Shown here: one piece after another, positions 1 through 64,000 of the stretch
Numbering within the stretch: the stretch's first letter is position 1
How the letters are laid out: every line of letters starts with the position of its first letter
Assembly (NCBI GenBank): GCA_026936335.1
Contig: JAPMXV010000003.1
Coordinates: 367,181-431,180, forward strand
Origin: Mantamonas sphyraenae STR306
Lineage: Eukaryota > Protista > CRuMs
Direction: 5' to 3'
Length of the DNA: 64,000 nucleotides
Translations under genes and position numbers: made by a program
Notes under the pieces: generated by a model
What the model was told of the DNA's origin: nothing
Database searches by the model: none
Seen by the model: only the letters and a program-made list of their open reading frames with translations

Positions 1-1
1 A

Positions 2-866
<865 letters not shown>

Positions 867-1160
867 TTTGTGTGTGTGTGTGTGTTTTCCTGGTGCTGTG
901 GGCGCTATCGGCGAGCGGGCGCTTTTCAGGGCGGGAACGCTGAATTCGGCGGAGCACGAAAGTGCGAAAGAGCGAAAGAGCGGGGAGTCGGAGTTGGGGC
1001 GGAGGCCGATTGGAAGAATGGAATGGAGGGTGGGAATTCGGTGGATGGGTGGATGCGGTGGGTGTGTGGGGGGTGAGGGGAAGAAGGTGGGAAGGATGGC
1101 AAGGATGGATGATGGTGGAGTTGGGATCATGGTCATGATAGGAGGGTGAACACGTCTGGT

Positions 1161-3386
1161 TTACTCGCCAATGACACCAAGGTACCTCCCAAGCCAGTAC
1201 GACACCAGCCATCCGTTGGGCTCGTACTCTGCGTGTCCGCTGCCGCAATCCACCTGGAACGGGTCGCCATTCCATCGGAACATGCAGATCTCGTCATAGG
1301 GCAGCAGTTTGCGCACATTGGGCTTGCCACCCCGGTCGGGATCGGGTCGCCAGATGATGTCCAGCCGGTGCGAGTTGTGCACGGGCCAGTCGATCAGCTC
1401 CAGCGGCCACTGCCTCAGCGTCTCGATGCCTCGGTCCAGCTCAAAGTTTTTGGCGCCACTCATGCTGTAGATGAGATTCCACAGCGGGCTGGCCACCTCG
1501 CTGCTGATGCGCCATTCGCGCTCGAGACCCAGCATCATCTCTGGCCAAGCCGTGCGCGAGCCAGACCACAAGTACACAAAGAAGGGCAGCAGAGTCAGTT
1601 CGTCGTCGCTATAGTTGTCGTCGTTGGGAATTTGAATCTTGCAGTTGACCACGTTCAGTGCGTAGCCGTGCTTCTCTCGAAGCAGCGCGCTCGCGTCGCT
1701 GAACGTGCTGTCGTTGCCGCTCAGCGCATACGCAGACTCCAGAAACGCCAGAATCTGCACCGAGTTGGGTCCTCGCTCGTCAAAGTAGTACATGTTGTCG
1801 TTGATGTCTACCCAGTTCCACCGTCCCCACTTTGTAGGCTCGCCAAACTCGCCAATCAGATAAAAGTTGTTGGCCACAATGTGGTGCATGACATCGGTGA
1901 CAATGCTGGTGGCTCGTTGCTTCTCCTCGGGCGTCTCTGCCACGAGGTGAGCAAACACGGGATACGTCGCCATGTGGCCTGTGATCTGATCCGACGACGT
2001 TTCCCCCTTCCAAATCCACCCCTCGTCCGTCGTAGAGTTGTACCAGTTGCCCGTGCCCGGTGCAATCTCACCCGTCTTGGCAAATGTTCGTGCGGGATAG
2101 CCCTTGATGCCGGTCAGCTTGGTCGCCATGCGCTCCATGCCTTCAAACGACATCCACGCGTTGCGCTTTGCATCTGCATCCCGTGTCACCGCCCAACGGA
2201 ACGCTTGCGACAGCACGTACTGCCCTGTCCACAACGCATCCGAGTCGGCTGGATGCTTGGTCACGGTGCTTGTGTCGCCAAACCGTGGCAACGACACATC
2301 CGACACCATTCCGTATCGCACATGCCGTGGCACAATCGTCTCGAAATGGGCAGCCTTTTGTGCCAGAGTCCATCGCTGGACATCAATCACAGCCAACCCG
2401 GCGTCGGTGACGGCCCAGGCTGTGGGCAAGCCGTCCTCGTACCACACGTGCAGGTCCAGCACAGCCTGGCCCGGGTGCCAACGAGGGCCGTAGTAATACG
2501 ACCACACACGGCCCGAGGAGGAGTGACGATCGTAGCGCACGATGCCCTTGGAGGTGCCCATCCAGACCTGGGTGCCAGCTGCATCCATGCAGGACGTGGT
2601 GTTGAACGGCAGACCCTGCATGCCGCCAATGCGACCCAGGGTCATGTTGGGATACTGCATGTTGAGTGCAGGCAGCGTGCCGATCCACACAATGTCGTCG
2701 TCGTCGGTCTGGGCAAACGAGGTCACAGTGGCGTCCACGTTGCCCGTCACCCACTCGAATCGCCACCCGTGGGCATCTGTGCGTCGCCAATACTTTGTTT
2801 CTGTGCCAACCACGAGTGCACGCGAAGATGCAAGCACCGCAGACACTGGCTCCTGGCCCAGCGCCGCCTCGTGTTGCAGGCCGTCGTGCGCGTTCCACCA
2901 AAACAGGCCGTGCGGCGTGCCTACAAACGCATGCTCCTCTTTGGACGCCCATGCGGCGCAGGTGATGTGTGACAACGGTGTGTCAAACGCATGTGTGGTG
3001 CATGCGGTGTGCACAGACGCGCACACGTGCAGGGCGTGCGTGTCCAACAACACAAATTCCTGGCCGTCGCCGCCGCCGCGCAGCAGCCGTGTCTCTGCGC
3101 CCACAGACACGCCCAGTGCGGTGTCCACCCGTTCGTACTTGCTGTCGCCCAGGCCTTGCATCAGCCACACGCTGTCGTTGGTCAGCAGCAGTGCCGAAGC
3201 CCTGCCCAGAGGCAGTGCCGTGCGCACATTACCCACCGCAAGCTCGGGCCACTGACCCACAGGCGCTTCGCCTTTGAACGTGTACCGAAAAGCCACCGGC
3301 TGTTCGTACGGCGTGTCAGGCACCACCACGGCCGACGCACATGCAGCCAAGAGGAGCACAAGGGGCAACAGAGTGCGAGGGGTCAT
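1161..3386 (-). CDS. Secreted protein with a beta-propeller-like N-half and a putative (alpha/alpha)-barrel glycosidase-like C-half
   Basis: Intronless ORF with signal peptide MTPRTLLPLVLLLAACASA. It has propeller-like repeats (FVGTPHGL, WIGT, WMGTSKGI) and acidic motifs SDALWTGQY, GETSSDQITGH and NYSDDEL. Fold and function are inferred. Confidence 0.7.
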   Translation of the reverse strand: MTPRTLLPLVLLLAACASAVVVPDTPYEQPVAFRYTFKGEAPVGQWPELAVGNVRTALPLGRASALLLTNDSVWLMQGLGDSKYERVDTALGVSVGAETRLLRGGGDGQEFVLLDTHALHVCASVHTACTTHAFDTPLSHITCAAWASKEEHAFVGTPHGLFWWNAHDGLQHEAALGQEPVSAVLASSRALVVGTETKYWRRTDAHGWRFEWVTGNVDATVTSFAQTDDDDIVWIGTLPALNMQYPNMTLGRIGGMQGLPFNTTSCMDAAGTQVWMGTSKGIVRYDRHSSSGRVWSYYYGPRWHPGQAVLDLHVWYEDGLPTAWAVTDAGLAVIDVQRWTLAQKAAHFETIVPRHVRYGMVSDVSLPRFGDTSTVTKHPADSDALWTGQYVLSQAFRWAVTRDADAKRNAWMSFEGMERMATKLTGIKGYPARTFAKTGEIAPGTGNWYNSTTDEGWIWKGETSSDQITGHMATYPVFAHLVAETPEEKQRATSIVTDVMHHIVANNFYLIGEFGEPTKWGRWNWVDINDNMYYFDERGPNSVQILAFLESAYALSGNDSTFSDASALLREKHGYALNVVNCKIQIPNDDNYSDDELTLLPFFVYLWSGSRTAWPEMMLGLEREWRISSEVASPLWNLIYSMSGAKNFELDRGIETLRQWPLELIDWPVHNSHRLDIIWRPDPDRGGKPNVRKLLPYDEICMFRWNGDPFQVDCGSGHAEYEPNGWLVSYWLGRYLGVIGE

Positions 3387-3438
3387 CACAGCCTTTTCTT
3401 CTGCCTCACTTTGCGCACGCCCACCCTCCATTCTCCTG

Positions 3439-4499
3439 TCACTCCTTCCTTGCAAGATACACGTAGTGGACACCCTCATCCTCGGGGTCCTCGTGGACGA
3501 CGCCCTCGGCGCGGGGCTTCTCCAGCGTGCGTGTGTCGACGGCCCACTTGTACTTGGCCTTCTCCAGATAGGTGCTGCGCAGCGATGGCCGCGCATACGA
3601 CACGCAAATGTACAGACCGCCCGGTTTGAGCACACGGCTCACCTCGGACAGCATCCGGTCGGCTGCCTTGGCGCTCGACGTCGAACACAGCACCGAGTCC
3701 AGCGTCGCCTTGTCGATCACCACGTCAAACTCGCCCGTGTCAAAGTCCATCTTCTTTACATCCATGCATGTGACTGTCCGTGTGTTGTGGTGAGCCAATC
3801 CCCTCCTCCCGCGTGTCAGCTGCGCCGGCAAACACAAGCGTTGCTAACGCTCCCCTCTTGCCCCACACACACACGCACGCACGCGCTCACACCCACACAC
3901 ACACACACACACACATGGATCAAACAAAACAGACGCAACATACACACCAACCCGTCCTTCTCCTGTGTGCGTGAGGCCATCTGTTTGATCACCACGGGCG
4001 AGATGTCGATGCAGTTCAGCTGTGCGTAGCCGTCCTGAAACATGTCCTCCTGGAAGGCTGAAACAGGCCAGGATCCGGGCAAACAGGATTGCAGGTGCAT
4101 GTCAAAATGCACGTGCACGTGACCAGCGTCTCCATGTCAGCAGTGTGCTCCAGTCCAGCCCGCCACAGTCGCCTGCACAAGAAACGGGCGCGGGCGTCAC
4201 GAGAGGGGTGCCGCCAAAAACTCACTGCCGTTGCCGCATCCCACCACCAGAATGTTGGCATCCTTGGCCACCAGTTCGTTGATCATGTCACACATGTCCT
4301 CGTACGTCTGATACCAGTCGAACGGCTCTGCATCACTGTCCACCCGCCGCCGACGAGTCCCAGGTCCGTCAGTACCTGCACCACAAGCAACAAGCAACCC
4401 CACCCCGGCTCCTCACTGTCCCCCTTTGCTACCCCACCTTTCAAACCGTTCGTTCCAGTAGTCTTCCGACCCGTAGTTGGCCACGGACGAAGAAGACAT
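3439..4499 (-). CDS. SAM-dependent methyltransferase, EEF1AKMT4/METTL13-like
   Basis: Spliced exons give YGSEDYWNERF, EPFDWYQ, ILVVGCGNG, IDISPVVI and FDVVIDKATLDS. Confidence 0.88.
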
Positions 4500-4588
4500 T
4501 TGCAGGTTCGGTTTGATTGAAACGCGCGAGGATCGCGACAGGTCCGCCAACACAAAAACGAAAAAACCGCGCAGGAACGGCCACAACC

Positions 4589-6520
4589 ATGCAGTACCGC
4601 ACCATGTATGTGATGGCCGCATGGACCATCTGCATTGTTGTCTTTTCGTCGATCTTTGCCGTTGCTTGCCTGGCTCTGTTTGTGCTGGACCGCCGCCGGC
4701 GAAATGCGCAGGTGTCAGGCCAAGTGCCGCCCAGCAATCTCAAGCGTCTCCTGCCACGCATGGTGGCCTGTCTCATCGCCTATGTGCTCGGGTCCCTTCT
4801 GTTGACCCTCAGCGCCTACGACTACATGTCGCCCATCATCTCGTGGATCTTGATCAGTCTGCTGACCATCCCGACGACAGTCCTGCTGCTCCCCGACGGT
4901 CTGACCCCGCTCCTTTCCTCCTCCGACGATTCCATGCGCATGGACGAGTCCCTCACCATGAACAACGTCAAGCCGCGCTTTTCTGTGACCAAGGAACTCG
5001 GCAAGCGCTGGATGGGCAACCGCAAGATGGTCATTGGCCTCGCGTTCGTCCTGACGCTCACCAGCCTCCTGCTCGCCGTCCTCACCGACGGTGCCTGCTC
5101 CTGTGCCCAGCCCAACACCTTTTCCTTCCGCTACCAGCGCCAAGCCCTGCCGCCCGCTTGCCCCGTGGGTGCCCCGTGCCAGGTGTACCTCACTATGACC
5201 CAGGACATCAACCGCGGCATGATCATCAACTTCCACAGCGGCGCCTGGTCAAACTCGACGCAGTTCACCGTGCAGTCGCAAATCCGGTATGGCACCACCA
5301 CTTCCCTCGATCCCTACGACCTCAACATCACTGCACGCGCCTACAACCGCTACTTTGACCGAATCGAGGAGCCTCGTTTCGTACACACCGCCGTCCTGGA
5401 CAACCTCCAGCCCGACACCGAATATTTCTTCCGCGTGGCCGCTGCCCCCTCCGAGAAGGATGCACTCAACTGGTCGCCAGAGTACAAATTCCGCACCCCG
5501 CCGCTGGACAACGTGCGTTTTGTCACAGGGGGCGACGTCGGCCTCTCCGACAACGCACAGAAGCTCATGAAGGTGGCTGGCCAGATGAACCCGCACTTTA
5601 TTGCCATTGGCGGCGATCTCGCGTATGCAAACTCCCTCGCCACTTGCTACCGCCGCTGGGACGAGTGGCTCAAGATCCTGCCCACAACCCAGGACGGCCA
5701 CATGATTCCTCTCATCGCCTCCATCGGCAACCACGAGGTCGGCGGCTTTGGAATCCCGCGCAACGAGGTCGTGTTCTTCCCAGAGTACTTTGGGCAAAGC
5801 GACCAGGCCTTCAAGACCGGTGACGAGCGCCTGACGGTGAGTTGCAGTGTGTGTGCGCAGATTCCCTGCGCTTGTTTCTCCCTCCAGCCTCTTTCAGACC
5901 ACCAATCCCCACTCACACACACAAACTCACAACCCGATCACCTTTCACGTCCCTTTCTGCTCCCACAGTACTGGAAGCATTACGTGGGCAACCACACGGG
6001 CCTTGTGGTGCTGGACTCGGGCTGCACCGAGCCCCTCACCGGACCGCAGAGCGACTTTATGGACAAGACTCTGGGTGCATTCAACGACAAGACAAGCTCC
6101 GAGTGCCGCAGCAACACGCTGGCGCTGTACCACGTGCCTCTGTTCCCGTCTGTGCGTTCCTTTGCCGAATCCAAGCCCAACCGTGACGCCTGGATGCCTC
6201 TCTTTGATAAGCACGGCCTCAACGCCGCGCTGGAGAACCACGACCACTACTACAGCCGCACCTTCCCCATGAAGGGCGGCAAGAAGGTCAGCAGCTCCAC
6301 AGAAGGCACCACCTACGTCGGCGACGGCTCCATGGGCGTCAATGTCCGCCCTGTCAGCGCCCCCAAGGAGGACTACCAGGCTGTGCGCGAAGCAAAGAAC
6401 TTTTTCTTTGAGGTCACTCTCACCAAGGGCTCCATGTCCTTTGTCACCTACGACCAGGACGGCAAGCAGTTTGATCAGTTTGTGGTCGCCTCCTCTCGGG
6501 CCTGCGACAACGGCAACTGA
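4589..6520 (+). CDS. Purple acid phosphatase-like metallophosphoesterase with N-terminal TM helices and an FN3-like domain
   Basis: Motifs GGDVG, GGDLAY, GNHE and ENHDH; FN3-like HTAVLDNLQPDTEYFFRV; intron 5837-5968 (GTGAGT..CACAG). Confidence 0.88.
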   Translation: MQYRTMYVMAAWTICIVVFSSIFAVACLALFVLDRRRRNAQVSGQVPPSNLKRLLPRMVACLIAYVLGSLLLTLSAYDYMSPIISWILISLLTIPTTVLLLPDGLTPLLSSSDDSMRMDESLTMNNVKPRFSVTKELGKRWMGNRKMVIGLAFVLTLTSLLLAVLTDGACSCAQPNTFSFRYQRQALPPACPVGAPCQVYLTMTQDINRGMIINFHSGAWSNSTQFTVQSQIRYGTTTSLDPYDLNITARAYNRYFDRIEEPRFVHTAVLDNLQPDTEYFFRVAAAPSEKDALNWSPEYKFRTPPLDNVRFVTGGDVGLSDNAQKLMKVAGQMNPHFIAIGGDLAYANSLATCYRRWDEWLKILPTTQDGHMIPLIASIGNHEVGGFGIPRNEVVFFPEYFGQSDQAFKTGDERLTVSCSVCAQIPCACFSLQPLSDHQSPLTHTNSQPDHLSRPFLLPQYWKHYVGNHTGLVVLDSGCTEPLTGPQSDFMDKTLGAFNDKTSSECRSNTLALYHVPLFPSVRSFAESKPNRDAWMPLFDKHGLNAALENHDHYYSRTFPMKGGKKVSSSTEGTTYVGDGSMGVNVRPVSAPKEDYQAVREAKNFFFEVTLTKGSMSFVTYDQDGKQFDQFVVASSRACDNGN

Positions 6521-6663
6521 TCGCGTCCTTCTCCCTCCACGTCGTCAGTCGTCGAAAGCACCGCCTCGCAGTGGTTGGTGCATGCAGGGAGAGTTTTGTG
6601 AGAAAAGAAATGCAGAACAATCCAACCGACATCACGCACACACCCAACCCAACCCACGCACCA

Positions 6664-9600
6664 ATGTCGGGAAGGAAAGCAGCGAGGAAAGAGGCGCAAA
6701 AGAAGAAAGAAGAGCTGTTTGCGGCAGAGGTGGCACGCAGAGAAGCGGAAAAGGCAGCCAAGGCAGCCAAGAGAGGCAAGCGGCGAGATGGCAAGACCTT
6801 TGACACGCCCAAGCCGTCCTTTCTGGACTTTGGCGATTGGAATGGCAAGACGCCGCTCGCCCAGCTGTATGAATGGTGTCAGAAGAACAAGTATGAAAAG
6901 CCGCGGTTTGCACAAGCCAAGTGCAGGACGCAGGGGCGACACCGCTGCCGCGTGGTGCTCGTCGACAAGAAGCGCAAAGAAAGCACCTTTGTGACCGACG
7001 AGGACTACAGCAGCTTCCAAGAGGCCAAGTACTACGCAGCCACAGTGGCCTTGCATCACTTTATGGGCGATCGGCAGCTGGACCGCATCCTGCCGCCCGT
7101 GTTTGTGGAGTACTGGAAGGAACTCGGCAAGAAGGCCAGCCTGCGTGAGGTGCAGGAGCGAGAGCGGGCTGAACGCGAAGCAAAGGCGTAAGTTGTGTGT
7201 GGGGGGTTGTATGTGCGTGTCTTTATTGTGGTCGATGCTGGAGCTGTGTGTAGCGACGCTGACGCGCTCGGAACGATGCGGCGGACTCGGAACACAGCGA
7301 GGAAGCACGGAAGCGCGAAGAGGAGCGGTTAGCCAAGCTGCCACGCGTGCATATGGATGAAGAGACCCGCAGGCGAGTAGAAGAGGCCATCCGCATCAAC
7401 AGGCAGCTGTACACGGTGACGGAGAATGCCTCCCAGCTGTCGCAGGCCTTGCAACAAGTGCATTCCGACACCGGCGGCAGCAGCAGCAGCAGCCACAGCG
7501 GAAGCGGTGGCAGCAGCAGGCGAGGTAGCAACACAAGCGGAGGTGTCGACAGCGACACAGTGGACAAGTATGTCAAGCGCCTTGTCAAGCTGGGCTTCAA
7601 AAAGGCCCACGCACGTCAGGCCTTTTCCAGCGGCGGTGCCAACAGTGTTGACGACGCCCTCGACTATTTGTGTCTCAATGTCCCTGAGGACGAATTGCCC
7701 ATGGCCTTTCGCCCCAACTCGGACATTAAGCTGGAGACCAAGCGTGTGCTAGTGTCGTCGTCCTCTTCTTCCTCCTCCTCTTCCTCCTCCTCTTCTGGTG
7801 CGCAGTCTTCTGTCAATCCCGAAGACTTTGAGGGCCTGGAGCCGTTGATGGAGGCTGGATTCGCCATGGATGTGGCACTGGAAGCGTTGCGGGAGCACGG
7901 CGACGAGGAGTCGGCGCTGATTGCGCTGCATACAGACATGGTGTTGCGCGCTGTGGGTGAGACAGACCCCATTGTCCTCATGGACGCGTCTGCAGAGAGT
8001 ATGGAGGCCGAGACGGTTGAGGAGGCGCGTGCAGAGGAGTTGCTTGTCCTCGAATCCATCTTCATGGACGAGCTGCAGCAGCACGAAACGGCCAATGGCT
8101 CGCTTCAGGTGGTGCTACAAACAGAAAACGGCACTGTGCGCATGCTTGTGCCCAAGCACAACCTGTACCCCTTCCAACTGCCTGTGCTCATGTACCAGGA
8201 CAGCGCCCTGGAGCCAGCCATGCGCGTCCACGTGAGCGCAAAGATGAACCAGCATGCGCTGGGCCTTCTGGGCTCCCCTATGCTCTACGAGTGTGTCATG
8301 TGGATCCAGGACAACCTGCAGGCCACCCTGGACGAGCCTCCGCCCATCGACGAAAGCGTACCCCTCCTCAGCAGTATCCAGCTTGAATCCAGCGAAACCG
8401 CAGACGAGGACGATGATGCCACCAGCATTGACACTGTTGAGCAAGACGACGACAATGACGATGACGATGATGATGATGATGATGATGATTCGGGGTCCAG
8501 CCGCGGGGGCCGTGCACGCGATCGCGGGCGCGGCAAGGCAGGACGCTCGAGAAGCAAGGGCAAAGACAAAGGCAAGGGCAAAGACAAGGGCAAAGGCAAG
8601 GGTTCGAGTCGCAGCAGAAGCCGAGGGAGGCACAGACGCAAAGTGCTGGATCCAGAGACGAGGCAGCGGCTGGAGGAAGCCATCCAAGTGGACACAAAGA
8701 AACGCGACAAGCTGCTCAAGGTGCGTGAAAAGCTGCCTGCGTATCAGTGCAGAGAGGAGGTGCTCGAAACAATCAACAAGCACCAAGTGACGGTGATCAG
8801 CGGAGGCACGGGCTGTGGCAAGACGACGCAGGTGCCGCAGTTTATTCTGGAGCAGATTCTGCTGAGCAAGTCGCGGTACAAAATTGGCGACATTGTGTGC
8901 ACACAGCCACGACGACTGGCGGCCATTGGAGTGGCGTCGCGCGTAGCGGAGGAGCGTGGCGAGCAGATCGGCTCCATGGTGGGCTACCAGGTGCGCCTGG
9001 ACTCCAAAATCAGCCAGGTAACACGTCTGGTGTACTGCACCACAGGCATTCTGCTGCGCAGGCTTCAAGGTGACGGACAATTGGACGGCGTCTCCTGCGT
9101 CGTTGTGGATGAAGTCCACGAACGCTCCATGGACGTCGACTTTCTCCTTGTCCTGCTGCGGGAGCTGGTCAAGAAGCGCAAGGATCTCAAGGTCGTGCTC
9201 ATGAGTGCCACTCTCAACGCAGAGCTCTTTGCAGAGTATTTTGGAGGCGCAAAGGTGCTCGAAATCCCAGGGCGCACCTTTCCCGTAAACACATTCTTCC
9301 TCGAAGACGCAGTCGAGTACGCCGGCTTCTCACTGCCCAAGAACGCGGAACACGGACGCGGGGCGCTGAAGCGAGAGCTGCGCGACGTGCAACTGCTGCG
9401 CGAACACTTGGGCGTGGAGATGGAGGAGTACGTGGGCTCCAATCCCAAGCGACTGACAGCAAGCGACTATGTGGACATGGTGCGAGCCCAGTTTGGGTCT
9501 GCATCGTACGACGCTGTACAGACAGTGACATGGATGGACAGGGAGAGTGTGAACTACGATCTGATCGAACAGCTGGTGTTTGCCATCGACGCCAACAATC

Positions 9601-11240
9601 GCAACTCAAAGGACGGCGACGGTGCCATTCTTGTGTTTATGCAGGGTGTGGCAGAGATCAGCACCGTGTGCAGGAGACTGGAGGACCACGCACGCGGCCA
9701 GGGCAAGAGCTCCAAGTTTTGGATCCTGCCACTGCATAGTGGGCTAACCACGCAAGAGCAGCGGCAGGTGTTTCGCACACCTCCGAACGGCGTGCGCAAG
9801 GTCGTGGTCAGCACCAACATTGCAGAGACGTCCATCACCATCGACGACGTGGTCTTTGTCATCGATTCGGGCCACATGAAGGAGACGCAATTCGACGCCG
9901 CCAGCAACATGTCCCTGCTGGTGGACACGTGGGTGTCCCGTGCCGCCGCCAAGCAGCGTGCTGGGCGTGCTGGACGTGTGCGCGAGGGCGTTTGCTTCCA
10001 TCTGTTCACGTCGGTGAAGCACGAAAACATGTCTGCACACCAGCTGCCCGAAATCATGCGTGTGCCTCTCGAGCAACTGTGCCTGCAGATCATGGCCATG
10101 GGCATGGGATCGCCCAAAAAGTTCCTGGCCAAGGCACTTCAGCCGCCGGACAGCAAATCGATTGCTGCTGCCCTGCAAAGCCTGCTCAGCCTTCAAGCCA
10201 TCACGTCCGAGGGCCGCATCACCGTGCTGGGTGAGCATCTGGCCAATCTGCCTGTGGACGTGCGCTGCGGCAAGATGATTCTGTACGGCGTCATGTTTGG
10301 GTGTGTGGAGCCGGTGTGTGTCATTGCGGCGCAGCTGAGCGTCCGCTCCCCGTTTTTGTCGCCCATGGACAAGCGCAGCGAGGCAGACGAGGCCAAGCTG
10401 CAATTTGTTGTTGAGGAAGAACAGAGCGACCATTTGACGTTTTATCACGCGTACAACGACTGGCAGCAGGCGCACAACCGTTGGAAGTTCTGCCGCGACG
10501 CGTTTCTGTCGCACACCACCATGCAGAACATCCATGAGCTCAACTGGGCGTTTATGGACACGCTGGTTGAGGGAGGCTTTGTGACGCCTGCCGCTTGCCG
10601 GCTGATGAAGCGCGGCGGTGGCGGAGGAGGCGGGAGCAGCAGCAGCAGCAGCAGCGGCGGCCGTGGAGGCAACAGGCAGGCGGCAGGCGAGGTGGAGGCA
10701 CTGCGAAGCAATGCCACAGACGCCAACGTGATCAAGGCCGTGCTTGCCGCAGGGCTGTATCCAAACGTCGTCGAGGTGAAGCTGCCCGAAAAGACGTACG
10801 TGCAAACCGAGAACGGGACGATCCTGACGGATAACAAGGACGCGAAGAAGGTTCGGTACTACACTCGTGAGGACGGCCGTGTCTTTTTGCATCCGTCCAC
10901 GGTCAACTTTAGCGCCAAACACTTCAAGACGCCGTACTTGGTGTACCTGAACAAGGTGCACACATCCAAGATTTTCGTGCGAGACACGTCTGCCGTCACG
11001 CTGTTTGCACTGCTTCTGTTTGGCGGCCAATTGAAGATCGACCACGAAAAGCAAGTGATCACCCTGGACAACTGGATCCGGTGTCGGGCCAGCGCTCGTG
11101 TGGGCGTCTTGGTCAAGGAGCTCAAGACGGAACTGGACAGGCTGCTCAGCTGCAAACTCGCCGCCCCCGAGCTGGACATCGCCAACACAAAGGTCATCCA
11201 AGTGATTCGTGACGTGCTCGACGACGTGTGGGGTTCATGA
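6664..11240 (+). CDS. DEAH/RHA RNA helicase, DHX57/DHX29-like (dsRBD-like, UBA, RWD, helicase core, HA2, OB)
   Basis: Motifs GTGCGKTTQ, TQPRRLAA, DEVHER, MSAT, TNIAETSITI and QRAGRAGRV. Intron 7188-7297 joins the frames. An alternative ATG lies at 6610. Confidence 0.92.
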
Positions 11241-11415
11241 GGAGCAACATGGGGGATCAGAACCCACACGAGGCAGCGCGGCATGCTGTGGATCCTACCA
11301 GACGAGGTGATGCGACGTGTGGACGTGTGTAATGAATGCTTCGCAGTGGGCACAGCAAAGCTCTGGCTCAGCTCCAACCCATCAAACAAAACTTGATGTC
11401 GTCGTCGTCACGAAA

Positions 11416-12508
11416 ATGAACCGAGAGGAATGGACCACAGAGTTCTTGCTCAATCCCAACGATCAAACACGTGGACACTTTGTGCCGTGGCGCGAGGTGC
11501 CCGAGCAGCTGGATGTGAGTTTGCGGGAAAGAGGTGGAGCGAGTGAGTTTGCGGGAAAGAGGTGGAGCGAGTGAGTTTGCGGGCTTTTGTGAGGCCACCT
11601 TCACAGCCTGTGCAGCTGACAGAAGCGATCCACACGGACAGGCAAATCTCGATGACCTGAACAGGATGTTGGCGAGGTTGGATGATGTCAGAAGCAGCAT
11701 GACGGGTCCACTGAAGGCCATCCGAACCTTGCTGGACTGTGCTGCTGTGAGTCTCAATGCGTCACTGTGCACAATGCTGGGATCGATGTTTCTCACGAGC
11801 TTGCTCACTGATGAGACGTTCATTGGCTCCTTATATGTCATTGCCGCCAGTGCAGGACTTGCTGTCCTGGGCTTCATCGCTCTGATCGTTGTTCAGCAAA
11901 CGGGAAAGCGGAAGCTGAAGCGGATCTTGCGCGACGGCGTTGATGGCATGGAGAGTCGCGTGCTTGGGATCGACATGGTGCGCTTTGCGCTAGGTGGAGA
12001 ACCCAGCGAGGTTTCTTCTGCTCCGTATCGACGCGTGGACGGTGCGTGGGCTTTGCTGCATCGCACGAACGGCGACGAAATCTCCATGTTCCATGACTTC
12101 GAGGCCCTGCCAAGGCCAGGCTTCTCTGCAACCAGTTTGAGCGTCCTCAATGAGGCGGTGAACATTGCCAACCGAGAGTTCAAGGCATACAACCGGCAGC
12201 AGATGGTCGGAAACTTCTGCTTGCTCCCTACTGTGGGAGGAATCACCGTTCTCACCGCGACGACGGTTGGGTACATGGCCAAGGAAGTGGCTCAGGCAAT
12301 ATGCTACATTGTTTTCCCTGTTGTGGTGTGTCTGATTCTGGCAATTCTGTACGTGCAGGACCGCAAGCAAAAGGCAGCGTACAAACAGAGAATGGCCGAC
12401 AGGTTGGTCCAATGGGAGCAACGCAGCGAAGGTGTGCGCGTGTGCTACATCGAGGAAGGGTACGCACCACGATTGTTGTTTGCGGGTCGCCAAGACCAGC
12501 GCGTTTGA
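11416..12508 (+). CDS. Uncharacterised ~321-aa protein with four predicted TM segments, copy A
   Basis: Exon 11416-11514, intron 11515-11641 (GTGAGT..GCTGAC..CAG), exon 11642-12508. It has two hydrophobic hairpins, and the gene structure is conserved in copy B. Confidence 0.8.
11515..11583 (+). repeat. 28-bp tandem repeat (about 2.5 copies) at the 5' end of the intron
   Basis: GTGAGTTTGCGGGAAAGAGGTGGAGCGA twice, then GTGAGTTTGCGGG. Confidence 0.9.
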
Positions 12509-13436
12509 GCGCCACAAACGTCGGCTGCAAATGAACATCGATCCTGCCATACACCGTACACATCAATCACGTGTGGCATGGCACACGCGGTGCCAGACAC
12601 ACCTTGCCTCGTCGCATCCACTGTCATCGTCTGCGTCAAACACATCGGGGCGCCCTTTCAAGGTGCCCCTGAACACCAGTGGCCCTCTGCGCCAAAAAAC
12701 CCGTGCCTGACGTTTCTGCCACCAGAAACCCTGTCCTGCTCCAACACAACACACATCGCCCACACCAAGCCCGTTCACATGGTGCGCGATGTACTCGTCG
12801 TGCTATGGGGGTCGTGTGGACGCTTTGGAAAGATGGAAACCCTCCGCCCCTCGGGCTCCCACCCGACCTTCCAACATCATACCCACGCCACCCATCCATC
12901 CAGCCGTCTCACTTCCGTGTCCCCACACTCGTCCCCACCACATGCCGCCCCGAATCACTGCGTCTCCTCTCCCACGACGTCCCGCACTCGCCGCATCGAA
13001 CAAAATCCGTCCCACACCGGAAAACTGAAAAAAACACGAACTCTTCACCTCACTCCCGCCCACTTTTCTCTCAAAAAACCCCGCCTTCTTTCCCCACCTC
13101 CAACACACACCACCCATGTGTCCATGACCGTACACAAATCACACCCACCACCTCTGTGGTGCCCGACTCCCTCTTTCTGTGCAATCGCAAGCATAGGCGC
13201 CCACGCAGAACACCTCGGAGGGTTCTCGTCCTTGCCCAAACATCCAGCCTTGCACACAGGCTCCCTGGCCCAGGCGCCATCATGTCCCCCCCAAACACCA
13301 TCACTACCCCCCACCCATCTCGTTCACATGCCACAGACACCCCCCTGCACCTCAAACCTGTGTGCAATACTCTGCCCCAGCGCAACAACACAAAAAACTC
13401 TCACCACGTCGGCCGGAGAGAAAAAAAACACGCACT

Positions 13437-14855
13437 ATGAGCGCGCGACGTCGACGGGCAGCGCTGAGATCGCGGCTGTGGGTGATTTGCAATGACTACT
13501 GGGTGCTGTTGAGTGAAAAGGCATACCGAAGGCTGTGCCAGGACGAGTGGGAGGCAGATGGCGGAGGTGTGGACAGGAGCGAGCGGCTGCGTGTGAGCGA
13601 AGCGGAACTCCAGGCCATTGGGGGCGTCCTGGAAGCACGGCCGCTGTGCAGTGCATGCAGCATGGCCGAGATGGAACACGAGCAACCACCGATCCGTAAA
13701 AATTGCCGACGCAACAAACAGCGGTGGAAGTGTGCGGCTGGCCACTGGACGACGAGCCTGCCGGTTGAGGAATTTGCGGGGTTCGATTTGCAAAGTGGCA
13801 ACAACGCAGGGGGCCAGGGACGAGGCGGGAAGCGGCGGAGCAAAAGGCAGCTGGAGAAGGCCCAGCTGTATGGAGAAGACGACGACGGGAGCGAGTCGGG
13901 GTCGAGCGAGGAATCGTGGTTGAACAGGCTGCAGCGTGTGGATGGAGACGTTTCGGGTCACGAGGGAAAGGCTCCGGCAACAAAGAGGCAGCGAGTACAC
14001 AGCACGAGCAGCACACAGAGCTACGGAGTGACAGATGTTGGGCTGGAGAGTGGACATGTAAACATGCCATGGATGGCACAGGAAGACAGCTGGACACAGT
14101 TGCTTGGGATGGGGAGCCACAGGCTGGGAGTCGGAGGGTCCGGCCACGACGGGGCTTGGATGCTGGATGGATTGAAACCATCACCGGCCGAAAGCGAAAG
14201 CAGCGGGGCGCACAGTCCAATGTCCAACACAGGTGGGCAACAAGGCGCGCAAATGGGCAAGCAGGGAGGCATGGGCGCCCAGGTGGAAGGAATGGGCTCT
14301 GGAAAGTCGGGCAACGATTCCATGGAGCTGCAACTGCTGTATCAACAACAGCAGATGTTGACGGCACAGCAGCAGGCGTGGCTGATGGCCATGCAGCAGG
14401 CACAGCTGCAAGCTCAGGCACAGGCGCATGCGCAATTGATCGTACAGCAGCAACAAGAACAAGCTCAGCAACGACAGGGCGGCCAACAACCCGCCGTGGC
14501 ATCCAAGCTGGCTAGCCTGGCGCAGACGCTTCCCACCATCCATGCAGGAAGCACAATGATGTTGCAGGGAGCAACCGGGGCAGCAGCAAACAACAGGCTG
14601 GCGACGCTGGCGGGTCTGGGAGTGAACGGCTTGCTGGGCAACTTGCCGCAGGTGGCTGCGGCAGCAAGCCAAGAGGCACAGGGAGCGGGGCACGGGAACA
14701 AGGGGCAGGACGAATGCACACGGAGCAGCATGAGTGGACCGGGCAAACCGGAGCCGAATGAGGAAGAGGTTGTGGAGGACAAGGACATGTTGAAGGCGGC
14801 GCATCTGCTATTGGAGAGCTTTTGTGGCACCGCCAAGACGAATGAAAGCAAGTGA
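13437..14855 (+). CDS. Uncharacterised 472-aa protein with a Cys/His cluster, basic NLS-like stretches and a Q-rich region, copy A
   Basis: Contains CSAC-x15-C-x8-C-x3-H, RGGKRRSKR and a long Q/A-rich tract. The ORF is preserved in both repeat arms. Confidence 0.75.
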   Translation: MSARRRRAALRSRLWVICNDYWVLLSEKAYRRLCQDEWEADGGGVDRSERLRVSEAELQAIGGVLEARPLCSACSMAEMEHEQPPIRKNCRRNKQRWKCAAGHWTTSLPVEEFAGFDLQSGNNAGGQGRGGKRRSKRQLEKAQLYGEDDDGSESGSSEESWLNRLQRVDGDVSGHEGKAPATKRQRVHSTSSTQSYGVTDVGLESGHVNMPWMAQEDSWTQLLGMGSHRLGVGGSGHDGAWMLDGLKPSPAESESSGAHSPMSNTGGQQGAQMGKQGGMGAQVEGMGSGKSGNDSMELQLLYQQQQMLTAQQQAWLMAMQQAQLQAQAQAHAQLIVQQQQEQAQQRQGGQQPAVASKLASLAQTLPTIHAGSTMMLQGATGAAANNRLATLAGLGVNGLLGNLPQVAAAASQEAQGAGHGNKGQDECTRSSMSGPGKPEPNEEEVVEDKDMLKAAHLLLESFCGTAKTNESK

Positions 14856-14974
14856 TGCGTGTGGATGGGACAGCTTTGAACATAGGTTGCATTGATTTCC
14901 CTGGACGGACAGTGGAGGTTGCCATTGACGCCCAAAGTTTGTCGTCAAAGGACTTTTCCCCAGTGTTGCGGCGG

Positions 14975-16166
14975 TCACACAGCCTGTGACTCTACTTCAA
15001 CAACGTCACTGTCTGCGGCGCTAACGTTCATCCTCACCGCCGTGCCATCGTTGCTGACAAGGCCGCCTTTGCGTACCTTTGGAGGGCCGGAACTTGTGGT
15101 GTCTGTGTCATCCTGCTCATCCTCTTCCTGCTTTGCCTCCTCTGCCTTGCGCCTTTCCCGCTCCTCTCTGCGAGCCGCACGTTCTGCCCGTTTCCTGGCT
15201 TTCTCATCGGCCCGGTGTGCTTCTCGCAGCTCAATCTCCCTCTCCGATCGCGCTTTCAGGGCCTTCCAGTCTGCTTCGACCTGACCCATGAGTGTGGCCA
15301 TGGCCTGGCGAATGCGCGGATCGATTTCTGCCTCCTCCTCAGTCTTGGCAATGCACGCCTCGATCTGGATGGAGCTCATGGACGTCAGTTCGTCCAGGCC
15401 CAGCTCTTCAGACAGCTCCACCTCGCTCACTGCCCCCGGTAGGTCTTGTTTGTTTGCGAATCTGTGCACACTCCATGTCAGCATATGTTGGCAGGCGCCC
15501 AGCACAAAGACGAGTCCGTCGTCGCCGCAGGGACTCACATCAACAACGGCTTGCCCTGCACCGTCTCTGTGTGGCATGTCTTGTGTAGTTCTGCTTTGGC
15601 TTCGGCAAAGCGCTCGCGGTCGGCAGCATCGACGACAAAAATCACGCCTTGCACCTGTGGCAAACGGCAGGAGGGGAAGGTCTGCGTCAGCAACGCGCGC
15701 GGATTAACGGTTTCGCCGGCGAGGTCGCCCTCGCTGATCGTCACAGAAGGAAACGGCACACACAAGAACACGTCCCCAACTCTCTACGCCGCGTTTGCCT
15801 TCAACCTACGTCTGCGTAGTACTCGTTCCAGTAGCCGCGGATGCGAGCGCCGCCGCCGAGGTCGTAGATCTCAATCTCAAAGTCCTGGTCAAACTCCATG
15901 CGCTCGTTGGAAAATCCCCACGTGGGCGCTGTTTCGGTGACATGTTCCCCCTTGATGGAGCCCAGCAGAGTGGTCTTTCCAGCTGCATCCAGCCCCACCA
16001 GCATCACCGTTGCCTTCTTCTCTCCCTTTTCCCTCATATACTCATACAGATTGCGCATGAGCTGGAACTGTGAACAGGGGCGTGTGGAGTGGGTGTGAGT
16101 GACGCAGACAGGCAGCCACAGAGGCGTTGGGACACATGAAAGGTCATGTGGAGCAAAACGTACCAT
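14975..16166 (-). CDS. ARL13B: Ciliary ARF-like GTPase ARL13B
   Basis: Exons 16166-16164 (ATG only), 16067-15810, 15654-15539 and 15461-14975. The protein starts MFQLM and has GLDAAGKT, the ARL13-type G3 DLGGGARIR (no catalytic Gln), ANKQD and a C-terminal coiled coil. Confidence 0.9.
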
Positions 16167-16218
16167 GGTGGAAGACTTTTTGCTTTGCCCCGGCCCCGCC
16201 AGCACACACACACACGAC

Positions 16219-17283
16219 ATGTCCTTCTTCCGTGGCAAAAAGAAAAGCAGCAGCAGCAAGAGCAGCTCCGGGTCCACCTCCACATCCAACAGCGGCAGCA
16301 ACTCGGGCTCGTCTGGCTCTTCAGCCGCCAAGAAAGTGTTTGCCAAGTACTCCGGTGAGTTTGTGTGCAGCCCCCACTCTGTGTCGCTGCTCGTCCACTG
16401 TCGCGCTTTCCCTCCCTGTTCCCTTGTGGCCGTATCGTGGCTGGGAGAACCGCAGTTGCAGCGTGGGGTAGGCCCTGGACCGGGGGCCGCACCCGCGGTC
16501 CCGATCAGCCGCAGCCGGAGTTCCCGTCGATGCTAACACACTCCGCTCGCCTCCATGCACCTATACCACGCCATTCCGTGCAGACGAAGAGACCGGAAAC
16601 ATCGAGGTTCAGGGGTACATGGAGCTGCTGGGCGACCTGAACATCGAAGACCCGAACGGCGTGAGTTTTGCCCGGCTGTCGGGAAGTGGGGCGGTGGAAT
16701 CCCCTCCCGGCGCGTTGGCGCGTCCGACAGGAGTGTGTGAGCCTGCGAGACAATGGTTGGTCACTGACGCGGCATTGTATTGCGTTTCACCTGCATCCAT
16801 GGCATCGAGCAGATCGAGCCGTTTGTGTTTTCCTTTATGTGCGACGCCAAGAACATGGGCCAGATCACGGAAGAGGAGTTTACCACGGGCATGACCTCCG
16901 TGGGAGCCACATCGATCACACAGCTGAAGACCAAGCTGGCCGTGCAGGTGGACACAGTGCTCAACGACCACACCACATTCAGGAAGTTCTGGAAGTACGT
17001 GTTTGTGTTTCTGTGCGACCGGGAACGACAACGCAGCGTGGAGATGGAAAAGTGCCAGATTGTGCTCAATCTGGTCAAGGACCAACTCCCCCTCACCGAG
17101 TCCTTCCTCCAGTTTGCCGCCGAGAAACAGGTAAAGGGCCTGACCAAGGACCAGTGGAGCTCCTTTGTCGACTTTACCGAGGCCGACATGGCCGACTATG
17201 ACGAAAGCGGCGCATGGCCGACTCTGTTTGACTCGTACGTGCGATGGGTCAAGGGTGAGGACAAGGACGAAACCAAGAAGTGA
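16219..17283 (+). CDS. DCN1-like cullin neddylation protein (PONY domain)
   Basis: Exons 16219-16354, 16584-16660 and 16813-17283; motifs MGQITEEEF, KGLTKDQW and YDESGAWPTLFDSYV. Confidence 0.9.
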
Positions 17284-17341
17284 TGTGGGCCTCGACAATC
17301 GCAACAACAAAACAAACACTCCCCCTTCCCCTCACGACACC

Positions 17342-19009
17342 ATGTCCAGTGTGTGCATTGGAGTCCACTTTCCCGACCCAGACAAGGCGTTCTCCAGCCC
17401 ACACGCATGCACAAACCACACGAAAGGCCACACCACCCTCAGTGCGTCGGGTGTGCTCGTTTCCCAGCGCCAAGTGCTCACCGCCGGCGCCGCGTTTGTG
17501 CCGCTTGTCAACAACCATGGGCAATTTCGCATTGATGGAACACAGGTTTTGGTTTACATGCAGTCGGCACGCAGTGGGGTGTGCGGCTGGGTGCCTGCAC
17601 AGTTGCGTGGCCTGCACTGCGTCGACTCCTTCCGCAAAGCGCTGTGTCGCACGCTGCGAGGCTCCTTTGAGTGGTCCCCAATGGCAGAGACAATGCCTAC
17701 GCAAACCACAATGGGTGGCAGCAGCAATGACAATGACCACAGCGAAGTGGAGGCGCTGTCGGACGTGGAGAGCACGGCAAAGCTGCTGGCCACCGTGGCT
17801 GTGTTTGACCTCGTCGGCACACAATGGTTTGTGCGCGACCGCCACGGCCAATGGAGTGGTCATGTGTTGCTGGACGAGGACCTGAACATGGCCACATGGG
17901 ATACAGAAAGCATGGGGCCTGTGGAACTTCTGGACACGCCCATTCTGTGTCGTTGCAGCCCATTTGGCGTAAGCACCATCGACTGCTTGTTTGATCTGCG
18001 CAAAAGCGGTGTGGTGGCCAACGTGGTTGATGACGCCCTTCTCATCACAGATGTCAACGCGGTGCCAGGGTTTGAAGGGTCGCCAGTGTTTGACGCAGTG
18101 TCAGGCAAACTGTTGGGCTTGCACACAAACGGCATCACACGAGCCGATGGCTACCAGCCTGCGTTTAGTGTGGCCATGGGTATCCAGGCACTGATGGGGG
18201 CTGTGTGTGCGAATGGTACCGAGGCACACGTGCGCATACAACGCACGGCTTCCTGGAGCCATCCGTGCGCTCGTGGATGCGTGATGGTGGTCGAAAACAC
18301 AACGTGGGCATCGGGTTGTGTGTTGCCCAACGGTCTCGTCCTCACAAACGCCCATGTGGTGCGCAAGACCCGAAATCCAACGACCATCTTTGTCCAGGAC
18401 AACACCTACCAAGCTGTGCCCGCACGCTTGCTGTGGAGATCCGATTGTGCGCTGGACTTGGCCGTGTTGGCCATCGAGTGGGAGTACGAAGAGGTGCACG
18501 ACATGTTCAGCAGCGTGCAGGTCCCCTCGAAGGAACCAAGCTACGATGTCGGCATGGCGCTGCTCAACATCGGATACCCTTCGTTTGAACCGCACGCCAA
18601 ACTGCACCCCAGCATCACACGTGGACAGCTCTCGCGCGTAGTCCACGACGACAACGGCCGTGCCGTGCAACTGATCACCGAAGCAAACACGCAACACGGC
18701 AACAGCGGCGGCGTAGTCGTTGATGCACACACAGGCGACATGATTGGCATCACCTATGCTGTGTTGTCCTATGTGCGCAACAACACAAAGGCATCTGTGT
18801 CTGTGCCGCACATATCACTTGCGCTCCCCGTGACTGTGCTTCGGCCCGTGCTCGACCTCAGCTACAGTGACGCACGGGACAACGACACCGTGGTCGCCAT
18901 CATGGAATCCATTGTACATACCTATGCCACCGCGCGCACAAACATGCTGTGGTCGACCCTCGGCGTCACAACTCCTTCGTCGTTCCATGCCGCACGAGCC
19001 AGACTATGA
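17342..19009 (+). CDS. TYSND1: Peroxisomal trypsin-like leader-peptide processing protease (TYSND1/DEG15-like)
   Basis: Two trypsin-like lobes (PGFEGSPV; LTNAHVV..DLAVL..GNSGG) and a C-terminal PTS1 tripeptide -ARL. Confidence 0.82.
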   Translation: MSSVCIGVHFPDPDKAFSSPHACTNHTKGHTTLSASGVLVSQRQVLTAGAAFVPLVNNHGQFRIDGTQVLVYMQSARSGVCGWVPAQLRGLHCVDSFRKALCRTLRGSFEWSPMAETMPTQTTMGGSSNDNDHSEVEALSDVESTAKLLATVAVFDLVGTQWFVRDRHGQWSGHVLLDEDLNMATWDTESMGPVELLDTPILCRCSPFGVSTIDCLFDLRKSGVVANVVDDALLITDVNAVPGFEGSPVFDAVSGKLLGLHTNGITRADGYQPAFSVAMGIQALMGAVCANGTEAHVRIQRTASWSHPCARGCVMVVENTTWASGCVLPNGLVLTNAHVVRKTRNPTTIFVQDNTYQAVPARLLWRSDCALDLAVLAIEWEYEEVHDMFSSVQVPSKEPSYDVGMALLNIGYPSFEPHAKLHPSITRGQLSRVVHDDNGRAVQLITEANTQHGNSGGVVVDAHTGDMIGITYAVLSYVRNNTKASVSVPHISLALPVTVLRPVLDLSYSDARDNDTVVAIMESIVHTYATARTNMLWSTLGVTTPSSFHAARARL

Positions 19010-19068
19010 CGACAAAATGAACTCAGTGCATGCTTTGCCAGGCGAGTTTATTCCAACACGTTTCACTC

Positions 19069-21162
19069 TTAGCGACTGGGGCCGACGTGGTAGTTCTGCG
19101 CGAGCGGTTCGCGGATGGTGCTCACCTTTCGACGCTTCTGGTCCGACCCGGCCAGAGCCGAGTAGTCCTGCGACTCTTGGGACTCCTGAAGCAGCGAGCC
19201 GAGGGCAGCGCGTGTAGTGGTGCTGATCTCGGAGATGTCGGCCAGTTTGCGCTTGCCCAGCGGAGAGCGACGCATCTGCAACACACTGCTGCCGATGACC
19301 TGCGACTCGGGTGTGTTTGGCGTTTCAGCCATGGCCTCTGGTGTGCCTGTGTGTCCACCATCCTCCTCCTGCTCGTCTTCACTGACATCCTCGGTCATGC
19401 TGGCACCATCGTCGTCGTCCTCCTCCTGTGTGTTCAGCGCGTTGTCTCCGTCACTGGACATGCTCGTGGCTTGCAGCTGCACGCTGAGACCTTCCATCTG
19501 CTGCATGTGGTCGATGGCTGCCAGATGTTCTGCGCTAATATTGTCCACCACCGAGGTGCTCTTCAGACGTCGATCGAGCTCATCCGCAAGTCGCTTGCGC
19601 ACTCCGCGCAGCTGAGTCATGCCGCGCAAATACATCGTTGAGGCTCCGTTCTTGCGGCGCACCAACCTACACGCCACAAGTTCTCCCATCGCCATGTCGT
19701 ACACATCCCTGGTCACCTCGTCGGACAGTGCAGCACTGACACGCGCATAGCTGATGGATCCCTTGTCCCAATCCATCACCGCGCGCTGTACACGCATCAC
19801 CGCCTCTTCCAGCATCGAGACACACTGAACGACCTGCGCATAGGCCTCTTCATCCACAGCATCCATCTCCTCGGTCACTGTCTCAGCAGGCTTGCTGGCC
19901 TCCACGGACATCTGGCTCGACTCGGTTGTGGCCTGGGACTCGACGATCACCTGTTCCGGGGTGCCCTTCTCACGCTGGTCGTCGTCCAGCTCGTCTGCAA
20001 ATACATACTGGATGCTCTTGCGTGTGCCTTTGTCCGTCTGCGAAGACGGAGTCGACCCACTGCGCTTGATGCGCAAGATTCCGTCGTCAACCATCGTGTG
20101 GAAGATCGCTTCGATCACCTCATTGCCCATCTCGGGAAAGCGCCGCTGGACATGCGCCATGTCGGGAGAACCGTGTTCACGGATCAGAGAGATGACCGTG
20201 CGATACAGATCCTCCTGGCCCTGGCCCTGGTCACGGTCATCCTCGCCTGTCGCCGCTCGTTGCCGCTCCTCTTCGTCGTCGTCCTCGTCCAGGGGTGGCT
20301 CCTCCATCTGCGCATCCATGACTGTCTGGATGCGCAGCTTCATGCTGCAGTACGGCGTCTTGATTTCGCCGATGCGCATTTTGAACGGATCGCGTGCAAA
20401 CACCAGCTTGTCATCGGAACTCGCAGCCCGGAAGAATGCCGGCTCGTAGTCGGCCGGGGTGCGCTCGTCGTAGTACAGCAGCTTCATAGTCAGGAAGCGC
20501 TGGTCGGGAATGGGCACCAGCGTGGAAACCAGCGAGTCCAACACACGGATCATCGACACTGCCGCCTTGCGGATGTTTGCCTTGCTGAAGTGGCTGATGT
20601 CCGGCAGGCTGCCCGACCGACTGGTTTGACCCTCGGTGTTGGTGTGGTCCATGTCCATGTTGATGTGGCCGTCGCGGGTGTACGAGATGTTGAAGTGGTA
20701 GCACTCCACCATGGTGTCCGGGTTGTCTGCATCCAGGTAGATGCCAAAGACAATTCGGCGCAACTGTGCATGTGCAGAGAGGGTGTCAGACGGAGCCATC
20801 GACACATGTGCATGGCAAGAGTGGGCATGTCGATCCTTCCCCTACGTAATGCTTGGCCAGGGCGTCGAAAACACCCTTTTCCAGCCAGTTGACCAAGATC
20901 TTGGCTTCCTTGTCACCCTGCCGCGGCTTGAGTGTTTTGATAGGTTGCCCCGCAATCTGGTGGTCTTGGAAGCATTGTGAAGGAAACAGCTGCCGCAGGT
21001 AGCAGATGCATGAGATGCTCGTGCGCAGCAGGTTCCTGAGATTTGCTCGAAATAGGAGTTGTGTGTCAGGAACGCACTTCCGTAATCAGGATCGCCCGTC
21101 AACACCTACCGCACAAGAATCGCCGACTGCTCACGTGTAGGAGCAGCTTGGACGCGCGTCAT
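19069..21162 (-). CDS. HOP1: Meiotic HORMA-domain axis protein HOP1/HORMAD/ASY1
   Basis: Exons 21162-21110, 21035-20846 and 20763-19069 give RNLLRTSISCICYLRQLFP..WLEKGVFDALAKHYLR..ECYHF..MKLLYYDERTPADYEPAFF. There are SQ sites and a C-terminal closure-like motif RRKVSTIREP. Confidence 0.93.
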
Positions 21163-21333
21163 TTGAGCCGTGGAAGACTGTGGTACTGTGTGTGTCAACA
21201 TGCGGCCAGGTTTCCCCCTTCGGTTTCCTCGCTCGCACTGACCATTTCTTTTGGACTTCTTCAAACAAGAAACGGATCTGGTTTGCTTGCCCTAGACTGC
21301 GCACGCAAATCCCGTTCTCCTCAAAACCATTCC

Positions 21334-21570
21334 ATGAGCACCACGCAGCAATCACCGACTCCGAGCCAGATTCAAACCTCTCTCGACCATGCTGTGCAGG
21401 AGATGGAGGCCCACGTGCACAAGTATCTTGCCGGAAAACGAGATGAGCTCAAGCAGCTGTGCGCTCGCAAAAAGAATGAGCTCGAAATTGCAGAGAAGGA
21501 GCTGACCGCGCTACGCGCCTCCAACCATCGCAAGCGCAACGCCATCTCTGCCCTTGTCGGAACTATGTGA
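21334..21570 (+). CDS. Small 78-aa coiled-coil protein divergent from HOP1
   Basis: ATG after an A/C-rich leader; heptad-like, K/E-rich sequence; fills the gap between HOP1 and repeat arm B. Confidence 0.6.
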   Translation: MSTTQQSPTPSQIQTSLDHAVQEMEAHVHKYLAGKRDELKQLCARKKNELEIAEKELTALRASNHRKRNAISALVGTM

Positions 21571-21623
21571 GGCCCATGGTCATCCAATGCAACCCATGTT
21601 CAAAGCTGTCCCATGCACACGCA

Positions 21624-23042
21624 TCACTTGCTTTCATTCGTCTTGGCGGTGCCACAAAAGCTCTCCAATAGCAGATGCGCCGCCTTCAACATGTCCTTGT
21701 CCTCCACAACCTCTTCCTCATTCGGCTCCGGTTTGCCCGGTCCACTCATGCTGCTCCGTGTGCATTCGTCCTGCCCCTTGTTCCCGTGCCCCGCTCCCTG
21801 TGCCTCTTGGCTTGCTGCCGCAGCCACCTGCGGCAAGTTGCCCAGCAAGCCGTTCACTCCCAGACCCGCCAGCGTCGCCAGCCTGTTGTTTGCTGCTGCC
21901 CCGGTTGCTCCCTGCAACATCACTGTGCTTCCTGCATGGATGGTGGGAAGCGTCTGCGCCAGGCTAGCCAGCTTGGATGCCACGGCGGGTTGTTGGCCGC
22001 CCTGTCGTTGCTGAGCTTGTTCTTGTTGCTGCTGTACGATCAATTGCGCATGCGCCTGTGCCTGAGCTTGCAGCTGTGCCTGCTGCATGGCCATCAGCCA
22101 CGCCTGCTGCTGTGCCGCCAACATCTGCTGTTGTTGATACAGCAGTTGCAGCTCCATGGAATCGTTGCCCGACTTTCCAGAGCCCATTCCTTCCACCTGG
22201 GCGCCCATGCCTCCCTGCTTGCCCATTTGCGCGCCTTGTTGCCCACCTGTGTTGGACATTGGACTGTGCGCCCCGCTGCTTTCGCTTTCGGCCGGTGATG
22301 GTTTCAATCCATCCAGCATCCAAGCCCCGTCGTGGCCGGACCCTCCGACTCCCAGCCTGTGGCTCCCCATCCCAAGCAACTGTGTCCAGCTGTCTTCCTG
22401 TGCCATCCATGGCATGTTTACATGTCCACTCTCCAGCCCAACATCTGTCACTCCGTAGCTCTGTGTGCTGCTCGTGCTGTGTACTCGCTGCCTCTTTGTT
22501 GCCGGAGCCTTTCCCTCGCGACCCGAAACGTCTCCGTCCACACGCTGCAGCCTGTTCAACCACGATTCCTCGCTCGACCCCGACTCGCTCTCGTCGTCGT
22601 CTTCTCCATACAGCTGTGCTTTCTCCAGCTGCCTTTTGCTCCGCCGCTTCCCGCCTCGTCCCTGGCCCCCTGCGTTGTTGCCACTTTGCAAATCGAACCC
22701 CGCAAATTCCTCAACCGGCAGGCTCGTCGTCCAGTGGCCAGCCGCACACTTCCACCGCTGTTTGTTGCGTCGGCAATTTTTACGGATCGGTGGTTGCTCG
22801 TGTTCCATCTCGGCCATGCTGCATGCACTGCACAGCGGCCGTGCTTCCAGGACGCCCCCAATGGCCTGGAGTTCCGCTTCGCTCACACGCAGCCGCTCGC
22901 TCCTGTCCACACCTCCGCCATCTGCCTCCCACTCGTCCTGGCACAGCCTTCGGTATGCCTTTTCACTCAACAGCACCCAGTAGTCATTGCAAATCACCCA
23001 CAGCCGCGATCTCAGCGCTGCCCGTCGACGTCGCGCGCTCAT
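21624..23042 (-). CDS. Zn-finger-like/Q-rich protein, copy B
   Basis: Differs from copy A at 4 residues (G>E, H>R, T>A, M>V). Confidence 0.75.
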   Translation of the reverse strand: MSARRRRAALRSRLWVICNDYWVLLSEKAYRRLCQDEWEADGGGVDRSERLRVSEAELQAIGGVLEARPLCSACSMAEMEHEQPPIRKNCRRNKQRWKCAAGHWTTSLPVEEFAGFDLQSGNNAGGQGRGGKRRSKRQLEKAQLYGEDDDESESGSSEESWLNRLQRVDGDVSGREGKAPATKRQRVHSTSSTQSYGVTDVGLESGHVNMPWMAQEDSWTQLLGMGSHRLGVGGSGHDGAWMLDGLKPSPAESESSGAHSPMSNTGGQQGAQMGKQGGMGAQVEGMGSGKSGNDSMELQLLYQQQQMLAAQQQAWLMAMQQAQLQAQAQAHAQLIVQQQQEQAQQRQGGQQPAVASKLASLAQTLPTIHAGSTVMLQGATGAAANNRLATLAGLGVNGLLGNLPQVAAAASQEAQGAGHGNKGQDECTRSSMSGPGKPEPNEEEVVEDKDMLKAAHLLLESFCGTAKTNESK

Positions 23043-23970
23043 AGTGCGTGTTTTTTTTCTCTCCGGCCGACGTGGTGAGAGTTTTTTGTGTTGTTGCGCT
23101 GGGGCAGAGTATTGCACACAGGTTTGAGGTGCAGGGGGGTGTCTGTGGCATGTGAACGAGATGGGTGGGGGGTAGTGATGGTGTTTGGGGGGGACATGAT
23201 GGCGCCTGGGCCAGGGAGCCTGTGTGCAAGGCTGGATGTTTGGGCAAGGACGAGAACCCTCCGAGGTGTTCTGCGTGGGCGCCTATGCTTGCGATTGCAC
23301 AGAAAGAGGGAGTCGGGCACCACAGAGGTGGTGGGAGTGATTGGTGTACGGTCATGGACACATGGGTGGTGTGTGTTGGAGGTGGGGAAAGAAGGCGGGG
23401 TTTTTTGAGAGAAAAGTGGGCGGGAGTGAGGTGAAGAGTTCGTGTTTTTTTCAGTTTTCCGGTGTGGGACGGATTTTGTTCGATGCGGCGAGTGCGGGAC
23501 GTCGTGGGAGAGGAGACGCAGTGATTCGGGGCGGCATGTGGTGGGGACGAGTGTGGGGACATGGAAGTGAGACGGATGGATGGATGGGTGGCGTGGGTAT
23601 GATGTTGGAAGGTCGGGTGGGAGCCCGAGGGGCGGAGGGTTTCCATCTTTCCAAATCGTCCACACGACCCAAAAAGCACGACGAGTACATCGCGCACCAT
23701 GTGAACGGGCTTGGTGTGGGCGATGTGTGTTGTGTTGGAGCAGGACAGGGTTTCTGGTGGCAGAAACGTCAGGCACGGGTTTTTTGGCGCAGAGGGCCAC
23801 TGGTGTTCAGGGGCACCTTGAAAGGGCGCCCCGATGTGTTTGACGCAGACGATGACAGTGGATGCGACGAGGCAAGGTGTGTCTGGCACCGCGTGTGCCA
23901 TGCCACACGTGATTGATGTGTACGGTGTATGGCAGGATCGATGTTCATTTGCAGCCGACGTTTGTGGCGC

Positions 23971-25071
23971 TCAAACGCGCTGGTCTTGGCGACCTGCAAA
24001 CAACAATCGTGGTGCGTACCCTTCCTCGATGTAGCACACGCGCACACCTTCGCTGCGTTGCTCCCATTGGACCAACCTGTCGGCCATTCTCTGTTTGTAC
24101 GCTGCCTTTTGCTTGCGGTCCTGCACGTACAGGATTGCCAGAATCAGACACACCACAATTGGGAGAACGATGTAGCATATTGCCTGAGCCACGTCCTTGG
24201 GTAGGTCCCTAATCGTCGTCGCGGTGAGAACGGCGATTCCTCCCACAGCAAGGAACAACCAGAAGTACCGGACCATCTGACGCCGGTTGTATGCCTTGAA
24301 CTCTCGGTTGGCAATGTTCACCGCCTCATTGAGGACGCTCAAACTGGTTGCAGAGAAGCCTGGCCTTGGCAGGGCCTCGAAGTCATGGAACATGGAGATT
24401 TCGTCGCTGTTCGTGCGATGCAGCAAAGCCCACGCACCGTCCACGCGTCGATACGGAGCAGAAGAAACCTCGCTGGGTTCTCCACCTAGCGCAAAGCGCA
24501 CCATGTCGATCCCAAGCACGCGACTCTCCATGCCATCAACGCCGTCGCGCAAGATCCGCTTCAGCTTCCGCTTTCCCGTTTGCTGAACAACGATCAGAGC
24601 GATGAAGCCCAGGACAGCAAGTCCTGCACTGGCGGCAATGACATATAAGGAGCCAATGAATGTATCATCCCTGGGGTTGCTCGTGAGAAAGATCGATCCC
24701 AGCATGGTGCTCACAGACGCATTGAGACTCACAGCAGCACAGTGCAGCAAGGTTCGGATGGCCTTCAGTGGACCCGTCATGCTGCTTCTGACATCATCCA
24801 TCCTCGCCAACATCCTGTTCAGGTCATGGAGATTTGCCTGTCCGTGTGGATCCCTTCTGTCAGCTGCACAGGCTGTGAAGGTGGCCTCACAAAATTACCC
24901 GCAAACTCGTTGGATCCGTCCCTGTCCCGCAAACTCACTCGCTCCACCTCTTTCCCGCAAACTCACATCCAGCTGCTCGGGCACCTCGCGCCACGGCACA
25001 AAGTGTCCACGTGTTTGATCGTTGGGATTGAGCAAGAACTCTGTGGTCCATTCCTCTCGTTTGTTTGTCAT
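23971..25071 (-). CDS. Uncharacterised 4-TM protein, copy B
   Basis: Exons 25071-24967 and 24837-23971; same intron position as copy A. Confidence 0.8.
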
Positions 25072-25201
25072 TTTCGTGATGACGACATGCCGTTGGGCTG
25101 AGTGGGGCCCTTGAAGGGAAATGGCTTTGTGGGGTGGGTGTGCATTGAATAGTTGCATGATGCATGTATGCATAAAGGACAGTAAACAGGGTGGGATTCA
25201 T

Positions 25202-28200
25202 TCACTGTGTTTCGGTGTCGCCCTCGATGTTTTCCTCGTCGTGGAACAACACTGGGGCACCCTCGATCATCTCCTCCACACAGTGGATGAGGAGATCGTG
25301 TGCGGACATGGGCACACGCCACACGGTGTTTGTGCCATTCCCGCGCCAGCTGGTGCTTCGAGGTGGAAGGCCTGAGGGGCCGTCGTCCTCGATTGCATTC
25401 TGGGCCATGGAGGAGGAGCCAGCTGCTCCCTGGCTGCTTTTGCGTCGGCCGGCGAGTGCAGACGAGGTTGCTCGCGCGTGGGAACCAGAATCAAAGGCGG
25501 TGCCGTCATCGTCGCCTGTCGAGTCGTTGTCGTCGTCCAGCTCGTCAAAGTCGATAGCCTGTGCCTCGGTGGCAAACAGAGTTGGTGCAAACAGGGTGGC
25601 CAGAGTGGGTCCGGTCAGCTGGTTGCGGCTGGTATTGAAGGCCAAGCGGTTGAGGAGGAAGAGGACATGGTAGAGAACGTTGCGTTGCGGATCGGCCAGC
25701 ATGTCCACGTACTGGGCCAGAAACTCGGCTGTAGCCACCTCGTGCATGGCATCAAGCTTCGAGCTGCGGTTCTTGCGCATGTGTGCGCTGACAGCCTGCT
25801 CCACGTCGCTCAGCGCCACCTTGGCAACGGCAGGCGTGAACACAGGTTCGGGCAACATGTCCAGGTAGAGCTTCATGAGCGAGGCCACCTCATGAGGCCC
25901 CACGTGTGGTTCTTCGGTGAGCACAACCAGCCGCTCGCAGTCGTACAGTTCGCGCAGGTGTTCCACCATCACCTCGTCGGTGGCGCTCTTGCGGAACAGG
26001 TCTGGCGTGTCCATGCCGTGCTTCTCAAGGAATTCCAGGCAATCTTGCAGGGGGACGGGAAGCACGGTTGCTCGCTTTCGTTGCAGAGCCTTGTTCAGCT
26101 CGAGCCCAAACACGGCTGGGAGCAGGATGACGGCTGTGTCGCGCACACGACCGGGCAACAGTACCATCAGCGCACCCAACCAGTGTTCCAGCTCATCCTG
26201 CGAGCTGTTCTTGTGCAACTTGAAGCGCACGAGCTTGGGGCCCTTCTTCTTGCGCTTTGATTCTTCGCGACGCTCCAGGGAAAAGGTAAACACGTCGTCC
26301 TTGACAGTGATGCTGAGGAAGCGCTTCATGGACGTCGACTCCTTGATGTCGTCGTCCTTTCCAAAGAACAGTCGTGTGTTGTCCCTGCTCACGCGAAGGA
26401 CAACGTGGCGCCACGCCAGCCCCGACTTTTTCTGCACGTCGATACCCACGTGCAAGGCCTTTTGCTGGTCGTCCGTGAGCACCTCTTCCGACTGGTCCAG
26501 ACTCTTGTTCACGCGTGGCTTGTAGTACTTGCGTGTCCTGCCTGCGCGCTGTGTGCGCTTGGTTCGTGGAGCACGTGTTTTCGCGCGTCCGGCGCGCGAG
26601 TGCCGCGAGTCGACGGTCGATACCGTGAATGCCGTGCTTACGCTACTCACACTTTCAAAGCTGTTGGCTCGCTCGCGTCCACCGAGCTCGTCGTCATCGC
26701 CTTTGGCCTCCGAGGCGCCGTGGGAGGCCTTGAGCGCAAGCGCTGGACTAGACTGGATCTCGGGCACCTGAAAGTTGCGTCGCTTGAGCTGCTCGTGGAT
26801 GCGACCCACAAAGTATGGGTACTCGCGTTGGACGTAGGGAAGGACGCTGCGCCACGCTTCGTCCCACAAGTCGTCTCCGGCAGCCTCGTAGTCGCCGAGG
26901 ATCTGCAGGGTGATCGAGTCGTCCAAGGTGAGGGATGGGTCGATGACAAAGCGGGTGGTGATCTCGTCGCTCATGCTGTAGCGCTCGCGGCGCAGCTGGA
27001 TCTGCTTGTACGACAGAATTGCCTCACGGAAACGTACGAGCACGCCGATCTTGCCTTTGACCTCGTCGGCGTAGGTGCAAAACACCTTGAGCCACGATTG
27101 GTGGATCTGGTCGCCCGTTTGCATGCTGTCGAGGATGAGCGAGACGTCGTTGGGTGGCGCAGCCAGGTGTTCAAGCAAAAAGGTCACCGCCTGGATGTCC
27201 TCAAACATGTGGTTGTACGACGAGTACCTGGGAAAGTGCACTCTGTGTTCGTCCTCCACGGGAAGCGTCGAGCGCTGGCGCGACCGCTTCCGCCTCCTGG
27301 GCCCCGGTTTGCGTGCGGGTTTGTCCGCAGCTTGCGCGGCGGCCATCTCGACATCTGTTTGCTCAGCAGGGGCAGCAGCGTTTTGCTGCGTCGGCTTGTA
27401 TGCCGGTGTTGGGCTGTCTGCAGAAGGGCCTGCGTCTGTGCTGTCTGGGTTGTCCTTGGTCACAGCTGCCTTTTGCTTGCCGTAGGATGGTCGGCCCGCC
27501 TCAATGTCGTCAAAGTTGACGCTGTGGGTGTTTGTCATGCCAATGAGAAGAGCCTGTTCGTCGTCATCGTCGTCAAAGAAGCCGTCGTCGTCGTCTTCGT
27601 CGTCGGAATCATCCTCAAAGTCCGAGTCGGACCAAACCGAGTCGTCGTCGCTGTCGGGGTATTCTGTTTCGTCGTAGATGAGGCGGTCGTTGCTTGCGGT
27701 GCCACGCATCATGACGCGCGAGCGCCAAAGGTTGTCGACGAGCTGTGGCAGCTTGCAGGGGCTGCAGATGACGACCAAGGCAAGGACCCACGGCCAGACG
27801 CTCATGACGAGCTTGCCTAGCACGGCGTCGTCGATGAGAATCTTCCAAAAGTTGTAGTAGACCAGGTGCTCGTGGGAGGGCGAGTTGCGTGCGACGACAA
27901 AGAGAAAGTTGAGGCAAATCGGATGGAGGGTGCTGAGAAGGTAGTAGCAGATTTTGAGGAGGGAGGCGTTGTCCATGGAGGAGTTGAACCGCAATGGGTA
28001 GACGTTGACGGCCTGGAGGGTGCCGAGTTCAAAGAGGGCGATAAGGACGCAGACGGAAAAGTAGATGAGGAAGCCGAGGGCAATGAGGACGGCGAGATAT
28101 GGCACGTCGGCAGCGAGGTCGACCAGGTTGGCAATAACAAGGGCATCATCATGGGCGGGCGAGTGGCGTGCCCACAGCTGAAAGGCAATGGCGCACTCTG

Positions 28201-29341
28201 CATAGACGAGGAGGGGCACGAGAAGCGCGGAAGCGACACCGAGGACGGCCGTGACGATTGTGACTGGCATGAGGCCGTACGTGGAGCCTGTGGACCAGGG
28301 ATGGTCTCTGATTTGCTTGTAGGTCAGTTTTGCGCGTGCGTACTCGGCAGTGATTTCGTCGAGGTCGCGCTGGGTGCGGCGGAGCTGCTGGACGTTCTTG
28401 GCGAGTGTGTGCTGCTCCTGCTTGAAGAGAATGGTGGGGTCCCTGCGCTGCACAGGAGCCTTTTTCTTCTTGCGGCGGCCCTTGATGGGGGTCTTTTGCG
28501 GGCCCTTGCGAAGGGGCGTGCGCTCTGTGGCGACGAGGTGCTGGTTGGCAAAGGCGTCAATGTTGACAGTGCCGTAGGGGTGGTCAATGAGGTGATCGTA
28601 GAGGGCAACCATGACAGAACTGGTGTGCGTGAAACGGTCACGCTGTTGGATGGCCTGGGCATGGGCGAGCTTGACCATGAAGCGCGCTGCGTCGCGTTGG
28701 TCGCGCAGCGTGTACACGAGATCTTTGGCGGTCTGCTTGCGTCGTGTTGGGGCCCAGCGCCAGATGATGGTGGGCAGATAGGCCATGCCGGTGCCCATGA
28801 AGGTCATGGCTTCAAGGAGGCCGACCATGTTGAGGAATCCACGGACAAAGACTGTGTGTGTGGGAGGAGCAGTGCGGGGCAGGGGTCAGTGGGAGGTTGC
28901 CGGTTGCAAGTGAGGCGCCCAAGGCGGTCTGGGGCGAAACTGACTGTTGAGACGGTGCACCCAGGTGTGTTCCCAGTCTGCGGGGTCGGGCTCAGAAAGC
29001 CAGAGATAAATAAAGAATGCAGTGCCGAGAAAGGCGGCGCGAACGGTGAGCCAGGAGCGGGCCCAATGTTTGAGGCGCTGACCAAAGGTGAGGTAGCCAC
29101 TTTTGAGGAGGAAGAGAACGATGGAGGAAAACTGCGCAGTGGCTTGGGTGACCCAATAGAGATAAAAGTAGGCCTGCAAGAGGGAGTCTGTGCTGACGAG
29201 GTCTGGATTGAGGCCAGCGTTGCGTCCGTCCCGCACCCACGCTTGCTGGAGATCCATGGGGATGACAAGCCACATGGTGACCATGTTTGCACCTGCGAGC
29301 ACAATGGCAAAGACGCACGCGATGCCAAAGGCAGTTGCCAT
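25202..29341 (-). CDS. LMBR1-like multi-TM protein fused to RGS-like, PH and RhoGAP domains
   Basis: Exons 29341-28945 and 28851-25202. LMBR1-like motifs KSGYLTFGQRLK, GMAYLPTIIW and PICLNFL; RGS-like RFREAILSYK..DEAWRSV..YPYF; PH-like ELEHWLGAL; RhoGAP VFGLEL..LFRKS..VASLMKLYLDMLPEP. Confidence 0.8.
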
Positions 29342-29389
29342 GGTTTTGCAGGAGTTTTGGTGTGGAGCGGAGGGCAGGCAGAAAACGTT

Positions 29390-31172
29390 TTACATAATGA
29401 TGGAGGCCTCCTTGACACTGTCCTTGATGGTTTTGTGGGGCAGCACGCGGGTGGCCGTGAGGTAGAGCTCGTCCTCGACGGTGACGTCCTCGCCGAGGAC
29501 GCACACGTCTTCCATGCGTACCCACTTGCCAATGTGGGACTCCCAGCCAATGATACAGTCCTGGATGATGCTGGAGGAGCCGACAGTGACGCCGCGCATA
29601 AGCGTGGAGCCCTTGATACGCGTGCCATCGCCGATGGTGACGTCAGGGCCGATGACGACGTTGGGACCGATGACGCAGTTGTCCCCGATGGTGGCTGACT
29701 GGTGGATAAGCACGTTGCCCTGAATGTTGTCGCCCTCTGCCTTTTCCAGATCGGAGTTTTCCGAGTTCAACAGGAGGCGCATGCCGACGAGATAGTCCTG
29801 TGTGCAGTGTGGAGGGACGAAGGGATGGGGTGAGCGGGAGGCGTGACAAGGGTGGGGGGGAGAGCGGTGTGTCGGCTTACAGGTGGCTGTCCGACGTCCA
29901 TCCAGAAACCGGGCAGGTCCATGCAGTAGAGCTGGTCTTCCTCGGCCATGGTGGGGAAGATTTCGGTTTCGATCGATGTGGGTTTGGGCTGATTGAAGGC
30001 GTAGAAGGTGGGTGAGTGGGATGCATGGATGGATGCATGGTGATTGTGTATGTGTATGTGTGTATGCGGTGGCGGGAGGGGGGAGGGGAAGGGGGTTGGA
30101 CGCTGTCTTACCTCGATGCGGTCCAGGAGGCCGGGGGAGAAAATGTAGATGCCGGCGTTGATGCGGTCACCGACAAAGATCTTTGGCTTTTCGACAAAGC
30201 TGGGGTTGCAGTTGAGGATCCAAGGAGGTGTGGATGGAGGAGTGGGGTGTGAGCAGGCGGGGGGAGAAGCGAGGGTGGAGAGAGAAGGAGGGCAGGGACT
30301 CACCGTTCAATCTTGCCCTCCGAGTTGGAGACGACGACGCCGTACTTGGACGGGTCTGTGACCTTGGTGACCATGATGGTGCCCTCCTTGCCGTGGGCGT
30401 TGTGGAATTCGAGGAGGTCTTTAAAGGGAAAGTCGCAGGTAACGTCGGAGTTGAGGACGAAAAACGGGTCGCCGTCGCCGAGGCGTTCCTTGACGAGGGC
30501 GATGGGTCCGGCTGTGCCGAGAGGTTCCTCCTCACGCGAGCAGGTGATAGTCACGCCCAACTCGTCGGCAATCTTTGCCAGCGACTCCTCCATGAGCTCG
30601 GGCTGGTAGTTGATGGCGAGGATGACCTCTGTGACGCCGGCCTGAAGGGAGGGGCGTTTTCGGGGACGCGTGAGCAGAGGGCAAAACGGACGAAAGCATG
30701 CACAAGGCGGGGGATGGCGGGCTGGAGCCATCCACAGTGCCTCTCGACGTGGCACCGGGGTGCAACGACATGCGTCGAGAGGATGCGTGTGGGATGCACC
30801 GGGCCATATGTCCGTCAGTAGGATCTATTGTGTATAGTTTCCACATGAAAGTTGTTTTTTGGAATGATTTCGGGCACTTGTGGTTCATCATCCGGACAAA
30901 GGTGGCGGGCGGGGAATTGAAAGGCGTAGGCAAGCACAAGGGCGCGGGTCAGGATAGAAGAAATGAATGTACCTCTGCAAGAGCCTTGATCTGGTGCTCA
31001 ACCATGGGTTTGTTGCAAAATTCGACGAGAGGCTTGGGCACGCTCAAGGTGAGCGGGCGCAGGCGTGTGCCAAAGCCGCCAACGAGAATGAGGGCTTTCC
31101 TGTGCACAGGGGAACACGTGTGTGGTTAGCGGCGTGTGCGGGCAGTGTTTGCAGTGGCAAGGCAACCAACAT
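29390..31172 (-). CDS. GMPPB: Mannose-1-phosphate guanylyltransferase (GDP-mannose pyrophosphorylase beta)
   Basis: Exons 31172-31171, 31099-30973, 30641-30304, 30199-30112, 29988-29881 and 29797-29390. Motifs [30 protein letters not shown] and GFWMDVGQP, with a hexapeptide-repeat tail. Confidence 0.95.
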
Positions 31173-31226
31173 TGTGTTTCGCTGCGTGCGGCCGGGCGGC
31201 CAAGGAAAAACCCCCCTACTTCTCTC

Positions 31227-32733
31227 ATGTCATTGAATCAGCAGGAGAAGTCATCTGTGGCACGAGCATTGGGCTCGGCCAACATCTCTGCGTACGCCGT
31301 GGCTCGCGTGTACAAGGCGGACCAGTCGCCGAACGAGTGGAACTACACGGGCGTGATGGGCGCAGCGACGTTCAGCACGGACCGCAACGGCAGCCAGTAC
31401 CTGCGCGTGGTGGACCTGAACTCGAACCAGGTTGCGTTTGAGCAGGAGCTGTACAACAACTTTCAGTACAACGACACCAAGCCGTTCTTCCACACGTTTG
31501 AGCTAGACGATTGCGTTGCGGGCCTGTCGTTTGCTGACGAAGGCGACGCAGCAGCATTCTACAGCGCCGTGACAGGCAAGAGCAGCAGCGGCGGCAGCGG
31601 CATGACGACCATTGGTGGCGTCAAGACCGTGCCGCGTCCGACGACTGCGTCGAGCGAGTCCTCCACGGCGTCGGACAGCGACTCGGGCAGCAAGAAGCCC
31701 AAGAAGAAGTCGCTGTTTGGCCGCATGTTTGGCAAGAAGGAAGAAGAGGAAGAGGAGGTGGAGATGGTGAGTTGTGTTTTGTCGGCGCGCTGCTTGCTTG
31801 TGGGCAGGTGGGGGCGGGAGTGCCACAAGAGGGTTTTTCGCACCCTTTTTTTGTGAGAGGCGAATTCTTTTTCAACGTGGCTGACACACTCGATCGCGCG
31901 GGCATGTGCGTGTGTACGTGTGCTACCCGTACCAACTGCATCCAACAGGTCATTTCGCTGCCGACCAACTTTAAGCACGAGGGCCACATCGGTGAGTTTG
32001 CGTCGAGGCAAAGCAACTACTGCGGGGTTGGGAAATGGCCGCGTTGGGCTGGACGCCTGCTGACACAGACATTGTGTGCGTGTACGCTTGCACAGGTTGG
32101 GATCCGGAGAACGGGTTCGAGCTGCGCAACATCCCCCCTGAGTGGAAGCGCATCTTCAAGGAGGCCGGCGTGAAGAAGAGCGATCTGAAGAACGAAGAGA
32201 CGGCAGCATTCATCATGGACTTTATGAACGAGCACGGTGGAAAGCTGGAGGAGAGCGATGGCGGAGGAGGAGGTGGTGGAGGACGCAGTGCACCTCCGCC
32301 GCCTCCTCGTCGCGGTGGCGGAGGCGGCATGGCCCCACCCCCGCCTCCTCCTCCTCAACGTGGTGGAGGAGGTGGACCCCCGCCTCCGCCGCCTCCCCAG
32401 CGCGGAGGTGGTGGTATGGCACCTCCTCCTCCGCCGCAGCGTAGCGGTGGAGGCGGCGGTGGAGGAGGAGGAGGCGGAGGCGGAGGCGGAGGCGGAGGAG
32501 GCCGTTCGGATCTGCTGTCGCAGATTCGCATGGGCAAGAGTCTCAACAAGGTGGAGACTGTGGAGAAGGGCGGTTTGAACAGCAACAGCGGTGGAGGAGG
32601 TGGAGGCGGCGGCGGCGGCGGAGGAGCCGAGTCGAACCTTGCCTCGATGTTGGCTGGAGCCATTGCCAACCGCCGTGGAGCCATGGAAACCAACAACGAC
32701 GGTGACGACAGCGATGATGACTGGAGTGATTGA
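31227..32733 (+). CDS. WASP: WASP-family actin nucleation-promoting factor
   Basis: Exons 31227-31766, 31949-31991 and 32096-32733. WH1 (FEQELY..FFHTF), CRIB (ISLPTNFKHEGHIGWD), polyproline, WH2 (RSDLLSQIRMGKSLNKV) and acidic end DDDWSD. Confidence 0.95.
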
Positions 32734-32986
32734 GGCGGTGTGTGGAGGACCGTTGGTTCGGAGCCCAAACACCCGAACAGGAAAAATTGTCCGATCTCGA
32801 GTCCGCGGACCCGCGCTCGCGCCCAACAAACCGTCATTGTGCGTTGAAGTGTTTTCTGTGTGTCTCTTTGCATCGACGTATTGGCCGTTGAGCATACTCT
32901 TGCGCTGTAGAAATGCCGTGTGTGTGCGTGTGTGTGGTGTTGCGTTGTGCTGACATAGAGTGTGTTTGCCGTTGCGGGCGTCGCAG

Positions 32987-35900
32987 ATGTCATCGTCCAA
33001 GTTCTCCGATCTGGAGCAGGGCGTGGAGCCTGAAGGCGAGAGTCTGGGCGGGTTTGAGATTACCAACGAAGAGCTGGCAAAGCTTTTCAAGAACTACGAG
33101 GTGAGTGGAGGCGGCCAGCAAACACACCAGCAGAGGCGCGCACAGGTTTTGTGACACGGAGTGTTTTGCGTTGTGTGAGGCTCCATCGCTGCTGCTTTTT
33201 CGCGCAGGGCCCTGTGCCAGCAAGCAGTGCGCACTCGCAGTGTCTCCCCGTGTGCATGCGTGTATACCTTGCGTGTAGTGATCACACATGCCTCGCATAT
33301 GCATTGCACCGTGCGCTGTCTCGTCCGGGAGGCGGGGCCCTCACCAAAGAGTTTGCGTCCTTCCTTGGCGATTTTCCCTCTGAGCGACTTTGGCTGACCC
33401 ACGCCACGGTAACCCACAGAACAAGAAGGGCGGTGTCAAGGAACTGGAGAAGCTCGGAGGCCTTGAGGCTCTCGAGCTTGTGCTCAAGACCGACCTGAAG
33501 AATGGTCTGAGTTCCGCCGAGGCCGCCACAGGTTTCGCAGAGCGCATCGCTCAGTAGGTTTTTCGTTCGCCAGCTGCCGTGGAGTTTCGCCTCGTCTGTG
33601 TGCCCTGTGGCAGCGTGCGTGGGCCAGAGCACATGTGCTGACACGCCCCACCCTGCCCACACGCCATCTTCCAACACAGCTTTGGCACCAACCAGCTGCC
33701 TCCGGCGCCCCACAAGAGCTTTTTGGAGCTGCTTTGGGATGCGCTCCAGGATGTGACGCTGATCATTCTCGCTGCCGCAGGTGTGCTCTCTCTCATTCTC
33801 GGTCTGTCGCTTCCCCACGAGGGAGAAGGACCCAGCAACGAGTGGATTGAGGGTGCTGCGATCCTCTTTGCCGTCGCTGCCGTCTCGCTGGTCACTGCAG
33901 GCAACGACTACAGCAAGGACAAGCAGTTCCGCAGCCTCAACGAAGCCAAGAACAACAAGCCCGTACGTTGCAAAGCTTGCAGATCGTCGAGCACAACTAG
34001 CATGTCATGCCATATGCCCGTCCTCTTGCATGTATGCATCTTTCGTGCAATGCGCTCACACACACCATCCCACCCCACCCCACCTATTCTCCACACGACA
34101 CAGGTCAAGGTCATCCGCAACGGTACCATCCAAGAGATCTCCATCTACGACATCAACGTGGGTGAAATTGTCAAGCTGGAGGCAGGCGACCAGGTGCCTG
34201 CCGACGGCTACGCGTACGACACCAACGAGCTCGCGTGTGACGAAGCAAGCATGACCGGAGAATCGTTTGCCCAGAAGAAGAACGACGCCTACCCGTTCAT
34301 GCTGTCCGGTTGTCAGGTCAGCAGCGGCTCGGGCCTCATGATGTGCACGGGCACGGGCATCTACTCGCTGTGGGGAGAAACCTTCTCCAAGCTGCAGACC
34401 GAGAACGAGAACACGCCGCTGCAAGACAAGCTGGACATCATGGCCGCCAACATCGGCAAGGTGGGTCTCTTCTTTGCAATCATCACCTTCCTGGCTCTCA
34501 TCATCCGCTACGCCTCTCTGGACGGCGACTCGTTCAGCAAGTCCCCCGGTGCCGCAGCCTCGCGCATCGTCGACTTTTTCATCATCGCCGTGACCATTGT
34601 CGTGGTGGCCATCCCCGAGGGTTTGCCCCTGGCCGTCACCATCTCCCTGGCCTACTCCATGAAGAAGATGCTCAAGGACCAGAACCTCGTGCGCCATCTT
34701 GCCGCCTGCGAAACCATGGGCGGTGCAACCAACATCTGCTCGGACAAGACTGGCACACTCACCCTCAACGAGATGACCGTGGACAAGATCTTTGTGTGCG
34801 GCCGCTACTACGAGGAAGTGCCCGCTCGCGAAAAGATCCCGGACAAGGTGTTTGACATGTACGCCGAAGGTGCCTCCATCAACTCGACGGCGTTCTTCCA
34901 GCGCGACGTCGACGAAGAGGGCAAGGCTGTCGGCAAGTGGAAGGTTGTGGGCAACAAGAGCGAGGGCGCCCTGCTCAAGGTCGGCCGCGAACAGTGGCCC
35001 TTTGAGTACGACCCCATCCGCGAGGCTGGCCAGGACAACATGATCAAGCAGTACAGCTTCACCTCTGCGCGCAAGCGCATGAGCACCCTCATCAAGGTGC
35101 AGGACGACAAGAGCGGCGACAAGGTGCGCATCCATTGCAAGGGTGCCTCCGAGATCGTGCTCAAGTACTGCTCGCACTATCTGGACGAGAACGGAGAGGA
35201 GCAGGTCATGGAGGATGAGGACCGCGAAAAGGTCAGCAAGGCCATCGATACCATGGCCAACGGCGCCCTGCGCACCCTCGTGCTCGCCTACGGCGACATG
35301 AAGTGGGGCAAGCTCAAGAAGGACGGTTACGACGAGCCGCCCGAGTACAACCTGACCATGATCTGTTTGGTGGGCATCATTGACCCTGTGCGCCCTGAGG
35401 TGCCCCTGGCTGTCAAGCAGTGCCACGAGGCAGGCGTCTTTGTGCGCATGGTCACTGGCGACAACATCCTGACCGCAAAGGCCATTGCACGCCAGTGCAA
35501 GATCCTTCGCGAAGACGAAGGAGGCGTGGCCATTGAGGGACCCGTGTTCCGTGAGCTGTCCGACTCGGACATCGACTCGCTGATCCCGTCGCTGCAGGTG
35601 ATGGCGCGTTCGTCGCCAACGGACAAGTTTACGCTGGTCAAGCACCTGCGTCAGCAGGGTGAGGTTGTGGCCGTAACTGGCGACGGAACCAACGACGCAC
35701 CGGCGCTCAAGGAGGCAGACATCGGTCTGGCCATGGGCATTGCTGGCACTGAGGTGGCCAAGGAGGCCTCGGACGTGATTATCATGGACGACAACTTTGA
35801 TTCCATTGTCAAGGCCATCATGTGGGGCCGCTGTGTCTACGACAACATCCGCAAGTTCATTCAGTTCCAGCTGACTGTGAACGTGGTCGCCCTCATTGTG

Positions 35901-36668
35901 GCCTTTGTGGGAGCCCTCTCCACGGGTGAGTCGCCGCTGACGGCCACCCAGCTGCTGTGGGTCAACCTGATCATGGACACCATGGGCGCCCTGGCCCTGG
36001 GAACCGAGCCGCCCAACCGTGAGGAACTGCTCAGCCGTGCCCCCTACGGACGCTTTGACTCGCTCATCTCGCCGATTATGGCACGCAACATCCTGGGCCA
36101 GTCCTTGTACCAGATCATTGTGCTGTTTGTGCTGCTGTATGGTGGCTGCGGCATGTTTGGCCTGGCCGCTGACCAGTGCAATGCCAAGAACTCGGTGCAT
36201 TACACCATCATCTTCAACGCGTTTGTGTGGTGCCAGGTTTTCAACGAGGTCAACTCGCGCAAGATCAACGACGAGAAGCACCCTGCGCAGGGCCTGTTCA
36301 AGAACCCGCTCTTTGTGGGCATCCTGATCTTCACTGTCATCTTCCAGATCTTCCTGGTCGAGGTCGCTCAGGAGTTTATCAACGCTCGCCCGCTGAACGC
36401 CGCCCAGCACATTGTGTGCATCGTTATCGGAGCCTTTAGCTTCCCATTGGGTTACTTCATTCGCCTGTTCCCGCCCCTGGAGCTCAAGTTTGTCAAGAGC
36501 TACCGGGAGATGGGCACGCAGACCACTGAAACGCGCGGCTCGCCCATCTTTGCCGGCGAGACCACAGGCAGCGATCCCATGGCCGAGGTGGCTTCTGTCG
36601 GTGGCGACGATTCGGATGAGGACAATGTGAGCGTGGAGGAGGTGGAGGTTGACACCGCCGCCGCGTAG
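32987..36668 (+). CDS. P2B-type (PMCA-like) Ca2+-transporting ATPase
   Basis: Exons 32987-33100, 33420-33553, 33680-33962 and 34104-36668; motifs TGES, IPEGLPLAV, DKTGT, KGASE, TGDN and GDGTNDAPAL. Confidence 0.95.
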
Positions 36669-36750
36669 AGAGGGGGAAGGACGAAAATGGAAAAGAATTT
36701 GAATTGCCTTTGGATGGGACGAAAGATGAAGAGAGGCAACGCGGTCGGCC

Positions 36751-39700
36751 ATGGATGTTGGAGTGTGTACGCCAGATGATGTGCTGGGGACAGTGTCATT
36801 ATGGCTTTGCCAGGGGAGGGATGGGAGGGCGGAGGCCAACGGCTCAGCGGTGGCTGGGCAACATCAACTGTCCAACTGCAACTGTACCCCAACCTCCGGC
36901 AAGACTATGGAGCACTTTGTGTGGACACAGAACAAGGTGTCGTTGACCTTCAAGGAACGGAAGCAGGAGCAACGGTTCCGGAACCACTCGTTGACGCTGT
37001 TCAACAACCTGCACCTGTTGTTTGCGACGTTCTGCGTGGCGTATGCTGTGACCAACTACGTATACCTGGAAGCTACGCTGTTCGACTCTGCCGAGGGGCT
37101 GCTGTACGCGCAGGTGGCTGACGTGGCTGTGCTTGTGTTTGCGCTGCTGCTCGCGTCGTTTGCGATCAAGGTGCATCTGCTGCACACGGAGCTGTTCAAG
37201 ACGTCGCAGTTCTGGGTGAACATGTTGCTGTTGTTGCTGTTGATTGTGTCGCTACTGGGCCACTTTTCGGTGCAGCTGCGTTTCGGCACGTTGAGTGATC
37301 TGCAACGGCTGGAACTGACGTCGCGTCTCTCGTTTGCGCTGATCTTCATTTCCGGGGCGCTGGGTCTGCTGTGGTTTCTGGTGGTGAGCTTGAACGTGCT
37401 CACTGTGGCACTGTACGTGGAGTGGATCCTGTTTCTGGTGGAGCCCACGTCGACAATGCGCGTGTCGGGCACGCTGACGATTTTGGCGGCCGCGTTTATC
37501 AGCCTGGTGGCTTCGTGGTTCCTGGAGAAGCATATCCGACGCGCGTTCACGTACCAACAGGACGCGTTGCTTGCAGAGCACCAGCGGCTGGACAACATGA
37601 TTGAATCGTTCAGCACGCCCGTGCTCCTTGTAAGTGCACTGGGCAACATCCGTGTGGCGAACCAGGCGTCGGCAAAGCTGTTTGGCAGCGAGCGAAAGGG
37701 CCTGCGGGGCAACAACGTGGGTCCGTTGTTTGGAGCGGACTTTGTGCGTGAGATGCAGGCGCGCAGGGAAGCACAACTGGCCAAGGACGGCACAGACGCG
37801 AGCACAGCGTCGAAATTGACAGAGGAGGAGCAGGCAATTGCGTTGAACATGGGGCTGCACCGCGAAGAGTCGATGGCGTCGCTGATGACGGGTGTGACAC
37901 CTGCAGCGGGGGACGGGGGAGGCCTGCGAGAGCGGAGGGCATCGGGCAAGAACAAGCGGCATAGCAACAAGGTGCAGCCTGCAACGGGCCTGGATCTGGA
38001 CCATGAGATGGACAATGACCTGTCTGGAGAACACACCAAGTTGGTGATGATGGAGGGAGAGTATGCGATCAAGCGGCAGCGTAAGAACAGGGTGCAACAC
38101 ATCCAGGTGGTAATTGAGCGGTACCGGGTGCTGACGATCTTCAAGACGTACCGACTGGTTTTTGTGGTGCTGTTACGCGACGTGTCCAAGAGCGATCGGA
38201 TGATCAACAAGGTAAAGGACAGCGTGGAGTTCCAGAAGTTGTTTCTGACGAAGCTGGCTCGAGACACGGCTCTGCCTCTGCGCAACCTGAACACGCTGTC
38301 GCAACGACTCGCAGACTCAAACATGACCAAGGCCCAGCGCGACTATACGCAAGGGATCCAGGAGAACAGCAGTGCTCTGGCGGAGCTGTTTTCGTCCATG
38401 ACCGACTTTGTGGACATGAACAGCGAAAGTGTGGAGTTGTCCAAGGATGAAGTGGAGCTGGGCTACCTGTGTGAGAGCATTGCCTCGAGTCTGAGCGAAA
38501 CAAGCAACGCATTGGGAGTTCGGTGCCACGTGAGCGTGGCGCGTGAGGCACGGGTGGCTGTGGTCGTGGACCGGATGCGTTTGAGCAAGGTGCTGCAGCA
38601 TCTGATGCGCAACGCAGTGCATGCGTGCGAGATGGACGGCAACGTGGTGTTGCGTGTCAAGTCGGTGGGCAAGCGCGCACGTGTTGGTAAAGGGCGCGTG
38701 GGACTGGTGTTTGAGGTTGAGGATGACGGCGTCGGGGTGCCGAGCAAGAAGTTGAAGGCCATCCAGTCGGTGTTCCGCACGCTGGGCAACCAGCTGACGA
38801 GGGAGCAGTCGTCACAGATGGGAGTGGGTGTGCCCATCACCAAACACCTGGTGAACATGATGAACGGGTCGCCGCTGCAGATGGAGAGTGAAAAGGGCAA
38901 GGGTACGCGTGTGTGGTTCGACATGGAGCTGCCGCGGGTGGACGGACGTGGCGAGGGCCTGACGGACGATGGCAGCGGAAGCGGGAGCAGCAGCGGAAGC
39001 GGAGTGGGCAGGAAAAAGGCAGCTGTTGGCAGCTCCGGCCACGTGTTGCTTGTGGAAGGATCGCGGATTGCGGCCGAGCCGATTCAGGGCTATCTGCAGG
39101 AGCTTGGCTTCAAGGTGACCCATGCAGAGAGCAGTGTGGCGTTGGACGGGTTCCTCTTGAATCTGGAGCAGCGCGTAAAGCATGGCCAGGAGCAGCCAAT
39201 CACGCACTGCGTGGTCAACCTGAGCATGCCGCGGTTTTCGATTGCGTCGCTGCAGGAGAATCCGGTGACGCAGGCGCAGCCAATGATCATGCTTGCCGCG
39301 GAGCAGGAAGTGCACATGGTGCGCGACAGTCTGCCCGAGGGCGGGCGTGATGCAGGCAAGTACAGCGTGTTGGGTGTGCCGGTGCACTTTGACGCGCTGG
39401 ACAAACTGGTGACGCTGGACATGCGTGTCAAGGTTCCGGAATCGGCCATGCGTGTGCCCACGGTGATGAGCCAGCCTCGGCTCGTGGATGATGAAGAGGG
39501 CGACGAAGATGCGGATGAAGAGGTGGAGGAAACGCTCGTGGAAGAGTTTCCCAACGAGGTGGTGTTGATGGAGGACATGGAGGACCTGGACGATGTCATG
39601 GACGATGTGGATGAAATTGTAGACATGGAGGCGGTGCGCAAGGAGCGAGAGGAGGCAGCGACAAAGATGCAGGCAGTGTTTCGTGGTCACCGCACACGAG

Positions 39701-39966
39701 CGGAGCAGAACCGAGCAAAGCTGGAGCGAGAACAGGAGGCGAAAGAGGAAGCGGCGCAGCGGTTCTTGGAGGAAGAGGAGGCTCGCAAGAAGGCACAGGC
39801 AGAGGCAAATGCGGCGCAAGCCAAGGAGGAGAAGGAGGCACGTGCGGCCGCGGAGCTTCTGGAGCAGGAAAAGGCGGCCATCATGATCCAGGCACAGGTG
39901 CGAAGGCATCAAGCGCAGAAGGAGTACAAGGAGCTTCGTGCAGAGATGGATGATGAGAGTGGGTGA
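36751..39966 (+). CDS. Multi-TM hybrid histidine-kinase-like protein (PAS, degenerate HisKA, HATPase_c, degenerate receiver, two IQ motifs)
   Basis: N-terminal TM helices; PAS-like GNIRVANQASAKLFG; NAVHA, VEDDGVGV and GKGTRVWF; VLLVEG; IQ-like MQAVFRGHRTR and IQAQVRRHQAQK. The start codon is uncertain. Confidence 0.82.
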   Translation: MDVGVCTPDDVLGTVSLWLCQGRDGRAEANGSAVAGQHQLSNCNCTPTSGKTMEHFVWTQNKVSLTFKERKQEQRFRNHSLTLFNNLHLLFATFCVAYAVTNYVYLEATLFDSAEGLLYAQVADVAVLVFALLLASFAIKVHLLHTELFKTSQFWVNMLLLLLLIVSLLGHFSVQLRFGTLSDLQRLELTSRLSFALIFISGALGLLWFLVVSLNVLTVALYVEWILFLVEPTSTMRVSGTLTILAAAFISLVASWFLEKHIRRAFTYQQDALLAEHQRLDNMIESFSTPVLLVSALGNIRVANQASAKLFGSERKGLRGNNVGPLFGADFVREMQARREAQLAKDGTDASTASKLTEEEQAIALNMGLHREESMASLMTGVTPAAGDGGGLRERRASGKNKRHSNKVQPATGLDLDHEMDNDLSGEHTKLVMMEGEYAIKRQRKNRVQHIQVVIERYRVLTIFKTYRLVFVVLLRDVSKSDRMINKVKDSVEFQKLFLTKLARDTALPLRNLNTLSQRLADSNMTKAQRDYTQGIQENSSALAELFSSMTDFVDMNSESVELSKDEVELGYLCESIASSLSETSNALGVRCHVSVAREARVAVVVDRMRLSKVLQHLMRNAVHACEMDGNVVLRVKSVGKRARVGKGRVGLVFEVEDDGVGVPSKKLKAIQSVFRTLGNQLTREQSSQMGVGVPITKHLVNMMNGSPLQMESEKGKGTRVWFDMELPRVDGRGEGLTDDGSGSGSSSGSGVGRKKAAVGSSGHVLLVEGSRIAAEPIQGYLQELGFKVTHAESSVALDGFLLNLEQRVKHGQEQPITHCVVNLSMPRFSIASLQENPVTQAQPMIMLAAEQEVHMVRDSLPEGGRDAGKYSVLGVPVHFDALDKLVTLDMRVKVPESAMRVPTVMSQPRLVDDEEGDEDADEEVEETLVEEFPNEVVLMEDMEDLDDVMDDVDEIVDMEAVRKEREEAATKMQAVFRGHRTRAEQNRAKLEREQEAKEEAAQRFLEEEEARKKAQAEANAAQAKEEKEARAAAELLEQEKAAIMIQAQVRRHQAQKEYKELRAEMDDESG

Positions 39967-40009
39967 TGATGATGGTGGCAATTGACAGGTGTGTTTTCAT
40001 GCGTGGCGA

Positions 40010-41627
40010 TCACTCGAGCTCCTCCTCGTCTTCCTCGTCCTCAGGATAGTCATCCGAAGCCTCTGCGTCCTCCTCAGCCTCTGCGCGGAGGCGCTCTTGC
40101 TCGAGACGCTCCTCCTCCAGGCGTGCAGCCTCTTCAGCCTCGATGCGACGTTGCTCGTCGAGCTCGGCCTGGGCGACGGCCTCCTTCTGTGCGTTGACCT
40201 TGTCCATGGCGCGCATGATGCGCTCGTCGGCCTCCTTCTGCTGGAGGATGGCTTCGTGGCGCTGCTCGAGGGCCTTTGCGACAGCGGCGCCGACGAGAGC
40301 GTCTACAAGGCGCTGGGCGGTCTGCTTCTTTTGCAGCTCGTCCTCGACACCCTGCACGAGCCAGGGCATAAATTGGGTCTCCACTTCGCGCTTGACGTTG
40401 TCGTAAAAGTAACCCGACTCGGAGAGGTGCTCAAACACGGCTGTCTGCAGACTGGCAATGTGTTTTTGGGCAAAGCTGACGGCGGCTCGTCGCTCTTCCT
40501 CGCGGCGCAGGGCGGCCTGGCGCTCGCGTTCCTGCTGCATGCGGCGTTCCTTCTCCTCCAGGCGACGCCTCTCTGCAGCTTCCATGCGCTGGGTTTCTGC
40601 AAGCTCAGCGTTGCGGCGCTGCTCATACTCGGCCTGGTGCCTGCGCATGTTGGCCAGCTCGTGCTCCTCGAGCACCTCCATGAGACCCTGTTCGAGGACC
40701 TTGCCCACAAGGACCTCGAGGATGGGTTCGACCTCGAAATCAAAGTCAAACAGGTCGCCCTCTTCGATCTGGGTTTCTGCGTCGACGCCGGTCTTTTGGG
40801 GCACAAACATGGGCGAGGGGGGCCTGTCGAGGAAGGCATCGGTCTGTGTCTCGACGTCGGTCTCTTCGACGCGGTCTGTGATCTCCTCGAGGTAGACGTC
40901 GGTCTGGATCTCGATGTGCTGCCTGCCTTCGACGGGCTCGACCTCTAATTCGTTCAGCAAGCGCTGCTGCTCGAGCTGCTTTCGCCGACGCAGGCGTGCC
41001 TTGCGCTTCTTCTCCTCCTCCTGCTGCTTGACCAACATAGGGTCCATTTGTGCAGCTTGTTGCTGTGGGTGGAGTGCCGGGTGCGGGTTGGCCCGCGTGG
41101 GCAGGGTGAGTGAGCGAGAGCGCGAGGGTGCGAATGGAGCAGACGTTGCAACCTACCGCTTGCAGAGCCCGGTTTGCGTATGTGTTGCCGCGGATGACTC
41201 GCCTGTCATGCATGATGTTGGTGGATGACAGATCCCTGTGATGATAGTGGTGTGTGTGTGTGTTGGGAGGAGGCGTTGCATGGTTGTGTGAGTGGCGAGG
41301 GTGGGGTAAAACACGGCGGCTGGGAGAAATCGACCGTTGGCCCGTTTGCCGGCGTGGGCGAGCAGCAGCGGGACATGCGTGGGGCTGATGGACACCGACA
41401 GAGCCGGGGACGCAGGCGGGACGCCATTGACAGGGCTCATGCAGGGAACGACCACGGTTGCAGCAGGTCCAGGGGTGTGGCTGGGTCGATGGAAAAGCGG
41501 CGTGCGGAGGGGAAACGTACTCGGTCTGCAGCAGCGGGTCCTGGTACCTGTACTTCTTGCGCTGGCCGGTGGTGCGAGCGGCCACTGACTGTGGCGCTAC
41601 GCTGTGGGTGTATCCTCCAGCTGACAT
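40010..41627 (-). CDS. RSPH3: Radial spoke head protein 3
   Basis: Exons 41627-41521, 41235-41157 and 41062-40010; motifs NIMHDRRVIRGNTYA, GRQHIEIQTDVYLEE and TQIEEGDLFDFDFEVEPILEVLVGK. Confidence 0.95.
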
Positions 41628-41679
41628 CTGTGCACGGGGCGGTTTGGTTGCGGCGGCGGAGGCAAGTCCAAGGGAGCAG

Positions 41680-42387
41680 ATGAGCAAGGAGCAGCGGCTA
41701 CAGTTCCGCAAGCTGCTGCGAGACGGCAGCGTGGACGACGTGCATCTTGCGCTGAAGCTGAACAGCGAATTAAAGCATTTTGTGCTGGCCGACAAGCAGA
41801 ACTTTTTCGTGACGGCCATCTCACTGCAAAACCGGCCTGTGGCGCTGTACTTTTTGGAGAAGCTGCGATGCAGCGTGAACAAAGCGGGCGGCTTTGAGAG
41901 GATACCTCCGCTGCTGATGCTCGTGTGCAACTACGAGAAGCAGGACAAGGTGGAGTTTGCCCTGGATCTTCTTTCGCACGGAGCCACTGTCGACTGCGTG
42001 GGCACACGAAAGGAGGAGCGTGTACTGGGCACCCCATTGATGCAGGCCATGTTGAACCGGGAACAGTCGCTGTGCAGCCTGTTGATCGAGTGGGGCGCGC
42101 GGGTTCAGTTTTCCGTTGCAGGGCTCTCGGTGCTTGACCTGTGCCAGGACGACGAGCTGACGGCGTTTCTGGAAGAGGAAGCGGCCAAAGCAGAGGAAGC
42201 ACGCAAAGCAAGGCGGGCGAGCAAGCAGCGAGAGTCGACGTTGCCGAATGAGACCGAGAGCTTCAAGAAGAAGAAGGCGGCGCAGAGCAGCAGCAACGGT
42301 GGGGAGGAGAACATGCACACGGCCAACACGCAGGTGCGTCTGGATGTGGTGTCTGTGGCGGAGGAAGACGAAGGGGAGGACAGGTGA
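41680..42387 (+). CDS. Ankyrin-repeat protein
   Basis: Ankyrin-like LLSHGATVD and GTPLMQA..LLIEWGA. Confidence 0.75.
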   Translation: MSKEQRLQFRKLLRDGSVDDVHLALKLNSELKHFVLADKQNFFVTAISLQNRPVALYFLEKLRCSVNKAGGFERIPPLLMLVCNYEKQDKVEFALDLLSHGATVDCVGTRKEERVLGTPLMQAMLNREQSLCSLLIEWGARVQFSVAGLSVLDLCQDDELTAFLEEEAAKAEEARKARRASKQRESTLPNETESFKKKKAAQSSSNGGEENMHTANTQVRLDVVSVAEEDEGEDR

Positions 42388-42523
42388 GACAGGATCGAAA
42401 TGGAGCGAAAAGCAGCAATGGTGGAGTGTTTTGTTTCGGTGTGTGTCCGTCGTTGGAGAACCCCAGGCCCAACCAAGTGTGACGTCCATCCCCATGAAGA
42501 ATGAAGAACGCAAGGCGTGGGAA

Positions 42524-44459
42524 TCAGCGGCGGCCGGTCTGGATGATGCCAGCCTGGATGAGCTTGCGGACCTTGCGCTCGATCTCGGGGTTTTTCATGT
42601 GCTCGGCAGCAGCCTCTGGGTTGGTGGACATGTCGTTGAGGATCTGACGCATGGCCATGTCGCCCATGATCTCGGCAACCTCTGGGTCGCGGAGAGCCTC
42701 TTGCAGGCGTTCTTCGTCGCTCTTGGAGCTGTTGCTCGCGGCCTGCTGGTGTTGGGCACCCTGCATGGCGGCGAAGCACTTTTGAACGCCGGCAATGAGG
42801 TCTGCGTTGTTTTCGTCGTAGCGCATGCCCTCGTCGTAAGCCTTGAGGGCGTCCTCGTACTTGTTGAGGAGGACGTAGATGTTGCCCTTGCGGATGTAGG
42901 CTTTGATGTAGTCGGGCTTGATTTCGATGGTTTTGTTTGCATCCTTGAGGGCGTCGTCGTAGGCACCGAGCTTGAAGTAGCACTGGCCGCGGTTGGCGTA
43001 AGGGCGGTGGTCGTCTGGGTTGCGGCGGATGGCCTCTGTGTACACATCGATGGCCTCGGGGTACTTGTGCTCCTGGTAGAGAGCGTTACCCTTTGCACGC
43101 TCCTCCTCGGCTTTGTCGAGGTCGATGTAGGCCTCTGCCTCACGGCGCTTGAGCTCCTTCTGCAGGGCAACCAGCTTTGCGTTGACCTTTTTGTCGCGCA
43201 CCTCGGAGACGCTCTCGTCGTACCAGTGGATGGCAGACTCGAGGTCGTCCATGGCGTTGTAGCAGTTGCCGATGCGTGCGTATGCCTTTGCCTTGAGCTC
43301 GAAGGAGGCGGTTCCGGCCTCCTTGGCGATCTCGAGGCCTTTCGTGACCTCGTCGATGCCCTTTTGGTACTCCTTGAGCTCGTAGTAGACGGCGGCGCGG
43401 TTGGTGTAGTAGGTGAGCTCGTCGGGCAGGACCTCTGTGGCCTTGTTGTACTGCTCGAGGGCCTCGTCAAAGTTGCGCTTCTTGTAGGCGGCGTTGCCAA
43501 GAGCCTTGAACTCGTCAGCCTCGCGCTTCTTGGCGAGACGTGCGCGCTCCTCGTCAGTGAGCTTGGACTCGTCGATGGGCTTGTCGCTCTTGTTCTTGGA
43601 CGAAGAAGAAGAAGAGGAGGAGGAGGAGGAGGAGGAAGAGGAGGAAGAGGAGCTGCCGCCGCGACCGCCGATCATGGACTCGTCGAGGGCACCGAGGACA
43701 GCGAGGATGCAGGCCTGGATGCGCTGGTCGTCCTTGTAGAGGTCAAAGTTGTCTGGTTTCTTGAGGATGTCGTCGACGACGCCGACGAAGCTGGCGTCCA
43801 TGAAGAACTGGGAGGCAACGGGGTGGTTGGCCATGGTGCGGACATTTTCAGGGGTGAAATAGCGCCCTCCGTTGGCAAATGGGTTGCGTGCCTGCTCGAG
43901 CAGCTTCTCATCGACGTCCTTGAGGGCACGGGTGAGGGTTGCATCGCCAGGAGCGACGGTAAGACCCTGCTCGAGGACAGCCTTTGCCTGGCCGTACTGC
44001 ATCATGAACTGGAGGGCAGTGGCCTTGCGAGAGTAGCCCTGGGGTGAAGGGGAAGTTGGGTGGGAGGGAGAGAGAGTTAGGAGCGAGGAACGGAAACGCG
44101 GGCGTGTTTTTGGCGAGAACGGGGGCGGAAGTGAGTTTCCGCCCGGAGCGCGGAGCGCATGGCGGAAAGTGTCGTGTGCAGGCGTGCGCGGTTGGCACTT
44201 GCAAGGGATGGTGTGGACATGGACATACCTTGGGCCAGTCACGCTTGAGGGAAATGACCTTGTCGGCATCTTTGAGGGCGTCGCCGTACTGCTGGAGGTT
44301 TGTGTAGGCGCCGGCTCGGTTGCTGTAAAAGACGTGGTTGTTGGGATCGAGCTCGATGGCCTTTGTGAACAGCTCGACAGCCTTTTCGTAGTCCTGGGCC
44401 TTGAACGCCTCGTTGCCCTGGTTCTTGAATTCAGCAGCCTGTTCTTGAGGGGAACTCAT
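42524..44459 (-). CDS. STI1: Hsp70/Hsp90-organising protein STI1/HOP
   Basis: Exons 44459-44229 and 44038-42524; three TPR blocks (KNQGNEAF, KALGNAAY, RAKGNALY) and DP domains ending KLIQAGII. Confidence 0.95.
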
Positions 44460-44558
44460 GTGCAGTGGTGGTGGTTGGTGGTATGTGGCAAGAAAAGGTT
44501 TCGGTGGCGGCGATGGGGCATTCACGGGGGGTTCATTTGGATGGTTGGACGAGTGTGA

Positions 44559-44855
44559 TCACAGGCCGTAGGTCTTTTGGTGGATGGCACTCCAGATGGT
44601 GTGGGTGTGGCCCTTTTGGATGCCGACGTCCTCGCTGAGCCAAGTGCGGAAGGCCTCGTCCTCGCAGTTGAGGAGGAAGTACTGGCCGACGAGCTGGTAG
44701 GAGGTCTCGATGCCTTGCTTGGCGAGGGCAGCAGCAGCGACAGAGCCGACGCCCGGCACAGAGGTGATTTCCTTGTCCAGGCTCTGGCCGACAAACTCGC
44801 GGGTCTTGTTCTCCGCAGCGGTGCTGTAGCCACCGTAGGCCTCTGCGACGCTCAT
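44559..44855 (-). CDS. BANF1: Barrier-to-autointegration factor-like protein
   Basis: KTREFVGQSLDKEITSVPGVG..GIETSYQLVGQYFLLNCEDEAFRTWL aligns by eye with human BAF [48 protein letters not shown]. Confidence 0.85.
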   Translation of the reverse strand: MSVAEAYGGYSTAAENKTREFVGQSLDKEITSVPGVGSVAAAALAKQGIETSYQLVGQYFLLNCEDEAFRTWLSEDVGIQKGHTHTIWSAIHQKTYGL

Positions 44856-45378
44856 CTGATCTTCACTGCTCTGTGGATGGGCGATTGGGAGAGTGGGATG
44901 TGTGTGGGGGCGGGTCAGGCATGGTCGGGTGGGCGTGGAAAGGAAAACGGACAACGCGCCATTTGCGCTTTTTTCGTTGTGTCGTGCGGACGTGACGTGT
45001 GAAGCTTGACGGGCTTGGACAGAAGGGTGGCCGGGGCGGGAATGCAGTGGGTCGATGATGGACGCGGCGGCAAGGCCAGGGACCATGCAGGGGTAAAAGG
45101 AATGAGGCAAACGCGGGGCGGGAATGGCGGCTCGGATTCCGTGCAGTCAGGAACGCGCGGGTTTGCCTGGACGATGGCTGCTCGAGGGCCGGCGTGTGGG
45201 TGTGTGGAGGGTCGGGGGGACGAAGGGCGGGAGGGCGGGGGCGTACCATTGTTTGGATGTTGTGGTGGTGTTGTGGAAAGTTTCGGTGGCGCGGGCAGCG
45301 GCAGCGGAACGCAGCATTGGTGGGGAGCTCTGTTGCAGACGGACATCGAAAAGCACGGAAAAGAGCGATTGAGGGAGG

Positions 45379-45999
45379 ATGAACGACAGGGCAGAATGCG
45401 CGGCGTTCAACTGCAGGGACGATGCGGACCCGACACTGGGGGAGTGGTACGATCCTGTGGAGGGCAAACAGGTACACTTGTGTGAGGAACACATGAAGTG
45501 CATGCGTGAGGGCAAGTACTGCACATATTGCTATGCGCCGTGGGACGATCAGGAAGGGTGGATTGGGTGCAACGTGTGTGACGCGTGGGTGCATTCCGAC
45601 TGTGAGGCAGCGATGGGTAGGGACTTGCAAGTGATGGCAGACGCAGACGAGCACCAGTATTTGTGCCCACACTGCCTGCAGGTGGCGTTGAACTACAATG
45701 CTCAAGTGGTTCAGGGCGTGGCTGCAGCGGAAAAGAAGGTGAGGGCGCAGGAGGAACTTCTTTCGCAGCTGGAGGCGCTGGTGGCGAGCGGAGACACGAG
45801 CGAGGGGGCGGAGGAGCGCAAAGCAAAGCTTTTGGCCGAGGTGCAGGCGTCGGTGGAGTCTGCGACGTTGGATATGGGCGCGTTGGGGCTTGTGCGAAGC
45901 GTGACGGGTGTAACGAGCAGCCGGGACGAAGAGGCACAGGGAACAGAGAGTGGGGAGGGTGGGTCTAGGAGAGAAGCAGATGTGATGGTTGTGGAATAG
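45379..45999 (+). CDS. PHD-finger protein
   Basis: CTYC..WIGCNVCDAWVHSDC..YLCPHC (C4HC3), preceded by a second Cys/His cluster. Confidence 0.8.
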   Translation: MNDRAECAAFNCRDDADPTLGEWYDPVEGKQVHLCEEHMKCMREGKYCTYCYAPWDDQEGWIGCNVCDAWVHSDCEAAMGRDLQVMADADEHQYLCPHCLQVALNYNAQVVQGVAAAEKKVRAQEELLSQLEALVASGDTSEGAEERKAKLLAEVQASVESATLDMGALGLVRSVTGVTSSRDEEAQGTESGEGGSRREADVMVVE

Positions 46000-46059
46000 A
46001 GGAGGGTGGGCAAGCAGCGGATGTGGAGGCAACGCAAAAAAGAGCCTGAGTGAAGCGCA

Positions 46060-47074
46060 ATGAAGCTTGGAGACCGATTCGTGACTGAGGGTAGCTCGGT
46101 GGTTGTGGTGGCGGATGCCAAGGACAACGCAGACGCGGCTGGGTGTGCGGAGGAGGCGCGTGTGGCAGTGGGGGACAAGGGGACGGTTGTGTTTCTGGAA
46201 GACCAAGGGTCGCTGAAGATGCTGGACGACGGGTCAGCAGACTTTTTCGTGTCGTTTGCAGAGGAGGTGAGCAGCCACGCGGAGGGAGATGTGCTGGAGC
46301 AGAGCATGCGTGTGCTGCGTGCAGGCGGGCTGTGCGTACTGTACGAGCCTTTCAGCGGACGGACTCTGGAACACCAGACGGCGCTGAGCAAGGCGTTGTT
46401 GTTTTCCGGGCTGATGGACACGCGCATCGGGTCGCAGTCGACCAAGTATGCAGAGATTAGCAGCGGGAAGCCCGACTGGGAGGTGGGCACGTCGCAATCG
46501 CTGCGGTTGGGCAAATTGAAAAAACGCAAGACGGAATCGAGCAAGGCGGCGACGGAAGGCGGGGGTGACGGGATGGTGGTGGAGAGCAGCAGCTCAGGAG
46601 GGACGTCGGGGGCGTCGCGATGGAAACAGATTGCAGAGGGAGACGAGGAGGCGTCTGGAGAGGATCTGCTGGACGAGGACGAGCTGCTGGATGAAGAGGA
46701 GCTTGCGCTGCGACCAGACACCAAGGTGGAGTGTGGACCGAATGGCGGGAGGAAGAAAGCATGCAAGAACTGCACGTGTGGACGTGCCGAGATGGAGGCT
46801 GAGGAAGAGAGCAAGCGCAGCAAGTTGACGTTGGACATGCTGGACACGCCGGTGAAGAGTTCATGTGGAAGTGTGAGTTGTGAGGCGGGAGTGGAATGGG
46901 GAGAATGGGTGAGGGTGTTTGTGAGGGTGACCTGGATGGTGACTGACACGGGAGGGTGGTTAGTGCTATTTGGGAGATGCGTTCCGTTGTTCGGGCTGCC
47001 CGTACCTGGGCCTGCCTGCGTTTAAGCCGGGAGAAGAGGTGCAGCTTGGCTCGTTCCTGACGGATGACTTGTGA
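46060..47074 (+). CDS. DRE2: Anamorsin/DRE2 Fe-S assembly protein
   Basis: KACKNCTCG, and after intron 46873-46963 [29 protein letters not shown]. Confidence 0.93.
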
Positions 47075-47135
47075 TTGTTTGAGAAGTGGGGGGTGGGGGA
47101 TTGGGGCTGGGGCGTTCATTTGCGGGTGGATCTGA

Positions 47136-49299
47136 TCAGCGTGCGTCGATTCGCTGCTGGCGTTCCCGCTTCCGCTTCATGCGCTCGTTGACATAAAAGT
47201 CGAGGACATTTGCGTTGGCCATGATACTGGATGGGGCGTAGTCGAGGACACGGAGGCCCTCGAGGGAGCGGACTCGGCTGAGGGCGACGTAGGCCTGACC
47301 GCACTCAAACACCTTGGAGAGAGACACCTGGACCTTGTCGAGAGTAAGGCCCTGGGACTTGTGGATGGTGACGGCCCAGGCGAGGTTGAGGGGCAGCTGT
47401 TCGCGCTGGGCTATCTCTGCGCCCATGGCGTCGTAGACGGTCCAGGCTCGGGGAGTGACGGTCTGAGTGCCAAACTCTTTGTTGGCAAAGCGGACGATGG
47501 GGAAGCGGGTCTTTGCGTCAAAGTCAACAATGACGCCGCGGGAGCCGTTGCGAAGGCCATCTTGGCCTTGATTGCGGACGATCATGACCTGGGCGCCCTG
47601 CTTGAGCTGCAGGACTTTCTTGAAGCGGGTGGTCTGCTCCAGGAGGCGATCGACCTCCTCGACCGACTTTGAGGCAGAGAGGCGCTTGTCGACGGCGACG
47701 TACTCCATGAGGTCGCCACGGAGCTTGAGGAGCTCTGTGCGGTTGATTCGGTCGACCTGTGCGTTGTGTGTGTGGAGCATGGTGGCCTTGATACCGTCGC
47801 CCTCGTCAAGAATGGTCTTTTTGGCACGTTCGAGGACCTGAATGTCGTTTGTGCTGAGCTGGCCAAAGCGGCAACCGCGGAGGAGATCGAGGAGTACAGG
47901 ATCGCGCTGGCGAAAGACTTGCTTGAGCTCGCAGACGCGGTCGATGCACTTGCTCCAGGAGGAGGCGTTGAATGCAAAGTCGTGGGGTTCGTCATTGTCC
48001 TTGCGAGGTTGGACCGGGGGAAGCTGGAAAAAGTCGCCACAGAGAATGAGCTGGATGCCGCCAAAAGGCTGGTCGTTGCGGCGAACCATGCGTGCGGCGT
48101 ACTCGAGCTTGTCAAAGAGGTCACCAGAGACCATGGAGATTTCGTCGATGATGAGGCGCTCGACACGGCGCCAGTTGGTGGCGTTTTTCTGGGCCATGGC
48201 AGCGCAGTCGTCTGGGCTGAGTTGGTCCGCGCGTGCACCCATACCGCTGAAGGAATGGATGGTTTGCCCCCACAGCTGTTGTGCAGCAATACCAGTGGAG
48301 GCAGTGGCGACTGTGCTGTACCTGTCGGAGGATTGGAGAATGACGCGGAGGAGGAAAGACTTGCCCGTGCCAGCACTGCCTGTAATAAAGACGCTCTTGC
48401 CTTCCTCGATTGCCTTGAGGACCTTGAGTTGTTCGCGGGACAGGAGCTTCTTTTGTTCGTCGAGCTCGCTGTCGTCGGGATTGGAGAGAAAGTTTTGGAA
48501 GGGGACGACCTGGGCGCGGGAGGAGGAGGATGAGGAGGGGTCGGATGCGCCGGAACCCTCGGCACGAACAGTGTTTGCCTTTGAGCGACGCTCGACCTGG
48601 ATGGCCTGCCCCGAGGAGGCGGAGGAGGCAGAGGGTGCTGAGGAAAGACGCTGTCGCTTGTTGGAGCCTGCGCCTTGGCCCTGGAGGGAACGCTTGCCTG
48701 GGGCATCATCTGTGCTGAGGGAGCTGTCTGTGCTGCTGTCTTCGTCGGGCAGGGCGATGGGCAGCGGGATCTTGCAGCGCGCGGCAAGGATGCGGACGAG
48801 CTCGGTGAGCTTGGAGCGATGGGCGTCGCCAATGAGCATGGTGACCTGGGAGAACTGGTTGCGCTGAAAGACGAGGGAACACATGCCGCGAAAGAGGTTG
48901 CGGACGTAGATGTTCTTGAGGGAGCGCAACTGCAACGGGTGGGAGCGTGAGTGTGTTTCGTACTTTTTGGCGGGAAGGGTTGGCGCCAAAACGCGGGGAT
49001 TTGAACGCACCGGCAGCTCCAGGGAGGGTTTGCCCATCTTGCCGTTAAAGTCGCCCTTGCGGACGCGGTTTGCTTCGTTGTAGAGGACGACAACGTGTCC
49101 TTGTGGGCCTTTGGGTGGTTTGGGTGAGGTGTCAGAAGAAGGGGGGGGGAATTTGCGGGAGCGCTGGGTGATCATTGGTGTCGGGAACCAACCGACCATC
49201 GGAGACCTCGATGCCGAGGGTGGCCGTAGGATACTTTTGGCGGCGCTTGAACTGGCCGTTGACGGTGTGCTCAAGGATGACCGCGCACTGGACCAACAT
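47136..49299 (-). CDS. PIF1: PIF1 5'-3' DNA helicase
   Basis: Exons 49299-49197 and 49108-47136; motifs TGSAGTGKS, IIDEISM, PFGGIQLILCGDFFQLPPV, AVTIHKSQGLTL and GQAYVALSR. Confidence 0.93.
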
Positions 49300-49345
49300 T
49301 GCTCGGAGTTGCTGCTGTGTTTTGTTGGGTTCAGCGTGGGCGGGA

Positions 49346-51427
49346 ATGAGCAAGCGAGTGTTGCCATGGGAAAAAGGGAAAGGGAAACAGAAGAGGAAAG
49401 TGGAGAGTGGTGGTGACGGTGACGGTGACGGTGACGGCGGTGCTGGACGGGTTGCACGGGAAGCAGGGGCCGGCGAAAAGCGCTCTGTAGATCGGGCGTT
49501 TGTGGAAGACATGCGCATGGTAGTGGGTGGAGAAAAGAGGCAGAGGGTGGATGATGGGTCGGCAGCGCGGGGCTGGGCGCAGAAGGACGGGTGTGTTGGA
49601 CGGCGGATGGTGGCCGGGAGAAACGGGAACCGCTCTCTGCAAGCGCTGTGTTTGGACGTGGTGCGAGAGCATCTGCGGAATCTGGACGACGGGATGTTGG
49701 ACTGGATGCCTGCAGAGATGGTTCGGTCGCTTGTGCGGCGGATCAGGAAGGTGGAGGATGTGCTGTGGCTGGAGTGGAACCTGGAGCGTTTGCTGCCGTC
49801 GGCGGAGACGGAGACGGCGGTGCGTTTGGAGATTGACGAAATGTGGCGGTGGATGCTGTGCAGAGAACTGGCGGAACAGTTGTTGCAGGCACAGAGCCGG
49901 AAGAGCCGTGTGCGGGTGGGATCGTTGGCAAAGGAGACCGGTGGGTTTCTGCCTCGGTTTCTGCACGAACATAGGCAGCTTTTGGAGGAGGTGCAGCTGG
50001 GCAAGGTGAGCATGCTGGGAGCAAAGAGCTGGAAGCAGCTGTTTGCGATGGTGACGTTGGGGCAGTTTGCAAAGAAGGCGGCGCGGAAGGAGTGGACGGC
50101 GCTGTTGTCGCCGCTTGTGGTGAGTGTGGATGTGAGGGTGAACGAAAAGAGGATGAGCACTGCAGCGGGGTTAAAGCGAGTGTGTGAATACTGTGGGGAT
50201 CATGTGCGGGATGCGGTGGTGGACGTGGGCCGTTGCGGAACGGAAGGGGTCAAGACAATGTTGGCGTTGGGGCAATTGCGGTCGTTGTCAGTGATGGCGG
50301 CGGGACCTGTGCGTGAGATGCGCCACCGGGATTGGAGGGTGGAGGGTGGGTGGGTGGGCAAGGGTTTGGAGCATGTGTCGATCGACACGGGCGAGTGTGT
50401 GCTGGAGGAGCGGTCGCTGGTGGAGCTGATGTCATGTGGGCTGAAGAGTGTGCAAGTGAGTTTTGTGCAGCGTGGACTGGCGGGGGCGTTTGCGAAGGGT
50501 TTGGAGTTGAATCCGGGCACGCTGCGGGAGGTGCGTGTGGACGTGAATTCGAGCGTGCCGTCGACGATGCTAGACGGGCTGAAGGCGAGCGACCTGCCAT
50601 CGTTGAAGCGTCTGGTTGTGCGAGGGAGGCTAAGCGACACTGGAGTGCGTGTTGTGAGCACGCTGGGTCTGGAGTCGCTGTGGGTGGAGTTGGCGGGAGA
50701 GAAACAGGGGCGGTTGCTTGTGGGGATGGCGGAAGATGACGAGGAATTCGAGCGGGTGGGCACGAATGCATGTCGTGAAGCGCTGGAGGAGCTGACGGTG
50801 GCGTGTGGACAGGACGAGACGCGGTTTGGGCGGTTTGTGTTTCGATGCAAGCGGTTGAAGCGGCTGAGCATGTTGGATGCAGTGGGTCACGAGATGCGTC
50901 CGCTGACGATGGGCAACGACTATGTTAAAGAGCTGGTGGACGGGTGCAGTGAGCTGGAGATGGTGCATGTGGAGCGTATGGAGGGGCTGCGACCGTTGGG
51001 ACTTGCGATTCTGGGGCAGCATGTGCGGCATGTGGTGCTGTACGCATGCGGGTTCTGGCCGCAAAAGGAACTGGGGGCCGTGGTGCTGGATGTGAGAGAA
51101 GGGAATGTGGAGGCGGGGATAGCATGCGTGCGTCTTGAGGTCCACGGAATGGGTTGGACGAGGAACGAGCTGGAGCTTGTGAGCGAGCTGTTGCCAAATG
51201 TGGAAGAGGTGGATGTGGTGGGGTGTCGGTATGTGAGCCGTGACGACTGTGTCGGGTTGTGGTGTGGGAAGGAGGGCGAGGGGACGTTGGAACGAGTGGC
51301 AGCGGTGTTGCCGTGCAGCGACTTTGTGCGGATGGTGGATAAGGGCAAGAGGAAGATCGATGGGGTGTGGCCACAGTTGAAGCGATTGCATGTGCCCGGA
51401 ATGTTGTTGATTGAGGGGTCAAGCTGA
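49346..51427 (+). CDS. Leucine-rich-repeat (RNI/F-box-LRR-like) protein
   Basis: SLQALCLDVV..LDWMPAEM followed by LxxLxL-type repeats (LRSLSV, LKRLVV, LEELTV, LKRLSM). The start codon is uncertain. Confidence 0.65.
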   Translation: MSKRVLPWEKGKGKQKRKVESGGDGDGDGDGGAGRVAREAGAGEKRSVDRAFVEDMRMVVGGEKRQRVDDGSAARGWAQKDGCVGRRMVAGRNGNRSLQALCLDVVREHLRNLDDGMLDWMPAEMVRSLVRRIRKVEDVLWLEWNLERLLPSAETETAVRLEIDEMWRWMLCRELAEQLLQAQSRKSRVRVGSLAKETGGFLPRFLHEHRQLLEEVQLGKVSMLGAKSWKQLFAMVTLGQFAKKAARKEWTALLSPLVVSVDVRVNEKRMSTAAGLKRVCEYCGDHVRDAVVDVGRCGTEGVKTMLALGQLRSLSVMAAGPVREMRHRDWRVEGGWVGKGLEHVSIDTGECVLEERSLVELMSCGLKSVQVSFVQRGLAGAFAKGLELNPGTLREVRVDVNSSVPSTMLDGLKASDLPSLKRLVVRGRLSDTGVRVVSTLGLESLWVELAGEKQGRLLVGMAEDDEEFERVGTNACREALEELTVACGQDETRFGRFVFRCKRLKRLSMLDAVGHEMRPLTMGNDYVKELVDGCSELEMVHVERMEGLRPLGLAILGQHVRHVVLYACGFWPQKELGAVVLDVREGNVEAGIACVRLEVHGMGWTRNELELVSELLPNVEEVDVVGCRYVSRDDCVGLWCGKEGEGTLERVAAVLPCSDFVRMVDKGKRKIDGVWPQLKRLHVPGMLLIEGSS

Positions 51428-54400
51428 GGAGGACTCGCGCTTTCGTTTCCAGGCGGCCCACCAGACGAGATCGGGGTCGCGGACGGCTATGGCGTCAAGA
51501 ACACGCTGGGCGTCGGATTGGAAGGGGGGAAGGTCGAGGTAGGGCTGGAGAGCGAGGACGGCGGGCCGAGCGACAGGATCGAGGGCCGGGGCGGCGGTGT
51601 GGAGAAGGTGGAGAAGGGCAGTGTGCAAGCGGCGCTGATGGATGGTTGGCTGATGGGAAGGTTTTGGAGGGTGCATCCAGTGGTGGAGGATGGGCCAGAT
51701 GGACTCGCGGATGCGTCGAGACACAAAGTCTGGGCAGGCTATGTACATGGTGCGTAGAAGCGGGAGGATGGCGAGGGCGGCGTTGATGTCGAGGTTGTGG
51801 CTATCGTCGAGGGAGGCGAGGAGACGCGGCCAGACGGCGTGGATGACGGGCATGAGGAGGTCAGAGTGGGGCGCGAGGAGGATTACGCCGCGAGCGAGGA
51901 CGTCGCAGACGACGTCGCGGTGTGTTTGTACAAAATGAACAGAGTGATGCATGCTCTCGACGACGAGATCGAGCATGGGGGAAGGCGAAGGGGAAGGAGA
52001 CGGGGAGGGAGGCGAGGAGAGGGGAGGAGATTGTTGTTCCGGGGTGTTGGTGAGTACGTGCATGCCTTGCTGGACCGCTTCCATGGATAGGGGTTTTGTG
52101 GAAGAGGAGGAGGAGGAGGAGGAGGAGGTGAGAAGCAGGGAGTCGAGTTGAGACCAGGCCTGGCGCGGGGTGGGGGTGGTTGGTGGGGCAGTGGTGGGTG
52201 GGGCCGGGAGAGCATGAAGGAGGGCGTGGAGGACTTGGAGGGCGTTGCGTACGGCGTACGGGTGGGCGGACTCGAGAGTATGGAAGACGCTGCGGATGGG
52301 GTCTTGGAAGAGAGCCTGGTCGACAGAGTCGACGCACTGGAGGATGCCGAGGAGAACCTGGTTTGCACGCGGGAAGGAGTGCCAAGCTTGCATGCGCTGA
52401 AAGACGTCTTCGACGAGATAGTCGGCGTTTGCGGTGACAAGGGTGGAGAGGGAGTCGTGGTTGCAGGCAAGGGCGACGGCGTCGAGGGTGCGGCGAGCGT
52501 GGGTGGCGACGATGGGGCTGGGGTCGCCGAGCTTTTCGAGAAGCGGGTACAGATTGTGCATGAGGAGGTCGTCAAATTGGAGCTGGAGGCGTTGGGCAAA
52601 CAGTTGGATGGACTGGAGCATGAGCTGGTTGAGGACAATGTGGAGGGGTAGGAGGGACGGGTCTGCGCGGTGATGCTTGGTGGAGGTGGAGAGGCCCCAA
52701 AGGGCGGGCTGGGTGAATTCCTCGATGATGGCTTGGGCGTAGGAGTAGATTTCGTGTGTGGGAGCGTCTGTGCCGCGTATGGCATGGCCGAGAATCCAAA
52801 CGGCGCTGGGCCAGGCGACGCGGGCACGCGGGTCCTGGAGAACGTCGAGGAGGAGGTCAACAACAAGTGGGAGGGCGTCTGAGGAGGCGAGGGTGGCAGC
52901 AAGGTCAAGTAGAGCGGTGGCAACGTGCGGATTGCGTACGTGGAGCAGATGGTGAGTGAGGTCCTGGCCGGAGAGGGCAACGGCGTCGTCGTGGTCGATC
53001 TGGAGACACTGGAGGAGGTCTGCAAGCAGGTCTCTGCGTAGTGAGGGCGGGCAGGTGGAGGCGAGGAGGCGGAGGTGGCCCGTGAGCTGAGCGAGGAGGC
53101 GAAGCTTGTCGTCCTCGTTGATGGAGTGTATGGTGCGGAGGAGGGAGCGTGCGAGCTGGGCGAGGTTTGCGTTGAGGAGCTTGTGGACCTGAGGAGGGAG
53201 GTGGGTGGAGTCGTGGCGGAGGTCGTTGCCATGGAGAAAGGCGTCGAGGGCGAGGGTGGCGAGCTGGGCGACGTGCTCATGTGGATCTGAGGCAAGGCCG
53301 ACGAGAGCTTGGACACAAGGAGCAGCACAGTCGGGGAGGGAGTGAATGCAGTCGCAGAGGATGTTCTGGGCTGTGTCGACAATGGCAGCACGGACGGCGT
53401 GGTGTTTGTGGCCGGCGAGAGCGGTGAGACGGCGAGTGAGGACGAGGATAGCTTGGGCGGTTGAGGAGAGGTAGTCGGAGGTGAATTGGACGGTGAGGGG
53501 GGTTGATGGGGAGGAGGGGGAGGGGGAGGAGGGGGTTGAGGGGGTGGTGGAGGAGGCGAGTTGGTGGAGAGAGCGGAGGGCGGATGCAGTTGAGGAGGAG
53601 GAGGAGGAGGAGGAGGAGGAGGAGGAGGAGGAGGAGAGCCAGGAGTCGGACATGACAAAGGTGACGAGAGAGTCAAAGGCGGCAATGGAGGCGAGGACGA
53701 GGGGGTGGCCTTGCTGGACAAGGCCTTGAGCAGCTCGGACGAGGACAGAGGCGGTCTTGGGGAGGACCCAAGCGGCAAGAGAGCGGTCGCGTGCAGCTCG
53801 GAGGAGGAGAAGGAGCTGGTGGAGGCAGCGGACGGCGAGGAGGCGGAGGGGTCGGGGATTGTCTTGTTGGGCGAGGAGGTCGACGTGGAGGGAGATGAGG
53901 TGGGCTACGAGGAGGCGGTTGTCGTTGTCGGACAGGCAGGTGTCGAGATCTGCGTGGACGGATGCATTGTGGCGTGCGTGGAGGAGGGCGTAGAGGGCGG
54001 AAGAGGCCTTGGTGAGGCGATCTTCGAGGGCGGACGGGACGCGCGCGTCGAGGAGAGAGTGCGTGAGGGCAGAGAGAAGCTGGTCGAGAAAGAGGAGGAG
54101 GGAAAAGGCACGGGCCATGTCGATGGAGCCGTGGTCGGGGTGGAAGGCGGTTGCGGCGAGGGCGGCGAGCGCATCGAGGGCTGCCTCGTGCTCTCTGTGG
54201 TGGATGTGGATGGAGAGAAGGATGTGCTGGAGAGGGTAGGCGATGTACTCGAAAAAGGTGTGGAGGTCGGGGACCGGGAGGTTGTGGATGAGGGTGTGGA
54301 GGTCGAGGAGGGCGTCGTAGAGAGCCTGGCGGTGCTGGGCTCGCTGGTCGGAGGAGGCGTCAGATGGGAGCGGGGAGCATGCGTTCATGATGGCCACGCA

Positions 54401-54430
54401 GGTGGGTTTGAGGGAGTCGAAGGAGGACAT
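51419..54430 (-). CDS. TTI1: TELO2-interacting protein 1 (HEAT repeats)
   Basis: Motifs FDSLKPTCVAI, EYIAYPL, LYPLLEKLG, ANADYLV, LMPVIHAVWP and DPDLVW. Confidence 0.85.
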   Translation of the reverse strand: MSSFDSLKPTCVAIMNACSPLPSDASSDQRAQHRQALYDALLDLHTLIHNLPVPDLHTFFEYIAYPLQHILLSIHIHHREHEAALDALAALAATAFHPDHGSIDMARAFSLLLFLDQLLSALTHSLLDARVPSALEDRLTKASSALYALLHARHNASVHADLDTCLSDNDNRLLVAHLISLHVDLLAQQDNPRPLRLLAVRCLHQLLLLLRAARDRSLAAWVLPKTASVLVRAAQGLVQQGHPLVLASIAAFDSLVTFVMSDSWLSSSSSSSSSSSSSSSTASALRSLHQLASSTTPSTPSSPSPSSPSTPLTVQFTSDYLSSTAQAILVLTRRLTALAGHKHHAVRAAIVDTAQNILCDCIHSLPDCAAPCVQALVGLASDPHEHVAQLATLALDAFLHGNDLRHDSTHLPPQVHKLLNANLAQLARSLLRTIHSINEDDKLRLLAQLTGHLRLLASTCPPSLRRDLLADLLQCLQIDHDDAVALSGQDLTHHLLHVRNPHVATALLDLAATLASSDALPLVVDLLLDVLQDPRARVAWPSAVWILGHAIRGTDAPTHEIYSYAQAIIEEFTQPALWGLSTSTKHHRADPSLLPLHIVLNQLMLQSIQLFAQRLQLQFDDLLMHNLYPLLEKLGDPSPIVATHARRTLDAVALACNHDSLSTLVTANADYLVEDVFQRMQAWHSFPRANQVLLGILQCVDSVDQALFQDPIRSVFHTLESAHPYAVRNALQVLHALLHALPAPPTTAPPTTPTPRQAWSQLDSLLLTSSSSSSSSSTKPLSMEAVQQGMHVLTNTPEQQSPPLSSPPSPSPSPSPSPMLDLVVESMHHSVHFVQTHRDVVCDVLARGVILLAPHSDLLMPVIHAVWPRLLASLDDSHNLDINAALAILPLLRTMYIACPDFVSRRIRESIWPILHHWMHPPKPSHQPTIHQRRLHTALLHLLHTAAPALDPVARPAVLALQPYLDLPPFQSDAQRVLDAIAVRDPDLVWWAAWKRKRESSSA

Positions 54431-54501
54431 GACGTGCGGGAGGGTGTTTTTTGTGTGCGGGTGCGCAGAGGGAGGCAAGAACAAAGGGCTCGAAGGAGGT
54501 G

Positions 54502-56631
54502 ATGGAGGATTCACATGTGGAAGACGTAGCGGATGCGATCTCGTTGCTTGCAAGCCAGAGCCGCGGGAGCAACAGTCCAGGGTGGGCAAAGACGCCGCCG
54601 AGGCTGCCGGTGCTGGATCGGGTGGAGGGTTTGGCGAGCACGGACGACGATGTAGCCGGCGTGGACATGCGAGACACAAAGCGCAAGACTATTGTGAGTT
54701 TCGATGACACGGCGACGCGCATGTTTACGCCGTCGCCGATTGTGAGCGAGGTGTCGGACTCGTTGTCGTCGCGGCCGTCGACGCGGCAGTTGTCGATGGA
54801 CAGCGGGTCTGGATTCAGCGAGTGGTCGCGTAGCGTGTCGCCATTTAGCGACGGGGCGTCGACGGTGTCGCGGCGTACGATGCGGTCGTCGCGCGCGTCG
54901 TCAGTGGACTTGGAGTCGTTGTACAGCCGGGCGTCGTCGCCCTTGGGCTCCGTGTCTTCGCGGCGAAGCGAACCGGACATGAGCGAAGCAGCAGACAGGC
55001 TTTTGCGTGGGCGGAACAGCAAGAATGCGTCGTATGTGATGCGTGTGGAGAACAACCTGCGACCGGTGGTGAATTTGGATCAGGTGCGGACGGCGCTGGC
55101 GGCGGCTGTGCGGTCGGAGGCGGTGGCAAAGAAGGGCCGATGGTCTGCAGAGGAGCACGAGGCATTCCGACAGGCTGTGGTGGAGCATGGGCGCAACTGG
55201 ACGCAGATTGCAAAGGTGCTGCCGGGGCGGACGGCGGCGCAGGTGAAGAACCACGCGTGGGTGCACATCCAGCGGCTGGAAGGGATGGAGGCGGCATCGA
55301 TTGCGGAGGACGGGTTCCTGAGCGCACTGCAAGGCGGGGTGGAGGGCGGGGACGAGGAGGAGGAGGAGGAGGAGGAGGACGAGGTGGACAGCGGGTTTGC
55401 AGAGGATGAGGTGAGCGAGGCGGAGAAAAAGGCCAACGCGGAGTACTTTAGTGGAAAGCCGAGGCAGACGCCCGAGCGGTATGTGAAGATTCGGAACCAT
55501 ATCGTGGGACGGTGGCAGGAAACGAAGCCGAAGTACCTGACAAAAACCAAGGCGCGGAAGGGGTTGAAGGGAGTTGGGGACGTGAACGGCATCGGGCGGG
55601 TGTTTGACTACTTGGAACAGGTGGGATGGATCAACAAGGGGGTGCAGGGGCGGTACAAGAGGCGGCGGCCGCAAGAGACACAGCTGGAGGCACTCGGGGT
55701 GGACGAAAAGCGGCAACGCGTGGAGAGCGGGGAGAGACGGCGGCGAAGACGGGTGGAGGAGGAGGAGGAGTGGATGCGGGCGCAGGTGGAGGGGATACGG
55801 TCGAGGCAGCGGAAAGTCCGGAAGCAAGCGGCCCGGAAGCGGCAAGAGGCAGCGGCGGCGCGTGCGTTGGCAGAGGAGGAGGAGGAGGATGGAGAAGAAG
55901 CACTTGCAAGCGATCTGCGTCTGATTGGATGCCAAAAGCACGGGGAGGGAGGTGGGTTTGCAGTGCGTACAAACGTGTGGGCGCTGGCGGTGATGGATGC
56001 ACACGCACATGGGTGGCGGGATGAGGTGATGGGGATGTTGGGAGGGCGTGTGTTGGATGGAGGGGGCGGGGTGGAGATTGTGGCAGCGATTCCGTGTCGG
56101 ACGAGCGGCGGGAGCGGGGTGGAGTGCGAGATGGACGCAGTGTCGCAAAGCGAGGCGCGAGAGTATGCAGAGGAGAGGGGACTTGTGCTTGTGGGGTGGT
56201 ACCATTCGCACCCGCGGTTTGCGGCCAATCCGTCGATGCGGGACATTGAGACACAGCTGGCGTACCAGCAGGTGTTTGGGATGACGGGGACGCCGTTTGT
56301 GGGGATCATTGTGAGTCCATACGGAGACGGTTGGCGAAGCGGAGAGGCGAGTACGGTGCGGGTGTTTCATGTGGATGGCCAGGTGCCGTTTGCACTGGAG
56401 GAGGAGCGGGAGGATCTGGGGTGGGGGGAGGAGGCAGTACGGCTGGTGGGAGAGGTGGTGGAGGCCGGGCGGAAGGTGAAAGGTGGGTTGTTGAGCAAAG
56501 GGGAGTATGTGGAACATCTGGTGAGCAGTGTGTGCGGGTGGGTGGGACAGGAGGTGTCGCGGAAAGGAGCGATTGTGAAGCGGATGTTGAGTGTATTGGA
56601 GGGGCAAGGGTCGAGAGAGGAGAGTGATTAG
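54502..56631 (+). CDS. MYSM1: MYSM1-like deubiquitinase (Myb/SANT + SWIRM + MPN/JAMM)
   Basis: SANT GRWSAEEH..RTAAQVKNHA; SWIRM TPERYVKIRNHI..GDVNGIGRVFDYLEQVGWIN; JAMM GWYHSHPRFAANPSMRD. Confidence 0.88.
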   Translation: MEDSHVEDVADAISLLASQSRGSNSPGWAKTPPRLPVLDRVEGLASTDDDVAGVDMRDTKRKTIVSFDDTATRMFTPSPIVSEVSDSLSSRPSTRQLSMDSGSGFSEWSRSVSPFSDGASTVSRRTMRSSRASSVDLESLYSRASSPLGSVSSRRSEPDMSEAADRLLRGRNSKNASYVMRVENNLRPVVNLDQVRTALAAAVRSEAVAKKGRWSAEEHEAFRQAVVEHGRNWTQIAKVLPGRTAAQVKNHAWVHIQRLEGMEAASIAEDGFLSALQGGVEGGDEEEEEEEEDEVDSGFAEDEVSEAEKKANAEYFSGKPRQTPERYVKIRNHIVGRWQETKPKYLTKTKARKGLKGVGDVNGIGRVFDYLEQVGWINKGVQGRYKRRRPQETQLEALGVDEKRQRVESGERRRRRRVEEEEEWMRAQVEGIRSRQRKVRKQAARKRQEAAAARALAEEEEEDGEEALASDLRLIGCQKHGEGGGFAVRTNVWALAVMDAHAHGWRDEVMGMLGGRVLDGGGGVEIVAAIPCRTSGGSGVECEMDAVSQSEAREYAEERGLVLVGWYHSHPRFAANPSMRDIETQLAYQQVFGMTGTPFVGIIVSPYGDGWRSGEASTVRVFHVDGQVPFALEEEREDLGWGEEAVRLVGEVVEAGRKVKGGLLSKGEYVEHLVSSVCGWVGQEVSRKGAIVKRMLSVLEGQGSREESD

Positions 56632-57319
56632 GGGCCAAAGAGGTTGACGACAAGAAAGTCACCGATTTCAAAGCCAAGGTCGTCGAGGGGCTTGCGGTTG
56701 TGGTCGTTGCGATGTTTCCTCTTTGCGCCGCAGGAACGGCCGAGCTTGCGCATGTTGTAGTCGCCGTACTTGGTGGGGTAGACGATTTCAAAGTCAAGCT
56801 CGACTGCGTCGTCGGTGACTTCGGGAAAGACGTCGGAGAGGAGGGAGTGGATTTCCGAGAGGGTTGCGTCGCGCCTGGGGAAGTGGACGGAGGGGGAGAG
56901 GGGTGAGACGAGGGGCGGAGAGGGCGGGCGGGGCGGAGAGTGGGCGGGGTGAAGGGGGGTGGGGCGTACCAGGTGTAGATGTTGACAGTTTCTGCGGGGA
57001 GGCGGCGCGGGTCATGGAAATCGCGGGGACTGAAAGTTCGAGCCGACGCGAGGAGAGAGCGGGCGGGGGGGGGGGCGGTGGGAGCGGGTGAGTGGTTTGG
57101 ACAAGAGGGGAAGGGGGAATGGGGGGAGGGGGAAGGGAGGGGGCACACGCACAGCCAATGGTCGCGGCGGGTGAGGCCGACGTAAACGCGGAGGAGGAAC
57201 GGGGTGGTGGCCTCGCGGTCGACAGACAGCTTGGGGCGCTTGGAGGAGGAGGAGCGTTTGGAGGAGGAGCGTTTGGAGGAGGAGCGCTTGGAGGATGAAG
57301 AGGTGTCTGTGGTGGACAT
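56628..57319 (-). CDS. SAP18: Sin3-associated protein SAP18
   Basis: Three exons giving VDREATTPFLLRVY, IYTW|RDATLSE and LDDLGFEIGDFL. Confidence 0.88.
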
Positions 57320-57378
57320 CGGTGGTGGTGACTTTGGGCCAGCGAGGGCACGGCCGCGCCAAACGGAATCCTGGACCA

Positions 57379-59912
57379 ATGTTGTCGTTTGGGAGCGATG
57401 CAGGGATCCATAAACAGGTAGAGGAGGAGGAAGAGAGGCGGGAGGAGAGGACGACGGGGAAAGGAGAGAGAGAGGAGGAGGAGGAGGAGGAGGAGGAGAA
57501 GGTGGAGTATGTGTACGAGGTGGTGTACGAGTCGGAGGAAGAGGGAGGAGGGTACTTTGCTGGAGGGGGAGGGAGCAAGGGGCGTCCGGTGTCGGCAAAG
57601 ACACGGGCGAGGCGAAAGGCGCTGGAGATGGAGATGAAAAAGGTGCGGGAGGAGGAGTGGATGAAACGGGCCGGGAAGTTGCCCCCGGCGGAGAAGCGAA
57701 AACGGTACCGGACGGACGCAGAAAAGGCAGAGAGACTGCGAAGGAAGATGCAGGAGATGCGCAAGGGGGAGGAAGACGCAGTGATGCTGCTGAGCGAACA
57801 AAGGGGTGAGTTTGGAGTCGGGTGGGGCGCAGAGAGAGTCCGGAGCCGTTGGGCTGACACGATGTGAGGCGTGGTTGCACAGCACTGGAGGGGGGACTGA
57901 GTTTGCCCGAGTCGCATTCGCGGCGGAGACAAATGATGTCTGTGATCATGCGGCCACCAGGCCATGCAAAGCACACGACGGTGCTGAAGAGTGGGGCTGT
58001 GTTTCTGGGCCTTGCGCAGCGGCAGCGGTCGACAAAGCCAGAGATGCTGCGGGAACAGCGGGGAAAGCAGGCGCTGATGCGTCAAAAGGACCAAATGGAC
58101 GCGTGGGACCGTGGCGAGGAGCGTGTGGCGGTGACTGCGCGAGGAGACCAGGGGATTGCCGGGACGCGGAGCGGGGTTCGGTTTAGCGGGTATAGCGGAC
58201 GGGAGAGCGGTGCAAGGGCAGCGAAAGCAGACGTCCTTTTGCAAAAGACACTGAACAAGAAGGAAGAAGCCAAGATACGGAAGCGGCTGGCGGAAGAGGA
58301 GGCGCAGCGGCGTGCGGAGGCGAGGGCGGAGGCGGAGCGGCAGCGCAGGCGGAAGGCAGAGGCAGAAGCAGCAGCAGCGGCAGAAACGGAGGAAGAGGAG
58401 GAGAAAAAGAAGAGCAAGCCAAAAGTGGAGGCGAAACGTGGGGTCAGCAGGGAGCGGACGCAGCAACAGAGGCGGCGAGGGGGCTTTCGGCGTCGAGCAC
58501 GTGAAGGGTTGCGTGTGAACACAGCCGGAAGCAAGAAGAGTCGGCGGTCTCGTGCGACGGCAAGCCGTGGGAGCGCGCTGACGTCAGGGTCGATGACGAG
58601 CACCAACACAAACAGCCAAAATTCGTCGTACAGCAGCCGGGGCTGGTGGAGCGAACTGGACGAGGAGGAGGAGGAGGATGAGCTGGACGAAGCTTTCTAT
58701 TCGGAGATGTACAGAGAAGTCGGGGAGGAGAGGATGGCGGAGGACGGGCTGGAGAGACCGCAAGGGCTGGTGACGGAAGGAGGCAAGGTGATACGGTCGG
58801 GGGGAGAGCGGCCGGATTGGATCACGCAGCTGCCGCTGAACAGCGAGCACGAATTGGCGTCGTCGATTGGAAGCGTGCATTTGCCGTCGATGGTGCACGA
58901 CCGGCAGGTGGAGCACAACAAGCGCGGGTACCTTGTGGGACCGCGGCCGGGAGGCAGGAACACGCAGAGCGTGGTGGTGGCGCGGCAGGCTTACCTGGCG
59001 AAGCAGCAGGCAGAGCAGCTAGGTCGGCAGCTAGGTGACGGCAAGCGAGGGAAGAGAGGAAGGCGGGGCGGCAGAAGGAGCGCAGACAGCGACAGCGTGG
59101 CGTCGAGCTTGACGAACGAGCTGGAGACGCTGCAATCGAACATCAGCACACGGCTGAGCCGGTTCTACGCGACTGTGGGCGAGGAGCTGATGCAAGGGGA
59201 GGAGGAGGTGGACGGAGAGGAGGACAAGGCGCTGCGCATGGCGCTGCTTGGACGTGCGGGACTGGCCGAGGTTGTGGAGGACAACGGAGACGCTGAGGCG
59301 ACGACGTCGGCCGAGTACTGGGAGGACATGATCCGAAACCAAATGACACGGCTCATGATGCAACGGAGTCCGGAAGTGGGAGTAGACGAAGATGTGGGCC
59401 ACAACGAGACCGGGGCCAACCTGGTGGACGGAGCTGCGGAGCTGATGAGCAGGAAGAGCAGGCGGTGGCAGGAGGAACACAAGCAGCCGTCAACGCTGGA
59501 GGTGGCACGTGCGCGGCGGCGCAAGGAAGAAGAGATGGAGGTTACGTTTGGGAAGCTGCACAACTACACGTGGCGGGGAAAGAGCGAGGCGGAGCTGAGC
59601 GAGGAGAGGATCCAGAAGGAGATAAGGGAAAAGATGCAGAACGAGTACTGGGAGGTGCAGGTGCGGAACCGCATGAAGGAGGCGGGCCATGTGAGCTCGC
59701 GTGTACCCGTGGCTGTGGATGAGCAAGAGGACGAGGCGGAGGAGATTGGGGCGGAGCGGGTGGAGTTTGGGGTCATGGACCTTGACTTTGGTGAGGATGG
59801 AGGGGATGGAGGGGGAGGAGCCGGGTTTGGTGTGGTTGGGGAGCGTGAGCAGCAGGAGAGCGAGTTGGTGAGGGGCGTGGTGGCGAGGGAGGTGAGAAAC
59901 TGGTTTCGGTGA
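57379..59912 (+). CDS. Uncharacterised charged, coiled-coil, low-complexity protein
   Basis: Exon 57379-57805 joins in frame, through intron 57806-57882, to the long ORF ending at 59912. No family recognised. Confidence 0.6.
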
Positions 59913-59967
59913 TGCAAGGTGTGGTTGGGGGAAGACGGGAGGGAGGGAGGGAGGGAATGAAATGGGT

Positions 59968-62900
59968 TCATTCGAGGCGTTGGCGTTTGGAGGAGGAGGA
60001 GGAGGAGGAGGAGGAGGAAGGGTCTTTGCGCTTGGGGAGGGTGAAGGAGGGGATGGGGTAGGCGTTGACGAGTGCGGTGGTGGTGGGGCGGGTGGTGATG
60101 TGGGGTGTGATGCGGTCGATGAGGGTGTGCAGGAGGGTGTGCAGTGTGGCGTCGCTGGGTTGGGGGTTGTCGAGCCAGGCGATCTTGAGGGAGAGGGAGG
60201 TGACGCCGCGGGTGAGGGTGGCGCTGATGGCCATGGACGCCTGCTGGTAGGTGAGGCGTGGCCTGAGGAGGCGGACAAAGAAGGCCAGGTCGACAGGCGG
60301 CACGCCAACGTTGCCCAGCGCCAGGATGATGTGGCGCACCAGGGACATCTTGCTGCCGTTGTTGATCAGCTCACGCAGTGCCTGGTGCTCGTGTGTGTGC
60401 TGGTGGCGAGGGTGCTTGGCTGCGCGTGCCTTCATGTGTGCCAGCAGCGTCTGGAACTCCCGCGCCGTGCAGCTACCACGCTCGTCTCCGGTCTTGCTCC
60501 AGCCGCTGCGCACTGACTCTGGATGCCACTTGACCACCTTGTTGTCGGCGAGGTGGTGGTCGTAGTCGCCTTGTGTCCAGTGTGGGTCGCTGTCGTCGTC
60601 AACTGGGCGTCGTGCTTCCTGCAGCCACACCTGGGTCTGCTCGTGCTGCTTCCAGGTTGTGGGATGGGTCCTGTTGCCGAGAGTGTCCATCTCTGTCATG
60701 AGGAGGTGGAGGAGGGCGTAGTTGGGGTCGCCGTGGTCGTGCGGCTCCTCCAACCAGCACACCTTCAACCCAGCCCTTGTCACACCCGTGGCCAGACCAG
60801 CGTGGAGGATGACTTTGCTGCACGCCTGTTGATCCATGTCATGGCCGAGAAGGGTGAGACACAAGGCCATGTCGCCCTGGGAGAGGGGAATATTGCCCAG
60901 AGCGAGCTGAATCTGTCGGACCAGCGTGTTCAGGGTGCCATGGCAGACCACAACACGCGCCTGCAGGGTCATGAGGTCGGGGATGTGGTCGATGGGATGC
61001 TCATTGGCCAGGGTGTGCATGTGATTCAGCAGAGTCGTGTGCTCCTTCTTGTTGCTGTGGCTGCGCTCGCTCTTGCGCCAAAACGTCCAGCCACTGCGCA
61101 CAACGCCATCTGGCAGTCCATCCTCCACGGCCATCTTCTCCTTCTCTGTTGGCTCGGGCAGATCAAGCTTGGGGATGCGGAGGGCGTTGACGGCGTCGAT
61201 GGTGGTGGGAAGTGTGGTGATGTGGGGTGTGATGCGGTCGATGAGTGTGTGCAGGAGGGTGTGCAGTGTGGCGTCGCTGGGTTGGGGGTTGTCCAACCAG
61301 GCGATCTTGAGGGAGAGAGAGGTGACACCGCGGACGAGGGTGGCGCTGATGGCACCTTGAACTTGCTGGTAGGTGAGGTGTGGTCTGAGGAGGCGGGCAA
61401 AGAAGGCCAGGTCGACAGGCGGCACGCCAATGTTGCCCAGCGCCAGGATGATGTGTCGCAGCAAGGACTTCAGGCTGCCGTTGTTGATCAGCTCACGCAG
61501 TGCCTGGTGCTCGTGTGTGTGCTGATGGCGAGGATGCTTGGCTGCCCGTGCCTTCATGTGTGCCAGCAGCGTCTGGAACTCCCGCGCCGTGCAGCTGCCA
61601 CGCTCGTCGCTGAGACGGCTGCTCCAGCCACTGCGTACAGGCTCAGGATGCCACTTTTCCACGTTGGTGGTGGCGAGGTGGTGGTCGTAGTCGCATTGTG
61701 TCCAGTGTGGGTCGCTGTCGTTGTCACCAGGGCGTCGTGCTTTCTGCAGCCGCAGCCGGGTCTGCTCGTGCTCCTTCCAGGTGGTTGGGTGGGGCCTGTC
61801 ACCGAGTGTGTCCATCTCTGTCATTAGCAGGTGGAGAAGGGCGTAGTTGGGGTCGCCGTGGCCGTGTGGCTCCTCCAGCCAGCACACCTTCAACCCAGCC
61901 TCTGTCACACCCATGGCCAGACCAGCGTGGAGGATGGCATGGCTGCATCCCTGTTGATCCATATCACGGCCGAGAAGGGTGAGACAGAAGGCTATGTCAC
62001 CCTGGGAGATGGGGATGTTGCCCAGAGTGAGCTGAATCTGTCGGATCAGCGTGGTCGAGGTACCATGACAGACCACAACACGCGCCTGCAGGGTCACGAG
62101 GTCGGGGATGTCGTCGATAGGGTGCTCGTTGGCCAGGTTGTGCATGTGCTTCAGCAGTGTCCTGTGCTCCTTCTTGTTGCTGTGGCTGCGGTCGTCACTA
62201 GGTCCCATTTTCCACACATTGCGTACAACACCATCTTGCAACTTCTTCGTCTTGTCATCCTCTGCTTTTTTCCGTGCGCTGGTGTCTCCGTAATTGCCCC
62301 TCCTTGCCCGTGTGCTCGACGTTCCTGTCTCTGTGCCACTGCCAGCCGTGACCCTGAGCCTGCGCTGTCCGCTGCCTTCCATCGAGTGTGAACCAGTGAG
62401 TCGACTGGCGTGGTATCCTCGTCGTGTGCGGCCTCTACTTGGGCGTCTCGGCTGCCATTCGTCCGTGCCCTCCTGCTCCATGTGGTCTGTGTTGTCGTCG
62501 CTGTCGTCTTGCGGCATGTACTCCTCATCCATGGCATCACCAGTGTCTGCAAAGCTGAGTGGGCCCTGAGTTTCCAACTCGTCGTCCACGTGCTGCTGGG
62601 TTGCGTTGTTTGCCTCGCCGTCTTCAACAAACGCCTCCATCCATGAGCTGGACATCCACTCTGAGTTGCTGGAGGTTGACCGTGGTTCACGGTGGCCAAA
62701 GTTCAGGAACATCAGGTCCTCCACGTCGCCGGTGTCATGTGTGTGTGTGTCCTGGTCTGCGTCGTCGTCGTCGCTGTCTCCAGTCTGCCGTGTGGCCTGG
62801 TGGGAAGAGGACGACGATGTGGTGGTGGATGTGGTCCGTGTGATGCCGACAAAGGCAGGGCTGATGCGTTTGGGGACGCGGTTGTGGTTTGTGGTGGGTT

Positions 62901-63535
62901 GAGCAGGCGGAGGGTGCAACGGAGGCTGAGCGAAATGCATCTGTGCGGTTTGTCGCGGGTGAGGAGGCGGCGGAGGAGGGTAGGCGTAGTATGCGTGGCC
63001 CTGATGAGCATACGCGTGGTACTGCTGGGAGTGGGTGTTGACAGGGACCCAGATGATGGGTGGTTGTGGGTGCTGGTACGGGTTTTGTACGCCAGAGACG
63101 GGTAGCGTGTTCGGAAACGGCTGGGCAGCCATGGGAGGGACCAAGTACCCGTAGCTGTGGGGAGACGCGGACGGGCAGGGCGAGGTGGTACCGGTGAGCG
63201 GAAGGCGGAAGGGACGTCAGGGCAGAAGCGGGGGTGAACGGGAGGCTGGAACGAGCAAAGAGGGGAAAACGAAGGAGATTGGCAGACCGGGAAACTGGCA
63301 ACGGAGAGGGCAGTGACAGGGGGGAGGGGATCGGAGAAGAGCGGAGAAGGCAGCAGCGGTGGTGATAGGGAAGTGGAGATGCAGGGGAGGAGTGCAGGGA
63401 AGCGACGGGGGCATGGAGGAGGCAAGGAAGCGGGAGAAGCGGGCAGTCAGAAAACTGGGTGGAAGGCAGAACGCACGCTGGGTAGGTGTTGGGTGTGTGT
63501 TGTTGCTTCGGAGTGCTTGAATAGTCTTTGTCCAT
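59968..63535 (-). CDS. Telomere-adjacent protein with four copies (ABAB) of an unrecognised ~185-aa helical domain
   Basis: Exon 63535-63477, intron GTGCGT..CACAG, exon 63154-59968. It has a P/Q/Y-rich and acidic N-terminus and ends in a basic KRQRLE. Confidence 0.75.
60060..62240. repeat. Intragenic direct tandem duplication with a period of ~1122-1125 bp
   Basis: For example, GTGGTGATGTGGGGTGTGATGCGGTCGATGAG occurs at 60092 and 61214, and near-identical blocks occur at 61097 and 62222. Confidence 0.92.
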
Positions 63536-63801
63536 GATGGTGGTGGTGGTACAGGAGTGTACGTGGATTGTGTTGGACTGGTGGAGGGTGTTGTGGGTGT
63601 TGGTGATATTTTGGTTGAAGGCGGATGGGCAGTGCTGACTGCGCGGCGTTGCAGGACGACGGCCACTCATCAGCGACATTTCCACTCCCACCCATGGCCC
63701 ACCGCCCCATGTCACCACCCAACTCAGCCACCCCGCCAGCAGACACAAGCTCAACTCACATGACCTAAACCAGACACAACACTGTAACACCACGAAAAGA
63801 A

Positions 63802-64000
63802 TTAGGGTCAATGTTAGGGTTAGGGTTAGGGTTAGGTTAGGGTCAGGGTTAGGGCTAGGGTTAGGGTTAGGATTAGGGTTAGGGTTAGGGTTAGGGTTAG
63901 GGTTAGGGTTAGGGTTAGGGTTAGGGTTAGGGTTAGGGTTAGGGTTAGGTTAGGTTAGGGTTAGGGTTAGGGTTAGGGTTAGGGTTAGGGTTAGGGTTAG
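63802..64000 (+). repeat. Telomeric (TTAGGG)n array marking the chromosome end
   Basis: TTAGGG tandem array runs to the window end, with variant units TTAGG, TCAGGG, CTAGGG and TTAGGA, mostly near the proximal edge. Confidence 0.98.

What the first reader, a model, noticed from the sequence alone, without database searches (positions are those of the whole stretch)
11401..25086. HOP1-containing 6.7-kb cassette between 3.5-kb gene-bearing inverted repeats: candidate flip-flop or mating-type-like locus
Seen: arms 11401-14894 and 21585-25086 are inverted copies, collinear over more than 3.2 kb. They enclose ARL13B, DCN1, TYSND1, HOP1 and a small coiled-coil ORF. Each arm encodes a 4-TM protein and a Zn-finger/Q-rich protein, both pointing inward. 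No transposase, recombinase or target-site duplication is visible. Known: kb-scale inverted repeats support inversion by homologous recombination, which is how methylotrophic yeasts (Ogataea, Komagataella) switch mating type, and HOP1 is a meiosis gene. Inference: the interval may be invertible and homogenised by gene conversion. A putative surface protein in two forms, a putative regulator, a ciliary GTPase and a meiotic gene together suggest an undescribed sex or recognition locus. A crossover in the near-identical middle of the TM genes would also swap their variable halves.
Basis: partly seen in the sequence, partly recalled or inferred. Interest (0 to 1): 0.85.

Follow-up and report, generated by a model that had tools for sequence, protein, structure and literature searches.

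The report
Gene-bearing inverted duplication, not a sex locus
A real pair of 3.5-kb inverted gene copies encloses five ordinary genes near a chromosome end of a small protist genome; it is one of several such duplications kept alike by gene conversion, and nothing marks it as a mating-type or switching locus.

Summary
Arms 11396-14894 and 21585-25088 are inverted copies, 98% identical, with sharp edges and a 6,690-bp unique spacer. Each arm is present only twice in the 25-Mb genome. Contigs of two DNA runs give the arms about twice the depth of the flanks, with each arm-specific variant at single depth. This rules out a haplotype mis-join. Each arm carries an expressed, spliced 4-TM gene and an expressed Q-rich gene; neither has a detectable relative. 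The spacer holds ARL13B, a DCN1-like gene, a trypsin-like protease, HOP1 and a 78-codon ORF.

The structure is not special to this place. The 294 kb of this contig that I could read hold four inverted duplications (arms 1.7-3.75 kb, spacers 1.9-13 kb, 97.2-97.8% identity) and no dispersed direct one. Other arms carry ribosomal protein L2 and ARF genes. All four are mosaics of identical tracts and 10-23% diverged patches. In the TM gene, synonymous divergence is 0.14-0.20 inside the patches and 0.005 outside, which fits gene conversion.

Orientation could not be tested, because only contigs were served. The spacer has no paired regulators at its ends and no adjoining telomere (39 kb away). First-stage notes of this scan list many similar repeats elsewhere in this genome. 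Verdict: an ordinary inverted segmental duplication; the sex-locus reading is not supported.

The parts
11396..14894 (+). Inverted-repeat arm A (two-gene block, genes read towards the spacer)
   Evidence: 98% identical to arm B, sharp edges; collapsed arm contigs have about 2x the depth of the flanks.
21585..25088 (-). Inverted-repeat arm B
   Evidence: Its outer junction to the RhoGAP flank appears as a loose end at 11422 in both DNA runs.
11416..12508 (+). 4-TM orphan gene, copy A: exon 1 11416-11514, intron 11515-11641 (GT..AG), exon 2 11642-12508. A 7-codon uORF at 11396-11419 ends on the start codon.
   Evidence: A cDNA contig in run X3 skips 11515-11641 and matches copy A with no difference. 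Hydropathy gives two hairpins. No homologue found.
23971..25071 (-). 4-TM orphan gene, copy B: exon 1 25071-24967 (two extra codons), intron 24966-24838, exon 2 24837-23971
   Evidence: 27 of 288 exon-2 residues differ from copy A. B letters at 11626/11651/11678 are seen in cDNA run X4.
11735..11818 (+). Diverged patch 1 of the TM gene (first helix and loop of hairpin 1)
   Evidence: dS 0.20, dN 0.19; residues 42-58 of exon 2.
12198..12346 (+). Diverged patch 2 of the TM gene (first helix and loop of hairpin 2)
   Evidence: dS 0.14, dN 0.17, against dS 0.005 in the 380 bp between the patches.
13437..14855 (+). Q-rich orphan gene, copy A (472 codons; Cys/His cluster near residue 90)
   Evidence: No Pfam hit. 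No hit for residues 1-163 among 1.84 billion representatives. cDNA contigs in X3 and X4.
21624..23042 (-). Q-rich orphan gene, copy B (4 residues differ from A)
   Evidence: The X3 cDNA contig (depth 338) carries the B letter at all 7 differing sites.
14895..21584 (.). Unique 6,690-bp spacer with five genes
   Evidence: One 6,812-nt contig in each DNA run covers it, with 61 nt of arm at each end in opposite strands.
14975..16346 (-). ARL13B-like GTPase (introns 15462-15538 and 15653-15807)
   Evidence: best solved relatives 4m9q, 5di3_B. Spliced cDNA contig.
16780..17283 (+). DCN1-like gene (Cullin_binding domain exon)
   Evidence: E 4e-20
17165..19009 (+).
19069..20805 (-). HOP1 meiotic HORMAD, main exon (the HORMA match starts at profile position 67, so an upstream exon is expected)
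   Evidence: PMC10907721 lists the Mantamonas HORMAD with two wHTH domains.
21334..21570 (+). 78-codon coiled-coil ORF ending 14 nt before arm B
7347..11240 (+). Left flank: DHX57 orthologue (UBA, RWD, DEAH helicase)
25202..28828 (-). Right flank: LMBR1-RhoGAP fusion gene
63802..64000 (+). TTAGGG telomere repeats at the end of the contig, 38.9 kb from arm B

Best explanation
This is a genuine, homozygous, two-copy inverted segmental duplication of a two-gene block (orphan 4-TM gene plus orphan Q-rich gene). It brackets a 6.7-kb single-copy segment of five unrelated genes, 39 kb from a telomere. The genome's statistics match Mantamonas sphyraenae. The likely history, which is inferred, is as follows. 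One rearrangement copied the block in inverted orientation to the other side of the spacer. The best fit is an inversion with one staggered breakpoint, with all four junctions in the tiny intergenic gaps of a compact genome. Since then the arms have exchanged sequence by intrachromosomal gene conversion. That leaves long identical tracts next to old, unconverted patches. The patches lie in the first helix and loop of each hairpin of the TM protein and evolve at dN/dS of about 1. The locus is one instance of a common architecture in this genome, not a dedicated switch. The arms can in principle recombine and flip the spacer. Such a flip would leave every gene intact and is not known to change anything.
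For: Shown: the repeat and its sharp edges. Shown: two copies only in the genome. Shown: about 2x k-mer depth of collapsed arm contigs and 1x depth of arm-specific contigs in two DNA runs, with both outer junctions and the whole spacer seen in an assembler-independent graph. Shown: both arm genes are expressed, and the TM gene is spliced. Shown: four inverted and no dispersed direct duplications in 294 kb, each two-copy, and other arms carry RPL2-like and ARF genes. Shown: the same mosaic of identical tracts and 10-23% patches in all four. Shown: clustering beyond chance. Shown: synonymous divergence about 30-fold higher in the patches than between them, intergenic divergence 0.9%, Q gene dS 0.009. 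Inferred from literature: inverted duplications of unique genes at inversion breakpoints are the signature of staggered breaks (PMC1885836).
Against: The ancestral gene order is unknown, so the inversion itself is not shown. The Drosophila duplications of this type reach only about 1.9 kb, and these arms are 3.5 kb. All four repeats sit at 97.2-97.8% identity, which neither random ages nor a simple conversion model predicts. The DNA runs are probably the libraries the assembly was built from, so they are independent of the assembler but not of the sample. dN/dS of about 1 in the patches also fits diversifying selection. The patches could instead be imports from a diverged allele.
Confidence: 0.7

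Rival explanations
1. Passive flip-flop. The spacer inverts at measurable frequency by crossing-over between the arms, as in plastid inverted repeats or human X-linked inverted repeats. Both isomers would then coexist in the culture or species, without any regulatory role.
For: Arms of 3.5 kb with identical tracts of 715, 400, 320 and 307 bp. The gene-conversion signature shows that the arms do pair and recombine. An inversion would break no gene, because all junctions are intergenic.
Against: There is no observation of the second orientation. A contig graph is symmetric for this structure and cannot tell. The PacBio-based assembly reports one orientation. The one full-length TM cDNA contig links patch-1 A with patch-2 A.
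Confidence: 0.2
2. Programmed switch or mating-type-like locus. Inversion would move alternative determinants between an active and a silent position, or would swap the variable halves of two recognition proteins.
For: Inverted repeats flank a cassette in a chromosome-end region. The two TM proteins differ mainly in two loops predicted to lie on the same side of the membrane. A meiotic gene lies in the spacer. In cDNA run X3 the TM contig is type A and the Q-gene contig is type B.
Against: There is no pair of alternative regulators at the spacer ends, and no homeodomain, HMG or other DNA-binding domain anywhere. The Q-rich copies are 99% identical. The telomere is 38.9 kb away. The same architecture recurs around RPL2-like and ARF genes. 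Flanks and spacer are homozygous. The arm genes have no relatives to support any role. The X3 pattern can come from bubble popping and from the 95% likeness cut-off, which a full-length copy-B contig would barely pass.
Confidence: 0.04
3. Assembly artefact: two haplotypes of one locus, or a palindromic PacBio chimera, joined in inverted orientation.
For: The organism is reported as diploid and the assembly comes from PacBio RSII reads with FALCON. The 2% divergence resembles allelic divergence.
Against: Arm contigs have about 2x the depth of the flanks, and each variant has 1x rather than 0.5x. Arm B has its own unique flank, seen as a 255-nt loose end in both DNA runs. The spacer contig carries A letters at one end and B letters at the other. 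Both TM copies are seen in cDNA.
Confidence: 0.03
4. A young duplication whose diverged patches are driven by diversifying selection on the TM protein (two functional forms), rather than being relics spared by gene conversion.
For: 27 amino-acid differences are concentrated in helix 1 and the loop of both hairpins. dN is 0.17-0.19 in the patches.
Against: Synonymous sites in the patches are equally diverged (dS 0.14-0.20 against 0.005 outside), which selection on the protein does not explain. Equivalent patches occur in the intron and in the three other inverted repeats.
Confidence: 0.1

Closest known systems
Inversion-associated inverted duplications (staggered-break model; Ranz et al. 2007, PMC1885836)
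   Same: Inverted copies of unique, protein-coding, non-repetitive sequence sit at the two ends of a segment. Only one breakpoint region is duplicated, as in 12 of the 18 Drosophila cases. The edges are sharp and no transposon is involved.
   Different: The arms are 3.5 kb, against a maximum of about 1.9 kb (median 321 bp) in Drosophila. The arms are 98% identical and both copies are intact and expressed, whereas the Drosophila copies average 88% and are often degenerate. The enclosed segment is only 6.7 kb. The inversion itself is not demonstrated, for lack of an outgroup.
Flip/flop mating-type switching of methylotrophic yeasts (Ogataea polymorpha, Komagataella phaffii; PMC6692504)
   Same: Kilobase-scale inverted repeats flank a cassette on a chromosome arm that ends in a telomere. 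Recombination between such repeats would invert the cassette.
   Different: There are no MATa/MATalpha-like alternative regulator sets at the cassette ends. No silencing region (centromere or telomere) adjoins one repeat. No second orientation has been observed. The architecture is repeated elsewhere in the genome around housekeeping genes.
Palindromes and inverted repeats kept alike by arm-to-arm gene conversion (sex-chromosome palindromes, plastid inverted repeats; from general knowledge)
   Same: Gene-bearing arms with a unique spacer. The arms are much more alike than their oldest parts imply. The mosaic of identical tracts is the expected footprint of conversion.
   Different: The arms here are far smaller, autosomal-type and scattered at several loci. 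Identity is 98% with 15-20% diverged patches, not the 99.9% or more of those systems.

Membership tests
Flip/flop mating-type switching locus | Inverted repeats flanking the invertible region | tested here: met
Flip/flop mating-type switching locus | Two alternative sets of cell-type regulators at opposite ends of the invertible region | tested here: not met
   The spacer genes are ARL13B, DCN1-like, protease, HOP1 and a 78-codon ORF. No DNA-binding domain was found. The arm copies of the Q-rich gene differ at 4 residues.
Flip/flop mating-type switching locus | One end adjoins a repressing region (telomere or centromere) | tested here: inconclusive
   The telomere is 38.9 kb from arm B. The centromere position is unknown.
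Flip/flop mating-type switching locus | Both orientations found among cells or strains | not testable with these tools
   Only Logan contigs were served, and no record spans an arm.
Inversion-associated inverted duplication (staggered breaks) | Inverted copies of ancestrally unique, non-repetitive sequence at the ends of one segment | tested here: met
   Two copies only in the genome. No transposase and no target-site duplication.
Inversion-associated inverted duplication (staggered breaks) | Discrete breakpoints with no homology beyond them | tested here: met
Inversion-associated inverted duplication (staggered breaks) | The enclosed segment is inverted relative to the ancestral order | not testable with these tools
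   No relative is available: none in the genome collection, none in metagenome contigs.
Inverted repeat under arm-to-arm gene conversion | Mosaic of identical tracts and much older patches, with heterogeneous synonymous divergence along one gene | tested here: met
Inverted repeat under arm-to-arm gene conversion | Arms within the species more alike than orthologous arms between species | not testable with these tools
   No second mantamonad genome is at hand.
Transposon with long terminal inverted repeats | Multiple copies, target-site duplication, transposase or recombinase | tested here: not met
Assembly artefact (haplotype mis-join) | Single-copy total depth over the arms, with variants at half depth | tested here: not met
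   arms about 2x, variants about 1x

The most novel reading that the evidence does not exclude
Inverted duplication coupled to small inversions, followed by arm-to-arm gene conversion, is the dominant mode of recent gene duplication in this deep-branching protist. It would leave dozens to hundreds of gene-bearing quasi-palindromes. These cassettes, this one included, would exist in both orientations in the cell population.
Probability: 0.2. Interest if true: 0.55.

Novelty: new member of a known kind. Interest (0 to 1): 0.3.

Why it matters
The locus by itself matters little. It is a well-preserved inverted segmental duplication with a clear gene-conversion footprint and two expressed orphan genes. 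The recurrence deserves a follow-up. I found four inverted and no dispersed direct duplications in 294 kb, all at about 97.5% identity with the same mosaic pattern, and first-stage notes list many more across the genome. The genome paper does not mention this feature. A genome-wide count could show an unusual bias in how a CRuMs-lineage eukaryote duplicates genes. It would also give a set of natural substrates for measuring mitotic inversion and conversion rates. For annotation, the near-identical arms inflate apparent heterozygosity and paralogue counts if reads are cross-mapped.

Tried and rejected
- **Homology of the arm proteins.** All searches were empty: Pfam; a word-indexed search of 5.8 billion proteins with TM exon 2; a full HMMER scan of 1.84 billion representatives with residues 1-163 of the Q-rich protein; the ESM Atlas for both (best score 0.89, below the usable level); metagenome contigs.
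- **Structure.** AlphaFold2 without an alignment gave mean pLDDT 46 (TM exon 2) and 53 (Q-rich N-terminus). That is too low for a fold search, so none was run.
- **Joined TM protein.** The spliced TM protein was never joined. Exon 2 was searched by reference on its own, and the joined step was left out.
- **Synteny.** The protease gene found no relative in metagenome contigs. The exact-protein look-up of the Q-rich protein found no record.
- **Third source for the diverged patches.** None was found in the genome.
- **Non-coding RNA.** Rfam found nothing in 10500-26000.
- **Orientation and phasing.** Only contigs were served, so this could not be addressed.
- **Rest of the contig.** The census therefore covers 294 kb only.
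- **Transposon, haplotype mis-join and PacBio chimera readings.** These were considered and rejected; see the membership tests.
Full report
**The observation**

The inverted repeat is real. The repeat finder reports arms 11585-14894 and 21585-24894 (3,310 nt, 98% complementary, 6,690 nt apart) and an outer extension 11412-11583 / 24898-25069. A full alignment shows 69 substitutions and 8 gap columns in 3,502 columns. Homology starts at 11396 / 25088 and stops abruptly at 14894 / 21585. The 500 bp beyond each edge align no better than shuffled sequence. The arm DNA and both arm-encoded proteins occur exactly twice in the 25.06-Mb genome.

**Where the window lies**

- The window is the last 64 kb of contig C3 (431,180 bp) and ends in TTAGGG repeats. 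Arm B therefore lies 38.9 kb from a telomere.
- Genome size (25.06 Mb), contig number (78), GC content (59.19%) and TTAGGG contig ends match the FALCON assembly of Mantamonas sphyraenae described in PMC10492846. That assembly used PacBio RSII reads plus Illumina paired-end and mate-pair libraries, and the organism was inferred to be diploid.
- The species identification is my inference from these figures, not a sequence match.
- The DHX57 orthologue in the left flank has no relative above 46% identity. That fits an isolated lineage.

**Is the duplication an artefact?**

The one read-laying run covered 6,000 letters, 10400-16399. It used four runs of one study, all served as Logan contigs.

- In the two DNA runs, the flank contig (2,992 nt) and the spacer contig (6,812 nt) have depth 57.5/59 (X1) and 40/42.8 (X2).
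- The collapsed arm contigs have depth 102 (X1) and 72-77 (X2).
- Contigs specific to arm A in the variable stretches have depth 55-64 and 38-48.
- At 11626, 11651 and 11678 the B letters account for half of the summed depth.
- The 6,812-nt contig is the whole spacer plus 61 nt of arm at each end on opposite strands. It carries the A letter at one end and the B letter (14864) at the other.
- Arm B's own outer junction appears as a loose end at 11422.

The duplication is therefore present at two copies per haploid genome, on both homologues, in an assembler-independent graph. This refutes the haplotype mis-join. These runs are probably the libraries the assembly was made from, so the evidence is independent of the assembler but not of the sample. 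Flanks and spacer show no heterozygosity.

**Genes in the arms**

Runs X3 and X4 are in fact cDNA. Their contigs skip GT..AG introns at 11515-11641 (TM gene) and at 15462-15538 and 15653-15807 (ARL13B, minus strand).

- *The 4-TM gene.*
  - Copy A has exon 1 at 11416-11514 and exon 2 at 11642-12508, giving 321 codons.
  - Copy B has two extra codons in exon 1.
  - Hydropathy gives two helical hairpins around a roughly 100-residue middle part.
- *The Q-rich gene.* It occupies 13437-14855 (472 codons). It has a Cys/His cluster near residue 90 and a long Q/A-rich tail.
- *Homology.* Neither protein has a Pfam domain or a detectable relative. Single-sequence structure models are of low confidence. 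'Surface protein' and 'Zn-finger regulator' therefore remain guesses.
The joined protein was not built.

**Genes in the spacer and flanks**

  - ARL13B-like gene;
  - DCN1-like gene;
  - Trypsin_2 protease;
  - HOP1;
  - a 78-codon ORF.
- The Mantamonas meiotic HORMAD with two winged-helix domains is already catalogued in PMC10907721.
- All four junctions fall in intergenic gaps of 50-160 bp. This is what selection would leave in a compact genome.

**Pattern of divergence**

| Region | Divergence between arms |
|---|---|
| TM-Q intergenic stretch | 0.9% |
| Q-rich gene | dS 0.009, dN 0.004 |
| TM gene, 380 bp between the patches | dS 0.005 |
| TM patch 1 (11735-11818) | dS 0.20, dN 0.19 |
| TM patch 2 (12198-12346) | dS 0.14, dN 0.17 |

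- Clustering is far beyond chance: 31 neighbour gaps of 10 nt or less, against 9.2 expected and a maximum of 19 in 2,000 randomisations.
- Synonymous sites in the patches are as diverged as replacement sites. Selection on the protein alone cannot explain that. The segments have different histories.
- The simplest account is an old duplication, most of which has recently been overwritten by arm-to-arm gene conversion.
- No third copy exists that could have donated the patches.
- The patches map to the first helix and the loop of each hairpin.

**The locus is not unique**

A self-comparison of that stretch finds four inverted duplications and no dispersed direct one. The only direct repeats are tandem arrays at 80-90% identity.

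| Pair (window coordinates) | Arm length | Spacer | Identity |
|---|---|---|---|
| -221957 to -210383 | 3.75 kb | 4.1 kb | 97.6% |
| -20696 to -15331 | 1.7 kb | 1.9 kb | 97.2% |
| -15464 to 1286 | 1.8 kb | 13.1 kb | 97.3% |
| 11401 to 25086 (this locus) | 3.5 kb | 6.7 kb | 97.8% |

- Each arm is two-copy in the genome.
- The other arms carry a ribosomal protein L2-type gene, an ARF GTPase gene and orphan ORFs. One spacer holds a leishmanolysin-TIG gene and another a B-box-MATH gene.
- All four pairs show the same mosaic of long identical tracts and 10-23% diverged patches. In three of the four, identity is highest towards the spacer.
- Unchecked first-stage notes of this scan list many more such structures on other contigs, around RPLP2, RPL23A+PFDN6, HSF/PRP4 and LRR-ankyrin genes.
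- The genome paper does not mention them.

**Mechanism**

- *Shown:* a two-copy inverted duplication with sharp edges and a conversion footprint.
- *Inferred:* the origin. Inverted copies of unique genes at the two ends of a segment, with only one breakpoint region duplicated, are what the staggered-break model of inversion predicts (PMC1885836).
- *Differences from that model:* the arms are about twice as long as the longest Drosophila case. Both copies remain intact and expressed.
- *Limit:* without an outgroup the inversion cannot be polarised.
- *Inversion today:* crossing-over between the arms would invert the spacer without damaging any gene. The one full-length cDNA contig links A with A. 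No recombinant form and no second orientation was seen or could be seen.

**Comparison with flip/flop mating-type loci**

PMC6692504 describes these loci. Only the inverted repeat itself is shared with them. The present locus lacks several of their defining features:

- It has no alternative regulator sets at the cassette ends.
- No silencing region adjoins one repeat.
- The region is homozygous.
- The same architecture recurs around housekeeping genes.

I put the programmed-switch reading at about 4%, passive flipping at a detectable level at about 20%, and an assembly artefact at about 3%.

**An unexplained detail**

In cDNA run X3 the TM contig is pure type A. The abundant Q-gene contig (depth 338) carries the B letter at all seven differing sites. 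X4 shows both TM types and a mixed Q contig. This could mean unequal expression of the copies or a recombinant arm. It could equally come from bubble popping in contig building and from the 95% likeness cut-off, which a full-length copy-B TM contig (about 95% alike) would barely pass. Raw reads are needed.

**Verdict**

Invertibility is plausible but untested. The sex or recognition locus is not supported. The thing is a new member of a known kind. The recurrence of the architecture across the genome is the more interesting lead.

Noticed in passing
window -221957..-210383, -20696..-15331 and -15464..1286 (G000:C3:145223-156797, 346478-351849, 351717-368474; loci L007-L011): Three further gene-bearing inverted duplications lie on the same contig (arms 1.7-3.75 kb, spacers 1.9-13.1 kb). 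All are at 97.2-97.8% identity with the same mosaic of identical tracts and diverged patches. No dispersed direct duplication occurs in the 294 kb. The narrow identity range is unexplained.
   Followed up: partly
L008:4526-4675 (G000:C3:351706-351855): About 150 nt belong to both neighbouring inverted repeats, so they exist in three copies (query positions 1573-1722 match both partners). This suggests reuse of a breakpoint or nested events.
   Followed up: no
window 13559-14854 and 11398-12559, cDNA run X3: The abundant Q-gene cDNA contig carries the arm-B letter at all 7 differing sites, while the TM cDNA contig is pure arm A. This means unequal expression of the copies, a recombinant arm, or a contig-building effect.
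   Followed up: no
window 11396-11419 and 25088-25068 (minus strand): A short upstream ORF (7 codons in arm A, 6 in arm B) starts exactly at the outer edge of the repeat. Its stop codon overlaps the TM gene's start codon (ATGA) in both arms.
   Followed up: no
window 12509-13436: The 928-bp stretch between the TM and Q-rich genes is covered by cDNA contigs in run X4 at about the same depth as the genes. This suggests a long 5' leader of the Q-rich gene. No Rfam family matches it.
   Followed up: partly
window 11515-11583 versus 24966-24895: The TM-gene intron begins with a tandemly repeated unit of about 28 nt that contains the 5' splice-site motif. The copies of the unit differ between the arms. 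The cDNA uses the first site in arm A.
   Followed up: partly
window 60049-62194: A direct tandem duplication of a 1.1-kb unit (about 89% identity) lies 2 kb from the telomere repeats.
   Followed up: no
window 28000-64000: Strong, sustained positive GC skew (up to 0.55) runs over the last 36 kb towards the telomere.
   Followed up: no
window 25202-28828: A single ORF combines an LMBR1-like membrane domain with a RhoGAP domain.
   Followed up: no
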